A stretch of DNA of 64,000 bases from Deltaproteobacteria bacterium RIFCSPHIGHO2_02_FULL_44_16. GTDB taxonomy: Bacteria; UBA10199; 2-02-FULL-44-16. Location of the stretch: contig MGRM01000012.1 in the NCBI GenBank assembly GCA_001798185.1, forward strand, positions 88,120-152,119. The letters are read 5' to 3'. The notes below the pieces were generated by a model, which was not told the origin of the DNA, did not search any database, and was given only the letters and a program-made list of their open reading frames with translations. The position numbers and the translations under genes were made by a program. Positions 1-64,000 of the stretch are shown here, piece after piece. Each line of letters begins with the position of its first letter. Positions within the stretch are counted from its first letter, which is position 1.

Positions 1-62
1 CCAAGCATGAAACAGGTTGAAGTCATGCTTCAAGAAGGAAAAAAACATATCGGATTATAACG

Positions 63-1190
63 ATGACGATTACTTTTACATCACAACCAAAACCAACGAT
101 CGGCGTTGAACTTGAAATCCAGCTGATCGACCGTGAAACAAAAAATCTTTCGCGCGCTGCAGTGCAAATCCTTCAAAAAGCATCCAAATTGCCACACTTT
201 CATATCAAGGCTGAACTGACAGAAGCGATGATCGAAGTGAATACCGATATTTGTCAGAACATTCGTGAAGTGGAAAAAAGCTTGCGAAAACAATGTGCAA
301 AACTGCGAGAAATTGTCGAACCGTTAGGGGTTGAACTCGCTTCTGCAGGAACACATCCCTTTCAGGATTGGCGTGAACGACGTGTCGTGCCAACGACGCG
401 TCATCTTTCGATTCTTGAAAAATATCAATGGCTCGCGCGGCGCTGGACAACTTTTGGAATGCATGTGCATGTCGGCGTTCGTGATGGTGAACGCGCCATC
501 CACATCCTCAATGTCCTTATCTCCTATCTCCCCCATCTTCTGGCACTTTCTGCAAGCTCTCCCTTTTGGGGAGGCACTGACACGGGACTTGCTTCAAGCA
601 GAATGGCGGTTCTTGAATCATTTCCAACAGGAGGACTTCCCTATTATTTTCCTGACTGGAAAGGTTTTCAAAAATACTATGAAACCCTCATAGCAACAGG
701 AGCTATCGGATCCATCAAGGATCTCTACTGGGACATTCGTCCTCACTTTGATTTCGGCACTCTGGAAATACGTGTATGTGATGGTCTCCCGACATTTCGC
801 GAAACTCTTGCCCTTGTTGCACTCATCCACTGTCTCGTTGTCTGGATTGATGATGGACTCGATCGTCAACTTCGATCTCCTCACATTCATATGCAGCAAT
901 ATTGGCTCGCACCTGAAAACAAGTGGCAAGCGACACGCTATGGTCTCGATGGAATGATTGTCGCCCAAGAGAGCAGCGAACGTATGCAAATACGCGATGC
1001 CGTGAAGCTTCTTTTGCAAGAACTCAATCCCATTGCGCAATCGCTTCATTGTGTAGATGAGCTGGAATCAATTTTTGAAATACTGGAATCAGGTCCAAGC
1101 GCGGTACGTCAACGTCAAATATTTGCAAAAACAGGATCGCATCGAAACATTGTTGAATCTTTGATCAAGGAATTTCAGCAAGAAAGATAA
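63..1190 (+). CDS. ybdK: carboxylate-amine ligase, glutamate-cysteine ligase family 2 (YbdK-like)
   Basis: 375-aa ORF with GCS2-family motifs (GVELEIQLID, GTHPF, GMHVHVGV); length typical of the family. Confidence 0.75.
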   Translation: MTITFTSQPKPTIGVELEIQLIDRETKNLSRAAVQILQKASKLPHFHIKAELTEAMIEVNTDICQNIREVEKSLRKQCAKLREIVEPLGVELASAGTHPFQDWRERRVVPTTRHLSILEKYQWLARRWTTFGMHVHVGVRDGERAIHILNVLISYLPHLLALSASSPFWGGTDTGLASSRMAVLESFPTGGLPYYFPDWKGFQKYYETLIATGAIGSIKDLYWDIRPHFDFGTLEIRVCDGLPTFRETLALVALIHCLVVWIDDGLDRQLRSPHIHMQQYWLAPENKWQATRYGLDGMIVAQESSERMQIRDAVKLLLQELNPIAQSLHCVDELESIFEILESGPSAVRQRQIFAKTGSHRNIVESLIKEFQQER

Positions 1191-1307
1191 ATTACGGTAG
1201 AGGAGAAGTTCCTCCGGATTCCGTAGCAAGGACACATGGTATGCTGAAGCTCCAACCAAGACGCAAGTAGAGAAGATGCTTCTTTTTAGAAAAGATATCT
1301 TGGGAAT

Positions 1308-2759
1308 TTAATTTTGTGGTGGGATCATAGGGGTACTCTTCAACCGAGTTCGTTCTTCATAAATTGGCTTTATCTGCGGCACAGCGCCTCTGGCGAGCAT
1401 ACTATTCCGCACTGCTTGGAAGACCATTATATGGAGATCTTCTATATTTGCATCTTCTTCACTTGCAAGGCGTTTTGCTTTGACCATCCATACATCCGAA
1501 ACTTGCATCAGAAGCCATCGTGCATTACGGATTTCTTCCGGTTGAAATGGCACTCTGATGGTATCAATAAATGGCCGCATAATTTCTTCAAATTCCATAT
1601 TCGTAAGATTTGCTCCTGATCTTTGATAATACGCATATTGAAGATAGGGAAGATAACCACGTTGCATGACTATTGTTTCTGCATTGCGGATTTCAATATC
1701 CTCCGAAGGATCTATACCAAAAGCTCCAGCAGCAGCGAAGAAGGCAAAATAGGCTTGTTCATAATGTACTAATAAATTTCTGTGTTGATTTAATACCGCT
1801 TGATGACGACTCACTTCCATTTGATACTGCAAGACATTACCTGTGTCAGTGTCCAAAGAAGTAGGAAGACGCTTCAGATCATCTACTCTATTAACCATTC
1901 TTTCGAAACTGAGCATCGCACTTGATGTTTCAATCACTTTCGCAAGAGCAATGACTTTGACCCTCTGATTCCAATACTCTCGAGCCTTGTGAACGGCAGA
2001 AAAAACGAGCTCAGCACTCACTCGAAAATAAGCATCTGATTCATAACCATTACATCTTCTAAAATTATCAAAACCAATGTCTGATGTGCTGGAAAAACCA
2101 TACAATCGACGCATTAATTCGACCAAACAGGCTTTATAAGGATTATGTTGCTCTGGAATTTTCGTTCTCAAAATCCATGTTGTATTTTCATCTTCATCTT
2201 GAAGCGTGCCATATGCTGAGGCACGTACGTTTTCTAGCCGGGTTTCGTCGTTTTCTGAAGGGACCTCGATATGGAATGCATCCATTGCGGATAAAAGTGC
2301 AGCATGGGTTGTATCAATAACAATACCATCTCTTCTTGCATTGAGAGCAAGTGTTGAAAGATCAGCGATAATACTAGCATGTGATTCAGGATGAACCACT
2401 TTCACATACAAAGCTTGATAGCGTTCAATATATTTTCTCAATGCTTCAGGAGTTGTTTCAGGACGCAGATCGCGGATGCCGTGCTGCCATAATAATTTTC
2501 TGGCTTCGTCTATATAATCAATGTTGACGATATCATTGAGATATTGTGGCGCTGTCGATGTGACGATTGGTGACAAAAAATTCCGAATATCTTCAGTCTC
2601 AAAACAGAGGGGGAGATCATCTCTGCATACTTCGCCGTTTCGATTCGCAACAACACGAATAGCTCCCTGAGAAGTGTTGATTGTTGTAAACTCACCACTT
2701 GCGTAGCACATAAGAAACTCCTTCTTCACCCAAGTCTGTTTGATCGTCTCATCTCTCAA
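1308..2759 (-). CDS. hypothetical protein (483 aa), convergent with ybdK
   Basis: long uninterrupted ORF; no family recognisable by eye. Confidence 0.45.
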
Positions 2760-2864
2760 AAGGTTGCTTCCTTATTGATTCCTTGTTGATGAGATGAACA
2801 AGAGCTTGATTGCAATTCATGAGTGATTCTGTTTGGATACTCTGTTTTCGCCAGGGAGAAGGAT

Positions 2865-5744
2865 ATGCGCCAGGAACTGGTCATCCGAGGGGCCCGGATG
2901 CACAATTTAAAAAATATCGATGTGACGATTCCGAAGAATAAACTCGTGGTCATTACAGGGCTTTCCGGGTCAGGGAAGTCGTCACTTGCCTTTGACACCA
3001 TCTATGCCGAAGGCCAGCGGCGCTATGTCGAATCGGTCTCAGCCTATGCTCGCCAATTCTTGGAGCAGATGGAAAAACCCGACGTCGACTCTATCGAAGG
3101 ACTCTCCCCTGCGATTTCGATCGAACAGCGCACAAGTTCCCGAAATCCTCGCTCAACGGTCGGTACCTCTACTGAAATTTATGACTATCTCCGTGTTCTC
3201 TTTGCTCGTGCGGGTCGGCCCCATTGTTACAAATGCGGACGTGCGATTCAGGCACAAACAGTTTCACAAATGATCGATCAGATTTTAAAACTCCCTTCAG
3301 GAACAAAGATCGGAATTTTAGCTCCGATCGTACGCGGCAGAAAGGGCGAATATACGAAGGATCTTGAACGACTGGCCCGACAGGGCTTTGTACGGGCGCG
3401 CGTTGATGGCAATGTGGTGTCACTCGATCAAAAAATCACGATCGATAAAAAGAAAAAACATAACATCGATCTTTATGTCGATCGGCTCGTGATTAAAGAT
3501 GATATCACCACGCGTCTTGCCGATTCTCTTGAAACTGCTCTCGGTCAAGGCGAAGGGCTTGTGAAGATTGAACTGATAAGCAATGCTGTCATTCCCGCGA
3601 AGGCGGGAATCTCAAAAAATTCACTGGATCCCCGCTTACGCGAGGATGACAATCAAGAAATTCTTTTCTCCGCAAAACATGCGTGTGCTTATTGTGGGCT
3701 CAGTTATCCCGAAATTAATCCTCAACTCTTTTCGTTCAACAGTCCTCGTGGAGCTTGCCCAGCTTGCGAAGGTCTTGGGACGCGACTCTATTTCGATCCG
3801 AATCTCGTCATTCCCAACCACAACCTTTCACTTCGCGAAGGAGCGATTGCGCCATGGCGAACAAAAGCTTCAACAGCCTATATTAATCTCTGCGAAGCGC
3901 TCGCAAAGCATTATGGATTCGATATTCGCACGGCATTTGCCAAACTTCCTCCTCACATTCAAAATGCGATTCTTATGGGTTCGGGGGAAGAAGAAATTAC
4001 CTTTGCCTTTGAAGGGACAGAACGAGAAAAAATAAAAACACGTTTTGAAGGAATCATTCCTCAACTCGAACGACGATGGAAAGAGACAAGCTCCATGGAC
4101 ATTCGTGAAGAACTCGAATGTTTTATGAATCGTCGTCCCTGTCCTACGTGCCAAGGAACTCGTCTTCGTCCTGAAGGAAGAAGTATTCTTATTGGTGGAA
4201 AAAACATTTCACACGTCACGGCATTTTCTATTCGCGAATGCATGCGTTTTATTTCGACGCTTGACCTCACCAAAAAAGAGGCAACGATTGCGGAAAAAGT
4301 TTTAAAAGAGATTCGTGAACGTCTCGGTTTTCTGATTGATGTGGGACTTGACTATCTCACACTCGATCGCACAAGTGGAACACTTTCAGGAGGAGAAGAT
4401 CAACGCATTCGACTGGCAACGCAGATTGGATCTGCACTTACGGGTGTTCTCTATGTCCTTGATGAACCTTCGATTGGTCTTCATCAACGCGATAATGATC
4501 GTCTTCTTCAAACCATGAAACGATTACGCGATTTGGGAAATACGCTTATCGTCGTTGAACATGATCGCGACACCATGGAGCACGCTGATCATATTATTGA
4601 TCTCGGGCCTGAAGCGGGTGTGAGGGGGGGCTATGTCGTTGCCACCGGAACTCCGAGTGATATCAAACGAAATTCTAAATCGCTTACCGGACAATATCTC
4701 TCTGGAAAAAAGAAAATCGATGTTCCACGAGATCGTCGCACTTCTTTGCTGGACGAACTTATTATAAAAGGAGCACGCGAGCATAATCTCAAAAACATCG
4801 ATATTTGTATTCCCTTGGGAGTTCTTACCTGCGTCACCGGAGTCTCAGGCTCGGGAAAATCGACGCTTGTGAATGAAACCCTTTTACAAGGTCTGAAGCA
4901 AAGACTCGAACAATCCAAGGAAACCGCAGGAAAGGTAGATGACATCATTGGATGGCAGAAGCTCGATAAAGTCATTGATATCGATCAGTCTCCGATTGGC
5001 CGAACTCCTCGCTCCAATCCCGCAACCTATACGAGTATTTTTACGCATATCCGCGATCTCTTTGCAGAACTCCCTCAATCGAAAGCGCGCGGATATAAAC
5101 CAGGTCGGTTTTCTTTTAACGTCAAAGGGGGCCGATGCGAAGCGTGCGAAGGCGATGGCATCATTCGAATCGAAATGCATTTTCTCCCCGACGTGCATGT
5201 CGAGTGTGAAGTCTGCGCAGGAAAACGCTTTAATCGCGAAACACTCGAGGTTCATTATAAAGGATCTTCTATTGCAGATGTTTTAAGTATGACCGTGAAT
5301 CAAGCTTTTACTTTTTTTGAAAATATTCCGTCGATTCATCATAAACTTCAAACGCTCATCGATGTTGGCATGGGCTACATTGAGCTTGGCCAATCAGCCA
5401 CAACTCTTTCAGGCGGCGAAGCTCAGCGCATTAAGCTTTCGCGCGAACTTGCGCGACGCGCAACCGGGAGAACTCTTTATATCTTAGATGAACCAACAAC
5501 TGGTCTTCACTTTGATGATGTGCGAAAACTCCTCACTGTCCTCAACCGGCTTATCGATCAAGGAAATACTATTGTCGTCATTGAGCATAACCTTGACGTG
5601 ATCATGTCTGCTGATTACTGTATCGACTTGGGACCTGAAGGGGGAGAAAAAGGTGGCTTTCTCATCGCCACAGGAACACCTGAAGAGCTTGCTGCCCACC
5701 CTACTTCATATACCGGATTTTATTTACGAGAACTTCTTTCATGA
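2865..5744 (+). CDS. uvrA: excinuclease ABC subunit A (UvrA); carries an in-frame repeat insertion
   Basis: two ABC ATPase modules ([25 protein letters not shown]; LSGGE signature twice) and zinc-finger cysteines CxxC; start taken at [17 protein letters not shown]. Confidence 0.95.
3588..3651. repeat. family-1 double-hairpin MITE-like element, inserted in-frame inside uvrA
   Basis: GTCATTCCCGCGAAGGCGGGAATC...GGATCCCCGCTTACGCGAGGATGACA; same element as the intergenic copies; adds the peptide [21 protein letters not shown]. Confidence 0.8.
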
Positions 5745-6697
5745 AACATTTTCTTGCGCTCATGACTTTTCTTTGTCTATGCAACCGACCTCTCATGGCT
5801 TCTACGGAACTTCGACAATTCGTTCAAGAAGCCGCGCTGACAGATGGATCTCTTCTTGAAATCACCATTGTCGATAATGCATCAGAAGAACAACGCGCCA
5901 ACACCACTATTGACCGCGCTCTTGCAGCGATTCGAAAACTCGATCAGGACTTCGGGGCTGCGCCCGCTGCTGCGACGGGAAACTTACATGATCAACTCAA
6001 TCATTTAAAGCCACATACCCCTTTGAAACTCCCCGAAGGTTATTTTCTTCTCTTTGAACAAGCCATTGAACTCGCAAAACTGACCAACGGATGGTTTGAC
6101 ATTACCGCTCCTTCAAAAAAAGGAATTTTTGTTCAGCGCGATTATCGTCGCGTTGAGCTACGTCCCGCTTCATCTGAAATGGTGCTCACCAAAAAACATC
6201 TCAAATTTGATCTTCGTTGGCTTCTCTCTGGAACAGCGTGCGATGCAGCGCTTGCGATCATTCAAGAAGCGGGTTTTCAGCGAGCGGAAGTGAAGGTGGG
6301 ACCTGTCTCCAAACATATCGGCCGAGATATTCACACGCCATGGGGACTTCAGATCGATATCCCAGGAGTTCAAGATGCGTATGCGCATCGAGCTTTTCAG
6401 TATCGCTTGTCGGATATTGCTGTCGCACAACTTATTCCTGAAAAAATAACTCCTCCTCTGATCGATCCAAAAACAAAAAATCCGGTGAAGGGACAAGTCA
6501 AAAGCATTACGGTGATGGCCAAAGATGCGCTCCATGCCATTGCGTTTGCAGTCGCAATAGCGCCCTTCGATGCTCTCACCGGTATTCGCTATCTTGAAAA
6601 ATTTCCAGGGCTCGAAGGAATTATTGTAGATCAAACAGGAGCACTTTTTATTTCTGAAGGATTGAAACAAAATGAGAAAAAGGAGAAACCAAAATGA
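5741..6697 (+). CDS. apbE: FAD:protein FMN transferase (ApbE family) lipoprotein
   Basis: signal peptide with a lipobox-like Cys; conserved IDPKT/IDPRT motif ([12 protein letters not shown]) followed by SITVMAKDA..; start overlaps the uvrA stop (ATGA). Confidence 0.65.
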
Positions 6698-6720
6698 AAC
6701 TTCTGAAAAATCACCGAGAA

Positions 6721-6806
6721 GTCATTGCGAGGAGCGTAAGCTCCGAAGCAATCTCCTGGAGATGCTCTGCTCGGGAGATCGCCACGCCCTTCGGGCTCGC
6801 GATGAC
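6721..6806. repeat. family-3 repeat, copy a (inverted orientation)
   Basis: reverse complement of GTCATCGCGAGCCCGAAGGGCGTGGCGATCTC...CTCGCAATGAC; its terminal ...GCGATGACA supplies the ATG of the downstream apbE paralog. Confidence 0.75.
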
Positions 6807-7731
6807 ACTCACTCGGACTTTTTTCAGAGGTATCTGCGCGTTAATCCTTCCTTTGCTATGGCTCTCTTTCTCATCATCTGCACACGCCCAAACAACAGAA
6901 GACATACGACAAATGAGTCGCCGCTTTGAAATCGGAAACTCTCAAGGGGCCATCATCATTTTAGGCTATGTCAAAGATCAGGCAACGATCGAGAAAATTC
7001 TCGAAATCGCAGCAGGTGAAGCAAAACGCCTTCATGAAATCATCGACTGGAAAAATCCCCAAAGCGAAGTCGCTCGTTTAAATCAAGTCAGTGGTTCCAA
7101 ATTTTATCCGGTGAGCAAAGAAGTGCTGAATATTTTTAAAGCTGCGGCCAGACTTTCCGAATGGACCGAAGGCGCTTTTGATATTGCCGCAGAGTCTCCG
7201 GTAGGCACGTATGAAAATATTAAACTCGATGAAAAAGGTTCGCGCGTACGTCTTCAAAAGAAAAAAATGACGGTTCGTTTCGACGCTATTTTTGATGGCT
7301 ATCTTGCCGATTACCTTATTCGCTATCTTTATGGAGCTGGCATCCATCATGCGATGGTCAAGGTAGGAAATACATTTCGTGGAGTAGGACGTTCGCTCAA
7401 CGGTCCCTGGCGCATTCAAGTTCAGGATGATGAAGGAACCTATGCGCATCGCGCCATGAAACTCACCGTTGGCAACGCAGGTGTTGCTACCGTCAGCGCA
7501 GCTCAGTTTCGCCAAACTCCTCCGATCGATCCCAGAACAAAGCAATCTCTTCCTGTCTGTTGCAAAGGGGCCACGGTTGCAATGAAGGAAGCCGCTCTCG
7601 CGCAAGGCATGGCATACACCATGTTTATCTTAGGTCCTCAAGGCGGTGTTGTTCTCATGGAGCAACTCGGTAATGCCAAAGGCATGGTCGCCGATAATGA
7701 AGGAAAATTTGTGAAAACGAGCGGGTTTTAA
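6802..7731 (+). CDS. FAD:protein FMN transferase (ApbE family) paralog
   Basis: signal peptide (LILPLLWLSFSSSAHA); IDPRTKQS motif; ATVAMKEAALA..; tandem paralog of the upstream gene. The long ORF start at 6694 reads through the repeat and was trimmed. Confidence 0.6.
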   Translation: MTLTRTFFRGICALILPLLWLSFSSSAHAQTTEDIRQMSRRFEIGNSQGAIIILGYVKDQATIEKILEIAAGEAKRLHEIIDWKNPQSEVARLNQVSGSKFYPVSKEVLNIFKAAARLSEWTEGAFDIAAESPVGTYENIKLDEKGSRVRLQKKKMTVRFDAIFDGYLADYLIRYLYGAGIHHAMVKVGNTFRGVGRSLNGPWRIQVQDDEGTYAHRAMKLTVGNAGVATVSAAQFRQTPPIDPRTKQSLPVCCKGATVAMKEAALAQGMAYTMFILGPQGGVVLMEQLGNAKGMVADNEGKFVKTSGF

Positions 7732-7743
7732 ACCTCTCTCCTC

Positions 7744-7772
7744 TTGACGTAGTGTACACTTTTCTGTATACT
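7744..7772 (+). promoter_or_regulatory. sigma70-like promoter with an embedded palindromic operator, upstream of the phd/relE pair
   Basis: TTGACG, 17-nt spacer, TATACT; a 10-bp perfect palindrome AGTGTACACT lies in the spacer; AGGAGG RBS before the ATG at 7796. Confidence 0.6.
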
Positions 7773-7795
7773 CTCAGACGACGCCAGGAGGAACC

Positions 7796-8068
7796 ATGTA
7801 TCACTATATTACGCTTAAAGAGTTGCGACCAAAGCTTCCCAAAGTGATTGAAAAGATTGACACAGCCCTTGAACGCTACATTATTTCCAAGCATGGAGAG
7901 CCTATTGCGATTCTTCTCGCACTCGACGATTTCGAAAGTCTTCTTGAGACTCTCAATGAACAAGAAGATAAAGAAAATTTAAAACGCATTCGAAAAGGGA
8001 TTCAAGAAGCTAAAAAAGGTAAAACCGTTGATTGGAAAAGCGTGAAGAAAAAATATCATCTTTCTTAA
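7796..8068 (+). CDS. Phd/YefM-family antitoxin
   Basis: 90 aa; YefM-like N-terminus (ITLKELRPKLPKVIEKI...ISKHGEPIAILLALDDFESLLETL). Confidence 0.7.
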   Translation: MYHYITLKELRPKLPKVIEKIDTALERYIISKHGEPIAILLALDDFESLLETLNEQEDKENLKRIRKGIQEAKKGKTVDWKSVKKKYHLS

Positions 8069-8084
8069 AGCATGTTTAAAGAGT

Positions 8085-8174
8085 GTCATCGCGAGCCCGG
8101 AGGGCGTGGCGATCTCTAGCAATCACTGTCTGCAGGAGATTGCTTCGTCGCTAACGCTCCTCGCAATGACATAC
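8085..8174. repeat. family-3 repeat, copy b, between the antitoxin and toxin genes
   Basis: GTCATCGCGAGCCCGGAGGGCGTGGCGATCTC...GATTGCTTCGTCGC...CTCGCAATGACATAC with terminal inverted repeats of about 11 bp. Confidence 0.75.
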
Positions 8175-8206
8175 TAGGATTTGCAAACCAACTCTAAGGA
8201 CAGCGT

Positions 8207-8467
8207 GTGTATATCCTCGAACTCACCCGACAAGCAGAGAAAGCATTCGATGTCCTCATGCATGCGCAACCCCACATGGGAAAACGGGTCGCGATTGCCC
8301 TTGATCATCTCGCCAAAGACCCAGAAATAGGTATTCCTCTTCGAGGAGTATTGAAAGGATATTACAAATATCGCGTTGGCACGTATCGGATTATTTACGA
8401 GATTCAAAAGTCAAAACTGCTTGTCATTGTCATCGACATCGGCCATCGAAAAGAGGTGTACCGTTAA
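8207..8467 (+). CDS. RelE/ParE-family toxin (GTG start)
   Basis: 86 aa; C-terminal YRIIYEI...LVIVIDIGHRKEVYR is typical of the RelE/ParE superfamily. Confidence 0.7.
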   Translation: MYILELTRQAEKAFDVLMHAQPHMGKRVAIALDHLAKDPEIGIPLRGVLKGYYKYRVGTYRIIYEIQKSKLLVIVIDIGHRKEVYR

Positions 8468-8732
8468 AAATCTCAACAAGTGGATTTTAAGAAAATAGTT
8501 CGAAAAGCCATAATAATAACCGGTTTCCTCTTCTTTCGATAACCACACGCGGCGGAGTGTATACTGCGGAGAAGCAGGTGGGACCTTGATGTGGTCGAGT
8601 GCATCGACCACATCGCGATCAGCGCTTCCACTTCCATGCGCAATCCAGACTCCACCTGTTGCCTTGAGCATAGGATCCAGGGCCGTGACGACGCCAGACG
8701 TTGGCGTGGTTACCGTAATTATTTTTTCAGGA

Positions 8733-8756
8733 GATCCCCGTTTTCACGGGGATGAC
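8733..8756. terminator. single family-1-like hairpin overlapping the hpt stop codon
   Basis: GATCCCCGTTTTCACGGGGATGAC hairpin resembling one arm of family 1. Confidence 0.4.
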
Positions 8757-9271
8757 GAAGAAGTAAAAGCGCCGATAAAAGGAAGCGACCGAAAAAGTCC
8801 CTCCGAGTCAAGTCCATATCCGATCACATAACGATCTGGAACTTCAAAGCCGATATAATCCACAAGCGTTCGACCTCCATTTCCGGTCTCTTTATACAGC
8901 AACGTTGCGACTTTGAGGGATTTTGGTTCTTTGTCTTTGAGATGCTTGATGAGATGACGAAGTGTGGAACCGGTATCGACAATATCTTCAATGAGAAGAA
9001 CATCTTTCCCCTGAATCGGTTGAGTGGTGTCAAATTCGAAGCGAATAATACCGGTGCTTCGATCATTTTTATAACTGGAGACGCGTAAAAAATCGCATGC
9101 AATCGGAAAAGAAAGAGCGCGAACAAGATCCGCCATAAAAATAAAAGCCCCCTTCAAGACTCCAATCACTACCAACTCTTTCCCTCGATATTCCTCTTCA
9201 ATTGCGCGAGAGAGTTCTTGAATGCGATGCGCAATTTCTTTTTCTGAAATGAGTATTTCAATTTCTTTCAT
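8744..9271 (-). CDS. hpt: hypoxanthine phosphoribosyltransferase
   Basis: PRTase motif LLIEDIVDTGSTL; ...YVIGYGLD...LPFIG C-terminus. Confidence 0.85.
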   Translation of the reverse strand: MKEIEILISEKEIAHRIQELSRAIEEEYRGKELVVIGVLKGAFIFMADLVRALSFPIACDFLRVSSYKNDRSTGIIRFEFDTTQPIQGKDVLLIEDIVDTGSTLRHLIKHLKDKEPKSLKVATLLYKETGNGGRTLVDYIGFEVPDRYVIGYGLDSEGLFRSLPFIGAFTSSSSP

Positions 9272-9978
9272 AAGGCATTCTCAGCAATCAACTTACAAAA
9301 AGTTTCAGCTGCAACTCTCATATTTTTTGCTCCGTACAACGCCCGACCGATAATGGCATGGAATTTCGAGCCTGCGGTTTCTGCTATCTGAACATAATCT
9401 CCTCCCTGAGCACCGATACCAGGAGCATAAAAAGAGGCATCAACACCTTCATCAGTGATGATTCGTCGGATATGACGAACGATCTCAAGTTTTGTTGCTG
9501 GAACGACAAAATCGGTAACACCGCAGCGAGCCGCAGTAAGATAGATTTTGTCGATCGCTTTATCATCGATCCAACCACCATCAGAAAGCGTATAAGCTTT
9601 GTGTGTCATCACCCCACCAACGATAACACCGAGTTCTTGTTCTCTCGCTGCTTCAATCCATGCTTTCTCGGTTTCAGGCCCTGCTTGAGGAAAAAAAATG
9701 ACCGCATCAATTCCCGCATCCTTGCACGTTTTCGCAAATGAAATACCGGTATCAGGAATATCAGTTCCAGCTTTTTGATGATCATAGATAAGGGGTTTGT
9801 CCGTATAACGGCGAGCGATCTCTACTGCCTTCGGAAGTCCAATCGAAAGTCCGAGCATGAATCCAATTTTATAAGCGCCGATTCCTGGAAGATCATGCGT
9901 TGCCTTGATCAGCGCCTCATATTGTATTACTGAAACATCACACGCTGGAATGATACTTCGATTTTGTTCGAGGATCAT
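9268..9978 (-). CDS. pyrF: orotidine 5'-phosphate decarboxylase
   Basis: KIGFMLGLS, DHQKAGTDIPDT, GIDAVIFFPQAG and APGIGAQGGD motifs match long-type OMP decarboxylase. Confidence 0.8.
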   Translation of the reverse strand: MILEQNRSIIPACDVSVIQYEALIKATHDLPGIGAYKIGFMLGLSIGLPKAVEIARRYTDKPLIYDHQKAGTDIPDTGISFAKTCKDAGIDAVIFFPQAGPETEKAWIEAAREQELGVIVGGVMTHKAYTLSDGGWIDDKAIDKIYLTAARCGVTDFVVPATKLEIVRHIRRIITDEGVDASFYAPGIGAQGGDYVQIAETAGSKFHAIIGRALYGAKNMRVAAETFCKLIAENAL

Positions 9979-10002
9979 AATGTTTCCTTAACAGAATATC
10001 GA

Positions 10003-10150
10003 AATGTCTCTCGGAGGCGTTGTCTCGCTACGGCAAAAATCCTCAGACGCCAGATTTTTGCCTGCGCTTCAGCCTGCCGGGTATTGAGGCTTCGTTTCCG
10101 GCGTCTGAAGACGCCGCTCGACAAACGCTTCCTGCGGCCATTTCGATATT
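10003..10150. repeat. family-2 ~150-bp structured element, copy a, intercistronic between pyrE and pyrF
   Basis: about 90% identical to 55402-55560; strong hairpins GGCAAAAATC..GATTTTTGCC and GGCGTCTGAAGACGCC. Confidence 0.75.
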
Positions 10151-10828
10151 GAAGTTACATGGTTTAACACCTATTTCAGCAAATTCCTGTTGAAGCGATT
10201 TCACAATTTCTTGCGATGGATGAAATCGTTTCATTGCTTCAGGTAAAAAGTCGGTTGCTCGACTCATGGCAAAATACGTGATTCCTTTTTTTACGAGAGC
10301 CTCTTCAACACTTTTGCCATCATCTCTTTTCTGCATTCGATTCGTCAGTCCAATTGCCGCTACAACTTCAACCTCTACTTGAGCAAGAGATTCGAGTGTT
10401 TCAAGAAGTGAACCGCCAGTAGTCGTCACATCTTCAAGCACAATCACTTTTCCTTTTGGAACACCGATAAAATATTTATCCTGCAGCGCGCCATGTTCTT
10501 TAGGCTTCGCCCTTCCCATCGAAAGAACATATTTTCCTGGAACGCAGTCTGATTGAGCCATCGCCCATTTATAATTGGTAAGAATACCGAGCTTCGTTGC
10601 ACCTTCAGGAACTCCGTAAAATCCATCAAACTGCAGACGTTTGCTGTGAGCAAAAGCGATGACAAAATCGGTCAATTGATCCAGGAGAACAACATCATTG
10701 GAAACATTTCGCCAATTGACATACCAACACGACTGACGGCCCGACTTCAGCGTCATTGGTTTTTCGAAAAAACCGACGACATTATGGGTAAGAAGAAAAT
10801 CGTTGAAACGTTGTTGATCAAAATTCAT
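10043..10828 (-). CDS. pyrE: orotate phosphoribosyltransferase
   Basis: TLKSGRQSCWYVN and VLEDVTTTGGS PRTase motifs; start trimmed to MNFDQQ because the longer ORF reads through a family-1 repeat; the C-terminal ~35 aa are encoded by the family-2 repeat. Confidence 0.8.
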   Translation of the reverse strand: MNFDQQRFNDFLLTHNVVGFFEKPMTLKSGRQSCWYVNWRNVSNDVVLLDQLTDFVIAFAHSKRLQFDGFYGVPEGATKLGILTNYKWAMAQSDCVPGKYVLSMGRAKPKEHGALQDKYFIGVPKGKVIVLEDVTTTGGSLLETLESLAQVEVEVVAAIGLTNRMQKRDDGKSVEEALVKKGITYFAMSRATDFLPEAMKRFHPSQEIVKSLQQEFAEIGVKPCNFNIEMAAGSVCRAASSDAGNEASIPGRLKRRQKSGV

Positions 10829-10845
10829 ATTTTCTCTCACATTTT

Positions 10846-10915
10846 TGTCATCCTCGCGAAAGCGGGGATCCAGTGTTTTGGATATTTCTGGATTCCCGCT
10901 TTCGCGGGAATGACA
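10846..10915. repeat. family-1 double-hairpin element, copy b (intergenic)
   Basis: TGTCATCCTCGCGAAAGCGGGGATCC...GGATTCCCGCTTTCGCGGGAATGACA. Confidence 0.8.
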
Positions 10916-10919
10916 ACTT

Positions 10920-12782
10920 TCATAACACAAGAAGCAAAAGAGCAAGGAGAAAAATCACACCAAATCCCATACAGGACGCAATATAGATGAGTTCTGATCG
11001 ATGTCGCACGAGTTTCACATTTCCATGAAACATTTCTTTTAGGAATCTTAAAGTACGTGCGCGAAGGTTCGGTGATTCCAAAAGATCTGCAAGAAAATAA
11101 TATCCATCAAAATCAAGGAGAGGACAGAGATTCAAAAGAACAACAACATACGAAAGAGAAGCAAAGAGGAGCGCAAGAGAATCGAACATCGCATGATCGA
11201 TTACGAATGCCATGATCGAAGCAATCCCGGCTGGAATCATATGAGCATAAGGGCCTGCGAGTGTAACAGACATGCGGGGGAAACGTGATGCAGTCCACAT
11301 ATCAGAGGTATCGACAAAAAACATGGGGCCGACCCAATACCAGCCAAAACCGACTCCAAGCACGCGACGTTGAAAATGTTTTACCGTGAGCGCATGCCCT
11401 GCTTCGTGAAAAAGAATGCTCATGAAAAAGAGAGGAAGAAGCCACCATAACCAGATGGGAAAAGTCATCGCACGCTGAAATGCAGAAACAATCGAAACCT
11501 TCTGAGACGAAAAGGAGAAAAGACCGAAAAGGACAACAGAGCCAATAATGCATTGGCCTTTTTTGGAAAAGAACAAACAAGATATTTTTTGGAAGATGCC
11601 TGCAATCCATGCATCAACATCTGAAATATAGTATCTCCACTGAAGAATGCGTGAAAGAACACTGAAACATAAAACGAGACGGGAATGGAACGTATTCTTC
11701 AAGTCTCTTGTTTTCGCATTCCTCCCCTCAATCATGCCTGCAGCACCAAGGTCACTTATTTGCTGGGCAATCACATGAGGGGCAAAAGCTTTGTATTTTT
11801 CAAAATAGGATAAGGTGAGTTCTTTGAGTGTATGATCACCATCGAGAAGTTCCCACAAAAACAATCCTTCTGGTGTCAGCCGATAATAAAGATGCGCCGT
11901 TGGATCGTTCAGGATGAAAGAACGAATTCCATCTTTCGTTTCATATTCTTGAATGATAATTGTTTTGCGTCGGCATGGACGATCGCGAAGTTGCAAAAGA
12001 TCAATAAATTGGAGTCGGGCGCTCGGCTCATCGTGCAAGAACTGAAGCAATGCATCGCGCGAAATAACGAGTAGCTCTGAAGGTTCAACGGCTTTGACTG
12101 TCGCATTTCGTTTCTCTCCTGAAAGCAAAGCCGCTTCCCCGAATGTTGCTCCGGTTTCAAGAAAAGCGAGGGGCTTTTTATTTCCCACTTGATCTGAAGT
12201 TGTCACTTCAACTTTTCCCTGTCTCAACAGATAACATTCTGATCCCATTTCTCCCTCGCGAAGAAGAATTTCTCCTGACCGAACACTTTTCGACTGAAGA
12301 GATGTTGCAAATTTTTTGAGTCGATCAGCCGAAAGTGAAGAAAAAGGAGAGAGTTGTTTCAGAAATGAGGCTCGAAGCAATATTTCGGCCGTCTCTTCAA
12401 AAAGTTTTTTTGCATCTGGCGACTCATCAAGAGCGGCAAGAAAATCCTCACGAGAAAGTGAAAGTGCATGAAGTGTGGTAAGAGCAAATACCGAAGCGGT
12501 CCGTTTTTGATGTTTTGAAAGAAGCGCAATCTCGCCAAAATATTCTCCTGGACCAAGTGTTGCCATGACGACTGGTCCTGAGGAAGATGAAACAGCAACT
12601 TCGGCTCTCCCCTGAAGGATCAGGAAAAAGCGCTCCCCTTCTCCTCCTTCAGCGACAATCTTCACTCCGGAAGAAAAAACCTCTTCCCGAAAATGTTCTG
12701 AAAAAAAAGAAAGCGCCTTGTCGGAAAATAAAGCAAACAAGGACGCTTTCTTGAGCAACCTGACGTAATCTTTGGATGTCAT
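10920..12782 (-). CDS. membrane protein with tandem cyclic-nucleotide-binding domains fused to a site-2-protease-like M50 metalloprotease domain
   Basis: two CAP_ED-like segments (FFLILQGRAEV..GEYFGEIALL and YLLRQGKVEV..GATFGEAALLSGEKRNATVKA); C-terminal hydrophobic helices with HEAGHAL (HExxH) and LLDFDG motifs. Confidence 0.7.
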   Translation of the reverse strand: MTSKDYVRLLKKASLFALFSDKALSFFSEHFREEVFSSGVKIVAEGGEGERFFLILQGRAEVAVSSSSGPVVMATLGPGEYFGEIALLSKHQKRTASVFALTTLHALSLSREDFLAALDESPDAKKLFEETAEILLRASFLKQLSPFSSLSADRLKKFATSLQSKSVRSGEILLREGEMGSECYLLRQGKVEVTTSDQVGNKKPLAFLETGATFGEAALLSGEKRNATVKAVEPSELLVISRDALLQFLHDEPSARLQFIDLLQLRDRPCRRKTIIIQEYETKDGIRSFILNDPTAHLYYRLTPEGLFLWELLDGDHTLKELTLSYFEKYKAFAPHVIAQQISDLGAAGMIEGRNAKTRDLKNTFHSRLVLCFSVLSRILQWRYYISDVDAWIAGIFQKISCLFFSKKGQCIIGSVVLFGLFSFSSQKVSIVSAFQRAMTFPIWLWWLLPLFFMSILFHEAGHALTVKHFQRRVLGVGFGWYWVGPMFFVDTSDMWTASRFPRMSVTLAGPYAHMIPAGIASIMAFVIDHAMFDSLALLFASLSYVVVLLNLCPLLDFDGYYFLADLLESPNLRARTLRFLKEMFHGNVKLVRHRSELIYIASCMGFGVIFLLALLLLVL

Positions 12783-12792
12783 TTTATATTGA

Positions 12793-12993
12793 TTACATCC
12801 CCTTATTCATTTTTGCTGTAAGCTGTTGATCATTTAATTTCCAGTCGATCTTGCGAAATGCATTTGTTTCTTCTGCCGTTAGCTTCACACCAGTTGATTG
12901 CAATGTTCCTATCGGGTTCTTTCGCATCTTCGTTCTAAAACCAATGTCATTCGCCCACTTCTCAACTAACATTTCAATCTCTTTGCGTGCCAT
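12793..12993 (-). CDS. small paralogous peptide 1 (66 aa), NHLP/Nif11-leader-like
   Basis: MARKEIEMLVEKWANDIGFRTKMRKNPIGTLQSTGVKLTAEE...; AGGAGG RBS 6 nt upstream of the ATG; trimmed from the longer ORF. Confidence 0.6.
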   Translation of the reverse strand: MARKEIEMLVEKWANDIGFRTKMRKNPIGTLQSTGVKLTAEETNAFRKIDWKLNDQQLTAKMNKGM

Positions 12994-13006
12994 TCTTCCT
13001 CCTTGT

Positions 13007-13210
13007 TTAAGCAAGCCATTTACTGACACGTGATTGCAATTCTTGATCACTCAACTTCCAATCAATGTTTTTAAAAGCATTCATTTCTTCTGGTGTCAGC
13101 TTCACTCCTGTTGATGTAAGCGTTGCCATCGGATCTTTTCGCATCTTGGTTCTGAAACCAGCATCACTTGTCCATTTTTCGACTAACATTTCAATTTCCT
13201 TGCGCACCAT
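13007..13210 (-). CDS. small paralogous peptide 2 (67 aa)
   Basis: MVRKEIEMLVEKWTSDAGFRTKMRKDPMATLTSTGVKLTPEE...; own RBS. Confidence 0.6.
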   Translation of the reverse strand: MVRKEIEMLVEKWTSDAGFRTKMRKDPMATLTSTGVKLTPEEMNAFKNIDWKLSDQELQSRVSKWLA

Positions 13211-13240
13211 ATAACCTCCCTATGATTTTCGTTCTCATGA

Positions 13241-13438
13241 CTAATACTTATTTATCCTTGCCTTAAGTTCTTCGTCATTTAAACTCCAGTCAATTTTGCG
13301 AAATGCACCCATTTCTTCGTTTGTTAGTTTCACTCCTGTCGATGTGATCGTTCCCATTGGATCTTTGCGCATCTTTGTTCGGAATCCCATATCATTCGTC
13401 CATTTCTCAACCAATCCTTCAATCTCCTTGCGCACCAT
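13241..13438 (-). CDS. small paralogous peptide 3 (65 aa)
   Basis: MVRKEIEGLVEKWTNDMGFRTKMRKDPMGTITSTGVKLTNEE...; AGGAGG RBS. Confidence 0.6.
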   Translation of the reverse strand: MVRKEIEGLVEKWTNDMGFRTKMRKDPMGTITSTGVKLTNEEMGAFRKIDWSLNDEELKARINKY

Positions 13439-13453
13439 ATATCCTCCTTTTGA

Positions 13454-13654
13454 TCAAGGTATCTTAGAAACTCTGGTTTTTAGTTCCTCATCACTTAGTT
13501 TCCAATCAATCTTGCGGAACACTGACATTTCTTCGGGGGTAAGTTTCACTCCCGTTGTTTGCAACGTGTCCTCAGGATTCTGCCGCATGTTCTTGCGAAA
13601 CATCTGGTCGTTCATCCACTTGTCGAACAACATGTCGATTTCTTTTTTTCCCAT
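13454..13654 (-). CDS. small paralogous peptide 4 (66 aa)
   Basis: MGKKEIDMLFDKWMNDQMFRKNMRQNPEDTLQTTGVKLTPEE...; GGAGGAGG RBS; trimmed from the longer ORF. Confidence 0.6.
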   Translation of the reverse strand: MGKKEIDMLFDKWMNDQMFRKNMRQNPEDTLQTTGVKLTPEEMSVFRKIDWKLSDEELKTRVSKIP

Positions 13655-14621
13655 CGTCCTCCTCCTTTGAAAAAAATGAAGCGTTGCGAATAAGCTTCTG
13701 CAGCACTTTTGCTGCAGGCTCAAAAGGTCGCGCTTCCATAAGCGCAGAACGTGCTTTCTCGCAATAAATTTCAGTCACAATCGCTGTCATCCACTTTGCT
13801 CCTGTTGCACTCAGCTGTGTTTGAATTGCACGTCGACTTTTGAGAGAAGATTTTGCATCTTGAAGCGACGTCAAAAAAATTTGCTTTTCCACTCCCTTCA
13901 AACGCTCGAGACAAAAAGCGATTGGAAAGGTTCTCGTGCCATTGGAGATATCCTTACTCTGTTGAGATTCAAAAAGATCATAACAATCTGACGAAAGTTG
14001 ACCCGCAACACCAAGAGCCCTGGCGTATGCCATATAATGTTCAACACATTCTGGATGAGCATTTGCCGTATGTGCTGCAAGGGCTGCAAACATCGCTAAT
14101 TCCTCGCCACTCTTTTTCATGACACTTAACTCAACTGCGTTCGTCGATACTTTACTCTTGTTCACAGATGCAATGTCTTGTTGCTGTCCATCGCTCATGA
14201 TGAGGAGCCCACGCGCAATCGTTTCATGCATGAGATTTTTCTGCTCATGCGAAAGAGAGAGTTTTGCAAGAAGAAGGTGAGGAAACGTGCTGACAAGTGT
14301 TGTTCCTAATATCAATCCTTCTTGAGGAGTTAATTTTCCCTCGTGTTGCAAATCTCCATCCGCAAGATCATCGAGGATATCGATTCCCAAATAGAGTATT
14401 GACGTGAGAACTGGAAGCAAGATGGGAACTTTTTTTGCGGTAATCCCCTCATAGACAGCCGATGGAAGCGAAATAAAGAAAAGTTCACTCTCTTCCGAAA
14501 CGTAGGTTTGAAGACGTTCAACAGCATATGCAAAAAGCCGTCGCTGTTCAGAAGATTGCGACCAGGAAGAGAGTTCATCTTGAAGACGTGACAGAACTTC
14601 AGATGTTTCCGAAGACTTCAA
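13572..14621 (-). CDS. trans-isoprenyl diphosphate synthase-like (polyprenyl synthetase fold) protein
   Basis: first Asp-rich motif DILDDLADGD at the expected position; second motif degenerate (GQLSSDCYDLFE); the 3' end overlaps peptide 4 by about 80 nt in another frame. Confidence 0.55.
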   Translation of the reverse strand: MKSSETSEVLSRLQDELSSWSQSSEQRRLFAYAVERLQTYVSEESELFFISLPSAVYEGITAKKVPILLPVLTSILYLGIDILDDLADGDLQHEGKLTPQEGLILGTTLVSTFPHLLLAKLSLSHEQKNLMHETIARGLLIMSDGQQQDIASVNKSKVSTNAVELSVMKKSGEELAMFAALAAHTANAHPECVEHYMAYARALGVAGQLSSDCYDLFESQQSKDISNGTRTFPIAFCLERLKGVEKQIFLTSLQDAKSSLKSRRAIQTQLSATGAKWMTAIVTEIYCEKARSALMEARPFEPAAKVLQKLIRNASFFSKEEDDGKKRNRHVVRQVDERPDVSQEHAAES

Positions 14622-15899
14622 TCACTTTCCTCCCGTTGTTGTTTTCAAAATTGCACCCGTATTTGTCGCTGTATTTCCGCAAGCTGCGTATCCAACAAGA
14701 TCACTCACCATTTCGATTTTTTGCACAATGTAGGTTGTATTGCTCGTTTGAGCCGTCCATGTTGTGCCAGAGTTTTCAGAATAAAGAATGGTTCCATTGA
14801 ATCCACCAGCCCAAATCTTCTCACTACGAACATCCAGCGCAGAAATATCTTCGGTCGTTCCTGTTGTCAGCACGGTCCAGGTGGCAGCAGCATCTGTCGT
14901 TTTTGCAATGAGTCCACCCTCTCCTCCGATATAGCACGTATTCACATCTGAACAGGAAACTTCATGCAGATCACAACTATCGGGATCTGAATTGGGACAG
15001 GTGAACGTACTTGAAATATTTGTCCACGTTGTTCCTCCATCAGTCGTTTCAAGAATTGCCGCGCGATTTCCGACAGCATAGCCATTTGAGGTATCGGCAA
15101 AAAAGATACGATTGATTTCGTCATTTGTTCCTGTTGTTTGAGTATCATAGACTGTCGTCCATGTGCTTCCACTATTGGTGGTTTTCAGAATAAAACTGAC
15201 ATTGCCACTATAACCTCCGGCAGCATAACCGGTATTTTCATCGAAAAAGAAAAGAGAATTCACACGATCAAGTGTTGTTAAACTTCGATTGGGAAATGCA
15301 GTCACCGTATTGAATTGAGAACTCCAACTCGTGCCACCGGTTGTCGTGACCCAGATCGATGCTCCTAAATTAACGGAATCCTGTCCGCCAATCCAGACAT
15401 GTGTGGTAGTAACAGGAGCAACTGCCCGGAGCCGTGAAGCAGAGAGTGTTGAAAAATCGAGACGAGTTGAAGTAGTGCCACTATCAGTTGATTTGAGCAC
15501 TTCGCCCAAACTTCCAACTGCCCAACCATTCGTCGTATCGGAATCGACAATCGCAATATCAAAATCACCAGAAGATGATCCTTGCGTCACTCCACCTGTT
15601 GCAATGAGACCACTTTGATCGGTGCCGATAAAATCGGTCCCGTCAATGACCGTACCACTGGATGTCACTACATCCCAAGCAGAGGCTGTACTCGTTGTCG
15701 TAGAACTCGTGCTTGTTGTTGAACTTGAGCCGCAGGCGAAAATGAAAAAACAGATAGAAAAAAGAAGACAAGATCGAACAACTGGCATCATCCCCCCTGC
15801 TGTTGTTTTTATGTGTTTAGCTCTTTTTGGTAGAGATGACAAGGTTTTCGTACCCGTTGTCATTCTGAACGGAGTGAAGAATCTCGTTGAGATCTTCAT
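14622..15899 (-). CDS. secreted BNR/Asp-box repeat beta-propeller protein (Ycf48-like)
   Basis: signal peptide, Ser/Thr-rich linker, at least 5 SxDxGxTW-type repeats (TDGGTTWTN, TNSGSTWTT, TTGGTSWSS, ENSGTTWTA). Confidence 0.6.
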   Translation of the reverse strand: MKISTRFFTPFRMTTGTKTLSSLPKRAKHIKTTAGGMMPVVRSCLLFSICFFIFACGSSSTTSTSSTTTSTASAWDVVTSSGTVIDGTDFIGTDQSGLIATGGVTQGSSSGDFDIAIVDSDTTNGWAVGSLGEVLKSTDSGTTSTRLDFSTLSASRLRAVAPVTTTHVWIGGQDSVNLGASIWVTTTGGTSWSSQFNTVTAFPNRSLTTLDRVNSLFFFDENTGYAAGGYSGNVSFILKTTNSGSTWTTVYDTQTTGTNDEINRIFFADTSNGYAVGNRAAILETTDGGTTWTNISSTFTCPNSDPDSCDLHEVSCSDVNTCYIGGEGGLIAKTTDAAATWTVLTTGTTEDISALDVRSEKIWAGGFNGTILYSENSGTTWTAQTSNTTYIVQKIEMVSDLVGYAACGNTATNTGAILKTTTGGK

Positions 15900-15965
15900 G
15901 GGATCCTTCCCCGCTAAGAATCGTGGCGGGTCAGGATGACATCAAGAATGATTTTGCAACAGAAC

Positions 15966-17126
15966 CTAGATTCGATTCTCTTTTGTCTCTTCAATCAATT
16001 TTCCTAAAAACTTCTCATAGTCCGTGCCACCAGTGGCAATAGGACCGCGACCTTTCTTTTTGATGTACTGAATCGCTGCTTCCAGATGCAACATTCGAAA
16101 TGCGGCAAGAGCGTCATGAGCTTCGTTAAAAGCTTTCCGAATATTTGCGTCAGTTTTATTTTTTGTGGCATAGGCGCGTAGTGAAGGACCAGCTTCGATC
16201 GCGAGAATCCATTCACGTTCGCGTGGAGCACGATAATCTTTGAGCTCTGTTAAGTGATCAATCAACTCACTCGGCTGATGATGTACGCCGAGCACACAAT
16301 CAAATGAAATAATAGACGGCGACTCAGCGCCTGTCTCCCCCTTCAATCGTTCAAAATGTCCAACACCTTCATAGGTAATATCTTGAAAGTAAAAGATCCA
16401 AGGACGAACATGTTTGAAATAGACTTCAGGACTACAGACACTCGGAATGGTTTTGAATGTCTCTCCCATATCGAGCAATGCATGGTGCATGCTGTTCAAA
16501 GCATTGATAAAACCCTCTTTGTTCTCATTTACCACCGCAAGTTGCGCTGCCGGAATTGCACGGAGCCCAGGCGCGGCTTTGGCCTCGATTTCAACGTGCG
16601 GCAAGATGAAACCATATTCGTCACGCGTATAAGGTGGAATCGTAAAATGTTGAATGAGTTTTAAATTCTCAAAACGGATCGGTTTTTTTTGATCAACACG
16701 AGTCCAATTCTGCGTTGCATACATATTGTAAGCAAGAATTGGTTGCATATTGAGTTTCTTGCCAAGCTTTACAAAAGGAATTGCAAGTCCTTGCGGCATA
16801 TTTTTCGCATGTGGAGCATCGATGTCATTGACACAATCAGCCCAAGCATACGCACTCGTAAGAAAACAGAGGTGACGAAATGCCACAAGCGCTGCTTCAT
16901 GATTCATTTTTTCAACTGGCAACACCGGGATTTTTTCAAGCTTCGCACGAATCGTCCCATCATAGAGCATCTGCGGAAGTTCAGCCGCAAGGTCATCATA
17001 AAGCGCAAACTCTTCGTTGCCTTTCGGAAGTTTTGGAAGTGGGTCTGGGTACGGTAGAAATCCTCGATCTTCACGAACAAGATCGTTGTCGATAAATTGA
17101 AGTGCTGGAACTTGCTGTGTCATCAC
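15966..17126 (-). CDS. indoleamine 2,3-dioxygenase family protein (heme dioxygenase)
   Basis: C-terminal GPIATGGTDYEKFLGKLIEETKE parallels eukaryotic IDO ...[20 protein letters not shown]; the central YEGVGHFERLKGETGAESPSIISFDCVLGV parallels IDO ...[31 protein letters not shown]. Confidence 0.7.
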   Translation of the reverse strand: MMTQQVPALQFIDNDLVREDRGFLPYPDPLPKLPKGNEEFALYDDLAAELPQMLYDGTIRAKLEKIPVLPVEKMNHEAALVAFRHLCFLTSAYAWADCVNDIDAPHAKNMPQGLAIPFVKLGKKLNMQPILAYNMYATQNWTRVDQKKPIRFENLKLIQHFTIPPYTRDEYGFILPHVEIEAKAAPGLRAIPAAQLAVVNENKEGFINALNSMHHALLDMGETFKTIPSVCSPEVYFKHVRPWIFYFQDITYEGVGHFERLKGETGAESPSIISFDCVLGVHHQPSELIDHLTELKDYRAPREREWILAIEAGPSLRAYATKNKTDANIRKAFNEAHDALAAFRMLHLEAAIQYIKKKGRGPIATGGTDYEKFLGKLIEETKENRI

Positions 17127-17198
17127 ACCCTCCTTTTGATAAAGTGAAAGACTCTATGCCAAAGGAAGGAGAAAAGGTCCAGTATTGAGATTGATTTT

Positions 17199-17897
17199 TT
17201 AGGGCATCACAAACGTTTCGAAGCTTAACCAAAAAAGTGGCTCTTGCGAAAGAGCCTTGGCAAACGATTGGTTCTGAACTGCAATATCGCGGTCATTGCC
17301 AGAGACATAAGCGGTGGTAGGAGAAAGAAACTTGCGAAACGTGTTGGTTCTTGAAACTACATGATCTCTATAATTCTCAAACTCTTCTTCAGGTTGCTGT
17401 AATACTTCTTTTGAAAGCGAAGCTTTGTAAATGCCAGTTCCTGTCACGATACGATGATCAAAGGTAACGTTAAAACCCACTTCAGAAATAATTCTCGCAT
17501 CGTCAAAGGCTTGATTGACGTCCTCTGGAGATGGTGTTTCAACTTTAGCTCTTGAAGCAAGAGAAACCGATTTTTGAGGATGAATATGATAAACAGAAAT
17601 TTGTGTCTCGAAGCCATCTTGAAACAAAAGCAAAATATCTAATAGTATTTCGTTTTCATATTCTGCCCTTGTTTTTCTTTCTTCGGTTCCGATTTCATAC
17701 CAATTTGTAACTTTTTGACCAACAGCATTTGTCCCTTCAATATAGATCCATATCTCTTCCACCTCACTTGAACGCGCAAGCGCCACAAGCTGCTCTTCTC
17801 CGGCACGACGGTTCATCGCCACGACCTCGTGCTCGGAGGACGTATTGACACGAAGTGCTGTTTTTACGAGATATTGTGAGACACTTGGGGTTGACAC
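17199..17897 (-). CDS. hypothetical protein (232 aa), same orientation as the IDO gene
   Basis: ORF only; weak HIHP...SPED pattern of unclear meaning. Confidence 0.35.
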   Translation of the reverse strand: MSTPSVSQYLVKTALRVNTSSEHEVVAMNRRAGEEQLVALARSSEVEEIWIYIEGTNAVGQKVTNWYEIGTEERKTRAEYENEILLDILLLFQDGFETQISVYHIHPQKSVSLASRAKVETPSPEDVNQAFDDARIISEVGFNVTFDHRIVTGTGIYKASLSKEVLQQPEEEFENYRDHVVSRTNTFRKFLSPTTAYVSGNDRDIAVQNQSFAKALSQEPLFWLSFETFVMP

Positions 17898-17982
17898 AGC
17901 GCACGCTCCTCACCGTTATTATCGGCTCAGAGCATGCTCATGTTGTGCACTTGGCACAAAAAAAACATCATTTTATTTCTTG

Positions 17983-18069
17983 TGCCCGGGGCCGGACTCG
18001 AACCGGCAAGGGGATATACTCCCCGAAGGATTTTAAGTCCTTTGCGTTTACCGATTTCGCCACCCGGGC
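17983..18069 (-). tRNA. tRNA-Leu (anticodon TAA)
   Basis: cloverleaf by eye on the reverse complement: GCCCGGG acceptor stem, GGTTCGAGTCC T-arm, anticodon loop CTTAAAA, long variable arm. Confidence 0.8.
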
Positions 18070-18187
18070 ATACGAAATTTCCAACAATCAGCCATATCAA
18101 AAAAAACTCGATGGGGATTCTTAAGGGGAGAGCAATATCTCCCCTTAAGGTAAAGCGATTGCGAATTTACTTCGCAATCGCGAATTG

Positions 18188-18259
18188 AGGCGGCGACCGG
18201 GTTCGAACCGGTGAATAACGGTTTTGCAGACCGTCGCCTTACCACTTGGCTACGCCGCC
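18188..18259 (-). tRNA. tRNA-Cys (anticodon GCA)
   Basis: reverse complement GGCGGCGTAGCCAAGTGGTAAGGCGACGGTCTGCAAAACCGT...GGTTCGAACCCGGTCGCCGCC; anticodon loop CTGCAAA. Confidence 0.8.
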
Positions 18260-18347
18260 GAATAATTTTGAGGGACTACCATTCACATTCACTTCGGTCA
18301 AGAAAACGCTTGAATGTCGATATCCAGGCATGATACGAATAGCACCT

Positions 18348-19043
18348 ATGAAACAATTTTTTCTTTTGCTCTTCATTGCAGGAGGGGGAGCACTTTTTTT
18401 TGGTTGCGCTTCTCCCCAAACTGAACACGCCAAAACAGGGAATGGTCTTTCCTGGACGGTTGAAGAGCTGACAGAAAAAGCAAAAGAAGCTTCGTCAAGC
18501 GCTCAACATGCAACAGAAGCTTCCGAGATCAAAAATTTTGCACAACGTGGCCGTGAGTTTGCAGAAAAATGTATTGAACGCGCTCCAGAAGAAGCAGCCT
18601 GTTATTACTATCGCGCCACTCATGTTGGTCTCTATTATAAAGCTCACATCTTTGGATATCAGGACGGTGTCAAACAGATGATCAGCGACTGTGAACGGGC
18701 CATCTCCATTGATCCCTCTTATGATTATGCCGGGTGCCATCGTCTTTTAGGCCAGCTCTACACCAATCTTCCCAAAACCACGGCGCGCTCTAATGGAATC
18801 ATTCGCGATCTTTCCAAAGCAGAACAGCATCTTCGTGAAGCGCTGCGCATTGCTCCGGAATATCCTGAAAACCATCTCGCTCTCTCCGAAAACCTGCTTG
18901 CCCAAGGCAATGTCGCAGCATCCCTTGATGCACTGGTTCGTGCAAAAAAGTTAGCGCCGCAATGGAAGCTTGATACTTCATTTCGTTTGTGGGAGATGAC
19001 GGCACATGAGCTCGAAAAAAAGATCGCGCAGGTTACCCAATAA
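18348..19043 (+). CDS. TPR-like lipoprotein (hypothetical)
   Basis: MKQFFLLLFIAGGGALFFGC lipoprotein signal; helical repeats; start trimmed to avoid overlapping tRNA-Cys. Confidence 0.45.
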   Translation: MKQFFLLLFIAGGGALFFGCASPQTEHAKTGNGLSWTVEELTEKAKEASSSAQHATEASEIKNFAQRGREFAEKCIERAPEEAACYYYRATHVGLYYKAHIFGYQDGVKQMISDCERAISIDPSYDYAGCHRLLGQLYTNLPKTTARSNGIIRDLSKAEQHLREALRIAPEYPENHLALSENLLAQGNVAASLDALVRAKKLAPQWKLDTSFRLWEMTAHELEKKIAQVTQ

Positions 19044-19055
19044 AAGGAGTTTTCT

Positions 19056-19481
19056 ATGGCAAGTCTGAACAAAGTTATTCTCATCGGCAATTTAGGACAA
19101 GATCCTGAAAAAAAAGTGACTGGAAGCGGCCAAACCGTGGTTCATTTTAGTGTCGCTACTTCGGAGCGCTGGAACGATAAAAGTGGACAGAAACAAGAGA
19201 AAACCGAGTGGCATCGTATTGTGGTTTGGGGACAGCAAGCTGAAAATTGCGCGCAATATCTTGCAAAAGGTCGTCAAGCTTACATCGAAGGACGACTTCA
19301 AACTCGTCAATGGGAAGATAAAGAAGGCAACAAGCGTTACACGACAGAAGTCGTAGCTCAGCGCGTTCTCTTTTTAGGTGGAAGCAAAGGAGAGTCGCAG
19401 GCGTTTGAAGGTGCGACTGCTACAGCTCCATCGATGCCTTCTTTTGATGCTGATGCTGTGCACGATGATGTGCCGTTTTAA
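19056..19481 (+). CDS. ssb: single-stranded DNA-binding protein
   Basis: OB-fold N-terminus [12 protein letters not shown]...; acidic tail ending DDVPF. Confidence 0.9.
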
Positions 19482-19627
19482 AAAAACCAATTTCAAAACT
19501 GACAAATGATTCGGGTGGCACCGACGGTGTATCCCAGGGGTGCCCCACCCACGGTTTATGGGTGGGGAGGTGGAACGCCGGAGGTGACAGGACCCGTAAC
19601 AATTAAATGTTTTGAAATTGGTTTTTT
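19481..19627. repeat. family-4 element, copy A, lying inside a perfect 19-bp palindrome between the ssb stop and the stop of the convergent gene
   Basis: core 19500-19608 (AATGATTCGGGTG...CAGGACCCGTAACAA) flanked by AAAAAACCAATTTCAAAAC / GTTTTGAAATTGGTTTTTT. Confidence 0.65.
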
Positions 19628-19631
19628 ATTA

Positions 19632-20654
19632 TTACTTACCAAACAATGACGCAGTTCTTATCCCAATCGAAGCAAAGAGCGTGAAATCGACTGACGGGCC
19701 GTGTCCGGTAATGTCCTCAGCAAAACCAAATTGCCAAATAAAATCTTGTTTTCCCAAAAGTTCTTTGTGATCACCTTTCAACCCAACAATAAGATCGAGG
19801 GGAACACCGCCCCATTGATCGCTTAAGCTCTTGAGTAATGGCGAACCGCCTTGCAACTGAGCGATTACTGACCAGTCTTTGTAAAGATTGATGTCTCCGG
19901 CGACCATAAACTGAAATGAGACTTCGTACATATAATCTTCAATCTTCGAATTGCCAGGAGTGATGTAGGGTCCCGCATTGGCATAGAGATGAAATCGATT
20001 TCCCAGTTTTTTCTCAAGCGCAACTCCAAGACCAAAATCAGGACTGCCACTGCTCAGCCCACGTTTTTGTTGACCGGTTGGAATCTTAAAATCCAAAAAC
20101 CACGCAAGGGCTAACGCCCTTTTCTGGGTTTCTTGAAATTGGTGTTTAAGATGCAATGTCACATCTCCCACTCCCCATCCAAGATCAGGATAGTTGATGC
20201 GATCGACACCATACGAAGTCAGTCGATAGGAAAAGCGACCGTTATTGACCGTTTCTCTCCCACCGCGCGGGAAATGAAAGAGACTATGATAGTCCTCGAT
20301 AAAGGAATCGAGAAAACCGCCATCAAAACGATAGAAAGGGAGTTCGGCCCCTACTTCAAAACCCTTTCCAAGTCCGAGCTGAGCAATAATTGCTGTTCGC
20401 AACAACTCCATATCAAGATCAGCGTCACTATGCTCAGCAACTGCTTCTTCAAACAGATTTGAAAACGCAACGTCAGTGCGTAACTCCAACTTCCCCTGCG
20501 GAAGTGCAACTGGACGCATGGGAGTGAGACCTAAGTTTTGAAGATAGATCGGATGCTGGATGCGATTCGTCAGTGGCCCGAGCGCGGGAAAGTCATTGGC
20601 AAAGCCAATACGTGGAAGAAGAAAAAATACCCCGAAAATAAAAATTCGTTTCAT
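19632..20654 (-). CDS. predicted outer-membrane beta-barrel protein (hypothetical)
   Basis: signal peptide MKRIFIFGVFFLLPRIGFA; alternating amphipathic strands; C-terminal aromatic residue. Confidence 0.4.
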   Translation of the reverse strand: MKRIFIFGVFFLLPRIGFANDFPALGPLTNRIQHPIYLQNLGLTPMRPVALPQGKLELRTDVAFSNLFEEAVAEHSDADLDMELLRTAIIAQLGLGKGFEVGAELPFYRFDGGFLDSFIEDYHSLFHFPRGGRETVNNGRFSYRLTSYGVDRINYPDLGWGVGDVTLHLKHQFQETQKRALALAWFLDFKIPTGQQKRGLSSGSPDFGLGVALEKKLGNRFHLYANAGPYITPGNSKIEDYMYEVSFQFMVAGDINLYKDWSVIAQLQGGSPLLKSLSDQWGGVPLDLIVGLKGDHKELLGKQDFIWQFGFAEDITGHGPSVDFTLFASIGIRTASLFGK

Positions 20655-20656
20655 AA

Positions 20657-20795
20657 ATAAGAAGTCATTTCAAAAGTTCATTTGTTACGGGTCCTGCCGC
20701 CTGCGGCATTCCGTAAGCTCCGCTTATATGCGGAAGCTTCCGAAATAGCCTCCGGCGTCACCCGAATCATTATCTCTTTTGAAATGACTTCTTAT
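20657..20795. repeat. family-4 element, copy B (inverted relative to copy A), inside a perfect 20-bp palindrome overlapping the trxB stop
   Basis: core 20677-20775 is the reverse complement of the copy A termini; flanked by ATAAGAAGTCATTTCAAAAG / CTTTTGAAATGACTTCTTAT. Confidence 0.65.
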
Positions 20796-21721
20796 TCAAG
20801 AGTATGCAGATACCTTTCCGCATCAATAGCTGCCATGCAGCCGGTGCCACACGCGGTGACTGCTTGACGATAGACGTGGTCTTGGACATCACCTGCTGCG
20901 AAGACTCCGGGGACACTCGTTTCCATCGAAGATTTTTTCGTCACGATATATCCGTTCGGCTCAAGTTCAAGCTGACCGCGAAAAACATCCGTATTTGGCT
21001 GATGGCCAATCGCAATAAAAACTCCTCCACATGAAATCTCCGAAACTTTTCCTGTTTTGAGATTTTTCATGCGAACGCCGGTGACTTTATCCGCTTTGAC
21101 ATCGAGAATTTCTTCAACAGCAGAATCCCACACAAAATCGATTTTCGGATTTTCAAAAGCTTTCTTTTGCATTGCTTTTGATGCACGGAGTTCATCGCGA
21201 CGATGAACAATGGTGACCTTGCTTGCAAATTTCGTGAGATAGGTTGCCTCTTCAAGAGCTGTATCTCCCCCACCCACGACCACCAAATCCTGACCTTTAA
21301 AGAAAAAACCGTCACATGTCGCACACGCAGAAACTCCTTTGCCCATAAGCTTCATCTCCGCGGGAAGCCCAAGCAACTTGGCACTCGCACCGGTTGCTAC
21401 AATGATGGTGTGAGATTCGTATACATTTTTTCCATCGACTTCGACCTTGAATGGTCGTTTTGAAAAGTCGACTTTGGTCACCGTCCCGTTCACAAATTTC
21501 GTCTCAAACCGTGCTGCTTGTTTGCGCATGGCGTCCATCAGCTCAGGACCGAGAATCGGATTTTCAAAACCGGGATAATTTTCAACGTCACTGGTAATCA
21601 TGAGCTGACCACCGGGTTGCGTTCCATCAATAATAAGCGGCAGAAGATCAGCGCGGGCTGCATAAATAGCAGCCGTGAGTCCCGCACCGCCTGAGCCAAG
21701 AATAATCACTTTGTGAACCAT
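20792..21721 (-). CDS. trxB: thioredoxin-disulfide reductase
   Basis: GSGGAG FAD motif, CATC redox centre, GGGDTA NADPH motif; start at MVHKVIILGSG. Confidence 0.9.
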   Translation of the reverse strand: MVHKVIILGSGGAGLTAAIYAARADLLPLIIDGTQPGGQLMITSDVENYPGFENPILGPELMDAMRKQAARFETKFVNGTVTKVDFSKRPFKVEVDGKNVYESHTIIVATGASAKLLGLPAEMKLMGKGVSACATCDGFFFKGQDLVVVGGGDTALEEATYLTKFASKVTIVHRRDELRASKAMQKKAFENPKIDFVWDSAVEEILDVKADKVTGVRMKNLKTGKVSEISCGGVFIAIGHQPNTDVFRGQLELEPNGYIVTKKSSMETSVPGVFAAGDVQDHVYRQAVTACGTGCMAAIDAERYLHTLE

Positions 21722-21796
21722 GGATACCTCCTGAAGAAACACGCACATTTGCGGATTCAACATAAAAGGTCAACGCCACTTATTCAAACACATTAT

Positions 21797-21815
21797 TTAG
21801 GTGCCGTGCACTTAA
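21797..21815. repeat. REP palindrome (RAYT-associated type)
   Basis: TTAGGTGCCGTGCACTTAA, same motif as the copies flanking the RAYT gene. Confidence 0.6.
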
Positions 21816-21953
21816 CTGGGAAAATTCTGATCTCTATTGCTTCAATCACCATTTTGGGGATAAAGGTGAGGAGGATCAAAAGCCGTTATTGTTCGCAACT
21901 TTTTTTCGAGAGCAACGATAATAAAAACGTCAGTGATACTGTAAAGGAATCTT

Positions 21954-22421
21954 ATGGGATTCAGAGTCAAACCCGAAATTCGTGACATTTTAAGTCGCCA
22001 CGATTGTAGTAATCTTCAAGGTTACGAACAACTCGCATGTAACATGCAACGTGAAGTTGAAAAATGCGCCAAGCTGACAAGGAATGATGGAAATCTGCTT
22101 GCTCGCTTGGAGGAAGATGGGAAGTTATGGGTCAGTCGTCAAAATTGGTATCTCTACACGACGCTTACCAGAGCTGGCATTGGCGGTTCTGTAGACTGTA
22201 TCAATGACGGAGAAAAATTTCTCGTAGCGGCAAATGTTTCCTCTTTTTCGTTTGTGCCCAATTCAGATGGGCGCTTTGGTTTACAATATCACACACATCC
22301 TTTTTCAACAGAATACTATTTCACACCTGATGAACTTGAAACACGTCTCCAACCTCTTTCACGTCGAATTGCACAACAAGTTTCGCAGCTTGTTACAATT
22401 TTTTTGAATACTGGCCAGTAG
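21954..22421 (+). CDS. hypothetical protein (155 aa)
   Basis: ORF only. Confidence 0.35.
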   Translation: MGFRVKPEIRDILSRHDCSNLQGYEQLACNMQREVEKCAKLTRNDGNLLARLEEDGKLWVSRQNWYLYTTLTRAGIGGSVDCINDGEKFLVAANVSSFSFVPNSDGRFGLQYHTHPFSTEYYFTPDELETRLQPLSRRIAQQVSQLVTIFLNTGQ

Positions 22422-22557
22422 GATAACGAAAAAAATCTGTTTTCATTTAAACTGAAGCGTTTTCGTACAAAATGTAAAAAAACGCTCCACTTTTATTTTT
22501 ACGATCATTGAAATTTAACCGTTTTCTTTGGCATCACTTTTGCTTTGCATCATTTAT

Positions 22558-24075
22558 ATGCTTGCTCAAGTTTACGCCGCTGCACTCGTGGGAATCGAAA
22601 CGCAACTCGTCGAAGTGGAAGTCGACGTTCAAATGCAAGGCCTTCCTGGTTGGAGCATGGTCGGTCTCCTTGAAACCGCGGTCAAAGAAGCGCGCGATCG
22701 CGTGTTGCCAGCGCTTCGAAATTCTGGATATAAACTTCTCAATCGTCGCACCATTGTAAATCTCGCTCCAGGAAATGTGAAAAAAAGTGGAGCTCATTTT
22801 GATCTCCCCATCGCCATCGGCATGCTCACGGCCTGGAATATTTGCAAACCTCATCCAGACAAACGCTATCTTCTGGCTGGCGAATTATCGCTGACGGGAG
22901 AACTTCTTCCCATTAATGGCGCGCTTCTCATGGCTATTGCTGCGCGGGCTCATCAACTCACGGGCATTATTCTTCCGGTTCAAAATGAAGAAGAGGCAAA
23001 ACTTGTCACTTCAACAGAAGTTGTTGGATTTTCAACATTGACCGAAGTCGTTCAATTTCTCAATGGAGAGTTTGTTCCCACAAAACAGATGCCTCCAAAA
23101 AAACAAAAACGAACTGCGCCGCCACTTAATTTTGGAGAAGTGCGCGGTCAGCCGATCGCGAAACGCGCGCTCGAAATTGCTGCTGCGGGCGGACACAACA
23201 TTTTGATGGTCGGAACACCTGGCTCTGGAAAGACAATGCTTGCAGAGAGATTACCCACAATTCTTCCTCCACTGACTTCTGAAGAAAAATTGGAAACGAT
23301 GAAGGTCTTAAGTCTGCATGGACTTCTTCACGATACGATTCTTTCTGACGAACGCCCTTTTCGTGCTCCGCATCATTCTGCTTCGTATGCAGGGCTTATC
23401 GGCGGCGGTGGAGGGATACCGAAACTTGGAGAAATTTCGCTCGCACACAATGGCGTTCTGTTTATGGATGAGCTTGCTGAGTTCAATCGTAATGTCTTGG
23501 AAGTTCTGCGTCAGCCACTCGAGTCTGGTCTCGTCCGTCTTGTTCGCACTGGAGCGAGCGTCACCTATCCTGCTCGCTTTATGTTGGTGGCTGCGATGAA
23601 TCCGTGTCCTTGCGGATATTATGGTCATCCAAAACGTGCGTGTATTTGTAATATGCATCGTATTCAGCATTATCGACGAAAAGTTTCAGGACCACTGATT
23701 GATCGAATCGACATTCACATTGAAGTCGAACCAGTTCCTCATAAAGATCTGATGGGAGATAAACCGACAGAAACATCTGAGATGATTAAACAGCGAGTCC
23801 TCGCAGCACGAAAAATTCAAGAAGCACGCTACGATTCACGCATTGGTTGTAATGCTCAACTCCATGCTCGTGATTTAAAAAAATTCTGTCCTTTTAAAGG
23901 AAATGCAGAATCGCTTCTCGAAAAAGCGACCGAGAAAATGCACCTCTCAGCTCGCTCAACCCATCGCGTATTGAAAATTGCCCGAACCATCGCCGACCTC
24001 GAATCCTCCGACGCCCTCGGCCCACCTCATATCGCCGAAGCACTGCAGTATAGGCCTACGGATGATGTGCATTAA
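22558..24075 (+). CDS. comM: Mg-chelatase-like AAA ATPase YifB/ComM
   Basis: N-terminal MLAQVYAAALVGIETQLVEVEVD; Walker A GTPGSGKT; C-terminal ChlI-like region. Confidence 0.85.
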   Translation: MLAQVYAAALVGIETQLVEVEVDVQMQGLPGWSMVGLLETAVKEARDRVLPALRNSGYKLLNRRTIVNLAPGNVKKSGAHFDLPIAIGMLTAWNICKPHPDKRYLLAGELSLTGELLPINGALLMAIAARAHQLTGIILPVQNEEEAKLVTSTEVVGFSTLTEVVQFLNGEFVPTKQMPPKKQKRTAPPLNFGEVRGQPIAKRALEIAAAGGHNILMVGTPGSGKTMLAERLPTILPPLTSEEKLETMKVLSLHGLLHDTILSDERPFRAPHHSASYAGLIGGGGGIPKLGEISLAHNGVLFMDELAEFNRNVLEVLRQPLESGLVRLVRTGASVTYPARFMLVAAMNPCPCGYYGHPKRACICNMHRIQHYRRKVSGPLIDRIDIHIEVEPVPHKDLMGDKPTETSEMIKQRVLAARKIQEARYDSRIGCNAQLHARDLKKFCPFKGNAESLLEKATEKMHLSARSTHRVLKIARTIADLESSDALGPPHIAEALQYRPTDDVH

Positions 24076-24090
24076 GTGCCGTGCACTTAA
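24072..24090. repeat. REP palindrome overlapping the comM stop
   Basis: TTAAGTGCCGTGCACTTAA. Confidence 0.65.
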
Positions 24091-24111
24091 TTGAGAAAAA
24101 AGAGGCTTATA

Positions 24112-24741
24112 ATGCCCCGCTACCCCATAATTCATATTCCCGACGGAATTTATTCAGTAACCAGCAAATGCAACAATAATGAATTTCTCTTTGACGCTGA
24201 AGAGAAGTTTCAATTGTATTTACATCATCTCCTAGAATGTAAACGCAAATTGAATTTCATTATCTATGATCTCTGTTGTATGTCGAACCATGTGCATGAA
24301 CTTTATCGTGTCACCCGTGGAATTACGATTGCGGATATTCTTCACACCGTTCGTGGACATTTTTCTCAAAAATTTAATACTCGTTTTGGGCGAAGCGGAC
24401 ATTTTTGGAAAAGCAAACCTTACTATCGTATTGTTGAAGACGAGCAATATGCATTTCATCTCATGAATTATTTTCACTTAAATCCTGTAAAGGCCGGCCT
24501 TGTTGATAAACCTGAAAATTGGCCTTATTCAGGATATCGCTTTCATATGCTCGGGGACCGAAAAGGACTTATGGGGAGACTACTTAATCAAATTCCTGGA
24601 ACTTCGAAATCCACAACATCAGTCGATTCTGAAAACTTGTATTTGAACAAGTTACTTCAACGACGTCGATTACGATTTATTGGAACAGAAGAGTTTATAA
24701 ACAGCATGCAGACAAGATATAAACGAGATAGCGAGAAATAA
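24112..24741 (+). mobile_element. REP-associated tyrosine transposase (RAYT, IS200/IS605 TnpA-like HUH Y1 transposase)
   Basis: MPRYPIIHIPDGIYSVTS N-terminus; HuH motif SNHVHEL; YFHLNPVKAGLVDKPENWPYSGY catalytic-Tyr motif; flanked by REP palindromes. Confidence 0.8.
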
Positions 24742-24815
24742 GTGCCGTGCACTTAAATGAAAAAATTCTCGCTTTAAATGCATTTTTCTTCCAAATAAGT
24801 GCACGGCACTTAAGT
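24739..24815. repeat. inverted pair of REP palindromes (BIME-like) immediately 3' of the RAYT gene
   Basis: TAAGTGCCGTGCACTTAA at 24739-24756 and the inverted copy TAAGTGCACGGCACTTAAG at 24797-24815, separated by about 40 bp. Confidence 0.65.
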
Positions 24816-24819
24816 AAAG

Positions 24820-27468
24820 TTGACACCGTTCTTCATATCAGCACAAATCTCTCCCATGCCAATAACCTTGATCACAGGCCCGGTAGGCTCAGGGAGAACC
24901 ACTCTTCTTTTTGAAAAACTTTCGGATGCGCTTGCCAAAGGGAAAGCGGTTTACATTGCCCCCAATGAAACACTGGCAACTGAGCTTCGTACGGCGTTTC
25001 TTTCCTTTCTTGAAGAGAGTGGAAAGCGCGCAGCGCTCGTGGGCGACATTTTTCTCTCTCTTCGCAGCTTTGTTTATCGTCTGACACAAAAAACACCGAC
25101 GATGACTTCATTTCAGCAAACTCTTCTCTGTTTTGAGCTTCTTCAATCACAACAGCTCCGCTATTTCGATCCTCATCACATTTCATTTCAAATCGCTCGA
25201 GATGCAGCGAGCAGCATTCATACACTAAAGAAAAACGGAATTTCTCCGGAGCAACTTGAAGTCCTTCTCGAAACTCGTGGTTCATTACAGGAGTACGACC
25301 TCCTCACTCTTTTTAAACGTTATGAAACAAAACGAGAGGACCTTCATCTTCTCGACGAAGGTGATCTTTTTCAAAGGGCTTGCAGCCTTTCATATACAGG
25401 AGAGATATTTGTCGATGAATTTACTCATCTTCAACCAGGCGAACGGACTCTTTTCCAAAACCTTGCAGCGCAGACACACATGCATCTCACGCTTCCCGAA
25501 GCTGATGATGAGCATCAACCTTTTGCCTCTTTTTTGAAAAAATCAATCAGTACCCTTCAACCACTCACTCACACACATCAACAATTACCAAAAAAAAATC
25601 ATGAAATGGCGCAAACCACGCTTCTTTCGTTACGTTCTTCTTTAGATGAAACACGATTTTGTCTTCAACAACTCCTTGGGACTGAGGATGAATCTTTTTC
25701 ACCTGCCATGATCGTCACTCGGCAGCGATCTGCTTTTCCAAAAATCTTATTTCAAGAATGGAAAAACGTGCAAAACCCAGAAAGAGCGCCAGCTCCGGTT
25801 TCTCGAATCTTTTCCGAAATCCTTCAGATTTCGTTACCAGAAGAGGCTTCACTGCTTACGTTTGCGGAACAACTTCGTAAATCATTGCAACCCACGCACA
25901 GCGATCCTTCTCTGCATCTTCGTTTCTTACATCTTCTTCAGACTCTCTCTGCACAAGCACATCTCCTTCAATTGAAAACATTTTCGCGAACCGAATTTTA
26001 TGAAATCATTCAATTTCATTTGGAACAAGAGAACATCCATCAACCACAACTCCCCTTCGAGACACGGAGTTTTGAAAGAAGTATTTCACAACCACACCCG
26101 AGAATCATCATTCCTGAAATGAACGAAGGGAATATTCCTTTTCTTGCTCCGGAACATTTTTTCTTCTCAGACCAGCTCGACTTCTCAGCCTCTCCAAACC
26201 CTCTGTTAGATGAAATTTTTCCTGCAGCAGATCAACTATTAGCACTGGATGCTTTTCGATTTTATACGTTTCTCACGAAAGCTACCGAAGAAGTTGTGCT
26301 GACCTTTTCTCTTCTCGATCACAAAGGGCAGGAAACAATCCCGTCCTCTTTTGTCAAAAACTTTGGTCCCCCACTGCCCATAGAATCTCAGGTTTTTTCA
26401 CCTGAAGCTCTGCAGACCCTCGGAACAGAGGCGCTTCTTCAGCGCATCACTATTGAGCAAGAGCGAAGAGCGATGCGAAAAGATCATCTCTCCTACCACG
26501 GTCTTATTCAAGACCCGGAAGCGCGAAAGCTCCTCAAAGAGCGCTTTACTCAGGAATGTTTCAGTCCCTCTCGTCTTGAAACCTACGCTGAGTGTCCGAT
26601 GCGTTTCTTTTTTGAAAAAGTTTTAGGACTCAAACCTGAAGAAGAGATCACTCCTGAAGTTCAACCCAAAGACCGAGGAACTATTATTCATGCTCTTCTA
26701 GAATGCTTTTATCGCGACTATCGCAATCTTTTTTCAGCGGCGCTTACTGATGCTTCAAAAGAGAAAGAGATCTCAGCACTTCTCGATCAACTTCTGGATG
26801 AAGTTTTTCTTCAGCACGATCATCTCTTGCAACAAAGCGCTCCGGCGCTTCGCCCCTTTGAACGAAAAGCTATTCGAAAAGTGATTGAAAAAACACTTTT
26901 CCTCGAACTTGAAACAGCCCGCGCTCTCTCAACTCCTCTCTTGCCTTCACACTGTGAGTGGATTTTTGGAACAGAACACGTAAAACCACTTTCGCTTTCT
27001 CTCGAAAATGATGATGACATTTTGATTCAAGGACGTGTCGATCGTATCGATGTGTCGCACGATGGTTCTTCTTTTCTCATTGTCGATTACAAAACCGGAA
27101 AATCGATTGAAAGCATTCGAAAAAAAATTGAAGATGGGCTTCATCTTCAAATTCCACTGTATATTGCCGCAGTCCAAAAACTTCTTCTTCCACACGCTTC
27201 CGCTCTTGGCGGACTTCTGTTTGCGGTCATGAAAGGTGAAAAGACCTCAGGCATGTTGAAAAAAGAACATAACGAAAAAAGTTTTTCCCTTTCATCTCGT
27301 TCGCGCGCGTTGATTTCGGAAGAAGAGTGGGAAGATCTTTTAGAGACAAGTTTCAAATATACCCGTGACTATGTCACCGCGATACGAAATGGAAATTTTT
27401 CACATCTGACATCTGAGCCGTGCAAGTACTGTACATTCGCACAAGCGTGTCGCAGAGGAACGTCATGA
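24820..27468 (+). CDS. AddB/RexB-like helicase-nuclease subunit (PD-(D/E)xK nuclease)
   Basis: N-terminal Walker A GPVGSGRTT; C-terminal nuclease motif RVDRIDV...IVDYKTGK and cysteine cluster C..C..C..C; the true start may be at the internal Met at 24856. Confidence 0.65.
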   Translation: MTPFFISAQISPMPITLITGPVGSGRTTLLFEKLSDALAKGKAVYIAPNETLATELRTAFLSFLEESGKRAALVGDIFLSLRSFVYRLTQKTPTMTSFQQTLLCFELLQSQQLRYFDPHHISFQIARDAASSIHTLKKNGISPEQLEVLLETRGSLQEYDLLTLFKRYETKREDLHLLDEGDLFQRACSLSYTGEIFVDEFTHLQPGERTLFQNLAAQTHMHLTLPEADDEHQPFASFLKKSISTLQPLTHTHQQLPKKNHEMAQTTLLSLRSSLDETRFCLQQLLGTEDESFSPAMIVTRQRSAFPKILFQEWKNVQNPERAPAPVSRIFSEILQISLPEEASLLTFAEQLRKSLQPTHSDPSLHLRFLHLLQTLSAQAHLLQLKTFSRTEFYEIIQFHLEQENIHQPQLPFETRSFERSISQPHPRIIIPEMNEGNIPFLAPEHFFFSDQLDFSASPNPLLDEIFPAADQLLALDAFRFYTFLTKATEEVVLTFSLLDHKGQETIPSSFVKNFGPPLPIESQVFSPEALQTLGTEALLQRITIEQERRAMRKDHLSYHGLIQDPEARKLLKERFTQECFSPSRLETYAECPMRFFFEKVLGLKPEEEITPEVQPKDRGTIIHALLECFYRDYRNLFSAALTDASKEKEISALLDQLLDEVFLQHDHLLQQSAPALRPFERKAIRKVIEKTLFLELETARALSTPLLPSHCEWIFGTEHVKPLSLSLENDDDILIQGRVDRIDVSHDGSSFLIVDYKTGKSIESIRKKIEDGLHLQIPLYIAAVQKLLLPHASALGGLLFAVMKGEKTSGMLKKEHNEKSFSLSSRSRALISEEEWEDLLETSFKYTRDYVTAIRNGNFSHLTSEPCKYCTFAQACRRGTS

Positions 27469-30293
27469 ATCAGCAGGTTTTTACAGAAGCGCAAAGTCAA
27501 GCCATCCAGAAAGATGGCTCCATTGCGGTTTTGGCAGGAGCTGGATCTGGAAAAACAAGAGTTCTCATTGAACGATGCAAGCGACTTCTTTTTGAAAAGA
27601 ATATTTCGTTCGATCGTTTTCTGATCATGACCTTTACGGAAAAAGCAGCCGGAGAACTGAAAGAGCGCCTTCGTCCTCTCCTCTCTCCCCAAGATATCCC
27701 TTTACTTGAACGAGCATGGATCGGAACTTTTCATAGCTTTTGCGCACGCGTGCTGCGACTTCATGCCCCTCTTTTAAAACTCGACCCCTCTTTTCACATC
27801 CTCGAGGAAAATCGCGCAGACTTCATGATTCATCAACTTATTGATCAAACGCTTTTTTCTTCTCTGGAACATAAACAGCCTGAAGCTCTTCTTCTGATGG
27901 AATGTTTTGGATACCGCAATACAGTGCAGCTTCTCGAAGAGCTCATGGGATTTCGATGGCATGTCACTCGTTATCTTTCTCAGGGCCAAGATGACGTGAT
28001 CAGAGCCTGTTTTACTCTTTTTCAAGCTGTGGAGAAAAAATTCCAGCAACAGCTTCAAAAAGAGAGAAGCCTCGATTTTCAGGAACTCGAGCGTTACACG
28101 CTCACACTTTTTCAAGAGCATCCTTCCATATTACGCGAATATCAAAAACGATTTCTCCATCTTTTGGTAGATGAATTTCAGGACACCAATGACCTTCAAA
28201 CAGAACTGATCACCCTTCTTTTTCATCCCAAGATAAATCATCTTTTTATTGTCGGCGATCCTCGCCAATCCATTTACCGATTTCGAGGTGCCAATCTCAC
28301 TTCATTTTTTACGATGATCTCTCGTATTCGCGAAAGTGGAGGAGAACTGATTGCGTTATCAGAGAATTTCAGAACACGACCACATATTATAGATTTAATC
28401 AATATCACCGCCCGTCCACTTGAAGAAAATCTCTCGCTTCATGCTGACCTCCGTCCCTTTCGAAAAGAGCGAGATCAAAAAGATATCACCCTTCTTCAGT
28501 GTCATACGTCAGAAAGTTCAATAGCAGAGAGACGTCATAAAGAAGCAACGTGCATTGCAGCACATATTCGTGAACTCGTTGACGTCGAACATATTCCTTA
28601 CGGAAATATAGTCTGTCTCTTTCAGGCGATGACCAGTATCGATATTTACGAGCAAGCATTTCAACAACATCAGATTCCCTATCGTATTCATGGAAGCCGG
28701 CATTTCTTAGGAAGTAGTGAAATTCAGGATCTCCTTTGCACTCTTCTTTTTGCGGCCAACCCAAAAAATGATACTGCCCTCATGGGACTTGTTCGCTCGC
28801 CTCTTTTGGGACTTTCTGATGATGAATGTGTTTTGCTTTCCGGAAAAGAAGGAAAAGATTTTCGAAAAAATATTTTACATCACGCTCACGCAGGTCCTTT
28901 TTTAAAAAAACTCTCCTCCCTTCAAAAAAGCATGCTCCCTTCGGAAATTCTTTCGTGGGTTTTACAAACAACGGGATATGAGTGGATCTGCGCACAGCTC
29001 GATCCTTCAGGAAAAAAACGGGCTCATCTTGAACAATTTCTCACGTTATTACGATCTCTCGAAACAGAATCTTTTCTTTCTCTTCCTGCATGCGTCGATT
29101 ATCTTCAGGATCTTTGCGAACGAGAAGCTCGCTTTGGAGATGCGCCTGCGTCTGCAGACAGTAGCAATGTTGTTCATTGCATGAGTGTGCACGCGGCGAA
29201 GGGACTTGAATTTCCGATCGTCATTTTGCCCGATCTCATTCGTCGCGCATCTCTCTCCACGAAGCCGTGGTGTTTTATTCGAAACCGAGGACTTGGACTC
29301 AAATTACACAATCCCGATTCCCCTTTTGACTCACTTGTCGCAACCAAAAGCTATGAAGAGCTTCACTCGCTGAATAACAAAGAAGAAGAACAAGAATCTC
29401 GTCGTTTGTTGTATGTGGCCATGACCCGCGCAAAAGATCGATTGATCCTTCCGATCCACCAAGATGAAAAAATTCGCGGAGAGTGGCATGGTTGGCTTCT
29501 TCCAGCACTGAAGCAAATATCTGCTTTTACGGTAAACACTCAGCTCCCAGAAAACGAAGAAAAAACTTTCTCACGTGAAAAAGTTGAATTACCTCTGACA
29601 TATAAAGTACCAAAAAACACTTCACGTTTTCTCCATCAATCTCCCATCATCAGTGTTTCTGAAATTGAAACATACGACCGTTCTCCTGAAGAATATGAGC
29701 AAAAATATATTTTCGGTTTTTCTCCTGAACTCACACTCCCAAATTCAGAAACTCTCTCTCCTACTCTTTATGGATCTCTTCTCCATGAAGCGCTCGAAAT
29801 ACTTTCGCACTCTTCCACCGACTCGATTGCGACAGCTTTGACAGATGCATGTCACTCACACCATCTCATCCCCGAGGCCTCATGGATGAGCTCACTGACA
29901 ACAACACTTGAACCGTTTATGACGACTTTCGGTACACAGTTTTGCGAAGGAGAACATGAACTGCGCTTTGATTGGAAACGAAAGGACAGTATCATCACCG
30001 GAAAAGTCGATTGGCTCCGACCAAAAAACGGAGGATATGAAATCATTGATTTTAAAACAGACCGAACTTTCAACGGATCAATTGAGGAACATGCAAAAAT
30101 GTATGATCTTCAAATGATGATCTATGCACTTGCATTAGAAGAAGGCCTTGGACTTTCCATTCTTGAAACAACGCTTTATTTTCTGGAAACAGGAAAAACC
30201 ATTTCAACACCGATGACAGTTCAACGAAAAAAAGAGGGAAAAAAACGCCTTGCAGCGATTCTTAAAAAAATGTGCGGTGAATTTATATCTTAG
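27465..30293 (+). CDS. UvrD-family helicase with C-terminal PD-(D/E)xK nuclease (AddA/RexA-like)
   Basis: GAGSGKT Walker A, DEFQDT, UvrD motifs; C-terminal IIDFKTD...Y nuclease; start overlaps the upstream stop. Confidence 0.75.
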   Translation: MNQQVFTEAQSQAIQKDGSIAVLAGAGSGKTRVLIERCKRLLFEKNISFDRFLIMTFTEKAAGELKERLRPLLSPQDIPLLERAWIGTFHSFCARVLRLHAPLLKLDPSFHILEENRADFMIHQLIDQTLFSSLEHKQPEALLLMECFGYRNTVQLLEELMGFRWHVTRYLSQGQDDVIRACFTLFQAVEKKFQQQLQKERSLDFQELERYTLTLFQEHPSILREYQKRFLHLLVDEFQDTNDLQTELITLLFHPKINHLFIVGDPRQSIYRFRGANLTSFFTMISRIRESGGELIALSENFRTRPHIIDLINITARPLEENLSLHADLRPFRKERDQKDITLLQCHTSESSIAERRHKEATCIAAHIRELVDVEHIPYGNIVCLFQAMTSIDIYEQAFQQHQIPYRIHGSRHFLGSSEIQDLLCTLLFAANPKNDTALMGLVRSPLLGLSDDECVLLSGKEGKDFRKNILHHAHAGPFLKKLSSLQKSMLPSEILSWVLQTTGYEWICAQLDPSGKKRAHLEQFLTLLRSLETESFLSLPACVDYLQDLCEREARFGDAPASADSSNVVHCMSVHAAKGLEFPIVILPDLIRRASLSTKPWCFIRNRGLGLKLHNPDSPFDSLVATKSYEELHSLNNKEEEQESRRLLYVAMTRAKDRLILPIHQDEKIRGEWHGWLLPALKQISAFTVNTQLPENEEKTFSREKVELPLTYKVPKNTSRFLHQSPIISVSEIETYDRSPEEYEQKYIFGFSPELTLPNSETLSPTLYGSLLHEALEILSHSSTDSIATALTDACHSHHLIPEASWMSSLTTTLEPFMTTFGTQFCEGEHELRFDWKRKDSIITGKVDWLRPKNGGYEIIDFKTDRTFNGSIEEHAKMYDLQMMIYALALEEGLGLSILETTLYFLETGKTISTPMTVQRKKEGKKRLAAILKKMCGEFIS

Positions 30294-30317
30294 GACCATC
30301 TGAAAAACTTCAAAAAT

Positions 30318-30387
30318 GTCATTCCCGCGCAGGCGGGAATCCAGTATTGTCAGTAACTTCTGGATCCCTGCCTTCGCAGGGATGACA
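30318..30387. repeat. family-1 double-hairpin element, copy c (between convergent genes)
   Basis: GTCATTCCCGCGCAGGCGGGAATCC...GGATCCCTGCCTTCGCAGGGATGACAA. Confidence 0.8.
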
Positions 30388-30423
30388 ACATCAACAGTAA
30401 GTCAGAATTTTTTAGAGATTCCG

Positions 30424-30789
30424 TTATTCGGCGTAACCGCGTTCGACGCGTTCCAGTTCTTCTTTGCAACGAATGCACATTTCAGCAACTGGACGCGCTT
30501 CAAGACGTTTCACATCGATCTCTTCTTCACAACGTTCACAGACGCCGTATGTTCCGAGTTCGATTTTTTGAATGGCTTTATCGATTTTTTTGAGTAAGAC
30601 CAATTCACGATCACGAAGTCGCAAATTCATTGATTGGTCAGCTTCAGTGGCAGCAAGGTCGACTTCGTCAGGAAGATCGGCCTGCTCAACCCCAAGACCT
30701 GCTTCACGCGTCAGATCAGCTGTTTGAACCAGTTCCTTACGTCTTTCATCCAAAATCTTTTTAAATCGGTCGATATCACGTTTTTTCAT
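30424..30789 (-). CDS. dksA: DksA/TraR-family zinc-finger transcription factor
   Basis: coiled-coil region plus C4 zinc finger CERCEEEI...CIRCKE. Confidence 0.8.
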   Translation of the reverse strand: MKKRDIDRFKKILDERRKELVQTADLTREAGLGVEQADLPDEVDLAATEADQSMNLRLRDRELVLLKKIDKAIQKIELGTYGVCERCEEEIDVKRLEARPVAEMCIRCKEELERVERGYAE

Positions 30790-30882
30790 AAACCCTCCCA
30801 AAGCGCTGCAGTATTCCCGGATCATTATTTCTTGTCAATAAGGGGCTTGCAGCGCCACTCCTTTTTTTGTTATTTTTCAAGA

Positions 30883-31338
30883 GTGAAGAAGCCAAAGTTC
30901 CTGACGCGACTTGATCATATCCTTGAAACCACCTCTTCCCGCCTCGGTTTACGAAAGAAGATGAAACAATACCATCTCTGGCATCAATGGGAATCGATTG
31001 TGGGTCCCACCCTCGCTGCGAACACCGAGCCCTCCTCGTGGAGAGGTTCTCTTCTGGTGATCAAAACAAAAAACTCTTCATGGCTTCAGGAACTCTCCTT
31101 TATGAAAGCCGAGTTACTTTCCAAAATCCAAGCAGCTTCGCCTCAATATCCTATTCGCGATATTCGTTTTGAAATTGGGACGATATCGACAGGACATTCG
31201 CCAATCCAAAAAACTGCAACTTTAACTGCTGAAGAAAAAGAATTTATCGATCAAGTCACTTCAGAGCTTGTCGACACTGAACTTCGCGAAGCAGCAAAAC
31301 GAGCCATGGAAAAAGGATTTGCGAGGAAAAAGGGATAA
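30883..31338 (+). CDS. DUF721/DciA-like protein
   Basis: WESIVGPTLAANTEPSSWRGSLLVIKTKNSSWLQELSFMKAELLSKI pattern; GTG start chosen because the annotated longer ORF runs antisense through dksA. Confidence 0.45.
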   Translation: MKKPKFLTRLDHILETTSSRLGLRKKMKQYHLWHQWESIVGPTLAANTEPSSWRGSLLVIKTKNSSWLQELSFMKAELLSKIQAASPQYPIRDIRFEIGTISTGHSPIQKTATLTAEEKEFIDQVTSELVDTELREAAKRAMEKGFARKKG

Positions 31339-31348
31339 CTATTGCTCA

Positions 31349-32185
31349 TTAAAGAAAACGTGAGCCACCAGCATGCGATGGGGTCCAACCTTGACGTCGA
31401 GACAAAACGCCAACACGTTCGAAAATGCGTTCTCGAACAAGATCCTGGCCAAATCGATCCGGAAAAGAATCGCCACTTAATCTATCAACTGCATCTGTGA
31501 TTGCTTGTCGTTTTGCTGCGACTTGGCTTCGATATGGTTCTCTCAAATCATCCGCATGGGCATAGCGAAGTGCTCTCATTTCATTGGGGAATTTTTCTCC
31601 TAATATCTCCATAATTTGTTTTATTTTTTTGCCAAATTCATTTTTACCAGAAACCAACTTAAGATCCAAATTATCTGCAGCAATTGAAAAAGCACCTTTT
31701 GATGGACAAATTTCAGTTTCTTCTCCAGCGACATAATAGAAAAAGCCATCTTGTCGCATTCCCTTTTCATCTACCTCAAAACCAAAACCGGTAATTCGAA
31801 CCTGAGAAACACCAAACTGAACTAAATCCCCAATGAAAAACTGCGCTGACACCTGCGGTGACATCCCAAAAGAAACACCATAATTTTCTGCTTTGGAATC
31901 TGTTCGATCAAAAGCAAATCGCCATCGTCGAGGAAGGCTTGTCGGAAAAGAAGGAGAAAGCGATTGAAGTCGAAACTCTGTTCCATCTTTTTGTAATAAT
32001 AATGCTAAAAGCGTTACCAAAGTTGAATTACTACCATCAGGACACTTTTCTTGATAAATTCGATCACGAATTCCATCACCATTCAAATCAGGGGTTGAAA
32101 GGAGTAAACGCTCAGGATGAGCGCACCCAACCAGATTTCCGACACTTATCATTTCCTCCTTGGTATTTAGAGTTTCTAAAATCAA
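31349..32185 (-). CDS. hypothetical protein (278 aa)
   Basis: ORF only. Confidence 0.35.
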   Translation of the reverse strand: MILETLNTKEEMISVGNLVGCAHPERLLLSTPDLNGDGIRDRIYQEKCPDGSNSTLVTLLALLLQKDGTEFRLQSLSPSFPTSLPRRWRFAFDRTDSKAENYGVSFGMSPQVSAQFFIGDLVQFGVSQVRITGFGFEVDEKGMRQDGFFYYVAGEETEICPSKGAFSIAADNLDLKLVSGKNEFGKKIKQIMEILGEKFPNEMRALRYAHADDLREPYRSQVAAKRQAITDAVDRLSGDSFPDRFGQDLVRERIFERVGVLSRRQGWTPSHAGGSRFL

Positions 32186-32228
32186 TATTCCAAATAATGT
32201 CGAGAATAAATTCGATTGACTGAAAAAG

Positions 32229-32252
32229 CTTTCTAAAGCATACTTTAGAAAG
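32229..32252 (+). promoter_or_regulatory. perfect inverted-repeat operator upstream of the RHH antitoxin gene
   Basis: CTTTCTAAAG-CATA-CTTTAGAAAG, followed by AGGAGG and the ATG at 32267. Confidence 0.5.
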
Positions 32253-32266
32253 ATTTAGGAGGAAAT

Positions 32267-32485
32267 ATGTCCCGAGAAGCCTTTGCCACCAAACTACCGC
32301 CAGAACTTGTCAAAACACTTGATGAAGTGTGTGAGCGTTTTGGATTTCGCAAAAACTATATTATTGAAACTGCTCTTCGTGAAAAACTTGAAGATATTCT
32401 CGATACCCACGATCTTGATGAATCAGTCAAAGAAGCAACGGGCTTTCATTCCTGGAAAGCCCTCAAAAAAGAATTAAAATTATAA
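32267..32485 (+). CDS. ribbon-helix-helix (CopG/ParD-like) antitoxin
   Basis: 72 aa; N-terminal beta-strand/helix pattern; located directly 5' of the RelE-like gene with a 1-nt gap. Confidence 0.55.
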   Translation: MSREAFATKLPPELVKTLDEVCERFGFRKNYIIETALREKLEDILDTHDLDESVKEATGFHSWKALKKELKL

Positions 32486-32486
32486 T

Positions 32487-32741
32487 ATGCCATATCATGT
32501 TGAACTTGAGACAAAGGCACTTAAAGAATTTCGCTCTCTTCCAAAAGAGATTCAACGCAACTTTGCAGATATCATCAAAGATCTCGAACAAAATCCTCGT
32601 CCACCAGGAATAAAAAAACTTACAAACTATGAAGGTTATCGTGTACGAAGCGGTACCTATCGGCTTTTATATACTATCGAAGATAAATCTAAACTCGTTC
32701 GAATTTATCGGATTGGTCATCGAAGAGAAATTTATCGCTAA
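32487..32741 (+). CDS. RelE/ParE-family toxin
   Basis: YRLLYTIEDKSKLVRIYRIGHRREIYR C-terminus. Confidence 0.7.
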   Translation: MPYHVELETKALKEFRSLPKEIQRNFADIIKDLEQNPRPPGIKKLTNYEGYRVRSGTYRLLYTIEDKSKLVRIYRIGHRREIYR

Positions 32742-32745
32742 TCTT

Positions 32746-33384
32746 TTATTTCCCTTGAAAACACTTGATAAGATCTTCGGCAGGAATCGCTCCCTCACGA
32801 ATAATGCGCATGGACTCTTCAGCAACATCGACCACGGTCGAACCTCGAGAAGGTTCGTATTCACCGCCATCAATAATACAGGGAATTTTATTTCCAAAAT
32901 ATTTCAGCACATGTTTCGCCGTTAGTGATGGGGGATAATCTGAAGGATTCGCACTTGTCGTGGTAATAGGACGACCAAACGCACGCACAATAGCAGAGGC
33001 AATCGGATGAGAAGAGATTCGAATGCCAACTTTTCCGGTATTGGTCACATACGTTTTTGAAATAAGTTTCGACGCTGGAAAAAGAATGGTCAGTGCTCCG
33101 GGCCAAAAAGTACGAGCAAGTTTTAAGGCTTGATCAGAGACAGAAGAAGCACACTGACGGAGCATGGCGAGATCTGAAATGAGAATAGAAATGGGCAATC
33201 CCACATCGCGCGCTTTGAGTGCATAAATATTTTTGACCGCTTTCTCATTAAAAACATCAGCGCCAAGTCCGTAGATCGTTTCCGTCGGATATGCGATCAC
33301 TTGTCCATCGCGCAAAAAGGTAACAGCTTGTTCAATGAGTTCTTCTGAAGGTTGTTGAGAATCCACAGTAAGAATGGTGGTCAT
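32746..33384 (-). CDS. tsaC: L-threonylcarbamoyladenylate synthase (TsaC/YrdC)
   Basis: YPTETIYGLGAD, SANPS and VVDV... motifs of the YrdC/Sua5 domain. Confidence 0.8.
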   Translation of the reverse strand: MTTILTVDSQQPSEELIEQAVTFLRDGQVIAYPTETIYGLGADVFNEKAVKNIYALKARDVGLPISILISDLAMLRQCASSVSDQALKLARTFWPGALTILFPASKLISKTYVTNTGKVGIRISSHPIASAIVRAFGRPITTTSANPSDYPPSLTAKHVLKYFGNKIPCIIDGGEYEPSRGSTVVDVAEESMRIIREGAIPAEDLIKCFQGK

Positions 33385-33385
33385 A

Positions 33386-33886
33386 CTATCGATTGATCTC
33401 CCGATCTCGTTCTTCGATCTGATCCGCCATCTTCTTTCGAAATTGTCGTAATTTTTCTTTCAGTGGTTGATCTGAAAGCGCGAGAATTTCAGCTGCAAAA
33501 ATTCCCGCATTTTTTGCTCCTGCATTTCCAATGCACATCGAGGCAACCGGAATTCCACCAGGCATTTGTGCAGTTGAAAGAAGCGCGTCCAGTCCTTGCA
33601 GTGGAGAGGAATCAAGCGGAACACCAATAACCGGAAGAACAGTTTTTGCGGCCACCACACCGGCAAGATGAGCAGCATAGCCAGCTCCAGCGATAATCAC
33701 CCCGATGCCGCGACCTTCCGCTTCCGCAACAAGTTTAGCTACCTTGTCAGGAGTACGATGCGCTGAAGCAACGTGTTTCTCCGAAGGAATCCCAAACTCC
33801 GTCAGTATTTTTTCCGCCTCTTCCATCACCGGCAGATCACTTGCAGATCCCATGAGAATAAGCACTTGTGGTTTAGTCATAGTCAT
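33386..33886 (-). CDS. purE: N5-carboxyaminoimidazole ribonucleotide mutase
   Basis: [36 protein letters not shown] and PVIGVP motifs; start trimmed to MTMTKPQ. Confidence 0.85.
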
Positions 33887-33969
33887 CCTTTCATGAAGAC
33901 CACCGACTATTGACCATGGACCATTGACTAAAACTAAAAGGTCTATGGTCCGTGGTCCATTGTCTATGG

Positions 33970-35238
33970 TCAGCGCAGAGCGCGTTGTCCAATATCTTTT
34001 CGGTACTGACATCCGTTCCAATGAATTCCTGAAACCGCTTCATACGATTTTTGAAGAGCCACCTGCATATTTGAACCGAGCGCTGTGACCCCGAGCACGC
34101 GACCGCCATTCGTGACAATGCGGCCATCCACTTCTGCGGTCCCTGCATGAAAGACAGTGACATCCGGAAGTGAAGCAACGTTCTCGAGACCGGTGATCAC
34201 ATTTCCTCGATCTCCTTTTTCCGGATAGTCTTTAGCCGCCATAACAATGCAGACAGCAGGACGAGCATCCCATTCCAGTTCAAAACGATCGAGTCGTCGA
34301 AGCATGGCTGCTTGAATGACATCAATCACATCATTTTTCAGACGCATCAACAGTGGCTGTGCTTCAGGATCGCCAAAACGAACATTGAATTCCAGAAGCT
34401 TCGGCTCACCTTGAGCAATCATCAGACCAGCATAGAGAATGCCAGTGAATGGCGTCCCTGCCATCGCCATCCCTCGCAGTGTCGGAAGCATAATCTGCTC
34501 CATCACTTTTCGATGTACACTTGGCGTTACAATCGGAGCAGGAGAATAAGCTCCCATACCTCCCGTGTTCGGCCCGCGATCGTGATCGAGAAGTCGCTTA
34601 TGATCTTGCGATGAAGCTAAGGGGAGAACATGCATCCCATCAGCGATAGCAATAAATGAAGCCTCTTCTCCATCAAGTTTTTCTTCGATCATGACGGTGG
34701 TGCCAGCATCTCCAAATACTTTTTGCTTCATCATGAGTTCGACAGCATCCTGAGCTTCCTCTTTTGTTTCACAAACAATGACGCCCTTTCCACTTGCAAG
34801 ACCATCTGCTTTCACCACACACGGACCATCAATTTTGGAGAGAGAGTGAAGTGCACTTTTAAGATCTGTAAAAATTTCGGCCCGTGCTGTTGGGATTGCA
34901 TATTTTTGACAGAAGCGTTTTGTAAAAACCTTTGAAGCTTCAAGTTGTGCTGCAAGTTTAGTGGGACCAAAAATATGGAGTCCCCGTTTTTGAAATTCGT
35001 CTACAATGCCCAACACTAATGGTCTCTCTGGTCCTACAATGGTGAGATCAACTTTTTTCTCTGCAGCAAAGTTCACAAGTTTTTCAATATTATCAGCGGC
35101 AATATCAACACACGTTGCAAGATCAGCAATGCCAGCATTTCCCGGAGCGCAATAAATCTTTTTGATTTTGGGAGACTGCGCTAGTTTCCACACAAGCGCA
35201 TGCTCTCGTCCGCCACTGCCAATCACCAAAACTTTCAT
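33970..35238 (-). CDS. purD: phosphoribosylamine-glycine ligase
   Basis: MKVLVIGSGGREHALVWKL; ATP-grasp motifs. Confidence 0.9.
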   Translation of the reverse strand: MKVLVIGSGGREHALVWKLAQSPKIKKIYCAPGNAGIADLATCVDIAADNIEKLVNFAAEKKVDLTIVGPERPLVLGIVDEFQKRGLHIFGPTKLAAQLEASKVFTKRFCQKYAIPTARAEIFTDLKSALHSLSKIDGPCVVKADGLASGKGVIVCETKEEAQDAVELMMKQKVFGDAGTTVMIEEKLDGEEASFIAIADGMHVLPLASSQDHKRLLDHDRGPNTGGMGAYSPAPIVTPSVHRKVMEQIMLPTLRGMAMAGTPFTGILYAGLMIAQGEPKLLEFNVRFGDPEAQPLLMRLKNDVIDVIQAAMLRRLDRFELEWDARPAVCIVMAAKDYPEKGDRGNVITGLENVASLPDVTVFHAGTAEVDGRIVTNGGRVLGVTALGSNMQVALQKSYEAVSGIHWNGCQYRKDIGQRALR

Positions 35239-35248
35239 TTCTTCTCCA

Positions 35249-35671
35249 CTATGAGATATGAATTCTTTTTTGTAAATTTTTTGAAACCGCAGTAATCGCC
35301 GGAATAAAGGAATTCCTGATCAACAGATAGATCTCATAGGCTTTATCAGCAGAATAAATGTGAACAATTTCATTTCTTTTTTTTACGATAAGAGGGAAAA
35401 TTTCTTCGCTTTCTTGCGATACCAATCCGATCTTAAAAGCTTCTTTAAAACATTGAAGAGGAGTTGCTGTTTCAACCCCTTCTTCCAGGAGCAATTCTTT
35501 TAAAAGTTTCCAAAGAGTTTCATAGGTATATTCGAAACGCTTTGTGACAATTTCAATAATGATCTCTTCTTTATATTGAGCACGAAACGTATCTGAGACC
35601 GCTTCATTTAATTTTTCGAAGCTTGCTTTAAAGTCTTCAAAAGATCGCTGCAATTTTTCCCCACGTGCCAT
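35249..35671 (-). CDS. nucleotidyltransferase substrate-binding (HEPN-like, HI0074 family) protein
   Basis: 140 aa helical protein; pairs with the upstream MNT gene. Confidence 0.55.
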   Translation of the reverse strand: MARGEKLQRSFEDFKASFEKLNEAVSDTFRAQYKEEIIIEIVTKRFEYTYETLWKLLKELLLEEGVETATPLQCFKEAFKIGLVSQESEEIFPLIVKKRNEIVHIYSADKAYEIYLLIRNSFIPAITAVSKNLQKRIHIS

Positions 35672-35955
35672 ATTTCAATCTCCTTTAAGGCTTCTTTCTT
35701 GACTTTTTGGTCCACACTCGAAAAATCAACAAGATCGATTTTTTTGAGCATTGGTGTCTCTTGGTTGAGGATCTCTTCAATCTCGACAAATGCAGCTGCT
35801 GGTATTTCGCGATGTGCAAAAATTCCAATATCGATATCTGAACTTTTCAGCGCAACTTTTTTTGCCCGTGAACCAAAAAGAAAAACAATACAATCTTCTT
35901 CACGAAGCCAGTGAAAAATTGTATTAAGAATAAATGTCTTTTCAAGATCTTTCAC
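35608..35955 (-). CDS. minimal nucleotidyltransferase (MNT) domain protein
   Basis: LFGSRAKK...SDIDIGI nucleotidyltransferase motif. Confidence 0.65.
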   Translation of the reverse strand: MKDLEKTFILNTIFHWLREEDCIVFLFGSRAKKVALKSSDIDIGIFAHREIPAAAFVEIEEILNQETPMLKKIDLVDFSSVDQKVKKEALKEIEIWHVGKNCSDLLKTLKQASKN

Positions 35956-36035
35956 TCGACCACCAACATATTCACAAAACCTCCATTAAGCCACGCACAT
36001 ACGCTATTTTAAGAGTGAGGACAAGGAGGAGAATA

Positions 36036-37199
36036 TTACTCAGAAATGCGCGTTACATAAATCGGATTATGCCCACTAGACGCTCCTTTAAAACTAAGAG
36101 TTCCATCTACGCCAATGCTCGAAATCTCATAAATTTCTGGTACGCTATCCCTGCTTGTCTGACATCGAACTCTGGTTCCGGGGTATAGCCCGTTTTGCTC
36201 GATAGCCTGAAACCTTTCAGCAGTTGAAAAACCATGAGGACCATCAATCCTTCGGAATTCGAATCTATTGCGCGGAACAGGTTTTCTCTTTAAACTTTTC
36301 ATGAGCGCACAATATCGACCATATGCATGATCAACCTTCAAACGACTCTTGAATTGTTCAATCAAGTTGGAAGCAAGCTCACTTAAAGATTTACTTCCTT
36401 TTGCCATCTCGACCGTCGCACGAAGAGAACGTAATAGCGTTGGTCTTTCTTTTAAATATGCACTTCGATCAGCTTGTTCAATAAGTTCATCTGTTGCATC
36501 ATCTAGCGCTTGCGCAAGGTCATTATCTGTAGGACCAGATTGTCCAGATCCTTCTCCACCATCAACTGATGACATAAAGATGGGAACACTTCCGACAGAA
36601 ACAATGGCCGCAGTATCAATGGAGATGGCCATTCCACTTGCTGCAGCAGCTTGAACCAAAGCCCCTTGACTTCCTGGAACAAAGGCAGGCATTGGAAAAG
36701 TTTCCGCTGGAGTGAGACGCAGTGGAGTTGTTCCACTCAGCGGAGCTCCAGCAGCCGCTACATCGAAGGCAATAAAAAGACCATCACTCACTGCAGCTCC
36801 TAACTCAGATTCATTGCGAGCATTTTGCGCCATTTCTACTCGATCAGGGATTGATTTTAAAACTTCGGGAATCATTGCCATTCCCCAGACGGCATAACAG
36901 GAAATCATGGAAAAACCATACATAGGACCAAAATCAACACCAAGAGCCACAGAAACAGCATCATCACATTTCTCCCAATGAGAACGAACCCCAGTATCTC
37001 TTTCCCAAAAGGCATCGACTGTTCTGGATGAATACCCCAAACCAAATTGATACCAGTTAAAGGAGGGGCTGTAAGCATCAGAGAATTCAGCAATTGATTG
37101 AGTTGAGTTGAGTTGAGTTGAGTTGAGTTGAGTTGAAAACAGCTCTTCACTATTGAGGCAACTCGTTACTAAAGGATCACAGCGATCGATATTGGTCAT
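36036..37199 (-). CDS. hypothetical protein with a pentanucleotide repeat tract in its 5' coding region (putative phase-variable)
   Basis: 387-aa ORF; codons about 21-33 are encoded by (CTCAA)7, giving STQLNSTQLNSTQ. Confidence 0.4.
   Translation of the reverse strand: MTNIDRCDPLVTSCLNSEELFSTQLNSTQLNSTQSIAEFSDAYSPSFNWYQFGLGYSSRTVDAFWERDTGVRSHWEKCDDAVSVALGVDFGPMYGFSMISCYAVWGMAMIPEVLKSIPDRVEMAQNARNESELGAAVSDGLFIAFDVAAAGAPLSGTTPLRLTPAETFPMPAFVPGSQGALVQAAAASGMAISIDTAAIVSVGSVPIFMSSVDGGEGSGQSGPTDNDLAQALDDATDELIEQADRSAYLKERPTLLRSLRATVEMAKGSKSLSELASNLIEQFKSRLKVDHAYGRYCALMKSLKRKPVPRNRFEFRRIDGPHGFSTAERFQAIEQNGLYPGTRVRCQTSRDSVPEIYEISSIGVDGTLSFKGASSGHNPIYVTRISE
37093..37136. repeat. (TTGAG)7 pentanucleotide microsatellite
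   Basis: 7 perfect tandem TTGAG units plus partial flanking units. Confidence 0.9.
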
Positions 37200-37345
37200 A
37201 TTTTTCTCCTCTTTGAATTCACCTTATTTTCGTCAAATCAAAATATTATCGGAGTAAGAATCTTTTGGTTGCTCATAAAAGCTTTTTTAGTTTAAAAGCA
37301 AACTATCCACAAAAATAACAATCTAATTGACTTATAGTCGTTTGT

Positions 37346-37888
37346 TTGTCATTATCTAAGTGCATGAAAAAAAGCGAAATGTTACAGGCACTTAAGCTCC
37401 TAGATAGTCGACTTCCAAAAAAAGTCACGATGCTTATTGGAGGTGGATCGGCGATGCTTCTGGCTCACGATGTTCCTCTTACAACGGCAGACATTGACGG
37501 ACTTCCTCTCTCAACTGATCTGAGTCCCGCTGAACTCGACAATATTGTCAAGGACGTTGGCCAAGAATTGAAAATCGGAGGTCAATGGTACAACTCTTAT
37601 TTCAGCACCTTCACCTACTCTCTTCCCAAGGATTTTCGCGATCGACTCATCACCGTCTATAAAGGAAAAATGCTCCACGCTCTTGCTCTCGGTGCAGAAG
37701 ATATTCTCATCATGAAATGTTTTGCAGGAAGAGAAAAAGATATCGGGCACGCCAAAGCTTTGATCAAACGTGGCGCTGACACCGACCTGGTGGAACACCA
37801 GCTTGATAACCTTCAGGGAAAAGGACTTCCTGGAGCTGAAAATGCTTTGGATTTTCTACATGATTTACTCGATCAACTTGAGGTTTGA
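37346..37888 (+). CDS. hypothetical protein with a nucleotidyltransferase-fold-like motif
   Basis: LIGGGSAMLLAHDVPLTTADIDGL resembles the GS...D.D NTase signature; translationally coupled (ATGA) to the next gene. Confidence 0.35.
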   Translation: MSLSKCMKKSEMLQALKLLDSRLPKKVTMLIGGGSAMLLAHDVPLTTADIDGLPLSTDLSPAELDNIVKDVGQELKIGGQWYNSYFSTFTYSLPKDFRDRLITVYKGKMLHALALGAEDILIMKCFAGREKDIGHAKALIKRGADTDLVEHQLDNLQGKGLPGAENALDFLHDLLDQLEV

Positions 37889-38653
37889 ATGATCAAAAAA
37901 ATTCCAACTGATCGACATTTAAGCCGTCTCTATTTTGAACTTCGAAAGCATGGCGCTCATTGTATCGGCGAGAAATATCGGTGGCCATATCGGTTTCGTT
38001 CGCTTGAAGAACTTATCGCCTTAGCTTGTGATATGTCACGCTATGATCCACGCTTGATAACTATTCTGGTCAATTTCTTTATCGAACATCGGAATAAACT
38101 GAATCCAGCGCAGATTCGCTCTTTTTATTCTGCTATGAAAACAGTTCAAACAATTGCGATCATTTGCGAATTTGTACGTGATGCTGGAGATGACGAACTC
38201 AAATATTTCTGCAACTATCTTCAAGCGGGTCTCGCCCCTCTTCCCCTTCAATTCTATTTCTATCATCTTTCATCTCCAGGCGGAGCGATTGCAGAGCGCA
38301 CTCTTGAAGCATCTCTTACGCAATATAAGCGCTGGGGGTTTCTCGCGCGAGAAGCACCTCGCTTGGAGAGTGACCGTCATGCTTCTCTTGGAAAACTTGA
38401 TCTAGCTTCCCGTCGCAATATTCTCCGTCGACTTCTTGCGACTCGAAAACAAATTAAAGTTTCAGATTATCTCGAAGCAACGGGTCATATAATCTCACGA
38501 CAACAAGCTCTCCTCGATCTTTCCAATTCTTCTTTTGCAAAACTCGCAGGCAAAGGTCGCGGCAGCCATTGGATTGCCAAGAAAAATATTCTTCAAGGAT
38601 TTCTTGGCGACATGGACACGCGAAATGTTCGTGATGAAAATGATCGGTTGTGA
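37889..38653 (+). CDS. hypothetical protein (254 aa), partner of the upstream gene
   Basis: ORF only; coupled start. Confidence 0.35.
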   Translation: MIKKIPTDRHLSRLYFELRKHGAHCIGEKYRWPYRFRSLEELIALACDMSRYDPRLITILVNFFIEHRNKLNPAQIRSFYSAMKTVQTIAIICEFVRDAGDDELKYFCNYLQAGLAPLPLQFYFYHLSSPGGAIAERTLEASLTQYKRWGFLAREAPRLESDRHASLGKLDLASRRNILRRLLATRKQIKVSDYLEATGHIISRQQALLDLSNSSFAKLAGKGRGSHWIAKKNILQGFLGDMDTRNVRDENDRL

Positions 38654-38687
38654 CCAATAAGTGTCTGACACTTATTGGTCAACCACT

Positions 38688-40331
38688 CTAATGATGAAAA
38701 TGCCGTTTACCGGTGAAGACCATGGCGATATTATGTTCATTGGCAGCTTCAATGACTTCATCATCGCGAAGAGAGCCACCGGGTTGGATGATGGCTGTGA
38801 TCCCTGCTTTTGCTGCAATATCAACACCATCACGAAAAGGAAAAAAGGCATCCGACCCCAGGGACTGCGTCCCTCTTCTGGGTATTTTTTGGGAGTTCAA
38901 TTTTTTAATTGCTTGTTCAACTGCATCCACTCGACTTGTCTGGCCAGCGCCGATACCAAAGGTTTGATCTTCTGATGCAATCACAATGGCATTAGACTTC
39001 ACATGTTTACACAGTCTCCATGCAAAGTTAAGAGCTACACCCTCTTCCTGGGATGGTGAACGTTTGGTCACGATTTGATATTGATGAATGTTTTCTTCTC
39101 CCACATCTCGATCTTGAACCAGCAAACCACCTGCAACTTTGCGAAGGGTCAATCCTGGAGAAGCTCCTCGTTTTCCTAAACCCTCCACTTCCAGCAAACG
39201 AAGATTTTTTTTCTTCGACAAAAGTACTTTTGCTTCATCTGAAAACGATGGCGCCAAAATCACTTCAAAAAAAGTTTCCCCGATCGCCTCTGCAGTCGCT
39301 TTATCGAGTTCTCGACTCAGCGCCACAATACCACCAAAAGCCGAAAGCGCATCGGCATCTCGCGCTTTGCAAAATGCATCCGCGAGAGACATTGATGAAA
39401 CTGAGGCCCCGCAGGGATTTGCGTGCTTGATGATGACAGCAGCAAAAGGAGCATCATTGAAATCTTTGATCACCGAAAGAGCCGCATCAGCATCCATAAT
39501 ATTGTTGTAGGAGAGCTCTTTCCCGTGAAGTTGTCGCGCATTGAAAATGCTTGGCTCAGACAAACTGTCATTCCCGCGAAGGCGGGAATCTCCTGAGATC
39601 CCTGCTTTCGCAGGGATGACAACCATATTACTCACATCACGATAGAGCGCAGCTCTCTGATGCGGATTTTCTCCATATCTCAAGGCTTGCGCCTTTTCAT
39701 AGATAAGTCCTAGCGTTTTGGGGAAATCTGCAACCTTTTCTTCATTCTCAAATCCAGTAAGATAGTTTGCAATCGCTGCATCATACCGAGCCGTCGTTGC
39801 AAAAACTTTTTGTGCTAAACGGAACTTCGTTCCTTTCGAAAGTTCTCCCTGATTTTTTTTCATTTCTTCAAGCACCGACACATAATCAGCATGATCCACA
39901 ATAACCGCAACATCGTGATAATTCTTCGCAGCAGCGCGAAGCATGGTCGGACCACCGATATCGATATGTTCGATGGCGTGAGACAAGGAGCAACCATCAG
40001 CAACGGTTTTTTCAAAAGCATAGAGATTGACCACAACAAGATCGATCGTCTCGATCTTTTGTTCTTTCAGTTCCTGCAGATGAATTTTGTTTTGACGAAT
40101 CGCAAGCAGACCACCATGAATTTTCGGATGAAGTGTTTTCAGTCTTCCATCGAGAATTTCAGGAGAACCGGTGTAATCGGAAACATCTCTCACTACAATT
40201 CCAGCATCTCGCAAAACTTTTGCCGTTCCTCCGGTCGAAAGAATTTCAACGCCAAGCGCGGCAAGCTCTTGAGCAAAAGCAACAATGCCGGTTTTGTCGG
40301 TAACACTGATAAGAGCACGTTTGATTTTCAT
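38688..40331 (-). CDS. purH: bifunctional AICAR transformylase / IMP cyclohydrolase; carries an in-frame repeat insertion
   Basis: MGS-like N-terminal domain; YGENPHQ; ELSYNNI; AICARFT C-terminal domain. Confidence 0.9.
39557..39612. repeat. family-1 double-hairpin element inserted in-frame in the purH interdomain linker
   Basis: GTCATTCCCGCGAAGGCGGGAATCTCCTGAGATCCCTGCTTTCGCAGGGATGACAA; adds [19 protein letters not shown] between YGENPHQ..LYRDVSN and ..[12 protein letters not shown]. Confidence 0.8.
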
Positions 40332-40379
40332 AAATTTATAACGTCATCCTGAACGAAGTGAAGGATGACATTTTAGACT

Positions 40380-41747
40380 TCATTTACCCAATAAGCTGGA
40401 CCCACCTGTAAATCGTGCAAGTTTTTTAAAGTCATCTTCTACAATTTTAAAGCCTGCTCCGACAAACCAATCGGTTTTTTGCAAAGGATTGAGCATGTCA
40501 TCAGCGCCGCCAACCACAAAAAAGTTCTTGGTCACATCCACATCACCTAAAAGTTTTAAGTGAACTTTTTCATTCGCAGCAGAGGGAAAGTCAAACGCGG
40601 AGAAATGCACCCCAAACGGTCCATGATCATAGTCAAGTCCAAGACCGCCGGTGGATTCAATAATTCCACCTCGAATTTGAAAATCATAAAACTGTTTTGC
40701 AAGCTGGACTGAAAAAAGAAGACTGTTGCGATTCGTCGTCGAGGTATCGGTCGTTACATTCGTCGTTGCGCCGCCAACCGTCACACTTGTTTGTTGAAGC
40801 ACATGCTTGGGAGTTGGATCAGGATCAGAAACCAGATCGATAAGAAGCGCTTTATCGGGGACAGGTCGCAGAGAGAGAGAAATATAATTTTTAAAGTCTT
40901 CGGACTCACCAAGAAATTCAGTATGAAAACCGAGTTGCGTTTCTAATTTATTAAATCCTCCGAGTGTTTCATTCAAACCATCCAACGATTCATTGAGTTT
41001 CTCAACAGTCTCTTCATCGTTCACGAGCTTGCCGATGGTCCCCTCGCCACGATTAATTTTTCCGGTAATCGAAGAAATATTTTCAATGGAATGCTCCACA
41101 TCCTGTCGCCCCTGCTCAATCAACTCACGAAGTTCCTGGGTGAGCGCCGCCATATTACTCGCAATACGATCGATGTTTTCGGTATTGCGAAGTGTCAGCT
41201 CTTTAATCGCCTCCGTAAATTCTTCAAGATTATGAATCGCATTATTCACCGGGGCTCCGCTATCTCCCGCCAGATTTCTCATGTTTCCCGTAATGGCTTT
41301 GACATCATTCCCAATCTCTGAAAATTGAGAAATAATATCGTTCAAATCTCCTGAACGTGTGCTGTCTTTGATTTCATCCCCATCGCTCAAACGATTCTCA
41401 TCGCTTCCGGGAACAAGCTCGACATAGGTTTCGCCCAGATAACCACGACTGCGAAGCTTTGCCTTGCTATCAACAGGAAGTTTGACTTCAGGATTAAGAC
41501 GCAATCGAATCCGAGCTTTGCGAGAATCGACCAGATCGATCTCTTTCACCACTCCCACGGCAACGCCGGCAAGTTCAACAGGAGCTTTCTTTTTTAAACC
41601 TGTCGCCGAATCGACTTCAAAGGTCAGATCATAACCTCGACCAGTCACAGAAGTGCGATCAGCAACTCGAATCGTGGCCCAAAAAAGCACGATAAGAATG
41701 AGAAAAGTAAAGAGGCCAACTTTGACTTCCGTGGTTCGTTCTCTCAC
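40380..41747 (-). CDS. MCE/MlaD-domain protein with an extended coiled-coil C-terminus
   Basis: N-terminal TM helix, MCE domain, long helical region; operon with mlaF and mlaE. Confidence 0.7.
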   Translation of the reverse strand: MRERTTEVKVGLFTFLILIVLFWATIRVADRTSVTGRGYDLTFEVDSATGLKKKAPVELAGVAVGVVKEIDLVDSRKARIRLRLNPEVKLPVDSKAKLRSRGYLGETYVELVPGSDENRLSDGDEIKDSTRSGDLNDIISQFSEIGNDVKAITGNMRNLAGDSGAPVNNAIHNLEEFTEAIKELTLRNTENIDRIASNMAALTQELRELIEQGRQDVEHSIENISSITGKINRGEGTIGKLVNDEETVEKLNESLDGLNETLGGFNKLETQLGFHTEFLGESEDFKNYISLSLRPVPDKALLIDLVSDPDPTPKHVLQQTSVTVGGATTNVTTDTSTTNRNSLLFSVQLAKQFYDFQIRGGIIESTGGLGLDYDHGPFGVHFSAFDFPSAANEKVHLKLLGDVDVTKNFFVVGGADDMLNPLQKTDWFVGAGFKIVEDDFKKLARFTGGSSLLGK

Positions 41748-42499
41748 TGCGTCCTCCCTTTATGATTAGCACGGTGTGCAGCCTGCAAAAAATCCTGAAC
41801 GACTGACTGAGGAGAAGCCTGAAAGGCTTCTGGTGGTGCACATTCAATCACTTTTCCTTCATGCATCATCGCAATTTGATCTGCAACACGAAGAGAAGAT
41901 TGAATATCGTGACTAATGACAACCGAGGTGACTGAAAGCTCCTGCTGCATGGACAAAATCAGATTATCGATCGCAACAGTCATGATGGGATCGAGGCCGG
42001 TTGTCGGTTCATCGTAAAGAATAATGCGGGGTTCAAGCGCAAGCGCTCGCGCAAGGCCAACTCGCTTTCGCATTCCTCCTGAAAGTTCGCTCGGCATTTT
42101 TTCCGCAGCATCGGGAAGACCCACGAGTTTGAGCTTTTCTTTGACGATGCGTGAAATTTTTTTGGGATCACGTTCTCGATCATGTTCCACAAGAGGAAAT
42201 GCAATATTTTCCGTAACTGTCAATGAATCAAAGAGAGCTGCATGTTGAAAGACCATTCCAAAACGTTTTCGAAATTCATTGAGTTCATGACGTGAAAGTT
42301 TGTTGATATCAGTTCCGTCGACAATCACTTTTCCTTGCTCTGGCGTAAAGAGTCCGATGATATGCCGCAGGAGCACTGTTTTCCCGCATCCTGAAGCTCC
42401 GAGAATAACCGTAATCTTCCCTTTCGGAATTGTCAGATCGATTCCTCGAAGAACCTTTTGTTTGCCAAACGATTTATGGATGTTTTTCAGTTCAATCAT
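41744..42499 (-). CDS. mlaF: ABC transporter ATP-binding protein (MlaF-like)
   Basis: Walker A GASGCGKT, LSGGM signature, ILYDEPT; start at MIELKNIHKSF, overlapping the mlaE stop (ATGA). Confidence 0.85.
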   Translation of the reverse strand: MIELKNIHKSFGKQKVLRGIDLTIPKGKITVILGASGCGKTVLLRHIIGLFTPEQGKVIVDGTDINKLSRHELNEFRKRFGMVFQHAALFDSLTVTENIAFPLVEHDRERDPKKISRIVKEKLKLVGLPDAAEKMPSELSGGMRKRVGLARALALEPRIILYDEPTTGLDPIMTVAIDNLILSMQQELSVTSVVISHDIQSSLRVADQIAMMHEGKVIECAPPEAFQASPQSVVQDFLQAAHRANHKGRTQ

Positions 42500-43302
42500 T
42501 TTGAAATAAATTCCAGTATCCACGTCGTTAAAAAATAATCGAGCACAAGGACAGTAACAGCAGAAGCGACAACTGCTTGCGTTGTTGATTTTCCAACTCC
42601 AGCAGCCCCTGATGTCGTGCGAAAACCCATAAAGCAACTGATCGAAGCAATCGCAAAACCAAAAATAGCGGATTTAAGAAGTCCTCCTAAAAGATCGTCG
42701 ACGTCGACATAATAATAAAGAAGCGTCAGGAATGGTCCTTCATGAATCGAGAGAAGGTGAACGCCCACAAGATACGCGCCAATAATACCGATAAAATTAA
42801 AAAGCATGGTCAGCAGCGGCATCATGACGGTTGTCGCCGCAACACGCGGAACAACAAGATACTGAATCGGATCGACCGCCATTGTCTCGAGCGCATCGAT
42901 CTGTTCGGTCACCCTCATGCTTCCAAGCTCTGCTGCCATAGCAGAGCACGCACGAGCAATGACCATGAGCGCGGTAAACACCGGAGAGAGTTCTCGTGTG
43001 AGCGACATGCCAACGGTAGCTCCCACCATACTTTCCATATTAAAAAGTTCGAACACTTCTCCTGATTGAAGCGCAAAGACTGCACCTGTAAAAAATGAGG
43101 TGAGTGCAATAATCCCGGTTGATTTCACACCAACAAATTCCATCTGACGAAAAAACTGGCGCATGCGAAACGGAGGACGTAAAAACCAAACAAAGGTAAG
43201 CTTTACAAAATGACACCACGCTCCGAGGGTGTGCAGAGAAGAGAGAAGACGAGCGCCTACATTCCCTGCAATGGATGTGATACTAAGCGCAACACGATTC
43301 AT
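42496..43302 (-). CDS. mlaE: ABC transporter permease (MlaE-like)
   Basis: polytopic membrane protein with MlaE-like topology. Confidence 0.8.
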   Translation of the reverse strand: MNRVALSITSIAGNVGARLLSSLHTLGAWCHFVKLTFVWFLRPPFRMRQFFRQMEFVGVKSTGIIALTSFFTGAVFALQSGEVFELFNMESMVGATVGMSLTRELSPVFTALMVIARACSAMAAELGSMRVTEQIDALETMAVDPIQYLVVPRVAATTVMMPLLTMLFNFIGIIGAYLVGVHLLSIHEGPFLTLLYYYVDVDDLLGGLLKSAIFGFAIASISCFMGFRTTSGAAGVGKSTTQAVVASAVTVLVLDYFLTTWILEFISK

Positions 43303-43317
43303 GCTTCACTCCACCTT

Positions 43318-44469
43318 TCATTCTTTGCAGACACGAGGTATCCGTTTTGAAATGCCGCAAAAAATTTCATACGGAATGGTTTCAGCCCATGTTGAAATTT
43401 CACTCACATCAATGAAAGCATTCCCCTGTTTTCCGAGAAGGATGACTTCATCGCCTACTTGTACGGTGAGCGCAAGCGCGGAAACATCGAGCATAATCAT
43501 ATCCATCGTGACTCTTCCTATCACCGGAACACGTGTACCTCGTACAAGCACGCAAGCCCTTCCAGAAACATTCCAGGGATAGCCATCTGCATAGCCGATG
43601 GGCACAACAGCAAGACGCGTTTTGTGTTTTGTCACAAAGGTGCCGCCATAACTGACACGCGATCCCGCGGGAATCCATTTTAAAAGTGAGATGGCGCTTC
43701 GCAACGACATTACGGGCTGAAGTTTTATCTGAGGAGGAAGCACATGACTTGCAACAGTACCATAGAGTGCAATGCCAGGTCTTACTCCCCAACACTCTCC
43801 CTCACGCGATGTCATTACGTTTCGCATAATGGCTTCTGAGTTGGAGGCATGCCACAGGGAGACAGAAGAAAAATGCGAAAGGATCATTGTCCGTGCGAGT
43901 TCAAATTGTTCTGCTTGATACGCGGTATAGACAGCATCTTCTGCCGACGCAAAATGGGTCATCACTCCGACAAGTTTCAATACCTGCGATACTTGAAGTC
44001 GGAGAAGCACGGACTTTAAACTTTCAAGACGAACACCGAGACGATTCATCCCGGCATCGACCTGGAGATGCACGGAAAGTTCTGTCGACGCCGAAGCTGC
44101 ACCCTCAAGAAGCTCAATCGCATCGAGCGAATGAATCACCGGAAGAAGTTTTGCTTGGATCATCGCCTTTGCGGCAGCGCTTCCGCAGCCGAGCATCCCT
44201 CCCATCACAATAATTGGAACCGCAATCCCAGATTCACGCAGCTCAATTCCCTCTTCGACCGTTGCAACCCCGAGCGCGTGAACTCCCTTGACAATAAGTC
44301 GCTTCGCAACAGGAACAGCGCCATGACCATAAGCATCAGCTTTTACAATCGCGATGATTTTCGTCGTTTTCGGAAGGAGAGACGTGATGTGAACAAGATT
44401 ATGCTCGAGCGCTTTCAGGTGAATCACGGCTTCTGTAGGACGAAAATTCATATTCTCATGTCTTTTCAA
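43318..44469 (-). CDS. alr: alanine racemase
   Basis: PLP-lysine motif IVKADAYGHG; length and C-terminal domain fit. Confidence 0.85.
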   Translation of the reverse strand: MKRHENMNFRPTEAVIHLKALEHNLVHITSLLPKTTKIIAIVKADAYGHGAVPVAKRLIVKGVHALGVATVEEGIELRESGIAVPIIVMGGMLGCGSAAAKAMIQAKLLPVIHSLDAIELLEGAASASTELSVHLQVDAGMNRLGVRLESLKSVLLRLQVSQVLKLVGVMTHFASAEDAVYTAYQAEQFELARTMILSHFSSVSLWHASNSEAIMRNVMTSREGECWGVRPGIALYGTVASHVLPPQIKLQPVMSLRSAISLLKWIPAGSRVSYGGTFVTKHKTRLAVVPIGYADGYPWNVSGRACVLVRGTRVPVIGRVTMDMIMLDVSALALTVQVGDEVILLGKQGNAFIDVSEISTWAETIPYEIFCGISKRIPRVCKE

Positions 44470-44566
44470 TGTGTTAGCTGTTGATTTCTAACAGGCAAAA
44501 CAATGGTTGTCAATGCAGCGATGACCACAATTCATTTTCAATGAAGATGACATGAAATAGCATTCT

Positions 44567-45049
44567 TTGACATTCTTCACGCCATCTGTGAACTTCATGA
44601 ATATGAAAGATGCGGGATTGACACGACAAGAGCGGTCACTCAGAGCCTGGATGAAACTTTGGACCGTGCTGTTTCTTTTAGCCGCAGCGGTTGTCGCTTT
44701 TTTCCCTGATTGGATTTTGACGTATATCACCAACATCGGTCACACCCTTCTCGGATGGAGAGGTCCTCGTCCTTCTCTGACACAACATTCTTTCTGGCTC
44801 GTCCTTGCCGTGAGTCTTATGCTCACCCAGGCATACCTTTGTTTTCTTGTCGCCTACGATCCTGTTCGAAATGCATCTTTTTCCAAAATCATTATCTTTG
44901 CCAAAGCATGTTCCACGATTGCCTATGTCATCTCTTACTTTTTTATGGATCCTTATTTCATCTATGTGACAGGCGCCGTCATTGACGGCATTATTTTTTT
45001 CGCCATGCTCATGACGTATCGATTATCTGTTGTGAGCCGACCCGATTAA
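44567..45049 (+). CDS. hypothetical membrane protein
   Basis: several hydrophobic helices. Confidence 0.35.
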   Translation: MTFFTPSVNFMNMKDAGLTRQERSLRAWMKLWTVLFLLAAAVVAFFPDWILTYITNIGHTLLGWRGPRPSLTQHSFWLVLAVSLMLTQAYLCFLVAYDPVRNASFSKIIIFAKACSTIAYVISYFFMDPYFIYVTGAVIDGIIFFAMLMTYRLSVVSRPD

Positions 45050-45059
45050 CTGAAACCTC

Positions 45060-45836
45060 ATGATTCACGATCCTTTTGATTTTGTTGATGAAGGTCTTCT
45101 CCAGAAACTTCGTCCCGTTTTTCAATTTCTTTATTCACAATATTTTCGCGTCACGGTCACCGGAGAAAAAAACATCCCTCAAAAAGGAAAAGTGCTTCTC
45201 GTCGCCAATCATTCAGGCATGCTTCCGTATGATGGCGCCATGGTACATCTCGCAGTTTTTAATACTTCTGGTGGAAAAAGAAGAGTTCGATTTTTAGTGG
45301 ATGATTTTGTTTTTCATCTTCCCTTTTTGGGTGACTTCATTCAGCGCATTGGCGGAGTACGTGCGTCTCACGAAAATGCCACAACGCTTTTGTGTGCTGG
45401 AGAATGTGTCGCTATTTTCCCCGAAGGGGTCAAAGGAGTCGGGAAGCTTTACGATGATCGGTATCAACTCGACCAGTTTGGACATGGCGGTTTTGTCAAA
45501 CTCGCCATGCGTACGAAAACAACCATTATTCCGACAACGATTGTGGGAGCAGAAGAGATTCATCCGATTCTCTACAAAGAAGAACTTCTCGCGCAACCGC
45601 TTGGAATTCCTTATATTCCGATTACACCGACGTTTCCGTGGCTTGGCCCTTTAGGTCTCATTCCTCTTCCGAGTAAATGGCACATTCATTTTGGAAAGCC
45701 GATCAGCTTTACGAAGGAAAAAAAATCAGACGCCGAAAATGAAAAACTCGTCGAAAAAAAATCGGAAGATATTCGCAAAACGATTCAAACCACAATCCAT
45801 CGCCTTCTCAAAAAACGAAAATCGATTTGGTATTAA
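45060..45836 (+). CDS. lysophospholipid acyltransferase (PlsC-like)
   Basis: NHSGMLPYD (HxxxxD) and FPEGVKG motifs. Confidence 0.65.
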   Translation: MIHDPFDFVDEGLLQKLRPVFQFLYSQYFRVTVTGEKNIPQKGKVLLVANHSGMLPYDGAMVHLAVFNTSGGKRRVRFLVDDFVFHLPFLGDFIQRIGGVRASHENATTLLCAGECVAIFPEGVKGVGKLYDDRYQLDQFGHGGFVKLAMRTKTTIIPTTIVGAEEIHPILYKEELLAQPLGIPYIPITPTFPWLGPLGLIPLPSKWHIHFGKPISFTKEKKSDAENEKLVEKKSEDIRKTIQTTIHRLLKKRKSIWY

Positions 45837-45845
45837 TACACTTTT

Positions 45846-45898
45846 TGTTTTGTTGAATCGTAGGGGCGAACGGCGTTCGCCCGGGCGTGCCACTCGCC
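45846..45898. terminator. bidirectional nested hairpin between convergent genes
   Basis: TTGAATCGTAGGGGCGA...TCGCCCCTACGATTCAA with an inner GGCGAACGGCGTTCGCC hairpin. Confidence 0.4.
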
Positions 45899-45899
45899 C

Positions 45900-47183
45900 C
45901 TACGATTCAATTAAAATTTGTCTCGTTAATCGTTTGGAAAGTTCCACACCCGGCTGATCAAAAGGATTGATCTGCATTAAGGCTCCCATCAGAACTGTTG
46001 CTATTTCATACGTCATTAAAAGCGAACCGACCGATTGTTCATGAAGTTTTGATAAGGTGATGGTGAAATTCGGACGATGCGCTTGCGCAAGCGCTCGCAT
46101 GGTTCCCTGTTGCCCTGCTTGTACAATACGATCAAAACTTTTTCCTTCTAAAAAAGCAAACGCCTCGGGCACATTGTGAAGACGGGTTTTTTCAGGCGCA
46201 GTACGATATGACTGAACGTTCAAAAAAGTAATGAGTTTATCATTTGGACCTTCCATATACAGTTGAAGCTGAGAATGTTGGTCTGTCACGCCGAGAGCTT
46301 TGACTGGCGTCATCCCTCTTCCGTTTTTTCCTAAACTTTCAGCCCACAGTTGCGCATACCATTCTGAAAAATCTCGAAGTGAATCGGTATAAGGCATCAT
46401 CACAGAAATTGTTTTTTTCTTTTTTGTTGCCATCAAAAAATGAAAAGCGGCAATGCGTGTTGCCGTTTCAAGAGATGTTAACGTCGCTCCTTGCAAAAGA
46501 CCTTCAATATCGATCCCAACGCAGGCAGCAGGAAAGAGTCCAACTGGAGAAAGCACGGAAAAGCGTCCACCTAAAGATGGAGGAATTACAAATGAAGTGA
46601 TTCTCTCTGTTTCAGAAAACGCACGGAGTGCCCCTTTTTCAGGATCGGTCGTAATAATGAGATGGTCTTTCCATTTTTTACCAATACTTTTTTGAAGCCA
46701 CTCAATGATGAAAAAAAATTGAGCCATGGTTTCAAGTGTTGTCCCTGATTTGGAAATGACATTAAAACAAGTTTTTTCTAAATCCAAATACTCGAAGAGA
46801 AGAGAAAAGGTATCGGGATCAAGCGTGTCACACACAAAAAGTCGTGGCTTCCCTTGTCGTTGCTTTTTGTCGAGGAGATTATGAAAAGGATGAAGCAACG
46901 AATGCGCAATGCATCGCAAACCGAGCGCTGAACCACCGATGCCAAGAACAACCAGATTTTCAAACTGTCTCTGAATACGTGAAGCTTGCTTTGGAATATC
47001 TTCGTAAAGATGAGAAAGATTTGGAAGATCAAGAAAGATGGCATCTTTATTTTTATGCCAGGTGGTCAGTTGAGCGCTCGCTCCTTTGAGTTGGGGCTCA
47101 AGCAGGGCCAAATCTTGTGAAGTAATTCCGTGCTCTTCACCAATCACTTCACTCATACAATTATTGAAATCACACTGGAGCAT
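45900..47183 (-). CDS. pgi: glucose-6-phosphate isomerase
   Basis: SIS-domain motifs (GIGGSALG..), PGI family length and pattern. Confidence 0.85.
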   Translation of the reverse strand: MLQCDFNNCMSEVIGEEHGITSQDLALLEPQLKGASAQLTTWHKNKDAIFLDLPNLSHLYEDIPKQASRIQRQFENLVVLGIGGSALGLRCIAHSLLHPFHNLLDKKQRQGKPRLFVCDTLDPDTFSLLFEYLDLEKTCFNVISKSGTTLETMAQFFFIIEWLQKSIGKKWKDHLIITTDPEKGALRAFSETERITSFVIPPSLGGRFSVLSPVGLFPAACVGIDIEGLLQGATLTSLETATRIAAFHFLMATKKKKTISVMMPYTDSLRDFSEWYAQLWAESLGKNGRGMTPVKALGVTDQHSQLQLYMEGPNDKLITFLNVQSYRTAPEKTRLHNVPEAFAFLEGKSFDRIVQAGQQGTMRALAQAHRPNFTITLSKLHEQSVGSLLMTYEIATVLMGALMQINPFDQPGVELSKRLTRQILIES

Positions 47184-47184
47184 G

Positions 47185-47652
47185 TTATTTTTTTTGTTTC
47201 TCTTTTTGACGCTTGATTTCTCGAAGATATCGAAGATCTTCTTTATCTTTCGGTCGTCCAGCTGCTTTTTTCATTTTGATGAGATCATCAAGGGAAGCAA
47301 AAAATGTTGGTACGCCTTCGTACTCACCTGGAACTTTGTTCTGCAATGCTGATTTCGTTTCTATTCCGGCTGCAAAGGGGTGAATATCTGTTTCAATCCA
47401 GTATTGGCGAAAAAGAATTTTTCGGGTTTGAAAATCCTGTACACTTGCATCTGCCGTGTCATAACCAAACATTTCCAGAGCGCTTTTAACACGGAGAATA
47501 TTTTCTTCTTCTGGGTCAACGAGTATATCGATATCTTCCGTTGCCCGAACAAAACCGTGCGCTGCACATGCCTGAGCACCGATGATCGCATAATGAACTC
47601 TATTTTCGTTTAAGAATTTGATAAGGTTTTCGATCTTCATATTTCTTTGCAA
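47185..47652 (-). CDS. hypothetical nucleotidyltransferase-fold-like protein
   Basis: IIGAQACAAHGFVRATEDIDILV pattern, similar to the protein at 37346. Confidence 0.35.
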   Translation of the reverse strand: MQRNMKIENLIKFLNENRVHYAIIGAQACAAHGFVRATEDIDILVDPEEENILRVKSALEMFGYDTADASVQDFQTRKILFRQYWIETDIHPFAAGIETKSALQNKVPGEYEGVPTFFASLDDLIKMKKAAGRPKDKEDLRYLREIKRQKEKQKK

Positions 47653-47782
47653 GTTTCAACATACGTTGTGAGAGTTCAAGAAGTTTGCGAATACGCTGGG
47701 CTTGCGTAAAAGTGAGACTGCACTTGACATCAAACTCAAGTTCTTTTTTTGGATCATCTTTTTCAAGTTTAAGCATCGCCAT
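47600..47782 (-). CDS. small hypothetical protein (60 aa), possible partner of the downstream gene
   Basis: short ORF overlapping the next gene's start; weak. Confidence 0.2.
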   Translation of the reverse strand: MAMLKLEKDDPKKELEFDVKCSLTFTQAQRIRKLLELSQRMLKLAKKYEDRKPYQILKRK

Positions 47783-47821
47783 GCATATAAACTAGCATAG
47801 CTTCAGAAGTGGCACAAGTTC

Positions 47822-49006
47822 TCAAAGGGCGAGTTCACCGCGCATGACGACAATGACATCAGCACCACCTAAGAACTGATCAAAGAGTTCGTTGCCAGTG
47901 GGATGCGAAGAAAGCGTTGTCTCCAAATGAAGAGCGATTTCACCGTGATCATAAGGTTCAATGGTTTTCAATGTAAGTTTCTCAATCACGATATCGACAA
48001 TGGCCGCCATTCCCACCGTAACCTGATCGACCGGCACTTCACCAAGCACCACGCGAATACGAAACGCAACATTGGAAAGTTCCAAACGCGAACCATCGAA
48101 CGTTCCTTCAGCCACTTCTCCTGGCGCTCCTGAAATAATAAGTGTCGCCGTAACACCTGACGGAAGTTGAGAAATTTCCTGACTTCGCAAATACATCACG
48201 ACCGGTGGAAACTCGTCCATACGAAGCGTTGCAGCAGTTCCAGAAATCGAAAGACGAACAGGACCGGTCAGTTCCAAATCTTTTGGGCCGTCGGGAATCA
48301 GTCCCGGAATATCGAGCGCAAATCCACCCGTGTAACATGCCGTCCCATCACCTGGACTGCATTCACCAGGAACGACACCACTCTCTTCTTCTCCTCGCGG
48401 CCCTGGAAGGGCCTTCCCGACAAGCTGCACAAAAACAATCCCCTCGCGCGGAAAATCGTACACCAATTGCACAATCGCCCTCTGCAGGGCTCCGCCCTTT
48501 TCTATGCCTTCGTTTGTTGCTTCCTCGAGAGGCTGAGGTTGCCATCTTTCCGGAACACCTGTTTCCCAACCACCGTAATTTGCGAGTGACGTTTCTAAAT
48601 TAAGAGGAGAATAGGTGAATTGTAATTTCAGAATACTTCCCGGTGGAACAACAATATCTTGAGGAGAAACAATTTGATCTCCAACCATAATGGAGTCGAG
48701 ATGAAAATGACCTGCGGCATTACTGACCGCATCAAATTTCACGAGCCGGAGATGCTGCTCTTCTGTGGTACTCGGATTTCCAATCGTGATCGTTGTTTTT
48801 TTGGATTCCGTAATACGTGTTTCACCGAATTCCTGCAGACGCATATCCGCAAACTGCCCACCACTGCCGCTGCAAGAATTTAAGACCAGAGGGCAAAGAA
48901 CAAAAACGAGAGAGTAGAAAGTTAAGCACCAAACTGGTGAAGATTTTTGAGAAATGTGAGCCAGTTTGGTTTCCTTGAAACTAAAAAATGTTGAGTTCAT
49001 GGTCAT
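47822..49006 (-). CDS. hypothetical lipoprotein
   Basis: hydrophobic signal ending ...LVLNSC followed by SGSG. Confidence 0.4.
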   Translation of the reverse strand: MTMNSTFFSFKETKLAHISQKSSPVWCLTFYSLVFVLCPLVLNSCSGSGGQFADMRLQEFGETRITESKKTTITIGNPSTTEEQHLRLVKFDAVSNAAGHFHLDSIMVGDQIVSPQDIVVPPGSILKLQFTYSPLNLETSLANYGGWETGVPERWQPQPLEEATNEGIEKGGALQRAIVQLVYDFPREGIVFVQLVGKALPGPRGEEESGVVPGECSPGDGTACYTGGFALDIPGLIPDGPKDLELTGPVRLSISGTAATLRMDEFPPVVMYLRSQEISQLPSGVTATLIISGAPGEVAEGTFDGSRLELSNVAFRIRVVLGEVPVDQVTVGMAAIVDIVIEKLTLKTIEPYDHGEIALHLETTLSSHPTGNELFDQFLGGADVIVVMRGELAL

Positions 49007-49082
49007 AGGCCTAATCTTTGAGTCAAGTCTTGCCAAGACACACTGCATCAGCTGCACTGTGTCACTTATCGCTGGATTTTAT

Positions 49083-49136
49083 GAAAGGTTGCGGCTTTTT
49101 ACCTGTTCCATAATATGCGGGGCGTCGGTGAGGGGG
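49083..49136. repeat. duplicated purF 3'-end fragment (distal direct repeat)
   Basis: 41 nt identical to 50921-50961 (TTTTTACCTGTTCCATAATATGCGGGGCGTCGGTGAGGGGG) plus an upstream AAAGGTTGCG match with an indel. Confidence 0.8.
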
Positions 49137-49180
49137 CACGTTATGAATTGGTGTAAGGGCCGAGAAGGGATTTATTAACC

Positions 49181-49774
49181 TCAAACTCTCATAGCATCGT
49201 AAAGCGCATTTTTTTCAGCAGAAGTTAGCTTTCTTCCGAGATCATATAGGGTATATTGATATCCGTTATCGCTCAATTGTTGAACCCAGCCTGCTTTAAG
49301 GATACCTACGAAAATTCTGGATGGTAGCTCATGCACACAGGTTGAAGTTGAAACAAGAACTGCGTCTTTGATGCCCAGCATCTTGCTCGCATCTACAGTG
49401 AGCCATGAGGGAGTAATGACCTGTGTTGGCTTCCGTATTGCTGACATACTTTTAGTAGCTTGTTCACGAAGTCTTTCATGGAGTTGTCCGCTTGTTTCAC
49501 CCGGTTTCTGTAATATTTGTTGTGTTCTTGTAAAAATTAACCTTTCAAACTGAAGTGGTCTTATATTTTTGTCCACCGGAAAACCTGATCGAAAAACACC
49601 GTTTGAGTCCCATCCAGTGGGTAAATGTTCTAAATTTGGTTGTGGGGGCGAGGAGGCTCCAGCATCTCCATCAAAATGCGGAGGGATGCTCGTTGAAGCA
49701 TCGGGCTGACCTGCGCCTTTGATAGCTGGTTTTCCCGGGTCTACTAGTGGCGGTCCTGCCATAAAACCTCCCAT
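49181..49774 (-). CDS. hypothetical protein (197 aa)
   Basis: ORF only. Confidence 0.35.
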   Translation of the reverse strand: MGGFMAGPPLVDPGKPAIKGAGQPDASTSIPPHFDGDAGASSPPQPNLEHLPTGWDSNGVFRSGFPVDKNIRPLQFERLIFTRTQQILQKPGETSGQLHERLREQATKSMSAIRKPTQVITPSWLTVDASKMLGIKDAVLVSTSTCVHELPSRIFVGILKAGWVQQLSDNGYQYTLYDLGRKLTSAEKNALYDAMRV

Positions 49775-49804
49775 TTAGGGCCTGTTTCCTTTAAAGAGGA
49801 GGAT

Positions 49805-50836
49805 TTAAAGCGATGCGACGCGCGTGTTAACAGGACCTTCCGAAAGATCGGGAAGCTCGCCCCTTTGATCGAGAGCATCGAGAGTCTCAGCTATGTCCAT
49901 CGCGATGGCATCGAGAATGCTGTGATCTTCAATGGTAGTAACCCACCTTCCATTCTCAATCCATTCTGTGTCCTTATGGAGACGTTCATGCGCAAAGACT
50001 CGCCAGATGTGCTTGCTGATCCAACGAGGGTCACGAGGATCTCGTCCCATTCGCTTGATCGCGGCAGTGAAAAATTCATGAGGTTCATGAAGAGCATTGA
50101 TGAATTCAGTATCGACAAAGATTGCCGTTTTTCCCTCACCAATCGAAACGGTCGAGGCCAAGATATGCTGATTTGGGTGTTGTGGGTCCTTCGGGAAAGC
50201 ATCATTTATTCGCCCTTTGACAACCACATATCTCTGATCCGTGCTCACCATTCGTCGATACAGGTTGCTCCACTCATTATCCGTAAGACCCGTCTCTCTG
50301 CCCGAGAGCTTTATTTCTGAGGCGATAAAATCGTGTATATACTTTGCGACCTCGGGCACAGTGAAGAGACGAGAGACAATTCTATTTCTCCGCATCAGCC
50401 AACGATGCTCCGAAGGCGTAGGATCTCGATATGAAATCACTTGTCCTTCAGCCACAAGGCTATAGGGATAAACTTCTGCAGATTCTGCTAATGCTTGAGT
50501 TTGATTCGACAATGATACTGCGCTGCCTGTTTCAATGATGGGTTGACTTTGAGTTGGTTCTGGTTGAACGGGATCTGTTTTGACTGGTTTTTTCTCAGAA
50601 AAAAAGATCCTCTGACCTACAGATATAAGATTGGGATTGAAGATCGTATTGATCGCCGTGAGACGTTGAACTTCACCCCAAATCTGTTTTGCCGTAAAAG
50701 TGGTTGAATCGGTGGTCTCTTGAAGATGTTTTTTAGCAATACCCCAAAGGGTATCGCCCCTATCGACATCTTTATAGGAACCTTCTTTTGTTTCTGCCCT
50801 CTTTGGACGGCAGGGGGAAAGGCCTTTGATCGCCAT
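49805..50836 (-). CDS. LysM-domain protein
   Basis: GDTLWGIAKKH...NPNLISVGQRIFF LysM-like motif near the N-terminus. Confidence 0.45.
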   Translation of the reverse strand: MAIKGLSPCRPKRAETKEGSYKDVDRGDTLWGIAKKHLQETTDSTTFTAKQIWGEVQRLTAINTIFNPNLISVGQRIFFSEKKPVKTDPVQPEPTQSQPIIETGSAVSLSNQTQALAESAEVYPYSLVAEGQVISYRDPTPSEHRWLMRRNRIVSRLFTVPEVAKYIHDFIASEIKLSGRETGLTDNEWSNLYRRMVSTDQRYVVVKGRINDAFPKDPQHPNQHILASTVSIGEGKTAIFVDTEFINALHEPHEFFTAAIKRMGRDPRDPRWISKHIWRVFAHERLHKDTEWIENGRWVTTIEDHSILDAIAMDIAETLDALDQRGELPDLSEGPVNTRVASL

Positions 50837-50899
50837 AAGGTCGCTCCGTTAATTCCCACTCCCCCGACATCTCGTATGGATTATCGGCCGATGGCCCCA

Positions 50900-50961
50900 A
50901 AAGGTTGCGTCAATTTTTACTTTTTACCTGTTCCATAATATGCGGGGCGTCGGTGAGGGGG
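50900..50961. repeat. proximal direct repeat, which is the authentic purF 3' end
   Basis: see 49083-49136. Confidence 0.8.
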
Positions 50962-52295
50962 ACGGGATAGTTTCCGGTAAAGCAGGCATCGCAAAACCAT
51001 TCGCGCGATTCGAGCTTGTTGAACCAATAGAGCCCTTCGTGGGAAAGATAGCCAAGAGAATCGGCCGTGATAAACGCACGAATCTGTTCGATCGATTGAT
51101 TCGCTGCAATGAGTTCTTCGCGCGTCGGAAGATCAATACCATAAAAACAGGGCCAGGTAATGGGTGGACTGGAAACACGCATGTGGACTTCTTTGGCTCC
51201 TGCAGCGCGAATCATCTTGATGATTTTCATCGATGTGGTTCCACGAACAATCGAATCATCCACAACCACAACACGTTTTCCTTGAAGCACTTCTTTGACT
51301 GGATTGAGTTTTACGCGAACACCAAAATGACGAATCTCATTTTTCGGTTCAATAAACGTTCGACCGACATAATGATTTCGAATCAGTCCCATTTCATACG
51401 GAAGACCGGATTCCTGCGCATACCCAATCGCCGCAGGGACACCTGAGTCCGGAACGGGAATCACGACATCGGCATCGACCGGATGTTCACGCGCCAGTTG
51501 CTGACCAAATCCTTTTCGAATCGGATAAACATCGCGACCAAAAATGTGACTGTCAGGTCGCGCGAAATAGATGTACTCAAAAATACAGTGCGCTTTTTTT
51601 GGTTCTGAAGGAAATGGTTTGAACGACTGCAGCCCTTTTTTATCAAAGGTGACGATTTCTCCTGGCTCCACTTCGCGTAAGAATGTTGCATCCATCAGAT
51701 CGAGCGCACACGGTTCAGAAACAACGACAAAGGCATCAGCCAGTTTTCCAATCACCAGCGGACGAAAACCTCGAGGATCACGAGCAGCAATGAGCATATC
51801 CTTTGAAAGAAAAACCAGGGAGTAGGCCCCTTCTACTTTTATGAGTGAACGCGCAATGCGATCAACTAAAGTTCCTTCGCGTTCGCGCGCAATCAGATGC
51901 ATAATCACTTCAGTATCCATGGTGGACTGAAAAACAGCTCCCTCTTTTTCGAGCATTTCTTTCAAATAGAGTGCATTGGTCAGATTTCCGTTATGGGAAA
52001 TCGCGAGCGCTTCCCGCGCTCCCCCTGCAGCAAAAGGTTGTGCATTTTCGATCGTTGAAGATCCTGTGGTGGAATATCGCACATGACCAAGCGCAGCATT
52101 TCCACGAAGCGAAGCAATCACATCGTTTGTAAAAATATCGAGCGCCTCTCCCATCGCTTTATGTCGATAAAAAGTTTCATTCGAAACAGAAATAATCCCA
52201 GCGCTCTCTTGTCCACGATGCTGCTGTGCACAGAGCGCAAGATACGCCAGATTCGCTGCTTCATTATGATTCCAAACTCCAACCACACCGCACAT
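50910..52295 (-). CDS. purF: amidophosphoribosyltransferase
   Basis: MCGVVGV N-terminal nucleophile; PRTase domain. Confidence 0.9.
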
Positions 52296-52324
52296 AGAAT
52301 AAATCCTTTAGTTAGGGTCTGATG

Positions 52325-52486
52325 TCATCGCGAGCCAAAAGGGCGTGGCGATCTGACCGAAGGTCATCCTGAGGCAAAGCCGAAGGATCTCCCGGAGATC
52401 CCTCGCTTTCGCTCGGGACGACACTTTGTGTCGGATTGCTTCGTCGTCCCCCAAGATTCGTGGGGGACTCCTCGCAATGACATACA
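52325..52486. repeat. family-3 repeat, copy c; composite form with a nested insert about 75 bp long
   Basis: family-3 termini GTCATCGCGAGCC...CTCGCAATGACATAC enclosing GTCATCCTGAGG...CTCGCTTTCGCTCGGGACGAC. Confidence 0.7.
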
Positions 52487-52504
52487 GATCTTTGCAAACA
52501 TACC

Positions 52505-54718
52505 TTAAGAAAACATTTTCCCAAACGCATCTTTCCACACATTATAGAGTTCCACTAAATCCGTATGAATCCATTGATTGATGGAGAGCGAACGACCTCC
52601 AACCTGTCCAATCACCGTAGCCTTCACTCCCTCTTCTTTGGCAATCGTTAAAAATGTTTCCACCATATTTGGACTTACCGAAATAACAATTCGCGAAGCA
52701 GCTTCACCAAAAAGGATCGCATCCGCTCTTATTTCCTCAGCGATTTCAACCTTTACACCAAGAAGTCCTGTGGGGCGTGCGAACGAACATTCCGCCAAAC
52801 AGATCGCAAGTCCTCCCTCCGAAACATCATGCGCTGATTTTATAAATCCTCGTTTGATGCCGAGACGACATATTTTCTGCACCCCCACTTCCTGACGCAA
52901 ATCCAAATGAGGTGGAAGACCTGCGGTCTTTCCATGCATCACGGAGAGATATTCACTCCCTCCAAATTCCGCAGTATTCGCTCCAAAAAGGATAATGATA
53001 TCTCCTTCATCTTTCCACCAAGGCGTTGCATGTTTTTCAACATCATCCAAAAGACCGACCATCGCAATGGTTGGCGTGGGATTGATCGCTTTTCCTTTGG
53101 TCTCATTATAGAGACTGACATTTCCGCTGATCACAGGTGTTTCAAGCGCGCGACACGCATCTGAAATCCCACGCACCGCTTGCTCAAACTGCCACATGAT
53201 TTCCGGTTTTTCCGGATTTCCAAAATTGAGACAATCGGTAATTGCCAAAGGTGTTGCGCCAACACAGGAAAGATTTCGAGCTGCTTCAGCAACTGCTAAC
53301 GCCGCGCCGGTGTAAGGGTTCAAAAGACAGTAACGACTGTTACAATCGCTTGTGAGCGCAATCGCTTTTTTTGTTCCCTTGATTCGAATGAGCGCAGCAT
53401 CAGCTCCGGGACCGATGACGGTGTTCGTCATGACCGTATGATCGTATTGTTCCCAGACCCATCCTTTGTAACTCAGGTTTGGCGAAGAGATGAGTTTTAA
53501 GAGTACGTGATTAAAATCACGAGGAACAGGAAGCGCATCGACATCAAGTGTATTGAACATTTTCTGTGTTTCGGGTTCTTTGCGCGGGCGATCATACAGC
53601 GGTGCTTCGTCTGAAATGGGTGCAACCGGCATATCGACCACAAGCTTTTCATGATGATAAATCTGCACCCGACCCATATCGGTCACTTCACCCACAACTG
53701 CCATATCGATGTCCCACTTTTTGCAAATGGCTTCGACCACTTCTTCTTTTCCTTTTTGCGCGACAAGCAGCATTCGCTCTTGAGATTCAGAAAGCATAAT
53801 TTCATACGCTGTCATCCCCTCTTCGCGCTGTGGAACATGATCTAAATTCAGTTTCATCCCCATCGCTGCGCGACTTGCCATCTCAAAGGAGGAGCATGTA
53901 AGACCTGCTGCTCCCATATCTTGAATTCCGATAATCGCATCGGTCTGCATCAGTTCCAAACAGGCTTCAAGCAAAAGCTTCTCCATAAAGGGATCGCCGA
54001 CTTGAACTGTCGGACGACTCTCGTCAGTATTTTCATCAAATTCATCAGACGCCATCGTTGCTCCATGGATTCCATCTCGTCCTGTTTTGGAGCCAATATA
54101 AATAACGGGATTTCCAAGGCCTGCAGCCTTCCCTTTAAAGATTTTATTCGATGCAAGAAGACCGACGGTAAAAGCATTCACCAAAATATTTTGATCGTAA
54201 CACTCATCAAACGAAACTTCTCCACCCACAGTGGGGATCCCCATTGTGTTTCCATAACCGCCAATGCCTGCAACCACACCCTTTACGAGCTGTTTGGTTT
54301 TGGGATGATCAGGTTTTCCAAAACGAAGACTGTTAAGATTTGCAATCGGGCGAGCCCCCATCGTGAAGATATCGCGCAAGATTCCACCAACACCGGTCGC
54401 AGCCCCCTGATACGGTTCTATATATGAAGGATGATTGTGACTCTCCATCTTGAAACAGACAGCGAGTCCATCTCCGATATCAACAATCCCAGCGTTCTCT
54501 CCAGGACCTTGCAGGACACGAGGACCACTTGTCGGAAATTTTTTTAAGTGTATGCGCGAACTTTTATACGAACAATGTTCAGACCACATGACCGAACAGA
54601 TACCGAGTTCAGTAAAATTCGGTTCGCGTCCGAGAAGCGAGCAGAGATGCGCATACTCTTCTGGTGTCAGACCATGCTGATCAATAAGCTCAGGTGTTAT
54701 CTGTGTTGCTTGTTCCAT
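52505..54718 (-). CDS. purL: phosphoribosylformylglycinamidine synthase subunit PurL
   Basis: PurM-like duplicated domains; typical N-terminus [22 protein letters not shown]. Confidence 0.9.
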
Positions 54719-55395
54719 TGTAAAAGCGACTCCCAAATTTTAAATCCATCTCTATTCCCTAACATTTCTTCTGAGCATCGCTCAGGATGCGGCATCAAAC
54801 CAAAAACATTCTTGGTTTCATTACAAATCCCTGCAATTGATTCCACAGAACCATTCGGATTCGCATCATCATCAAGGTCACCGGATGCTGTGGCATAGCG
54901 AAGAATAATTTGGTTATTTTGTTTCAGTTTTTCCAAGCCTCGCGGTTCAAGAAAAAAACTTCCATCCATATGCGCAATCGGAATTTTTAAGACTTCATTT
55001 CGACGATTGGAAAAAGTAAACGGTGTTTCATTATTTTCAACGCGTACAAAAAGATCCTTACAAATAAATGAAAGAGATTTATTGCGCATGAGCGCACCTG
55101 GAAGAAGACGAGCCTCTTGCAAAATTTGAAATCCATTACAGATGCCAAAGACTAAACCACCACTTGCCGCATAATCGCGAACCGATTTCATAATGGGAGC
55201 GCATGCCGCCATAGCACCTGAGCGAAGATAGTCGCCATAGGAAAAGCCACCCGGAAGGACTACGCAGTCGACACCTTGAAGATAGGTTTCTTTATGCCAC
55301 AAAAAAATCGCTTCTTCGCCGAGCACGTTGGTAATCACGTGATGACAGTCGTGATCGCAATTACTTCCTGGAAAAATGACGATACCAAATTTCAT
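54697..55395 (-). CDS. purQ: phosphoribosylformylglycinamidine synthase glutaminase subunit PurQ
   Basis: class-I amidotransferase; [14 protein letters not shown]. Confidence 0.9.
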
Positions 55396-55401
55396 ATTAC
55401 T

Positions 55402-55560
55402 CCAAATTCAAAACGTCTCTCGGAGGCAACCTCTCACTACGGCAAAAATCCTCACACGCCAGATTTTTGCCTGCGCTTCAGCCTGCTGGGTATTGAGGCT
55501 TCGTTTCCAGCGTCTGAAGACGCCGCTCGAGGCTCGCCTCCTTCGGCCGTTTTTAAATTA
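55402..55560. repeat. family-2 structured element, copy b, intercistronic between purS and purQ
   Basis: about 90% identical to 10003-10150. Confidence 0.75.
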
Positions 55561-55800
55561 ATTCTCAAATTCAACTCGATAACTTTCAATCACGGTGTTT
55601 GCTAAAAGTTTTTCACACATCTCTTTAAGTTTGATTTCTGCAGCATCACGATTTGTTTCATTCAGCTTCACTTCAAGATATTTTCCGACTCGAACTCCGG
55701 CGACCTCTTTATATCCCATGGAAGAGAGTGCATGTTGTACGGTCTCTCCTTGCGGATCGTGGACACCTTTTTTTAATGTCACATAAATTTTCGCTAACAT
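55558..55800 (-). CDS. purS: phosphoribosylformylglycinamidine synthase subunit PurS
   Basis: 80 aa; YVTLKKGVHDPQGETV motif. Confidence 0.85.
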   Translation of the reverse strand: MLAKIYVTLKKGVHDPQGETVQHALSSMGYKEVAGVRVGKYLEVKLNETNRDAAEIKLKEMCEKLLANTVIESYRVEFEN

Positions 55801-55826
55801 AATAACTCCTATCCCAAACTGATTTT

Positions 55827-55911
55827 GTCATCCCTGCGAAGGCAGGGATCCAGAAGCTTGTCCCCACGAAGGTGGGGATTTCACTGGATTCCCGCCTACG
55901 CGAGAATGACA
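55827..55911. repeat. family-1 element, copy e (three-hairpin variant) between purB and purS
   Basis: GTCATCCCTGCGAAGGCAGGGATCC...GTCCCCACGAAGGTGGGGAT...GGATTCCCGCCTACGCGAGAATGACA. Confidence 0.8.
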
Positions 55912-55914
55912 TAG

Positions 55915-57210
55915 TTATTCTTTAAACACCCTCTTAAAAATCGTATCAATGTGTTTCAAATATTGTTTCAAATCAAAAATTTCATCGAGCTCTTTTTCAG
56001 AAAGATTTTTTTGAATCTGTTTCTCAGCAGCAATGAGATCGTAAAAATGCTTTCCTGTTTTCCATGACTCCATCGCACAAGATTGCACAATTTTATAAGC
56101 CTCTTCGCGTGTCATGCCAGCACGCACCAGATCAAGCAACAAACTTTGGGATGCATACAATCCGCGCGATGATTCTAAATTTGCTGCCATGCGTTCTGGA
56201 AAGACATCCAAGTTGGCCACAACATTTTTCATACGAGCAAGCATAAAATCGACCAGAATCGTCGCATCTGGAGCTATCACACGTTCGACAGACGAGTGAG
56301 AAATATCGCGCTCATGCCAGAGAGCGACATTTTCAAGTGCTGCTTGCGCGTAACTTCTTACAAGCCGTGCAAGTCCCGTCACATTTTCGGAAAGAATGGG
56401 ATTTCGTTTATGCGGCATGGCGCTCGAACCTTTTTGACCTTTGCCAAAACTCTCGGCAACTTCAAAAACTTCGGTCCGTTGCAAATGACGAATCTCGGTT
56501 GAAATTTTTTCAAGTGAGGCTGCAATCCCTGCCAACACAGAAAAGAAAAAGGCGTGACGATCACGTTGAACCACTTGCGTTGAAACCGGCTCAGCTCTGA
56601 TACCGAGCTCATGACACACTTCTTCTTCGAGATCAGGTGAAAGATGAACAAACGTTCCTACAGCTCCAGAAATTTTCCCAACCGCAATATCATTACACGC
56701 AAACGTAAAACGATGTTGGTGACGAAGAAATTCTTCGTACCAAAGTGCACATTTGAGTCCAAACGTAATGGGCTCAGCATGCATGCCGTGTGATCTTCCG
56801 ATCATCGGAGTGTCTTTATAGGTGTGGGCTTGTATTTTGAGAACAGTTAAAAATTCTGTAATATCGTTCTGAATCAACGCAGATGCTCTTTTGAGTTGAA
56901 GCGCAAATGCGGTATCAACTAAATCAGATGAAGTCATTCCCAGGTGAATGAATCGCGAATCGGGTCCTACTTTTTCCGCAACGCTCGTCAAAAAAGCGAT
57001 CACATCATGTTTCACTTCTTCTTCAATAACAGGAATCCGTTCAAGGTCATAGGATGCTTTTGTTTCGATCACCTTCAAACTTGCAGCAGGAATTTCTCCA
57101 CGCTTTGCCCAAGCGCGGCAGACTGCAAGTTCGACCTGAAGCCAAAGATCATACTTCGTTTTTTGACTCCAAACACTTCCCATCTCTTTTCTGGTATATC
57201 GTTCAATCAT
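55915..57210 (-). CDS. purB: adenylosuccinate lyase
   Basis: fumarate-lyase signature region SSAMPHKRNP. Confidence 0.9.
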   Translation of the reverse strand: MIERYTRKEMGSVWSQKTKYDLWLQVELAVCRAWAKRGEIPAASLKVIETKASYDLERIPVIEEEVKHDVIAFLTSVAEKVGPDSRFIHLGMTSSDLVDTAFALQLKRASALIQNDITEFLTVLKIQAHTYKDTPMIGRSHGMHAEPITFGLKCALWYEEFLRHQHRFTFACNDIAVGKISGAVGTFVHLSPDLEEEVCHELGIRAEPVSTQVVQRDRHAFFFSVLAGIAASLEKISTEIRHLQRTEVFEVAESFGKGQKGSSAMPHKRNPILSENVTGLARLVRSYAQAALENVALWHERDISHSSVERVIAPDATILVDFMLARMKNVVANLDVFPERMAANLESSRGLYASQSLLLDLVRAGMTREEAYKIVQSCAMESWKTGKHFYDLIAAEKQIQKNLSEKELDEIFDLKQYLKHIDTIFKRVFKE

Positions 57211-57357
57211 GGTTTATCCTTGAAAAACGTAAAGGGCCCAAGGTGATTTAAAACCTAAGGCCCCCCGAACAACCTATTGAAATGAAAGAAGTTAACTGCT
57301 ATCACCAAGACGTCGATTGTATAGCGGAGCGATCACACACTTGCAAGGCAAACTTTC

Positions 57358-58164
57358 ATGAAACTTTTTTTCTCCATATTATTTTTTTCTTTTTTTCTGA
57401 CCTTTTCTTCTCCAAGGACATCAGCTCAAACACCTTTGGACAACACAGAAGATATCCTTGAAGAAGAGATTCTTCCATCAGACGACCAAAAGAAACCGGT
57501 GAACGAAGATGAAGAGATCGAAGAAGAATTTCAAGAAGATGAGCCTCCGTTGGAAGATGCTCTTCCTGAATCCCCTTCACAGAGATCAGACACAGAAAGC
57601 GCAAACAATATTCTTTTGGTCGGCATTGATGGAGTGGTGACGTTAAGTTATGTTTTTGAAAATTCTCCTGAAAGCTTTGAAATTAAATATCGAATTCACC
57701 TTAAAGGAGAAACAGCAGCGGATACTGCGGTCATCAATGGCGATGCTGAAATCATTGCTGATGTTCAAGGCATGCTTGCGACGTGGCCCGGGGGTGAATG
57801 CAAACTGGAAATCCAAATTCCACAAGTTTCCTTTGAACTCGTGTATAAAAAAACTGGTGAAGAAGCAGCAGTGGTAAATCTTCGCTTTAAGGGAAACATT
57901 CTCGAACAGTGGCAATCAAAATGTTCGTTCAAAGATGGTGGACCCAATTTCGAAACTTCCGGTCCACCTGAAAAGTGGCTCACCGAAGCGTTGCAACTTG
58001 CCTCCCCTCCGTTGACCTCCATCGCTCTTAAATTTGACGATGATAAATCAGCATCAACCACCTTTCAAATTCGCCAAAAAACTTTTAATGACCCGCCTAT
58101 CGGGAGCGCTCAGATTGAAGGGACTGGAATCGTAACGGTAAAACCGAAGAATGCGGAAGAATAA
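57358..58164 (+). CDS. hypothetical secreted acidic protein
   Basis: signal peptide; Glu/Asp-rich N-terminal region. Confidence 0.35.
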   Translation: MKLFFSILFFSFFLTFSSPRTSAQTPLDNTEDILEEEILPSDDQKKPVNEDEEIEEEFQEDEPPLEDALPESPSQRSDTESANNILLVGIDGVVTLSYVFENSPESFEIKYRIHLKGETAADTAVINGDAEIIADVQGMLATWPGGECKLEIQIPQVSFELVYKKTGEEAAVVNLRFKGNILEQWQSKCSFKDGGPNFETSGPPEKWLTEALQLASPPLTSIALKFDDDKSASTTFQIRQKTFNDPPIGSAQIEGTGIVTVKPKNAEE

Positions 58165-58887
58165 TTATTTTTCGATATTTTCAAGAGATTCAATTCCATA
58201 ATTACGAAGTGTAGTTTCAGTGGTAGATCCAATCGCCAAAAATTGAAGCCGACACATTTTTTCCTGAAGACCTCTCTCCAGAATCATCTGCATAAAATGT
58301 TTCACTGCTGATGGACTGGCAAAATGAACGACGTCAAGTTTTCCCTCGTCCATAAGATGAATGAACTGCTCGTGATCAAAATCTTTGGGAAAGATGGTTT
58401 GATAGGTTTCAACAACATCGACAATCGCACCTCTTTTTTCAAGACCCTGCACAAGCATATCTCTCCCCTCTTTGGCTCGCGGAAAAAGAACACGTTTTCC
58501 TTCAAAGGAGTAATTTCGAAGTATTTCCAATAAACCCTCTGCACTTGGAGTTTCCGCAATAATCATATCGTGCACATCGAGGTCATGAAGCAGCTTTGCT
58601 GTTTCTGGTCCAACAGCTGCAACGCGACTTGAAAGATCTTTTCCACAAGGGGCATGCGGACGAGAAAAAAAACGCGCAACAGCATTTCCACTGGTGAACA
58701 AAATCCAGTGGTATTGGAAAAGAGACGCCAGCGCCTCATCAAGCGTTGCATAATGATCCGAAGGATCTGTAATTTCAATGAAAGGAATATGAAGCACTGA
58801 TGCTCCTTGGGCTTCAAATTCGCGAATTGTCTTCTCTGCTTGTTCCTGAGGGCGCGTCACCAGAATTGTTTTTCCTTTGAAGTTCAA
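58165..58887 (-). CDS. hemD: uroporphyrinogen-III synthase
   Basis: GKTILVTRP...GASVLHIPFIEI N-terminal pattern; about 240 aa. Confidence 0.7.
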   Translation of the reverse strand: MNFKGKTILVTRPQEQAEKTIREFEAQGASVLHIPFIEITDPSDHYATLDEALASLFQYHWILFTSGNAVARFFSRPHAPCGKDLSSRVAAVGPETAKLLHDLDVHDMIIAETPSAEGLLEILRNYSFEGKRVLFPRAKEGRDMLVQGLEKRGAIVDVVETYQTIFPKDFDHEQFIHLMDEGKLDVVHFASPSAVKHFMQMILERGLQEKMCRLQFLAIGSTTETTLRNYGIESLENIEK

Positions 58888-58986
58888 CTAATCTCCTTCC
58901 AAATTTCCGCGCAACTGTTTTAGAAGTTCATCGATAAGTACAAAGACATACACCATGCACAAATTCAAGTAACTAAAGGAGGCTTT

Positions 58987-59397
58987 ATGGCAGAAACAAT
59001 ATTACAATTTTCCCCAGCAGTAAAAGCAACCGAAGCAGAAGCAACTCGCTGGGAGCAATCGCCCAGACTTCTACGAACAAGTAATACAGTGGGAGAACCA
59101 GATCGATACAGCGCAGATATTCCTTTTCCCAAAAAATTAAGTACTATTCATTGTTGGCGCTCTCCTTCAACAGCGCCTGAGAAAATGAACACCGTTGTAT
59201 GTAGCATTAGTCCTCAAGATAAAAGTGAAAGCTTACAGCTCAGGTTTGAATATGAGAAAGGTAAAAATTATCCAGTTACCGACAACATTCGTTGGGGTGA
59301 TTTTGATAATGATGGTGATATTGACCTCGCATTTATGCTCCAAATGCATGACGCTTCCAGACAACTTTACGTATGGCATAACGTCACAAAAAAATAG
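58987..59397 (+). CDS. hypothetical protein with a DxDxDGxxD-like motif
   Basis: FDNDGDIDLAF. Confidence 0.3.
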   Translation: MAETILQFSPAVKATEAEATRWEQSPRLLRTSNTVGEPDRYSADIPFPKKLSTIHCWRSPSTAPEKMNTVVCSISPQDKSESLQLRFEYEKGKNYPVTDNIRWGDFDNDGDIDLAFMLQMHDASRQLYVWHNVTKK

Positions 59398-59408
59398 GGA
59401 GTGACAGT

Positions 59409-60542
59409 TTAACGCGTCGCCAAATAGTGTCCAAGAAGTGGGTCCGAAATACGATAGCCTTTTTCAAGTTCATACTCGATCAGACCTCGATCAAGAAGTT
59501 TCTTCATGATTTTTCCAACACTCGATTTTGAAGTGTTGACCAATTTCAAAAACATTTCTGAATGCGGCTCCAAGGTAAAGCGCTGTCTCGCAAGAGCACT
59601 CATCACACCACACTCTTTCTCTGTGTAACTCTGAAGCAAATACGCATAGCTCTGTTTGCTTTCGACCATTTTATCCAATTCCTGTTTCAAGTGTCCTATC
59701 GTGAATGTCGTTCCTGGAGCAATATTCTCAAGAAGCCATGCTCCAAACTCACAAATAGCATTTGGAACATCGCAAAGAGTTTCGAGGATCCATTCCATTT
59801 CTTCTTGATGAAGAAGAATCTTTTTTGGTTTCATTCGCTCGCGGAAATAGACAAGCCAATCTTGAAGAGGAATAGGGCCCAAATGAACTTCATCACCATA
59901 GTGAAAAAGAGGAGCATGTGCATCTTGAAACATAAGCGTCAGCAAATGACGCTTTGAACCGAGTATAAAAACCGCAGTATCCCCAAGTTCCTGAAGAAGA
60001 CTTCGAAAGAGAGCTTCTGCTTCAGGAACAAAAGTAATATCAGGAAACTCATCCAAAATAATCATTGTGGGATATTTACGAGAAAGCTCTTTGACAGTTT
60101 CCATAAAGTGCAGCATTTCTCCTTTTGCTTCTTTTGTTTTGGATATGAGTGACAGTGATGGCTGACCCGTTACGGAATCCATTTCTACTTGCAATGAAAG
60201 TCCGCGCAGATAATCTCCAACATCTCTCAGAAGCGTTTTCACAGGAAAGCGTTGAGAAAGAGCAAAAGAAACACCGTGGTGAAATCTTTTTGCGATGGAT
60301 TCAAGACTTTGAACTCCCATCAGATCAAAAAAAAGAACAAGATGACGACGACTTAAGGAAAAAAAGGCAGTTCCAATGACATTTTTCACCAGAGATGTTT
60401 TTCCATACCGTCGTGGAGCAAAAACAATGGTGCGTTTTTTAGCTTTCGCTCGCTTGAGCAAATCAGTTTGCTCCAACTTTCTATCGCAAAGATCATCTGT
60501 TTCAATAAGGACATCGTATTTAAAATTCTTGTTTGGTTTCAT
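59409..60542 (-). CDS. AAA-type ATPase with C-terminal winged-helix domain (PF01637 'archaeal ATPase' / DUF234-like)
   Basis: Walker A APRRYGKTSL; Walker B IILDEF. Confidence 0.55.
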   Translation of the reverse strand: MKPNKNFKYDVLIETDDLCDRKLEQTDLLKRAKAKKRTIVFAPRRYGKTSLVKNVIGTAFFSLSRRHLVLFFDLMGVQSLESIAKRFHHGVSFALSQRFPVKTLLRDVGDYLRGLSLQVEMDSVTGQPSLSLISKTKEAKGEMLHFMETVKELSRKYPTMIILDEFPDITFVPEAEALFRSLLQELGDTAVFILGSKRHLLTLMFQDAHAPLFHYGDEVHLGPIPLQDWLVYFRERMKPKKILLHQEEMEWILETLCDVPNAICEFGAWLLENIAPGTTFTIGHLKQELDKMVESKQSYAYLLQSYTEKECGVMSALARQRFTLEPHSEMFLKLVNTSKSSVGKIMKKLLDRGLIEYELEKGYRISDPLLGHYLATR

Positions 60543-60571
60543 GTTCTTTTTGTAACAAAAAGGAAGCTATT

Positions 60572-60619
60572 TGTCCACTAAAAGTGGTCCACTTTTAATG
60601 GACCACTAAAAGTGGTCCA
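60572..60619. promoter_or_regulatory. two copies of a palindromic motif between the paralogous ATPase genes
   Basis: TGTCCACTAAAAGTGGTCCA and GGACCACTAAAAGTGGTCCA 28 bp apart, each containing CCACTAAAAGTGG. Confidence 0.5.
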
Positions 60620-60670
60620 ATTCATCAAGATTTTACAAAGCAACTTTTCTGGTGAATTTCTGAAGAAATA

Positions 60671-61798
60671 TCACCGAAACTTTTTCAGGAAATAAAAAAG
60701 CAGAGGATCAGCAATACAGAATCCTTCTTCATTCCTTTCAATCACTGATTTATCAAGAAAGGAAGAAATGGTAAGACTTATAGTTCGCGCCGTAGAATGT
60801 ATCTCTTTTAAAAAAACCTGGCTCGTAGGATGTTTGATCGGTCCAAATTTTGCCAAAGCAACAAGAATCTCTTCTTCTTTTTCGGAAAAATGTGAAAGCC
60901 ACTCTTCAAAACGACTTCGACGTTTTTCAAGTACATGATCAATGGATTGGAAAATATCCTGTGGTTCAATCTTTTTTCGTTCGTGGTTTTCACAAAGATC
61001 AGCACAAACAATATTGATCGATTCTGGAATACGGAAAAGAGCATCCTGAAGTTCTCGTGCTGTTGGAAAATCGATCTTAAGTTTTCGGAAGTGAAAACGC
61101 TCTGAAATATATTGATGATAGACTTCATACGCAATCTTTTCAAATTCAAGATCTTCACCAAATGATGCGAGGGGAGCATTTGGTTTTGCAAAAAGTTGCG
61201 AAAGAATATGTTTTTTTGATCCCATCAGAATAAGCGGGATTTTTCGCAATTCCTGAAATGCTTGTCGAAACAGTCCCTGCGCTTCCGGTATAAGAGCAAT
61301 ATCCTGAAATTCATCCAGAACAAGAAGAACTGACATGTTCTTTGAAATTTTTTTATTGATAATAGTAAAGATTTCAAGAAATGAAATTGATTTTTTATCT
61401 CGTGAGATTCCAAGTGAAAGCGTTGGCGATCCCGTAAGTGAATCAAAACTCACTTCGGGCCTTAATTGTGACAAAAACTGCTTTGTCAACGCCACAAGAT
61501 TTTTTGCCGGAAAGGCAGAACTAAAAGCGGATTCAAAACCGATCTGTATTCTTTGATGAATGGATTCAAGACTCTTGACCTCCATTAAATCGACAAAAAG
61601 GGCAAAGCTTTTGGAATGTTTTTTTTGAAAATAGGGAATCACAACATTTTTGACAAGAGAGGTTTTTCCAGTATTTCGCGCACCACAAACCACAAATTTC
61701 TTCTTTTGGAGCACTCCTTGTTGGAGCATTTTCTTTTCTCTCTCGAGATTACAGATATTTTCTTCATCCAAAAGTGTATCGTAAAAAAACCCTTTCAT
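60671..61798 (-). CDS. AAA-type ATPase, paralog of the gene at 59409-60542
   Basis: Walker A GARNTGKTSL; LVLDEF; colinear with the paralog. Confidence 0.55.
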   Translation of the reverse strand: MKGFFYDTLLDEENICNLEREKKMLQQGVLQKKKFVVCGARNTGKTSLVKNVVIPYFQKKHSKSFALFVDLMEVKSLESIHQRIQIGFESAFSSAFPAKNLVALTKQFLSQLRPEVSFDSLTGSPTLSLGISRDKKSISFLEIFTIINKKISKNMSVLLVLDEFQDIALIPEAQGLFRQAFQELRKIPLILMGSKKHILSQLFAKPNAPLASFGEDLEFEKIAYEVYHQYISERFHFRKLKIDFPTARELQDALFRIPESINIVCADLCENHERKKIEPQDIFQSIDHVLEKRRSRFEEWLSHFSEKEEEILVALAKFGPIKHPTSQVFLKEIHSTARTISLTISSFLDKSVIERNEEGFCIADPLLFYFLKKFR

Positions 61799-61958
61799 AG
61801 AAACCTCCCCCTTGAAAATTTTATACTGTTAGTATAATACAAAAAGTATAATATCAAGAGTATCTTTGTAGAAAATGGGGTTGCTTCAAGTAAAGATATT
61901 CAAAGCAACTTTCTGACGTTAGCGTCGAGACAATAAAAGCAAAACAAAGGAGATTTTT

Positions 61959-63224
61959 ATGCGTGCAATTGGTGACAGCACAATAGTTGTAAGAGGACCT
62001 CAGATAGGAGAACATATGATCTTTTTACCTTCTGCGGGACAAAAAGTTTCACAGCACGAGATAACAGCTTCTCTTCGAGAAGCTATTCCAACGCTCAGTA
62101 CTTCTGAAGCCTTGAGCATTGTAGAAGCAATTGATCATGAAGAAGGAGTTGGCCAAGGCGATGGTTATTTAACGATAAAGAACAATTCATCGATAAACAA
62201 TTTTCGAAATCTCGTCGAACTTCGACTCTGCACATTCTCCGATGAAGCTTATGATAAAAGAACTTGCCGATGGAGTGATATTTCCGCAGTTGAACAGACT
62301 CTACGTCAAAAACTGATTGATCCACATCTCGTCGATGAAGAGCCTCTGACAACTTCTGAGCTTGCTCAAAAAATTGTTCAACGAGCAAAATTTCTTGGCC
62401 ATGAACCAAAATTACTTGGCAATGAAATAACTCTTCATGAAGCGCATCAAATAGCGGTCGCTGTCCAACAAGAAGAAGATTCCATAGACGGACTCATTAC
62501 TCCTCGCTCTTCCGATGCAGCGTCCAAAGCACAATTGCGAGATCTCATTACTGCTCGACTTCCAATGTATGCAGGAAATGAAAACATTATTACTGCCCTG
62601 TCAGCTGCACTGGATCCTTCTATTGCTTTGTACATCCCCAATGAAAATCAAATTGAAGATTCGGATCTACCACCTCTCTATGTCGGAGCGACAATGGTTA
62701 TGCCCACCGATACAGAAGGACTTCTGCAACTCATTACAGTACTCCAGGCGCAAGGAGGAAGGACTGCAGCGATTTCCCTGGGAGGGTTAAGATCCATGTT
62801 AATCGGAAGCACAGAAGCGCTTGCTCGCGCACCGAGGGAATTTTTTTATGCTCTTGGACAAGCTCTCGTATATGCGCGCAGAATTCATCCTGATCAAGCA
62901 TTTGCCAGCTTTGTTACAGCAACTTCTTACCGCATCAGCACACTTCTTCCTTCAACATCTTACGGTTCGATAACACAACCGAAACTTTTAGCACGGTTAG
63001 TAAGCCTTTCAGCCCTTACTCTTCGTGCGGAAATGACAAATATAATGTTGAGAGGGCAAGCAGTTACACCGATTGTTCTTATCAATGCTCAGCAAGTCAA
63101 TCAACAAGTGGCAAATAGTACCGGGATACCATTAGCACGCGCTGCGGTTTTGGTCACGGGAGCTTTTATATTCGGCTTTGGAATTGGTGCTACTGTTTGT
63201 TATTTCAACAGAGATGACGAATAA
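61959..63224 (+). CDS. hypothetical protein (421 aa) with a C-terminal hydrophobic segment
   Basis: ORF only. Confidence 0.35.
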   Translation: MRAIGDSTIVVRGPQIGEHMIFLPSAGQKVSQHEITASLREAIPTLSTSEALSIVEAIDHEEGVGQGDGYLTIKNNSSINNFRNLVELRLCTFSDEAYDKRTCRWSDISAVEQTLRQKLIDPHLVDEEPLTTSELAQKIVQRAKFLGHEPKLLGNEITLHEAHQIAVAVQQEEDSIDGLITPRSSDAASKAQLRDLITARLPMYAGNENIITALSAALDPSIALYIPNENQIEDSDLPPLYVGATMVMPTDTEGLLQLITVLQAQGGRTAAISLGGLRSMLIGSTEALARAPREFFYALGQALVYARRIHPDQAFASFVTATSYRISTLLPSTSYGSITQPKLLARLVSLSALTLRAEMTNIMLRGQAVTPIVLINAQQVNQQVANSTGIPLARAAVLVTGAFIFGFGIGATVCYFNRDDE

Positions 63225-64000
63225 GTTTCTCACCAGCTTCTTTCCCAAGTTCTTTTGCTTTCGATTTCTTTCCCTTTTTCTGAACTGAGAAAAATTTTTC
63301 CCCTTTGGCACCAGCGAGAAAAGCGTTCAAAAGAATTTCATCTCCTTGCACTCGCGCATAAGCACCAACGGGAGTGTGGCAGTCGCCACCGATGGCTTGA
63401 AGTAAAGCTCGTTCGGCTTCGGTTGCAATCCAGGTCTCTTCGTCGTTAAAAAGTTTTTGAAGAACTCTTATCAGTGCTTGATCATTCTCTCGAGTTTCAA
63501 GTGCAAGCGTTCCTTGCCCGATGGCCGGAATGAAACGAAAAGTTTCAAGGTATTCAAAATGCACGATATGCTGGCTGCTGTGAAAGTTGTTAAGAATGTC
63601 ATCGCGAGCCCGAAGGGCGTGGCGATCTCCTGAAAGCACTGTCTGCATGAGATTGCTTCGTCCCCTTCGTTTCTTCTCAGGGTCCTCGCAATGACCTTCA
63701 GACTCTAATATTCCAAGCCGCTTGAGTCCTGCTGCCGCAAGAACAATGGCATCAAACTCTCCTGCTTCAAGTTTTTTAAGTCGGGTATCGACATTGCCGC
63801 GCATCGGAACAATTTCAAGATCAGGGCGCAGTCGCTGTAACTGAATCCGCCGGCGAGGACTCGATGTTCCGAGCTTCGCTCCCTGAGGCAACATCGGTAG
63901 GGGCACACGGCCGTGCGCCCCTACATCAGTAGGGCCACATACTATCACGACATCCCTTGCATCCTCACGCTTAGGTGTGCACGCAATTGTCAGTCCTTTT
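63205..64000 (-). CDS. hemC: porphobilinogen deaminase (partial; N-terminus lies beyond the window end); carries an in-frame family-3 repeat
   Basis: LGTSSPRRRIQLQRLRPDLEIVPMRGNVDTRLKKL, AIVLAAAGLKRLG and IPAIGQG match HemC; the ORF is open to the window edge. Confidence 0.8.
   Translation of the reverse strand, partial: KGLTIACTPKREDARDVVIVCGPTDVGAHGRVPLPMLPQGAKLGTSSPRRRIQLQRLRPDLEIVPMRGNVDTRLKKLEAGEFDAIVLAAAGLKRLGILESEGHCEDPEKKRRGRSNLMQTVLSGDRHALRARDDILNNFHSSQHIVHFEYLETFRFIPAIGQGTLALETRENDQALIRVLQKLFNDEETWIATEAERALLQAIGGDCHTPVGAYARVQGDEILLNAFLAGAKGEKFFSVQKKGKKSKAKELGKEAGEKLIRHLC
63598..63695. repeat. family-3 repeat, copy d, in-frame inside hemC
   Basis: GTCATCGCGAGCCCGAAGGGCGTGGCGATCTCC...CCTCGCAATGAC; encodes ...LSGDRHALRARDD... 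in a region absent from canonical HemC. Confidence 0.8.

Follow-up and report, generated by a model that had tools for sequence, protein, structure and literature searches.

Split palindromes on both sides of a DUF3187 outer-membrane-protein gene are probably the terminal inverted repeats of a previously undescribed MITE family

In the 64-kb stretch of DNA analysed here (the window), a DUF3187 outer-membrane-protein (OMP) gene is flanked by two ~140-nt elements in opposite orientation, A on the plus strand and B on the minus strand. Each element is bounded by the two halves of a perfect palindrome. The locus therefore raises the question of whether the palindromes were there first and were split by a mobile element, as a sequence-only reading of this DNA had proposed, or whether the halves belong to the elements themselves. 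The two copies in inverted orientation around the OMP gene, on which that reading was built, are present in the sequence.

Element A (19481-19627, +, 147 nt) begins with a left terminal inverted repeat (TIR) at 19481-19499, AAAAAACCAATTTCAAAAC, which consists of AAAAAACCA followed by ATTTCAAAAC. An A/T-rich unpaired linker (TGACA, 19500-19504) leads to the 5' conserved block AATGATTCGGGTG (19505-19517), which pairs with the 3' conserved block CAGGACCCGTAACAA (19588-19602) through CGGGU/ACCCG. The blocks enclose a GC-rich, rod-like core of A-type (19518-19587), and a 3' A/T-rich linker (TTAAAT, 19603-19608) precedes the right TIR at 19609-19627, GTTTTGAAATTGGTTTTTT, which consists of GTTTTGAAAT followed by TGGTTTTTT. 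Element B (20656-20796, −, 141 nt) has the same parts on the opposite strand. Specifically, its 5' TIR (20776-20796) reads AA TA AGAAGTC ATTTCAAAAG on the element strand, followed by the 5' block AATGATTCGGGTG (20759-20771), a GC-rich, rod-like core of B-type (20697-20758), the 3' block CAGGACCCGTAACAA (20682-20696), and the 3' TIR (20656-20676), which reads CTTTTGAAAT GACTTCT TA TT. The terminal arms are perfect inverted repeats, matching at 19/19 bp in A, exactly as first described, and at 21/21 bp in B (AATAAGAAGTCATTTCAAAAG). The B palindrome had been given as 20 bp; it is indeed perfect, but measures 21 bp, and the start of its arm is displaced rightwards by ~10 nt from the position implied. 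A and B share exact runs of only 13, 15, and 9 nt, with an overall identity of ~65%.

Such structures are rare in the window, where only ~10 perfect inverted repeats of at least 11 bp with a 30-250-nt spacer are found (41 seed hits vs ~3 in shuffled sequence). Both elements fold much more stably than shuffled sequence, A at −68.3 kcal/mol (z = −6.1) and B at −54.7 kcal/mol (z = −7.1). An exact-pattern search and a covariance-model search agree on exactly two copies in the window. Neither has coding capacity, and the only ORFs are spurious and overlapping. One gene caller called a 47-aa ORF inside copy A.

The elements fill the spaces between the genes. The stop codon TAA (19479-19481) of ssb (PF00436, SSB; 19056-19481, +) overlaps the left arm of A, being made of the flanking TA and the first A of the element. 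Only 4 nt separate the end of the right arm of A from the stop codon (19632-19634) of the OMP gene (19632-20654, −). At the other end of that gene, the 3' TIR of B ends 1 nt upstream of the start codon (20652-20654). B lies downstream of trxB (thioredoxin reductase; 20792-21763, −) in sense orientation, and the trxB stop codon (20792-20794) is inside the B arm. The arms thus do sit at the stop codons of ssb and trxB, as had been noticed, but the overlap is probably attributable to insertion at TA together with the terminal TAA and not, as had been supposed, to terminators. The OMP gene is ancestral at its position and was not carried in by the elements. A composite transposon bearing the OMP gene was rejected because the comM-trxB-OMP-ssb synteny is ancestral.

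Nine copies were found, in the source MAG and in a second MAG from the Rifle aquifer (labelled RIFCSPHIGHO2_02_FULL_44_16 in this analysis), and the aligned copies have one architecture, so that the same structure is dispersed in multiple copies in two genomes. From end to end it comprises TA, a variable arm plus ATTTCAAAAC, an A/T-rich linker, the GC-rich rod-like core, a second linker, GTTTTGAAAT plus the arm, and TA. The self-complementary GC-rich core is bounded by GATTCGGGTG and CAGGACCCGTAAC, with mirror-image linker, inverted repeat, and TA beyond. The full unit is ~140-150 nt long, and its 17-21-bp TIRs consist of a variable outer part and ATTTCAAAAC. Copies C and D lie just beyond the window in the same genome, which gives at least four copies in ~84 kb. 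The second MAG has five copies at different loci: between hemB and polA, between recA and alaS, between alaS and efp, behind spoIID, and upstream of prpD. For a genome of 44% GC, the rod-like core is unusually rich in GC. Of the pair cells in the hairpin, 92% are paired (84% for shuffles, 37-53% for slid controls), and 14 pairs have changed on both sides vs 7.2 expected. A first scan of species-representative genomes with both inner blocks fixed gave no matches; neither Rifle MAG is apparently in that collection.

The copies could have arisen by insertion of a ~100-bp element (GATTCGGGTG...CAGGACCCGTAAC) into palindromic terminators that were already in place, at their centre or loop, much as IS1397, ISKpn1, and IS621 insert in REP sequences. 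IS621 is on record as a REP-targeting IS (PMC3184786). In the targets of IS1397 and ISKpn1 (REP/BIME loops) and of IS621 (REP), the insert likewise appears between two palindrome halves. Consistent with such an origin, a palindrome flanks every copy (arms are present in 9/9, as the sequence-only reading would have it), in 5/9 copies a host stop codon overlaps an arm, and the outermost arms and the linkers vary between copies with near-identical cores. Specifically, L021, L024, and L025 have cores that are ~95% identical but arms whose outermost 4-9 nt are highly divergent, yet mirrored within each copy. Mirrored change reaches even inside the 10-mer, with ACTTCAAAAC/GTTTTGAAGT in copy C and ATCTCCAAAA/TTTTGGAGAT in the L168 copy. 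This mirrored variation is not predicted by a simple transposase-binding TIR. TA-TA boundaries are found in 7/9 copies, but TA is self-complementary, so a target duplication and a last inverted-repeat pair look the same in these flanks. Of the two exceptions, L021 has no TA, and L017 has TG...CA, which is inverted and not direct and so likewise fits a split palindrome.

Unlike the targets of IS1397, ISKpn1, and IS621, however, the palindrome halves here travel with the insert. They are homologous between copies, and the conserved arm sequence (ATTTCAAAAC with GAAGTC/AGAA...) is found again in many phyla, where it bounds cores of unrelated sequence and is accompanied by direct target duplications. 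TAAGAA starts both B and the copy at L168:4626-4775, which lie at unrelated loci in different genomes. Relatives carry recA-alaS-efp with 9-53-nt spacers and comM-trxB-OMP-ssb, and these junctions have neither element nor palindrome, contrary to the empty palindromic sites that had been expected; the relatives are distant (83-84% amino-acid identity for recA, 46-48% for OMP), and an exact empty site is not found among them. Uninterrupted target palindromes are absent from the window, where ATTTCAAAAS-N(0-30)-STTTTGAAAT has no match, and only three short, chance-like cases occur in 1.15 Mb. With the element taken out, the arms make a loop-less AT-rich palindrome and not a terminator. Insertion into pre-existing palindromes is therefore highly unlikely. 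Mobilisation as a REP/REPIN by a RAYT (HUH) enzyme was also rejected. REP/REPINs are inverted pairs of short imperfect palindromes that lack target duplications and are associated with a Y1 transposase, whereas neither element half here is itself palindromic and the class of ends described below has target duplications. The one Y1_Tnp gene encountered lies in the distant relative L026.

The ends of the nine copies belong to a wider TIR class with target-site duplications. A search of species-representative genomes in which only ATTTCAAAAC...GTTTTGAAAT was fixed gave at least 119 matches. In 54/119 among the matches listed, both arms carry GA at positions −6 and −5, giving the consensus (Y)TA-GARGYC-ATTTCAAAAC. 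Copy D of the source genome, with arms TAGAAGTCATTTCAAAA and TTTTGAAATAACTTCTA, carries this consensus exactly (TAGAAGTC-ATTTCAAAA), and the B arm GAAGTC-ATTTCAAAA is a variant of it. The shared ATTTCAAAA motif therefore does belong to the element ends, as first proposed. Among the matches listed, class members are multi-copy within genomes, have unrelated cores, and occur in Desulfobacterales, Victivallales, Alphaproteobacteria, Pirellulales, candidate-phyla-radiation bacteria, and others. Direct flanking repeats are enriched in the same listed matches: 4-bp repeats in 8 elements vs 0.4 expected, 5-6-bp repeats in 3 vs 0.1, and TA flanks in 18 vs 11.8. Alignment scores between the cores of the present family and those of other class members equal the shuffled null. 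The class is absent from the searchable literature, in which TIR strings matched unrelated primers only.

Taken together, we consider it probable that A and B are copies of a previously undescribed MITE family and that the split palindromes are their own TIRs. The earlier assignment to a MITE or IS-derived repeat is borne out by the TIRs, the nine dispersed copies, and the TIR class with its target duplications. The ends suggest a possible source of mobility. In IS1237 (IS5 family, IS427 group), the inverted repeats are GAGGTGGTTTCAGTAGTCG and the target duplication is TTA/TAA (PMC2516522). Its GAGGTGGTTTCAGTAG agrees with the class form GAGGTAATTTCAAAAC in 12/16 positions, a comparison of 16 nt with one published TIR. 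As in the IS427/IS1031 group, the ends start with GAG/GAA followed by (G/A)(G/A)TTTCA. Target duplications are short and A/T-rich in both cases (TTA/TAA for IS1237, and TA or 4-bp A/T-rich repeats here), but the length varies from 2 to 6 bp in the class, compared with 2-4 bp in the IS427/IS1031 group. The resemblance of the class ends to IS5-family (IS427 group) ends is a lead, not proof. No autonomous IS with these ends, and no transposase gene, was found in the ~1.15 Mb examined or in viral contigs, where the scans gave chance matches in phage genes only, and no autonomous IS lies between TIR pairs spaced by 650-2000 bp in any of the retrieved loci. A 779-bp candidate 'IS' in L155/L161 proved to be phage structural genes.

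According to this MITE model, the copies would have been moved in trans by the DDE transposase of an IS5-family (IS427/IS1031-like) IS, the cognate autonomous element having ends TAGAAGTCATTTCAAAAC. Insertion would occur at TA in A/T-rich gene boundaries. Because the element begins with A after the duplicated TA, insertion in the TA of a stop codon would rebuild a TAA stop. Once inserted, the element would be co-transcribed with its neighbours and would fold into a long interrupted hairpin, and copy B would place the translation-start region of the OMP gene in its basal stem. The arms within a copy may be kept matched by hairpin selection or by hairpin-templated repair.

The family resembles bacterial MITEs such as Correia/CREE of Neisseria, ERIC, RUP, Chunjie, and Nezha, which are ~100-250 bp, non-coding, and bounded by TIRs. 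Like them, it is multi-copy and intergenic, can sit inside operons, and forms very stable RNA hairpins. Correia elements duplicate TA. ERIC-type elements are reported to have TA at both termini (PMC3184786), and MITEs can contribute a stop codon or a structure that resembles a terminator (PMC3184786; PMC10969869). The sequence, however, is unrelated to any named family compared, and, unlike in known MITEs, the outer arms vary between copies yet stay mirrored and the core is unusually GC-rich. The dispersed repeat SPRITE has a hairpin and U-tract resembling a Rho-independent terminator (PMC10969869). Copy A has this look in both directions, with U6 after the hairpin on the plus strand and U7 on the minus strand, whereas other copies, B included, have no clear U-tract. 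The T-run to the right and the A-run to the left of A give it the appearance of a bidirectional terminator, and we predict that it probably acts as one between the convergent ssb and OMP genes. A scan with simple terminator and promoter consensus sequences flagged nothing at the elements; such a scan cannot score a 109-nt 'loop'.

Alternatively, the elements might mainly be functional structured RNAs or 3'-UTR elements (terminator, RNA-stability or processing hairpin, protein-binding RNA) that selection maintains and whose mobility is secondary or has been lost. Besides the two U-tracts of A and the mirrored arm changes, several features point in this direction. Compensatory changes are present along the rod. 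The asymmetric internal loops are conserved, and CAGGACCCG is invariant in 9/9 copies, although the invariance of the blocks is partly ascertainment, because the search pattern required them. Four of the first six copies are downstream of a gene in sense orientation. Between the two MAGs, the nucleotide identity of A-type and of B-type elements is 76-82%, while the window trxB has no non-self match above 72% amino-acid identity and the recA of the second MAG none above 84%. Both MAGs come from one aquifer, however, and the similarity of the elements can thus be accounted for by horizontal spread. In addition, L024 and copy D are antisense, and orientation to transcription is thus not fixed; positions differ between the two genomes, and the relatives lack the elements. 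With 9 G.U cells and 8 A.C cells, neither strand is favoured, so that strand bias gives no sign of function at the RNA level. The Rfam 15 covariance models have no match at the elements (E-values up to 10) or at TIR-class members in 10 other loci. Overall, a primary role as structured RNA is unlikely.

Several known structures were compared with the inner blocks and rejected. Integron attC sites have R''/R' core sites (RYYYAAC ... GTTRRRY) and cassettes in one orientation; here, neither GTTACGG nor GTTTTGA conforms to GTTRRRY, and the two copies face in opposite directions on either side of the gene. For retron, attC, K-turn, Y-RNA, 6S, and ribozyme readings, the defining motifs or the adjacent gene are absent. 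A split ribosome-binding site, in which the hairpin brings a Shine-Dalgarno sequence to the start codon, was likewise rejected, as B, C, and D have no such sequence upstream at a suitable distance.

We also entertain, as a tentative suggestion that we regard as rather unlikely, that the GARGYC-ATTTCAAAAC ends form the 'shell' of an uncatalogued cross-phylum class of hairpin elements, whose arms would be kept complementary actively and whose GC-rich cores would be functional structured nucleic acids. The active process might be hairpin-templated (quasi-palindrome) repair; alternatively, selection might act on the folded RNA or on single-stranded DNA. On the same suggestion, the core with its invariant CAGGACCCG would not be junk and might serve, for example, as a terminator or insulator that allows the element to occupy the gap from a stop codon to the following start codon. 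The TIR class itself, spread across many uncultured phyla with no literature or Rfam record, is a candidate for repeat libraries, and it lends itself to studying how the arms of long hairpin repeats stay complementary.

Finally, recombination between A and B had been suggested to flip the OMP gene, which would make the segment a phase-variable switch. The inverted pair encloses a single surface-protein gene, alaS in the second MAG is flanked by the same arrangement, and short metagenome contigs break within the elements. These breaks, however, are explained by a 33-nt run, CAAAACTGACAAATGATTCGGGTGGCACCGACG, that A shares with L017-type copies, and alaS is essential and lies within a co-directional cluster. 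All contigs bearing ssb and the OMP gene, from several metagenomes, have one arrangement, and element-free distant relatives have the same relative orientation. The limited identity of A and B (no exact run above 15 nt) also argues against recombination between them, and the immediate trxB-OMP-ssb neighbourhood has no recombinase gene. Inversion of the segment is thus exceedingly improbable. For annotation of this genome, a false lead is removed: there is neither a hairpin-targeting mobile element nor an invertible OMP switch. Instead, whole intergenic spacers, from stop codon to next start codon, are MITE sequence, which affects terminator, ribosome-binding-site, and small-ORF calls. Some copies lie directly 5' of start codons.

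The two MITE copies flanking the DUF3187 outer-membrane-protein (OMP) gene were read from the sequence. Copy A (19481-19627, forward strand) is bounded by a left arm, AAAAAACCAATTTCAAAAC (19481-19499), and a right arm, GTTTTGAAATTGGTTTTTT (19609-19627), which match perfectly over 19 bp; exact-pattern search places its 5' and 3' inner blocks, AATGATTCGGGTG and CAGGACCCGTAACAA, at 19505-19517 and 19588-19602, all on the forward strand. Copy B lies on the reverse strand, with arms at 20656-20676 and 20776-20796 and inner blocks identical to those of copy A at 20759-20771 and 20682-20696. The features that the sequence-only reading described for this region are all present as stated, and the copy B palindrome is indeed perfect, at 21 bp, one more than was counted there. 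Gene calling and Pfam place ssb at 19056-19481 (forward strand), the OMP gene at 19632-20654 and trxB at 20792-21763 (both reverse strand). Copy A occupies the spacer between the convergent ssb and OMP genes, while copy B occupies the spacer from the end of trxB to the start of the OMP gene. The stop codons of ssb and trxB fall within element arms, and the OMP gene ATG lies 1 nt past the end of copy B's other arm. Long perfect inverted repeats are scarce in the window (41 seed hits versus ~3 in shuffled sequence). Both copies are predicted to fold into long interrupted hairpins, with energies of −68.3 kcal/mol for A (z −6.1) and −54.7 kcal/mol for B (z −7.1) relative to shuffles. Neither exact patterns nor the covariance model detect any further copy in the window, and an Rfam scan of the window gives no family match at either of the two. 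One gene caller places a 47-aa ORF within copy A (window 19451-19594 region; L007:3451-3594), which is almost certainly an annotation artefact due to the MITE.

Using the two inner blocks as query, a metagenome scan yielded four distinct further copies of this family (family 4), all in a second MAG, RIFCSPHIGHO2_02_FULL_44_16: after hemB and before polA, after recA, between alaS and efp, and after spoIID. A covariance model built on six copies added three that are beyond reach of the exact pattern, namely a diverged second-MAG copy upstream of prpD and, in the source genome just outside the window, copy C in front of deoC and copy D between a surA-like gene and pdxA. The source genome carries at least four copies in ~84 kb. 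All nine aligned copies follow one plan: (TA), a variable arm, ATTTCAAAAC, an A/T-rich linker of 5-9 nt, a GATTCGGGTG-like block, a GC-rich rod, a CAGGACCCGTAAC-like block, a linker of 6-12 nt, GTTTTGAAAT, the complementary arm and (TA). The cores form two subtypes (A and B), each present in both genomes. In the first four extra copies the inner blocks are invariant because the search pattern required them; in the covariance-model copies the blocks vary (AATTGGGGGTG, ATTACGGGTG, ...CCCGAAAAC and ...GTAAG), and CAGGACCCG is the only inner-block sequence invariant in all nine.

The sequence-only reading placed the element in the centre of pre-existing palindromes. Four lines of evidence say that the palindrome halves belong to the element, not to a host target. 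Specifically, the start TAAGAA is common to copy B (after trxB) and the prpD copy of the other genome, copy C starts with TAAGAAC, and the arms of copy D are TAGAAGTC-ATTTCAAAA and TTTTGAAAT-AACTTCTA; such homology of arms from unrelated loci marks them as belonging to the element. Pattern search found no empty palindrome in the window, and none beyond three chance-like cases in the 1.15 Mb of sequence searched. Relatives with the same gene order have neither elements nor palindromes at the corresponding junctions: in element-free relatives, recA-alaS-efp spacers measure 9-53 nt, and the comM-trxB-OMP-ssb junctions have a 15-nt spacer, ordinary terminators or other repeats. The proposed comparison with relatives thus found no empty palindromic site, and since the relatives are distant (recA 83-84%, OMP 46-48% identity), it shows gain or loss rather than an exact empty site. 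The OMP-ssb spacer of one distant relative (L028:5085-5200) has an ordinary terminator between tandem GTGAACG heptamers and their reverse complement.

The remaining line of evidence is that the terminal inverted repeats (TIRs) of family 4 belong to a wider class. When one genome per species was scanned with only ATTTCAAAAC-N(95-125)-GTTTTGAAAT fixed, at least 120 matches came up versus an estimated ~34 expected by chance. GA occupies positions −6/−5 in both arms of 54 of the 119 matches listed with full flanks. These 54 give the TIR consensus (Y)TA-GARGYC-ATTTCAAAAC. Among the matches listed, the cores form at least seven mutually unrelated clusters, and the elements are multi-copy per genome in Desulfobacterales, Victivallales, Alphaproteobacteria, Pirellulales, candidate-phyla-radiation bacteria and others. 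Class elements are 115-145 nt long and occur in many bacterial phyla (for example L061:2001-2131, L141:1404-1544, L047:6347-6476 and L100:2589-2731, from species-representative genomes); their cores have no similarity to family 4 beyond chance. Within the same listed matches, eight elements have direct 4-bp flanking repeats (0.4 expected), three have direct 5-6-bp repeats (0.1 expected), and 18 have TA flanks in CTA/TAG context. Judged from the flanks, the direct repeats appear to be real target duplications. No Rfam record was found for class elements, and the literature that could be searched does not contain the TIR strings. By eye, otherwise different class cores (L049/L061/L084, Desulfobacterales; L047/L104/L115, Alphaproteobacteria; L069/L147) have the apical hairpin GCGCAGC(R)TAC-loop-GTA(Y)GTGAGCA in common; L069 (Candidatus Roizmanbacteria) carries a related GCGCGCAACGAAGTGAGCAC, which L147 has in reverse complement. 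The motif may represent a conserved binding site or an RNA motif.

Among family-4 copies with ~95% identical cores, the arms diverge strongly in their outer 4-9 nt, yet within each copy the two stay complementary. Copy A and the second-MAG copy L017 differ at four arm positions, three of them mirrored, and mirrored changes also occur within an otherwise conserved 10-mer in copy C (ACTTCAAAAC/GTTTTGAAGT) and the prpD copy (ATCTCCAAAA/TTTTGGAGAT). Mirrored change is not universal, because one-arm changes predominate in the wider class (38 versus 6 mirrored TIR changes inside core clusters among the matches listed). Either selection for the hairpin or hairpin-templated (quasi-palindrome) repair could plausibly keep the arms matched. 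Covariation supports the hairpin potential: 92% of pair cells are paired, versus 84% for shuffles and 37-53% for slid controls, and 14 of 44 pairs have changes on both sides (7.2 expected). Near-equal counts of G.U and A.C cells (9 and 8) favour no RNA strand. This cross-phylum, uncatalogued TIR class and the mirrored arm evolution are what raises interest slightly.

TA lies on both sides of seven of the nine family-4 copies, and in six of these the element's first base is A, so insertion into a stop-codon TA rebuilds a TAA stop. The terminal triplet is the neighbouring gene's stop codon in five of nine copies (TAA for ssb, trxB, alaS and spoIID; TGA for hemB, the copy there being flanked by TG). 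The overlap with stop codons noted earlier is real, but terminators need not be invoked to explain it, as TA insertion rebuilding TAA accounts for the coincidence. Movement would be cut-and-paste, in trans, by an IS5-like DDE transposase, with TA within A/T-rich gene boundaries as the probable target. IS1237 (IS427 group, IS5 family) has inverted repeats GAGGTGGTTTCAGTAGTCG and a TTA/TAA duplication (PMC2516522), and its inverted repeat equals GAGGTAATTTCAAAAC at 12 of 16 positions. The apparent resemblance of class TIRs to IS5-family ends is a lead, and elements of the IS427/IS1031 group of that family are the closest candidate parents; no autonomous element or transposase with matching ends was found in any sequence searched. 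Family-4 elements carry the defining MITE features, being small, non-coding and dispersed, with TIRs and with target duplications in the class, and the earlier label of MITE or IS-derived element is right at its core. Family 4 is a MITE family not described before, of a kind already known. The closest described things are bacterial MITEs such as Correia, ERIC, RUP, Chunjie and Nezha; small size, TIRs, very stable RNA folds, tolerated operon-internal insertion and TA-flanked termini are common to known MITEs and family 4 (PMC3184786; PMC10969869).

It had also been proposed that recombination between A and B could invert the OMP segment. All contigs carrying both ssb and the OMP gene, from several metagenomes, are arranged alike with identical elements, element-free relatives have the same relative orientation, and the exact runs common to A and B are only 13, 15 and 9 nt, all of which argues against inversion. 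Short contigs ending inside elements are explained by a 33-nt run common to A and L017-type copies of the same community. In the second MAG, the essential gene alaS sits in a co-directional cluster and is also bracketed by an inverted element pair. This second pair suggests that inverted pairs arise by chance at such element density.

The elements are probably co-transcribed with neighbouring genes. Copy A, with A6-7 before and U6-7 after its hairpin, could act as a bidirectional terminator between ssb and the OMP gene, and the copy B stem may affect OMP gene expression. A promoter/terminator scan, which is unable to score such long "loops", found nothing at the elements. In three copies a start codon lies 0-3 nt past the element's other end (OMP gene, window 20652-20676; deoC, L172:13339-13353; pdxA, L171:5200-5210), so the entire spacer is element and the translation-start region lies in the basal stem. 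No Shine-Dalgarno sequence is recognisable at these three starts. The OMP gene is called 45 codons shorter (295 aa) in some assemblies.

Several other repeats were observed. The D2 family has two copies (window 9995-10150 and 55405-55560; ~155 nt, 87% identity) with a branched GC-rich fold and palindromic, copy-specific basal arms: copy 1 has AATATCGAAATG/CATTTCGATATT, matching perfectly over 12 bp, and copy 2 has AAATTCAAAACG/CGTTTTTAAATT, with GAGAATTAATTTAAAAAC at its right end. In sequence, these arms look like diverged versions of the family-4 TIR class, again with mirrored changes. A D2-like fragment, AAAAGTCTCTCGGAGGCGTTGTC, adjoins copy D at L171:5021-5043. Paired hairpin repeats, TGTCATTCCCGCGAAGGCGGGAATC ... 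GATTCCCGC...GCGGGAATGACA, similar in look to REP or dRS3 repeats, occur at five window loci (3586-3651, 10845-10916, 30316-30387, 39565-39621 and 55825-55911). Members of this family are also present in L017 and L025 of the second Rifle MAG and, in a distant relative, at L028:3862-3955. Beside comM, a distant relative that keeps the trxB-OMP-ssb order has a gene for a 148-aa Y1_Tnp (IS200/RAYT-like) protein (L026:585-1031), which may be linked to the lineage's REP-like repeats. A further family, GTCATTGCGAGGAGC...GAAGCAATCTCC with GTGTCATCGCGAGCCCGGAGGGCGTGGCGATCTC, lies at window 6721-6810, 8079-8198, 52322-52509 and 63592-63702; its inverted pair 6721-6810/8081-8170 is 90-97% complementary and encloses ~1.3 kb. 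The palindrome TAAGTGCCGTGCACTTAA, which may be an operator or REP-like site, occurs 3-4 times around comM (22528-24075), at 21790-21840, 24072-24115 and 24739-24820, and two of its copies pair as a perfect 17-bp inverted repeat separated by 40 nt (24739-24812). A ~217-nt unit repeated four times in tandem at 12802-13665 (63-73% identity) is probably a repeat-domain coding region. The window also has an exact 42-nt duplication, its two copies 1.8 kb from each other (49095-49136 and 50920-50961), and, at 37098-37136, a (TTGAG)n microsatellite.

Follow-up and report, generated by a model that had tools for sequence, protein, structure and literature searches.

Perfect tandem repeats near the 5' end of a coding sequence raise the question of whether slippage of the repeat turns the gene on and off. 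We addressed this question for a 387-aa orphan gene in a 64,000-nucleotide stretch of DNA from an uncultured bacterium (the whole stretch is hereafter called the window). An earlier reading made from the letters of the DNA, which we call the sequence-only reading, had proposed a phase-variable contingency locus at this gene. Overall, the gene is a credible candidate for a slipped-strand phase-variable locus, where we infer ON/OFF switching from the repeat, the frame logic and the allele comparisons described below.

A perfect pentanucleotide tract near the 5' end of an orphan gene

The gene and its repeat occupy the following positions.

36036..37199, minus strand: 387-aa orphan gene carrying the tract (open reading frame; no family or PDB match)
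37098..37136, minus strand: perfect pentanucleotide tract (TCAAC)7+TCAA, encoding STQLNSTQLNSTQ at codons 22-34 of the 387-aa gene

On the coding (minus) strand, positions 37136 to 37098 read (TCAAC)7 TCAA, followed by TCAATTG. This is a perfect period-5 run of 39 nt, which on the plus strand appears as (TTGAG)7 plus four bases. The seven perfect pentamers reported near the 5' end of the gene were thus present, and the encoded peptide, earlier placed at codons 21-33, needed a shift by one codon. Tandem Repeats Finder (TRF) called the tract at 37094-37136 with a period of 5, 8.8 copies, 97% matches and a score of 79.

We then compared the tract with compositional expectation. When the window was shuffled 200 times, the longest run of period 5 had a mean length of 12.8 nt and a maximum of 17 nt, so that the perfect simple sequence repeat observed lies far above what composition predicts. 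A scan of the 64-kb window for units of 2-9 bases found no rival repeat, the runner-up being (AG)5. The tract also lies inside an ORF with a unit length that is not a multiple of three. All three of its frames encode permutations of S-T-Q-L-N, and it contains no start or stop codon in any of them.

Repeat number determines which start is connected to the protein body

The elements that govern translation across the tract are listed here.

37206..37212, minus strand: Shine-Dalgarno (SD) sequence AGAGGAG, 6 nt 5' of the ATG at 37199; anti-SD duplex -9.1 kcal/mol
37148..37150, minus strand: GTG in the +1 frame, which meets the body when the unit number n is a multiple of 3; without an SD (-3.5 kcal/mol)
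36905..37150, minus strand: 81-aa out-of-frame ORF crossing the tract (ORF list and frame model)

We modelled the frame arithmetic for repeat numbers from 3 to 11. In agreement with the earlier statement that a five-base unit shifts the frame upon gain or loss, any change of one or two units was a frameshift. For n = 4, 7 or 10, the ATG at 37199 is connected to a body of 380-390 aa. For n = 6 or 9, the ORF from this ATG ends after approximately 35-40 codons (about 35 aa at n = 6). For n = 5, 8 or 11, the body is left without any start upstream of the tract, and the ATG enters the frame of 36905-37150, which at n = 8 yields approximately 99 aa. The ORF 36905-37150 is probably not a standalone gene. 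Between the tract and the conserved core, which begins at approximately residue 45 (SFNWYQFG in the alignment), there is no in-frame start codon. The first in-frame start past the tract is a TTG at codon 54, within the conserved FNWYQFGLGY motif. Since no in-frame start lies between the tract and the core, the conserved protein can no longer be translated normally after a slip of one or two units.

The model also bears on a second start at 37150, described earlier as an upstream ATG that different repeat numbers could connect to the body. The frame linkage stood: at n = 6 or 9, the frame opened at 37150 runs into the body and gives an ORF of 374-379 aa. The codon itself is a GTG rather than an ATG, and its SD pairing falls well short of that of the ATG at 37199 (-3.5 vs -9.1 kcal/mol). 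These long ORFs would be the basis of a three-state switch, in which every n that is a multiple of three connects the GTG, the protein acquires an altered N-terminus, and two frames are productive. The poor start is one point against such a switch. Another is that the GTG-type N-terminus was absent among approximately 15 billion database proteins. Moreover, translation begun at the ATG would terminate after about 35 codons, at a point past the GTG, which does not favour coupled re-initiation. We therefore judge the three-state switch to be improbable.

Repeat number differs between near-identical assemblies

Protein look-ups favour in-frame alleles, and for this reason contigs were retrieved by exact matches to the two flanking genes, DUF6036 and HepT, so that the frame of the target gene had no influence on which contigs were recovered. 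A scan of metagenome contigs with exact 28-mers from the flanks returned no match. Among the 12 assemblies spanning the tract, the consensus contained seven units in 11 and four units in one. Out-of-frame consensus alleles of the TCAAC tract were found in none of these 12 assemblies and in none of the protein databases. The protein of the four-unit allele (P0001, 382 aa) equals the window protein minus one STQLN block and is otherwise identical. Its contig, L001 from ERZ27254845, aligned with the window over 21,149 bp with 0 mismatches and a single gap of 15 nt, which corresponds to the loss of three units. Repeat number therefore differs among near-identical genomes (7 vs 4 units), and the invariance among isolates that would have spoken against the sequence-only reading was not found, as ERZ27254845 has four units in 21 kb of otherwise unchanged sequence. 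Of the phase-variable locus proposed earlier, the length polymorphism was borne out; ON/OFF alternation at this tract was not observed at the consensus level, with 12 of 12 assemblies in frame.

Across all compared loci, we counted three real variants: the tract indel and two SNPs. The first SNP, at 40305 (T>C), lies in purH. The second, at 36442 (plus strand G>T, in L096 from ERZ27254836), changes codon 253 from CCA to CAA (P253Q) and is the sole SNP inside the target gene. The tract, at 0.19% of the sequence compared, nonetheless accounts for one third of the variants (chance approximately 0.006 by our own calculation), a figure that comes from assemblies which all sample one near-clonal population and which amount effectively to one independent comparison with one variant event at the tract. 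The tract is locally hypermutable relative to its surroundings. It is also stable at the consensus level, as 11 of the 12 assemblies have exactly seven units.

Could the four-unit allele be an assembly or sequencing artefact, with the tract in truth invariant? It was seen in one assembly of 12 only, and polymerase stutter during library preparation affects short tandem repeats. Against this, contig names of the k141 type suggest assembly by MEGAHIT with a final k of 141, which exceeds the tract length, so that collapse by the assembler is unlikely. At this k (read from the contig name), a tract of 24-39 nt falls together with its flanks within single k-mers or reads. Stutter, in turn, typically changes one unit at minority frequency, whereas here the consensus shows a clean change of three units. 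A comparable change was furthermore reproducible at a second repeat, the (TC)n tract described below, across independent assemblers and data sets including an NCBI MAG. An artefact is accordingly very hard to credit.

Two contigs were set aside in these comparisons. L002, considered as a diverged seven-unit strain with 20 SNPs, was rejected because its differences are scaffold-gap Ns. L101, a Logan contig that begins inside the tract, was not counted as heterogeneity, k-mer breakage being expected there: we assume that Logan assembly uses k = 31, at which the 39-nt period-5 run would break. As for its source, the population may come from the Rifle aquifer, to judge from the OGQ accessions and from the sample names ANAN16-1 and SAMN038424xx. 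UvrA, used as a taxonomic marker, reached only approximately 66% identity to Geobacteraceae and Desulfuromonadales MAGs, and thus the genome set holds no close representative of the species.

A second repeat locus shifts its reading frame between samples

The left edge of the window was extended via the gene at 63-1190; for a rightward extension, a look-up of the last ORF of the window gave no match. In the leftward extension, approximately 1.5 kb outside the window, a (GA)n/(TC)n tract came to light within the 5' end of another minus-strand gene that is also an orphan. Its coordinates are given on the retrieved sequences L110 and L111, where window base 1 corresponds to L111 9939.

L110 4000-4023 and L111 8404-8423: (TC)n tract
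L111 7209-8477, minus strand: second orphan gene, 422 aa, with the tract about 18 codons in

The coding strand of this locus comprises, in order, AAGGAGacaaaccATG, 17 codons and CCGAC(TC)nATCTGAAC. With (TC)10, present in two samples (ERZ4903125 and JGI 3300025311), an SD-preceded ATG opens the 422-aa ORF. With (TC)12, present in ERZ28563625, ERZ28563641, SRR2090161 and the NCBI MAG GCA_001799065.1, the ORF from this ATG is cut to 27 aa, and gene callers revert to an SD-less TTG start, which yields a 411-aa call. Apart from the 4-nt indel, an alignment of 8,128 bp around the two alleles contained 0 mismatches. Some samples are dominated by the in-frame allele at this locus and others by the out-of-frame allele. 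Repeats in this organism thus shift reading frames in nature, and the ON/OFF frame polymorphism that we observed was confined to the (TC)n tract. With two loci within approximately 84 kb, the genome contains several repeat loci, as a phasome does. Several contigs were also seen to end near the (TC)n tract.

The 422-aa protein had no Pfam match, and its gene adjoins an AbiEii/DUF6922 pair. A Gly/Ala-rich hydrophobic core is common to the 422-aa and 387-aa proteins. Homology between the two was examined and rejected (BLASTP E = 0.66; hhalign probability 0.15%).

The tract gene encodes an orphan protein with few and distant relatives

The 387-aa protein begins with an acidic, non-conserved extension (residues 1-44), continues with a moderately hydrophobic Gly/Ala-rich core (approximately residues 45-215), and ends with a charged helical region that runs into a small beta-rich C-terminal domain (approximately residues 216-387). 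Searches against Pfam, NCBIfam, PADLOC, PHROGs and PDB sequences gave zero family matches. Among 5.8 billion clustered proteins, a single cluster matched, and its two members were the 387-aa and 382-aa forms. The 387-aa form is deposited at NCBI as OGQ22472.1 and OGQ44992.1, hypothetical proteins of 'Deltaproteobacteria bacterium' MAGs. When 1.84 billion representatives were searched exhaustively with HMMER, only three weak relatives emerged (P0002, P0004 and P0005); a profile search after it found no further relatives, and protein-guided scans of genome and metagenome contigs for relatives of the gene were empty. P0003, a further candidate, was rejected as a spurious low-complexity match to SATQLNATS repeats.

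The relatives differ in their domain content. P0002, found at E = 2e-6, has the hydrophobic N-terminal module in common with the target protein, and two XRE-type HTH domains lie at its C-terminal end. P0004, with 388 aa, is collinear with the 387-aa protein, while P0005 corresponds to the C-terminal domain alone. The P0002 gene (L087 3508-4752, Logan SRR22387811) lies two genes from an MNT/HEPN pair. Taken with the target protein, P0002 suggests a modular family that is tied to toxin-antitoxin islets. The same P0002 gene sits within a housekeeping cluster for molybdenum cofactor biosynthesis.

No signal peptide was found in the 387-aa protein, whose acidic N-terminus lacks a hydrophobic h-region. 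Its hydrophobic segments are borderline, with a maximum Kyte-Doolittle value of 1.69. AlphaFold2 models were of low confidence, with a mean pLDDT of 42 for the full protein and 59 for the C-terminal half. Foldseek hits in the PDB reached an E-value of 0.2 at best and comprised only generic SH3/Tudor/KOW-like barrels, from which no function could be assigned. We tentatively picture a membrane-associated Gly/Ala-rich core, followed by a charged helical region and a small beta-barrel.

The tract gene lies in an islet beside toxin-antitoxin modules

The tract gene is located within an islet of approximately 3.4 kb, bounded by purH (38688-40331) on one side and purD (33970-35238) on the other. Its neighbours in the islet are as follows.

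35249-35671, minus strand: HepT/NTase_sub_bind HEPN protein (Pfam)
35608-35955, minus strand: MNT-like nucleotidyltransferase (Pfam)
37346/37364-37888, plus strand: DUF6036 nucleotidyltransferase, divergent from the tract gene (Pfam)
37889-38653, plus strand: 254-aa protein without family match, which pairs with the DUF6036 gene on the other flank of the islet

The MNT/HepT pair (35249-35955, minus strand) lies immediately 3' of the tract gene. These Pfam matches (MNT/HepT and DUF6036) agree with the earlier description of an accessory islet adjoining toxin-antitoxin modules.

Two further observations concern these modules. The MNT-like ORF (115 aa) starts with GTG and overlaps the downstream HepT gene by 64 nt, and public gene calls on the same DNA leave it out entirely; the MNT antitoxin gene may be mis-started or decaying. 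Besides, toxin-antitoxin-like modules are unusually dense among the housekeeping operons of this genome (window approximately 31300-38700, L001 and L110). They include MNT/HepT, DUF6036 with its 254-aa partner, and a ParE with a 72-aa partner adjoining tsaC. Further ones are a PhdYeFM/ParE module downstream of uvrA/apbE and AbiEii/DUF6922 to the left of the window, and a DUF6036-like gene also adjoins pgi.

The window also carries a palindromic element with the core ATTCCCGCCTTCGCGGGAATGAC, approximately 55 nt in full and with two hairpins, which occurs in five copies against 0 expected.

3588-3610, 10892-10914, 30318-30340, 39567-39589 and 55888-55910: copies of the palindromic element

Two of the copies lie in frame inside the conserved housekeeping genes uvrA and purH. 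The peptide encoded by the uvrA copy has 21 residues and is missing from a Geobacter homolog; that of the purH copy has 19 residues. These palindromes recall the Rickettsia palindromic elements, which also insert into coding sequences.

A proposed translational switch or an incidental repeat

How might the tract act on its gene? In the mechanism that we propose, (TCAAC)n would gain and lose units through slipped-strand mispairing in replication. Because the tract separates the sole SD-equipped start (ATG 37199) from the conserved body (from approximately residue 45), the gain or loss of any number of units not divisible by three halts translation of the body. The result would be a stochastic and reversible translational switch of the contingency-locus type, controlling an orphan protein, probably associated with the membrane, in an islet rich in toxin-antitoxin genes. 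If the ON frame were favoured in the aquifer population, consensus assemblies would contain only n = 7 and n = 4. We give a probability of roughly 0.55 to this reading, in which slipped-strand mispairing is concentrated at the TCAAC tract, the tract switches translation ON and OFF, and the ON state is the favoured one in the population sampled. From it we infer that OFF variants would arise at the TCAAC locus, that they would be reversible, and that switching would have adaptive value.

The single 7-to-4 variant keeps the frame, and it is equally consistent with purifying selection on a needed protein. A different reading follows this line: the tract is mutable but incidental and sits in a dispensable N-terminal extension, the gene is needed constitutively, frameshift nulls are purged, and in-frame length variants persist. 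Neither allele disrupts the frame, and the unit number is the same in 11 of the 12 assemblies. Residues 1-44 are missing from P0002, and the repeat is absent from all three distant homologs (P0002, P0004 and P0005), which makes the tract a recent feature of the lineage. Moreover, as every frame of the tract encodes a permutation of STQLN, drift in its length would be harmless to the protein. On the other hand, the repeat is perfect at the DNA level without synonymous decay, which points to recent slippage rather than to selection on the protein. Slips of one or two units must outnumber three-unit events, so OFF cells must arise. The (TC)n sister locus, in addition, reaches an OFF consensus; nulls are tolerated there and may even be selected for. 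We regard the incidental tract as a substantial possibility, though not a probable one.

The translational switch at the TCAAC tract may also be one part of a wider system. We can imagine a phasome of lineage-specific orphan genes, with Gly/Ala-rich membrane-associated products, each placed beside a nucleotidyltransferase-type toxin-antitoxin module and switched by a 5' repeat, which would serve bet-hedging, for example against groundwater phage or predators. This extension is speculative, and we hold it to be rather unlikely as it stands. If it were true, public series of metagenomes from one clonal population would show the switching directly.

Significance

To our knowledge, nearly all characterised cases of repeat-driven phase variation come from host-adapted pathogens. 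In the present case, a free-living organism shows localised hypermutation in a simple, testable form, visible in public metagenomes, where two repeat-bearing orphan genes differ between samples amid tens of identical kilobases. In a recent review of phase variation, environmental bacteria are explicitly listed among the gaps in knowledge (PMC11868660). Both the 387-aa and the 422-aa protein seem to be dispensable under some conditions, with selection on them fluctuating, and the repeat variation offers a first functional handle on two proteins without known relatives. In terms of approach, retrieval of contigs through flanking genes exposes repeat alleles that are overlooked by protein-based searches.

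Comparison with known phase-variable systems

The opa tract of Neisseria is located in the signal-peptide coding region. As in opa with its (CTCTT)n, the pentamer of the present gene lies in the 5' coding region past the start, and the number of units sets the frame. Its seven units are within the range in which opa tracts mutate readily, tracts of 6-8 units showing 0.09 changes per month of carriage (PMC7157529). Unlike opa, the target protein has neither an Opacity-family (Pfam) match nor a signal peptide, and its unit is TCAAC; the gene therefore does not belong to the Opa family, which is defined by an Opacity beta-barrel and CTCTT units in the signal-peptide coding region. The settings differ too, since opa genes are multicopy adhesins of a host-restricted pathogen, whereas the present gene is a single-copy gene of a free-living, uncultured aquifer bacterium. 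A further difference from opa is that OFF alleles of the TCAAC tract are absent from the 12 consensus assemblies. The analogy with opa drawn by the sequence-only reading thus holds for the mechanism but does not extend to the protein family.

Pentanucleotide tracts are also found in mod genes, where GCACA[n] tracts switch expression by frameshift in environmental as well as pathogenic bacteria (PMC5909438). Like these Type III mod phasevarions, the present gene has a pentanucleotide repeat in its ORF, and it is also set in a toxin-antitoxin or defence-like neighbourhood. Unlike mod, it has a different repeat unit and is not a methyltransferase gene, with no match in Pfam, NCBIfam or PADLOC.

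A third comparison is with the tetranucleotide loci of H. influenzae (lic1A, lgtC and mod, among others). The general framework for contingency loci is laid out in PMC11868660. In H. influenzae contingency loci, ON alleles typically differ by multiples of three units. The resemblance lies in the presence of several 5' coding repeats per genome and in repeat numbers that vary against a conserved background. Unlike in H. influenzae, the two loci were found in approximately 84 kb examined, and the organism is not host associated. Overall, the tract gene belongs to none of the protein families of these systems, but its proposed mechanism is the known one of opa, mod and the H. influenzae loci.

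Follow-up and report, generated by a model that had tools for sequence, protein, structure and literature searches.

The window, by which we denote the whole 64-kb stretch of DNA that was analysed, carries on its minus strand the purH gene, which codes for the bifunctional AICAR transformylase / IMP cyclohydrolase. The ORF is uninterrupted and of full length. The protein shows the Pfam domains MGS (residues 15-129) and AICARFT_IMPCHas (residues 134-477), and a PDB search with it retrieves solved PurH structures with an E-value of 4e-131. Further purine genes surround purH, with purD/purE nearby on locus L003 and purL, purQ, purS and purB within the window. A short palindromic element, which we refer to as family-1, is embedded in the purH coding region. 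The gene and the features of the element are as follows:

38688-40331, minus strand: purH (bifunctional AICAR transformylase / IMP cyclohydrolase), an ORF of 547 aa, assigned by Pfam and PDB matches
39566-39621, no strand assigned: family-1 element of 56 nt, an inverted dimer of two TGTC-tagged REP hairpins (TGTCAT...ATGACA)
39570-39589, no strand assigned: left hairpin ATTCCCGC-GAAG-GCGGGAAT, perfect 8-bp stem, dRS3 pattern ATTCCC-N8-GGGAAT
39598-39617, no strand assigned: right hairpin ATCCCTGC-TTTC-GCAGGGAT, perfect 8-bp stem, families D3 and I19
39564-39623, minus strand: codons of the inserted peptide (PurH residues 237-256, 20 residues), absent from 119 homologues

The element has the layout TGTCAT-(ATTCCCGC GAAG GCGGGAAT)-CTCCTGAG-(ATCCCTGC TTTC GCAGGGAT)-GACA, where each pair of parentheses encloses one hairpin. 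The plus strand from 39566 to 39621 reads TGTCAT TCCCGCGAAGGCGGGA ATCTCCTGAGAT CCCTGCTTTCGCAGGG ATGACA, the inverted TGTCAT/ATGACA ends enclosing both hairpins. A first-pass annotation of this DNA had placed the element at 39557-39612, which is about 8 nt too low, but had correctly located the encoded peptide between the YGENPHQ motif and the next conserved segment of PurH, where it corresponds to residues 237-256 of the ORF. Together with one flanking base, the element comprises 57 nt or 19 codons, and the VIPAK...NDS peptide is encoded by positions 39564-39620. In each orientation of the element one reading frame is always closed because ATGACA supplies a TGA. The remaining two frames per orientation can stay open if the spacer permits, and the copy in purH as well as a second genic copy in uvrA uses the frame that encodes VIPAKAGI.

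When folded as DNA, the element forms two separate 8-bp hairpins (-19.1 kcal/mol, z-score -6.0), while the mRNA folds into a single long hairpin (-33.3 kcal/mol, z-score -4.6). The perfect pairing in both stems could be a sign of recent insertion or, alternatively, of selection for the structure of the DNA or RNA; together with the strong mRNA fold, it is compatible with recent insertion. The strong RNA structure is also the one observation in favor of the additional residues being missing from the mature product, either upon intron- or intein-like removal or upon bypass by the ribosome. However, 57 nt are far below the size of a group I/II intron or of an intein, and an Rfam search with the element returned no family at threshold, the best being FtrB with 30.9 bits as compared to a gathering score of 66. 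Loss of the residues from the protein is thus considered extremely unlikely. A search for promoter and terminator signals at the element revealed none.

The residues encoded by the element are absent from all 119 PurH homologues in an alignment of 120 sequences, in which homologues are at most 63-66% identical to the protein from the window. In these homologues the same loop is short, unconserved and variable in length. A HMMER alignment to the Mycobacterium tuberculosis PurH (3zzm) splits at chain residue 239 and leaves query residues 234-255 unmatched, and the HMMER alignment to 9ou7 has a gap at the same position. An empty site was sought among the PurH homologues and none was found, the nearest homologue being 63-66% identical. 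By parsimony, the segment is regarded as an insertion, with boundaries that are approximate at this level of identity. In the flanks of the five multi-hairpin family-1 copies of the window, no consistent target-site duplication was detected.

Short repeats are a classical cause of misassembly in metagenomes, and the repeat might have been wrongly joined into purH during assembly or binning. However, the reading frame is preserved and both flanks are contiguous PurH sequence. In addition, different assemblers recovered the identical 547-aa protein from at least 8 samples that are independent of each other (ENA, JGI, Logan), with 12 contigs carrying it, and a stretch of 111 nt around the element is identical in all 8 loci that were retrieved (8/8). 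The element is also present in a second strain variant, P0121. As protein and DNA are the same across at least 8 samples, and as the variant also carries the element, misassembly is excluded, and the probability that we are dealing with any artefact of this kind is negligible.

The AlphaFold model of the protein is of high confidence (mean pLDDT 92.2, pTM 0.87) and is matched by Foldseek to the Mycobacterium tuberculosis enzyme 3zzm with a TM-score of 0.84. The pLDDT drops below 50 in one segment only, residues 241-255. In the model, a helix (residues 166-191) closes the IMP-cyclohydrolase half and is followed by a coil (about 192-210), which, according to the model, is the interdomain linker. 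After the linker come strands 211-217 and 227-232, the insert (about 236-256) and strand 266-269. As the insert follows the first two of these strands, it is inside the AICAR-transformylase domain and outside the interdomain linker. In the predicted structure it is a beta-hairpin loop extension, about 25 residues into this domain. The Pfam match agrees, as the insert is contained in AICARFT_IMPCHas (134-477), between the conserved motifs YGENPHQ and SYNN. In the avian enzyme (ATIC), the IMP-cyclohydrolase domain comprises residues 1-199 and the AICAR-transformylase domain residues 200-593. The domain boundaries used here are taken from the AlphaFold model together with these avian limits. The element had initially been assigned to the interdomain linker; the loop position is supported by the predicted structure, while the assignment to the linker had to be abandoned in favor of the AICAR-transformylase domain. 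Surface placement in a loop is compatible with the predicted fold, as the insert is between two strands and the remainder of the protein matches 3zzm.

It might be argued that the insertion has damaged purH, leaving a decaying or inactive copy, with purines being provided by another gene or by salvage. The insert is between YGENPHQ and SYNN, which we take to participate in binding of the substrate AICAR, and tolerated insertions are seen in several core genes of this organism, including uvrA and hemC. However, the ORF is of full length, and all of the 95 invariant columns in the alignment (alignment A2, with the PurH from the window as first sequence) are kept (95/95), including K302-H303. In addition, a confident native fold is predicted, purH resides in a region which is rich in intact purine genes, and the gene is identical across samples. 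An inactive purH is therefore considered very unlikely. The loop itself is supported as a site that tolerates extra residues by its variability in homologues, by its predicted disorder and by the retention of the 95 invariant positions.

The purH element is one of several family-1 copies in the window, which holds five dimers or trimers and one singlet, with none expected. A search with the 20-mer hairpin gave five matches in the window when up to 3 mismatches were allowed, as compared to an average of 0.00 in 100 shuffled sequences. All five multi-hairpin copies begin with TGTCAT and end with ATGACA. In addition to the purH copy, the following were annotated:

3587-3651, 65 nt: family-1 copy in uvrA (ORF 2823-5744, plus strand), in frame, encoding a 23-residue peptide
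8730-8757, minus strand: single hairpin of family-1 type, CGTCATCCCCGTGAAAACGGGGATCTCC, with tag CGTCAT, found by matching the SRM regular expression
10846-10915, no strand assigned, 70 nt: family-1 copy, treated as intergenic
30317-30387, no strand assigned, 71 nt: family-1 copy, intergenic between convergent genes, 27/28 positions of the NTS consensus
55826-55911, no strand assigned, 86 nt: family-1 copy made up of three hairpins, in intergenic DNA (purB / purS)

The copy at 10846-10915 follows closely on the stop codon (10920) of ORF 10920-12782, and its overlap with ORF 10043-10945 is confined to the TTG-extended 5' end of the latter. When measured from TGTCAT to ATGACA, the two genic copies have lengths of 65 and 56 nt, each becoming a multiple of three with one flanking base; the lengths of the other copies are 70, 71 and 86 nt. 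In total, three in-frame repeat insertions into core genes were found in the window (uvrA, purH and hemC).

When aligned with Geobacillus UvrA (2r6f), the uvrA insert of about 23 aa falls between residues 258 and 260, and a gap occurs also in the comparison with 9gxk. The left 28 nt are identical in the uvrA and the purH copy (family D4), and both of these are on the plus strand of the window. The two genes, however, are on opposite strands, so that the element is inverted relative to the gene in one of them. The encoded peptides are nevertheless nearly identical because the element has dyad symmetry: either orientation yields V-I-P-A-K-A-G-I ... (D)SR-L-R-x-(N/D)-D. The first-pass annotation had described this pair of in-frame insertions and had attributed the similarity of the peptides to dyad symmetry, and both points hold. 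Its statement that a dispersed palindromic element is inserted in frame into purH is likewise supported.

Judging from its sequence, the purH element is a CGTC-tagged REP, specifically a TGTC variant, and belongs to the class that has been referred to as CGTC-1, dRS3, NTS or RPE-6. CGTC-tagged REPs have a stem of 8-9 bp and a loop of 4-5 nt, occur mostly as dimers, and may carry TGTC or CCTC as accepted variants of the tag (Di Nocera et al. 2013, BMC Genomics 14:522, PMC3733652). CGTC-1 has been equated with the Neisseria dRS3 element, and CGTC-1 and CGTC-4 of Rickettsia conorii with RPE-6 and RPE-4, respectively (PMC3733652). The purH element has the tag, a stem of 8 bp with a loop of 4 nt, and occurs as dispersed dimers in multiple copies. 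It resembles CGTC-1 in its terminal tag, G+C-rich 8-bp stem, 4-nt loop and short tail, in forming dispersed inverted dimers and in having uvrA among its targets. It differs from CGTC-1 in that the right hairpin has the ATCCCTGC stem variant and in that the host is an uncultured aquifer bacterium, outside the genomes surveyed in PMC3733652.

In-frame REP dimers within genes are an already described phenomenon, for which purH is a new host gene in a new organism. The first-pass annotation had recognized neither the known class nor the known phenomenon. Intragenic dimers encode 20-30 aa and are frequent in uvrA, uvrB, recBCD, polA and the genes for tRNA pseudouridine synthases (PMC3733652). Among the REP-encoded peptides in proteins from Rickettsia conorii, a 16-residue peptide of the VIPAKAGI type and DSRFRGND have been reported (PMC3733652 supplement). 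The purH gene is absent from the target genes named in that study, with 0 matches in the text and 5 supplements.

The relationship to the Neisseria repeats was analysed with published patterns. The dRS3 core ATTCCC-N8-GGGAAT is found exactly at 39570-39589, whereas the right hairpin ATCCCTGC...GCAGGGAT does not fit. Compared with the 28-nt NTS consensus CGTCATTCCCGCGMAVGCGGGAATCYRG, copies from the window agree at 25-27 of the 28 positions. The SRM pattern HGTCWYN(0-2)YYVSBRHN(0-5)WNVSBRGN(0-2)RNCYNB, based on the motif definitions from PMC11893778, detects 7 hairpins in the window, including 39566-39593, as compared to a mean of 0.23 in 30 dinucleotide shuffles. The exact 21-mer of the Neisseria REPIN master sequence, ATTCCCGCGCAGGCGGGAATC, is found at 30321-30341, within the copy at 30317-30387. 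In Neisseria, dRS3/NTS repeats are intergenic and clustered, and SsnA, a GIY-YIG nuclease with a modulating effect on transformation, cuts them in single-stranded DNA (Nat Commun 2025, PMC11893778). In-frame genic copies are not discussed there, whereas the purH and uvrA copies are in frame.

With the REPIN-RAYT systems, the purH element has in common that it is an inverted REP doublet which, as RNA, folds as one long hairpin (the -33.3 kcal/mol structure). By definition, REPINs are extragenic and are paired with a cognate RAYT gene that is flanked by the same REP (Bertels & Rainey; bioRxiv 10.1101/2021.07.10.451892). The purH copy, in contrast, is genic, and the RAYT-like gene in the window is flanked by another palindrome. 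This RAYT-like (Y1_Tnp) ORF at 24091-24741, which shows HVH and YFHLNPVKAGLV motifs, is the only one found in the window and its flanks; the palindrome next to it, AAGTGCCGTGCACTTAA, is not family-1.

Rickettsia is the organism in which selfish DNA in protein-coding genes has reportedly been found, by Ogata and colleagues in Science in 2000 ('Selfish DNA in protein-coding genes of Rickettsia'). Like these Rickettsia palindromic elements, the genic family-1 copies are inserted in frame into housekeeping genes, at predicted surface or loop sites and probably without destroying the protein, and the purH and uvrA inserts are in-frame repeats in conserved genes which are missing from the orthologues. 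The peptide motifs of RPE-6/CGTC-1 are identical to those of the purH element, an indirect link that is made via PMC3733652. The classic RPE-1 is different, being longer (about 100-150 bp, encoding 30-50 aa) and unrelated in sequence. The hosts also differ, Rickettsia being obligate intracellular and the genome analysed here being a groundwater MAG.

For CGTC REPs, Di Nocera et al. did not find a dedicated transposase (PMC3733652). Candidate partners for this class of hairpins are the RAYT Y1 transposases (bioRxiv 10.1101/2021.07.10.451892) and the GIY-YIG single-strand nuclease SsnA (PMC11893778). The elements may thus be spread by a hairpin-specific enzyme acting on single-stranded DNA, which could be a Y1 transposase of RAYT type or a GIY-YIG nuclease of Ssn type. 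A partial survey of the window, extended by 10 kb in both directions, gave neither a RAYT gene flanked by family-1 nor an ssnA-like GIY-YIG gene. It consisted of a crude GIY-YIG/HUH motif regular expression applied to ORFs of at least 50 aa, a Pfam analysis of 20 small ORFs that had been selected, and Pfam labels precomputed for about 40 kb of loci which overlap or flank the window, so that an ssnA gene may still be present even in the window.

A degenerate version of the doublet pattern matches at least 120 loci in other genomes from many phyla. The matches listed include Alpha-, Beta- and Gammaproteobacteria, Gemmatimonadota, Chloroflexota, Bacteroidota, Planctomycetota, Omnitrophota, many CPR lineages and an endosymbiont from the Rickettsiaceae. 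Among the 124 doublets listed, 10 are spanned by an open frame that extends for 60 aa or more beyond either end. For 3 of these 10, Pfam domains on both sides confirm that the doublet is genic, the hosts being TruB, a beta-CASP metallo-beta-lactamase RNase and another UvrA. When the insert peptides from uvrA and purH were concatenated and searched against a collection of 5.8 billion proteins, only domainless ORFs of 41-83 aa were retrieved, with E-values of at least 0.003; the query is too short for this result to be informative on genic copies.

An insertion at the same loop was encountered in the PurH from the P0042 cluster, a lineage from Rifle which is 62% identical and shares mlaEFD-purH synteny with the window. 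It carries a different palindromic repeat, CCCTCTCCC-TTGA-GGGGGGAGGG with the pattern CCCTCTCCC-N-GGGAGGG, which is also in frame, and a sister copy of this repeat occurs just upstream of purH. In other PurH homologues, repeat-like inserts are found near residue 198, which belongs to the true linker, and near residues 391 and 485. With two PurH lineages having unrelated in-frame hairpin repeats at the same position, the loop around residue 235 might be regarded as a recurrent landing site. Insertion might then be targeted by a feature of such sites at the DNA level, or the insert, as mRNA hairpin or as peptide, might have acquired a regulatory role in purine synthesis. We consider this improbable. 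If either were true, such insertions would exceed what is left when random insertions are filtered for survivors.

It could also be envisaged that the insert is kept for a function, with the mRNA hairpin tuning translation or decay of the purH message or with the loop providing a new surface for interaction or regulation. The two perfect stems and the mRNA fold described above would be in line with this, as would the fixation of the insert in all sampled populations and in the second strain variant. Di Nocera et al. have also speculated that activity might be altered where REPs have inserted into repair genes (PMC3733652). However, the same element is found in intergenic DNA and in unrelated genes without a common functional context, it is not associated with a promoter or terminator signal, and its peptide is predicted to be disordered and is kept by no orthologue. 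An unrelated sequence is found at the same site in another PurH lineage, which argues for tolerance and not for a specific function. A functional role of the insert therefore has a low probability. The element had been proposed to be tolerated in, or selected for, loop positions: toleration is supported by the variable loop, its predicted disorder and the P0042 repeat, while selection has found no support.

We thus consider it highly probable that the purH coding sequence has received a palindromic repeat which is small and non-autonomous, consists of TGTC-tagged REPs in an inverted dimer, and is a tolerated passenger rather than a functional module. The element would have persisted because the inserted DNA has a length that is a multiple of three, because it is read in a stop-free frame, and because its position is the tip of a beta-hairpin that is variable, exposed at the surface and formed by strands AALYRD and RQLH early in the AICAR-transformylase domain. 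It would be transcribed and translated along with purH, adding about 20 hydrophilic, Gly/Pro-rich and disordered residues to the protein. Neither the fold nor the catalytic residues would be disturbed, and PurH probably remains active. The in-frame copies fit a scenario of survivorship among neutral or mildly harmful insertions, in which only those copies survive in essential genes that have a length of a multiple of three, are stop-free and reside in a flexible loop.

The purH case leaves the understanding of CGTC REPs and of PurH unchanged. It extends the set of core enzymes that are decorated in frame by REP dimers of the CGTC/dRS3 type to purH and to a groundwater bacterium with a free-living lifestyle. 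It also provides a clean example of one protein loop that has been hit independently by two unrelated repeat families. Such inserts may be of use for mapping the permissive loops of PurH and bear on the question of what mobilizes CGTC REPs. For annotation, the strings VIPAKAGI and RLRGND in a protein can serve as flags of repeat-derived sequence.

A third in-frame repeat insertion within the 64-kb window is found in hemC, which codes for porphobilinogen deaminase. This insertion is a copy of family-2, and the reading frame is kept through it.

63592-63702: family-2 repeat (GTCATCGCGAGCC...GGCGTGGCGATC type), in frame inside hemC (63205 to beyond 63999, minus strand)
6721-6810: family-2 copy at the 5′ end of ORF 6694-7731 (ApbE family)
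8079-8198: family-2 copy, inverted relative to that at 6721-6810

When hemC is aligned with PDB 5ov6, query residues 98-148 are unmatched, the gap being flanked by residues 177 and 184 of that entry. The gene is called as 349 aa in other assemblies. The other two copies enclose 1.3 kb, in which the ApbE gene lies together with that of a PhdYeFM antitoxin. In the longest form of the ApbE-family ORF, the N-terminus is a translated family-2 copy (VIARSVSSEAISWRCSAREIATPFGLAMT), and translation probably starts further downstream in reality, at the signal peptide.

The PurH loop which carries the family-1 element in the window is also occupied by a repeat in the P0042/P0123 lineage of PurH homologues (purH locus L009), and the two repeats are different.

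L009 6078-6100: hairpin repeat CCCTCTCCC-N4/5-GGGAGAGGG, in frame in purH
L009 5309-5331: sister copy, immediately upstream of purH

The copy within the gene encodes PNSLSLEGGGVGERV, while its sister is translated as MGEGRGEGG in a mis-called purH N-terminus. At the protein level, six further homologues (P0010, P0017, P0030, P0034, P0041, and P0111) have repeat-like peptides in inserts that are lineage-specific and lie elsewhere in PurH (PurH alignment A2). Insert peptides in the protein sequences of this alignment include LPSPLGGEGW and RESHEPKCARSPLTAAGMT after residue 198, which is the true interdomain linker, and IPPPQGGRVWEG and KGEAGGGRSTLPFPPLQR after residue 391.

TGTC/CGTC REP doublets, the same type as family-1, occur in frame in conserved genes of unrelated bacteria, and in three cases Pfam domains are found on either side of the insert.

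L016 1690-1766: TruB, between Pfam domains
L110 7402-7467: beta-CASP MBL RNase, between Pfam domains
L112 1709-1781: UvrA, between Pfam domains
L059 1582-1647: inside a conserved gene

The window also codes for a RAYT-like transposase, which is flanked by a palindrome found four times where none is expected.

24091-24741 (+): RAYT-like IS200-type Y1 transposase ORF (Pfam Y1_Tnp, 32.3 bits; HVH and YFHLNPVKAGLV motifs)
21799-21815, 24074-24090, 24740-24756, 24795-24811: palindrome AAGTGCCGTGCACTTAA

Together, the ORF and its own palindrome resemble a REPtron with repeats of a third family, which has no sequence relation to family-1.

Several other repeats were annotated.

9999-10150 and 55408-55559: 152-nt direct repeat, 87% identity
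12802-13665: tandem repeat, four copies, unit ~203-217 nt, 63-73% identity
49095-49136 and 50920-50961: exact 42-nt direct repeat (CTTTTTACCTGTTCCATAATATGCGGGGCGTCGGTGAGGGGG), copies 1.8 kb apart

Of the two copies of the 152-nt repeat, one spans the 3′ terminus of a phosphoribosyltransferase-like ORF; the second is inside an unusually long purS-purQ spacer. The tandem-repeat region contains only small ORFs, without Pfam match.

Against Rfam, the family-1 element in purH (39544-39624, +) scores 30.9 bits (E 0.003) with FtrB, Francisella sRNA B, which is below that family's gathering threshold of 66. The FtrB sRNA family may itself be derived from a similar repeat.

Follow-up and report, generated by a model that had tools for sequence, protein, structure and literature searches.

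A two-gene insert between two copies of the purF 3' end

We analysed a locus within a 64-kb stretch of DNA from an uncultivated groundwater bacterium; the whole stretch is called the window below. At this locus an intact purF gene, ending in …EQVKSKN*, is followed on the minus strand by a gene encoding a LysM/HExxH-type protein, a gene encoding a 197-aa protein, a displaced purF pseudo-terminus and a lipoprotein gene (Table 1). The two genes in the middle are the only ORFs of the insert, and they are 30 nt apart. The pseudo-terminus, which reads …EQVKSRNLS* in the purF frame, stands 67 nt ahead of the lipoprotein gene. Stop codons directly upstream of the pseudo-terminus prevent its translation. 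The right limit of the insert was set where the region next to purF (copy B of the repeat described below) ceases to resemble the relatives.

Table 1. Features of the purF locus (positions in the window)
Feature	Position	Strand	Remarks
Lipoprotein gene	47822..49006	-	394 aa from the ATG at 49006; lipobox LNSC; gene downstream of the insertion
purF' pseudo-3' end	49079..49136	-	Reading in the purF frame; ends …EQVKSRNLS*
Copy A, second identity segment	49084..49093	-	CGCAACCTTT in purF orientation; 9-nt indel relative to copy B
Repeat copy A, attR-like	49095..49136	-	42-nt block of the displaced purF pseudo-terminus
Inserted foreign segment, ~1.73 kb	49137..50870	-	Right limit approximate
Cargo gene 2, 197 aa	49181..49774	-	No family match; stop codon 44 nt before copy A
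Cargo gene 1, 343 aa	49805..50836	-	Pfam LysM, N-terminal, E=5.5e-6
Right arm of copy B	50881..50909	-	CGCAACCTTTTGGGGCCATCGGCCGATAA, contains palindrome ATCGGCCGAT; begins directly after the purF stop codon
purF (amidophosphoribosyltransferase)	50910..52295	-	Intact target gene; repeat in the variable C-terminal tail, after the CDACF motif
Repeat copy B, attL-like	50920..50961	-	42-nt block in the 3' coding end of intact purF

The two gene ends share an exact direct repeat of 42 nt (CTTTTTACCTGTTCCATAATATGCGGGGCGTCGGTGAGGGGG), the copies of which are spaced by 1825 nt and flank the insert exactly. This block lies wholly within the purF coding sequence and ends 7 nt short of the stop codon. 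A second segment of identity, 10 nt in length (AAAGGTTGCG), is reached after a 9-nt indel and is located just 3' of the purF stop codon (50900-50909 in copy B). The segments follow each other in the same order in both copies, namely the 42-nt block, the tail, CGCAACCTTT and a palindrome-like part. Upstream of the block, copy A has no homology to purF. In the window the block was matched at these two places only (up to 3 mismatches allowed), and it was not matched in any of 100 dinucleotide-preserving shuffles. Therefore, it does not belong to a dispersed repeat family. The true dispersed palindromes of the window have a different sequence.

The initial annotation had described an imperfect repeat of about 55 bp with one indel, and this description agrees with the 42-nt block and the 10-nt segment beyond the 9-nt indel. 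It had assigned the repeat to the last ~41 nt of purF plus 10 upstream nt. The length in the coding end is upheld at 42 nt, but the block stops before the end of the gene and the 10-nt segment lies outside it. A dispersed family with more copies, named there as a possible refutation, was not encountered. The search suggested there for an att-like core within the repeat gave only a 9-nt palindrome (CATATTATG), and no convincing recombinase core was found in the block.

The similarity of the two copies is distributed very unevenly. All 42 of the 42 positions of the block are identical, versus 24 of 49 (~50%) in the aligned columns next to it (Fisher p=5e-9), and the C-terminal tails differ by a complex 9-nt replacement (C versus TAAAAATTGA), which is not a simple deletion. 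A perfectly conserved block next to such divergence and a replaced tail therefore suggests that diverged versions were joined at the block of identity. Judged from their sequences, the copies are two diverged versions of one segment, as in an attL/attR pair, and not a fresh target-site duplication.

Assembly support and gene content of the insert

All the contigs spanning the region, which come from independent ENA, NCBI, JGI and Logan assemblies, carry both repeat copies at equal spacing. At least six independent assemblies agree on this arrangement, the k-mers used for assembly exceed the repeat in length, and on these grounds an assembly artefact was rejected. Contigs were also retrieved by exact identity to the protein products of purF, pgi, the LysM gene and the lipoprotein gene, and all of them have an identical arrangement. 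The members of the purF cluster obtained in the sister-strain look-up were fragments or unrelated peptides.

The predicted empty-site junction (attB) is …AACTATCCCGT + 42-nt block + CCGCAACCTTTCATAAAATCC…, and the predicted junction of the circular form (attP) is …CCAATTCATAACGTG + 42-nt block + TAAAAATTGACGCAACCTTTTGG…. For a circle of 1825 bp the predicted junction is …CATAACGTG + 42-nt block + TAAAAATTGACGC…. Among the contigs reaching the region we found no cassette-free strain, empty site or circular junction, and the insert was present in all of them. Scans of JGI metagenome contigs with the empty-site junction and with the core gave 0 matches each, where the core scan missed the known JGI copy as well.

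The GC content of the insert is unremarkable, and the cumulative GC skew is monotonic through the locus, with no terminus. Pfam annotation of its two ORFs revealed no integrase, relaxase, transfer gene or transposase, and no recognisable tyrosine- or serine-type integrase was found in the 64-kb window, including its precomputed Pfam annotation. The sole transposase-like gene is of the Y1/IS200 type and lies 25 kb away. The insert is not bounded by terminal inverted repeats. PADLOC reported no matches on the cassette, and matches to PHROGs were restricted to the LysM-bearing N-terminus of cargo gene 1. A tblastn search against 50,697 phage and 72,556 plasmid records gave no match, and scans of viral contigs found no relatives. 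The region holds no Rfam family, and the interval from purF to the cargo has no convincing promoter or terminator.

The cargo genes belong to extremely rare families

Cargo gene 1 encodes, in addition to the N-terminal LysM, a C-terminal domain with a conserved AHERLHxDT (HExxH-type) motif, and it has no evident signal peptide. From its LysM domain the protein is predicted to bind peptidoglycan, and from the HExxH motif it may be a metallopeptidase. In a search of 5.8e9 proteins it retrieved itself alone, and among 1.84e9 representatives it had one remote homologue (P0007). Its codon usage is mildly atypical (z=-1.2), and its AF2 model has a pLDDT of 47.

The protein of cargo gene 2 is disordered at its N-terminus and has a conserved domain of ~125 aa at the C-terminus. 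In synonymous codon usage this gene is the most atypical of the 54 in the window (z=-2.7). Eight relatives of the 197-aa protein were found. Its AF2 model has a pLDDT of 55, so that the two cargo models range from poor to moderate, and gave no Foldseek match with E below 0.9; a profile search of PDB sequences with the cargo proteins yielded nothing. Both cargo families are extremely rare and co-occur nowhere else. Their few homologues are located in unrelated contexts, which are rich in mobile and defence genes.

In two other genomes (loci L094 and L098), homologues of the 197-aa gene (59-62% identical) reside in a nucleotide-conserved cassette of ~0.83 kb. These cassettes lie directly 3' of two differing tRNA-Arg genes, with anticodon ACG in L094 and TCT in L098, and their distal end is a pseudo-tRNA 3' half (GGTTCTAAAAGCGTCCAGTTGGGCGC). 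Additional pseudo-halves or left ends of the cassette follow in tandem. The cassettes are integrase-less and no integrase adjoins the site. Accretion in this pattern has been described for decayed integrative elements (PMC5704250). At all three sites (purF, L094 and L098) the stop codon of the 197-aa family gene is placed ~10-45 nt ahead of the distal repeat.

Two further loci carry members of this family. At L105, which has a short homologue, we rejected a duplicated gene end, as the flanks consist of a dispersed REP-like element and similar terminators. L100 is an apparent 3.7-kb circular contig that has a frameshifted homologue and no replication or integration gene.

The purF, tRNA-Arg(ACG) and tRNA-Arg(TCT) sites, none with a canonical integrase near it, could be read as instances of a new class of minimal cassettes (0.8-1.8 kb). 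Such cassettes would insert at gene 3' ends, duplicating the gene end and some downstream DNA, and the 197-aa family would be their mobility determinant or an essential cofactor. We regard this as a long shot.

The purF locus in related genomes

In the nearest relatives (L014-L016), the order at this locus is purF, an NAD-epimerase gene, in some cases an FG-GAP gene, and the lipoprotein gene. Orthologues of the latter lie downstream of purF in L015, L016 and L029. The epimerase and FG-GAP genes are missing from the 64-kb window. Homologues of the cargo genes were present at none of 80 related purF loci, and both cargo genes are foreign to the locus.

The right arm of copy B occurs once in the window and matches a relative with E=0.008. 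Its motif is kept upstream of the lipoprotein orthologue, most clearly in L016 (z=11.9) and more weakly in L015 (z=4.2). As this arm corresponds to an intergenic motif of a relative, the incoming DNA or the resident copy must have been chromosomal-like there, rather than having an element-specific attP arm. We also considered whether the downstream arm of copy A is colinear with the region upstream of the relatives' lipoprotein gene; this looked plausible by eye, was not significant (z<=0.9) and was rejected.

Integration by a single crossover and alternative explanations

In the light of these results we consider it somewhat probable that a small foreign DNA entered the chromosome at the purF 3' end by Campbell-type integration, in a single crossover, and that the locus is the scar or relic of this event. 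The chromosome before the event would have had purF, a short intergenic motif and the lipoprotein gene in this order, as both repeat copies share the junction. The incoming DNA would have consisted of the two cargo genes together with a stretch homologous, over ~80-100 nt, to the end of purF and the intergenic segment. A crossover with the resident copy inside the 42-nt stretch of perfect identity would then yield the gene order seen at present. A recombinase is absent from the insert and not recognisable in the 64-kb window, so that the insert would be non-autonomous. It could now move or be lost only if a recombinase acted on it in trans, or if the two 42-nt repeats recombined with the aid of RecA, and either of these exits would restore the purF–lipoprotein junction. 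The acting enzyme may have been a tyrosine integrase, a serine integrase or RecA.

Much of what the initial annotation had proposed is retained in this reading. The interval does hold the two genes it listed (a hypothetical gene and a LysM gene), and an integrase is lacking, as it had stated, in the cassette as well as, for recognisable tyrosine and serine types, in the window. The search of other contexts for the cassette genes that it had suggested was productive for the 197-aa family, with the tRNA-Arg cassettes, and for the LysM protein gave the one remote homologue. Its suggestion of a remnant, or of a cassette mobilised in trans, fits these integrase-less cassettes, which lie between the 3' end of tRNA-Arg and a pseudo-tRNA half. 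Other points hold in part. It had taken the duplicated gene end as a signature of site-specific integration: the attL/attR layout, the intact purF with a displaced pseudo-terminus and the foreign genes agree with integration, but we found no evidence for a site-specific recombinase. It had also suggested looking in related strains for an uninterrupted junction downstream of purF; the cargo is indeed absent from the 80 related loci, but the relatives have the epimerase and, in some, the FG-GAP gene in this place, and no empty site is seen.

Several observations count against integration: the lack of a recognisable tyrosine- or serine-type integrase in the window, of an empty site or circle among the contigs found, and of a convincing core, as well as the ordinary GC content and the only mildly atypical codon usage of the LysM gene. 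The simplest integrase model has a further difficulty, that the arm of copy B should be element DNA and yet is chromosomal-like. This arm would call either for a donor from a sister lineage with the same locus, or for a crossover elsewhere.

For the same reason, sister-lineage DNA may instead have recombined with the locus by homology or illegitimately, and we treat homology-facilitated illegitimate recombination as a serious rival, although an unlikely one. Here a linear DNA would have entered with neither a circular intermediate nor an att site, anchored by homology at one end (on the purF or on the lipoprotein/pgi side) and joined illegitimately at the other, at the left edge of copy A. Copies A and B would then represent two alleles of the segment made up of the purF end and the intergenic part, one from the donor and one from the recipient. 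This would account for the lineage-specific fusion of the purF end with CGCAACCTTT that both copies have in common, for their allele-like differences, for the chromosomal-like arm after copy B that is conserved in L016 and L015, and for the lack of a recombinase; the absence of the relatives' epimerase and FG-GAP genes from the window also indicates that the locus has a history of rearrangement. However, the donor must already have held the cassette beside purF, so that the origin is merely moved back by one step, and the cassettes of the 197-aa homologues bounded by tRNA 3'-end repeats are left unexplained. Moreover, identity at 42 of 42 positions, all synonymous sites included, beside ~50% divergence has the look of a crossover and is unexpected for abutting alleles.

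It is improbable that the insertion duplicated its own target of ~80-100 nt in place, either as a very long target-site duplication from a staggered cut or by template switching during replication. Copy A would have decayed afterwards, and gene conversion from copy B would have kept the 42-nt block identical. The exactness with which the direct repeats flank the insert and the equal order of segments in both copies would be natural outcomes of such a duplication. Against it, the differences are strongly non-uniform (42/42 versus 24/49, p=5e-9), the change in the tail is a complex replacement (C versus TAAAAATTGA) instead of a simple deletion, and the insert has neither terminal inverted repeats nor a transposase. 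We know of no transposase that yields duplications of such length, and 42 nt barely exceeds the minimum length for efficient RecA-mediated conversion.

That nothing was inserted, the cargo genes being ancestral and lost in the relatives and the repeat being a chance match or an artefact, would agree with the fixation of the cassette in all the sampled contigs and with its ordinary GC content, but it is effectively refuted by the shuffles (0 in 100), by the at least six concordant assemblies with a repeat below k-mer length, and by the absence of the cargo from all related loci together with the unrelated mobile- and defence-rich contexts of its rare homologues.

Should the single-crossover reading hold, very small islets without an integrase exist in a groundwater lineage at the level of a candidate phylum (formerly 'Deltaproteobacteria', Rifle aquifer). 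They would occupy the ends of essential genes, on att-like repeats, and in related genomes the rare gene family found here would recur in such islets at tRNA-Arg. The 42-nt core and the pseudo-tRNA half would be searchable, which would offer a handle on the missing recombinase or helper element and a means of asking how near-ORFan genes spread in uncultivated bacteria.

Comparison with known systems

The structure itself is a textbook integration scar, and no established view is changed by it. A transposon or IS with a target-site duplication was rejected, as the repeat is at least 42 nt long, the copies diverge beyond the block, and the insert has neither inverted repeats at its termini nor a transposase. 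No target-site duplication known to us approaches the repeat in length. In being a short mobile unit flanked by direct repeats and devoid of its own integrase, the insert resembles integron cassettes and IMEX-like elements. An integron cassette was rejected because the spaces of 30 and 44 nt leave no room for an attC-like hairpin, no attC-like imperfect palindrome is present, and Pfam shows no IntI. Sites of the dif type have two 11-nt arms around a 6-nt spacer and are located at the replication terminus. The block has GCATA-TTATG with no central spacer, and the GC skew shows no terminus; a Xer-dependent IMEX was therefore rejected. A prophage or phage satellite was rejected as well, with PHROGs matches only on the LysM N-terminus and no relatives among the phage and plasmid records or viral contigs.

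A close parallel is the e14 type of integration. There, too, the element enters a metabolic gene at its 3' coding end and provides an alternative, functional C-terminus; the original end is displaced and survives as a fragment of a pseudogene, with a few residues differing between the ends. However, e14 is 15 kb long, with its own integrase and SOS-induced excision, whereas the purF insert is 1.8 kb long and has no recombinase and no phage genes. The cassettes of L094 and L098 match tRNA-gene-targeted islands exactly (full tRNA-Arg, cassette, pseudo-tRNA 3' half). The purF insert is arranged likewise, with purF taking the part of the tRNA, although the target here is protein-coding.

To our knowledge, the purF site has no cognate ICE, IME or integrase. 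In Streptococcus thermophilus, for example, elements of the CIME type are found at the fda 3' end. CIMEs are decayed ICEs or IMEs that have kept attL and attR and lost the integrase and transfer genes (PMC5704250). The purF insert differs from them in one repeat arm, which is chromosomal-like, and in its size, since at 1.8 kb it is much smaller than the described CIMEs. Like them, it is a small insert at the 3' end of a housekeeping gene, has no integration or transfer genes, and lies between direct repeats of which one makes the target gene complete; tandem accretion is seen at the homologous tRNA-Arg cassettes. It has several traits of a CIME, namely a pair of att-like repeats with the target gene completed by one of them, no mobility genes, and cargo foreign to the site. 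By this analogy, the best reading is that the insert is comparable to a decayed, cis-mobilizable element which has kept its attL and attR.

A repeated purF end flanks two genes

The 42-nt block within the end of purF has two matches only in the 64 kb, with up to 3 mismatches allowed, and 0 of 100 dinucleotide-preserving shuffles contained a match. The two copies are spaced 1825 nt apart. Read in the purF orientation, copy B is the true gene end (16 residues). Copy A, in the same orientation, is an 18-residue pseudo-end preceded by stop codons, and nothing upstream of it matches purF. Directly past the block, TAAAAATTGA in copy B is replaced by a single C in copy A, after which 10 further identical nucleotides, CGCAACCTTT, are common to both. 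Both copies were present at equal spacing in every contig spanning the region, drawn from independent assemblies (ENA re-assemblies, NCBI GCA_001799065.1, JGI and Logan), so an assembly artefact is excluded. The initial annotation, which reported a repeated purF end around two genes with one indel, described the structure correctly. We refine it in one respect: the exact block stops 7 nt short of the stop codon of purF, whereas the 10-nt segment begins just past it.

Positions of the features discussed (window coordinates unless a locus is named)
Feature	Position	Strand	Remarks
Repeat copy A, exact 42 nt	49095-49136		displaced pseudo-end of purF
Repeat copy B, exact 42 nt	50920-50961		within the end of intact purF
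purF	52295 to 50910	minus
Arm after copy B, CGCAACCTTTTGGGGCCATCGGCCGATAA	50881-50909		single-copy motif in window
Same motif in relatives	L016 11093-11119; L015 9358-9386
343-aa gene	49805-50836	minus	N-terminal LysM (Pfam E=5.5e-6), C-terminal region of no known family
197-aa gene	49181-49774	minus	no Pfam match
Lipoprotein gene	47822-49006
Nucleotidyltransferase/HEPN-type pairs	47185-47782; 37346-37888; 35249-35671
Y1/IS200-like transposase gene	24091-24741	+	Pfam Y1_Tnp, E=1e-7
Hairpin repeats TAAGTGCCGTGCACTTAA	24073-24115; 24739-24781; 21798-21840		third one lies 2.3 kb upstream
Paired palindromic repeats, TGTCATTCCCGCGAAGGCGGGAATC … GATTCCCGC..GCGGGAATGACA	3586-3651; 10845-10915; 30316-30387; 39565-39621; 55825-55911		intergenic
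Same family in relatives	L015 ~9455-9530; L016 ~11195-11275
150-nt element, two copies	9999-10150; 55408-55559	minus	core ~93% identical
Tandem units, four	12802-13665		~203-217 nt each, 63-73% identical
0.83-kb cassette arrays	L094 9556-9625, 9721-9795, 10601-10627, 12564-12590; L098 956-1084, 1836-1916
Identical ends of L100	1-144; 3694-3837		identical over 144 nt

The copies diverge abruptly beyond the block

Copies A and B are identical at 42/42 positions in the block and at 24/49 of the next aligned columns (Fisher p=5e-9); homology runs past the block but falls off sharply. Uniform decay of a fresh duplication cannot explain such an abrupt drop. Purifying selection on purF is also ruled out, because no synonymous site of the block differs between the copies, yet the sequence next to it is half diverged. 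A and B instead resemble two divergent forms of one "purF end plus intergenic" segment, joined or homogenised across the identity block. The pattern looks like attL and attR, and equally like the product of any single crossover.

We observed that the arm motif after copy B recurs upstream of the lipoprotein orthologue in one of the nearest relatives, L016 (z=11.9 relative to shuffled sequence, E=0.008 against the whole set of fetched loci). At the same place in another, L015, the match is weaker (z=4.2). The arm after copy A retains only the shared 10 nt and a degenerate palindrome (ATCCAGCGATAA vs ATCGGCCGATAA), with no significant further similarity to relatives. As the motif is conserved in relatives, the DNA now completing purF is of chromosomal type, which complicates a simple integrase model. 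Possibly a sister lineage already having the purF–motif junction was the source of the incoming DNA; alternatively, copy B may be wholly resident and copy A imported or decayed.

The motif itself holds a perfect palindrome of 10-12 nt, ATCGGCCGAT (TCGGCATGCCGA in L015). In the relatives it sits upstream of the lipoprotein orthologue, and in the window the insert parts them; it may be an operator-like site with a displaced target gene. The ends of the insert lack terminal inverted repeats, and in the repeat and insert region we found no Rfam family and no promoter or terminator of note.

The purF locus in relatives

A single scan of the genome collection with purF returned 80 loci, the best PurF identities being 73, 71 and 68% (L014-L016). 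In none of the 80 was the locus's purF 3′ end repeated, and none had a homologue of either cargo gene. In all three nearest relatives an NAD-dependent epimerase gene is next after purF, followed in L014 and L015 by an FG-GAP protein gene; next, in L015 and L016, comes the lipoprotein orthologue. The epimerase and FG-GAP genes are both absent from the window. From this gene order and these absences, it appears that the purF end was first brought beside the lipoprotein-upstream region in this lineage, with the two-gene module between them. No closer relative or cassette-free strain was found among contigs matched by the locus proteins.

Small accessory nucleotidyltransferase/HEPN-type pairs also lie among the housekeeping genes: a 60-aa ORF and a DUF6036 nucleotidyltransferase between the lipoprotein gene and pgi, with another DUF6036 gene and one HepT-like gene elsewhere in the window. 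These pairs indicate that the surroundings of purF hold more than one small insertion.

Recombinases and other repeats in the window

Essentially every window ORF of at least 90 aa was checked by Pfam or precomputed annotation, and no tyrosine or serine recombinase was recognisable in the 64 kb. All but one of the scanned ORFs are housekeeping or toxin–antitoxin-type (for example uvrA, pyrE/pyrF-type, pur genes, pgi, ssb, addAB-like, Mla transporter). The sole mobility-type gene is Y1/IS200-like; this enzyme class is not known to produce long direct repeats. Hairpin repeats bracket this gene, and the unit looks like an IS200/IS605-type or REP-associated (RAYT-like) one.

The initial annotation had raised the chance that the purF repeat belongs to a dispersed family. 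It is not dispersed, having two copies in 64 kb, and the true dispersed palindromes differ from it. The family it had in mind was probably the REP/MITE-like paired palindromic one, which differs from the purF repeat and also occurs in relatives.

The 150-nt element precedes pyrF (9268-9978) and purQ (54697-55395), in each case 25-35 nt before the start codon. It has strong secondary structure (MFE -64.9 kcal/mol, z=-4.1), matches no Rfam family at either threshold and is not found a third time in the window. It could serve nucleotide-biosynthesis genes as an undescribed leader or riboswitch-like element; alternatively, it could be a small mobile repeat. Four tandem units lie between a cNMP-binding/M50-like gene and a polyprenyl synthetase gene.

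The cargo is rare and atypical

The insert carries two minus-strand reading frames 30 nt apart. For the 343-aa protein, a word-indexed search of 5.8 billion proteins returned only itself. When its C-terminal 248 residues were run in a full HMMER scan against 1.84 billion cluster representatives, one relative emerged, P0007 (E=2e-15). The two proteins have equal architecture, ~30% identity over near full length and a common motif, AHERLHxDT; the LysM domain and the HExxH pattern suggest that the 343-aa protein is cell-wall-directed and possibly zinc-dependent. P0007 is surrounded by unrelated small genes and toxin–antitoxin genes, with no homologue of the 197-aa gene nearby.

The 197-aa protein has eight relatives in all and no match among Pfam, PHROGs, PADLOC or PDB profiles. 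Its AF2 model is confident for residues ~85-197 only (pLDDT ~70-80), and Foldseek found no fold relative of it. Neither cargo protein matched any of 50,697 phage or 72,556 plasmid records, and no relatives were recovered from viral contigs. Of 54 window genes, none is more atypical in synonymous codon usage than the 197-aa gene (z=-2.7). The LysM gene deviates mildly (z=-1.2), and GC content is unremarkable.

Homologues of the 197-aa gene in tRNA-Arg cassettes

Homologues 59-62% identical to the 197-aa gene sit in a nucleotide-conserved cassette running from CCCGAAGAACGAAAAAC… through the gene, directly 3′ of two distinct tRNA-Arg genes (with anticodon ACG in L094-L097 and TCT in L098). The cassette ends 10-30 nt past the stop codon in a pseudo-tRNA 3′ half, GGTTCTAAAAGCGTCCAGTTGGGCGC. 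In L098 this half is followed by a repeat of the cassette left end (69 nt, 87% identical), and in L094 a second one follows a T5orf172 and Bro-N gene pair. The neighbouring genes (Bro-N, T5orf172, AbiEi, methylases, ParB) are typical island cargo. Thus, three times the family occupies the distal edge of a cassette that has no integrase and is bounded by a gene-3′-end repeat. Since other members stand alone as short genes and have no such repeats, the association is suggestive, not general.

The arrays in L094 and L098, two related uncultivated genomes, have pseudo-tRNA 3′ halves in tandem, and L094 also has, upstream, an incomplete copy of the 5′ part of the tRNA; they appear to be accretions of integrase-less mini-elements. 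Another contig, L100 (JGI 3300022670, 3837 nt), has identical ends that suggest a 3693-bp circle or a tandem repeat. Besides a homologue of the 197-aa gene that is frameshifted, it encodes a small Tudor/Agenet-like protein and has membrane or lipoprotein ORFs, and no replication or integration gene.

Origin of the insert

We favour, with some reserve, the view that a small foreign DNA with a purF-end homologue entered by Campbell-type integration. The incoming molecule may have been circular or linear. The crossover would lie in the variable C-terminal tail of PurF, past the conserved CDACF motif, beyond which the tails of relatives differ freely; a crossover there would preserve the enzyme. 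A tyrosine or serine integrase or RecA may have made the crossover, and any present-day mobility would depend on a recombinase supplied in trans or on RecA acting on the repeats, the insert now being non-autonomous and CIME-like (cis-mobilizable element). The initial reading as site-specific integration holds in part: the foreign, rare cargo, the attL/attR-like repeat and the integrase-less parallels agree with it, and the chromosomal-type arm and the lack of a recognisable tyrosine or serine recombinase in the window do not.

Those last two observations fit homology-facilitated illegitimate recombination with sister-lineage DNA, which leaves the tRNA-Arg parallels unexplained and which we regard as unlikely. 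The non-uniform divergence between the copies and the complex replacement in the tail make duplication in place, then decay and gene conversion, more doubtful still. An origin by chance, artefact or ancestral residence is effectively excluded.

Something new would follow solely if the 197-aa family itself mediated the insertion of minimal cassettes, which we consider very improbable. Under the favoured Campbell-type integration, the insert is of a known kind, a protein-coding gene bearing at its 3′ end an integration scar or decayed integrative islet. Among textbook cases, e14 in icd with its icdC pseudo-end (PMC13626634) comes closest. Tandem accretion has been described for decayed integrative elements keeping their att sites, i.e. 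CIMEs (PMC5704250), and the tRNA-Arg cassettes of L094 and L098 match that pattern.
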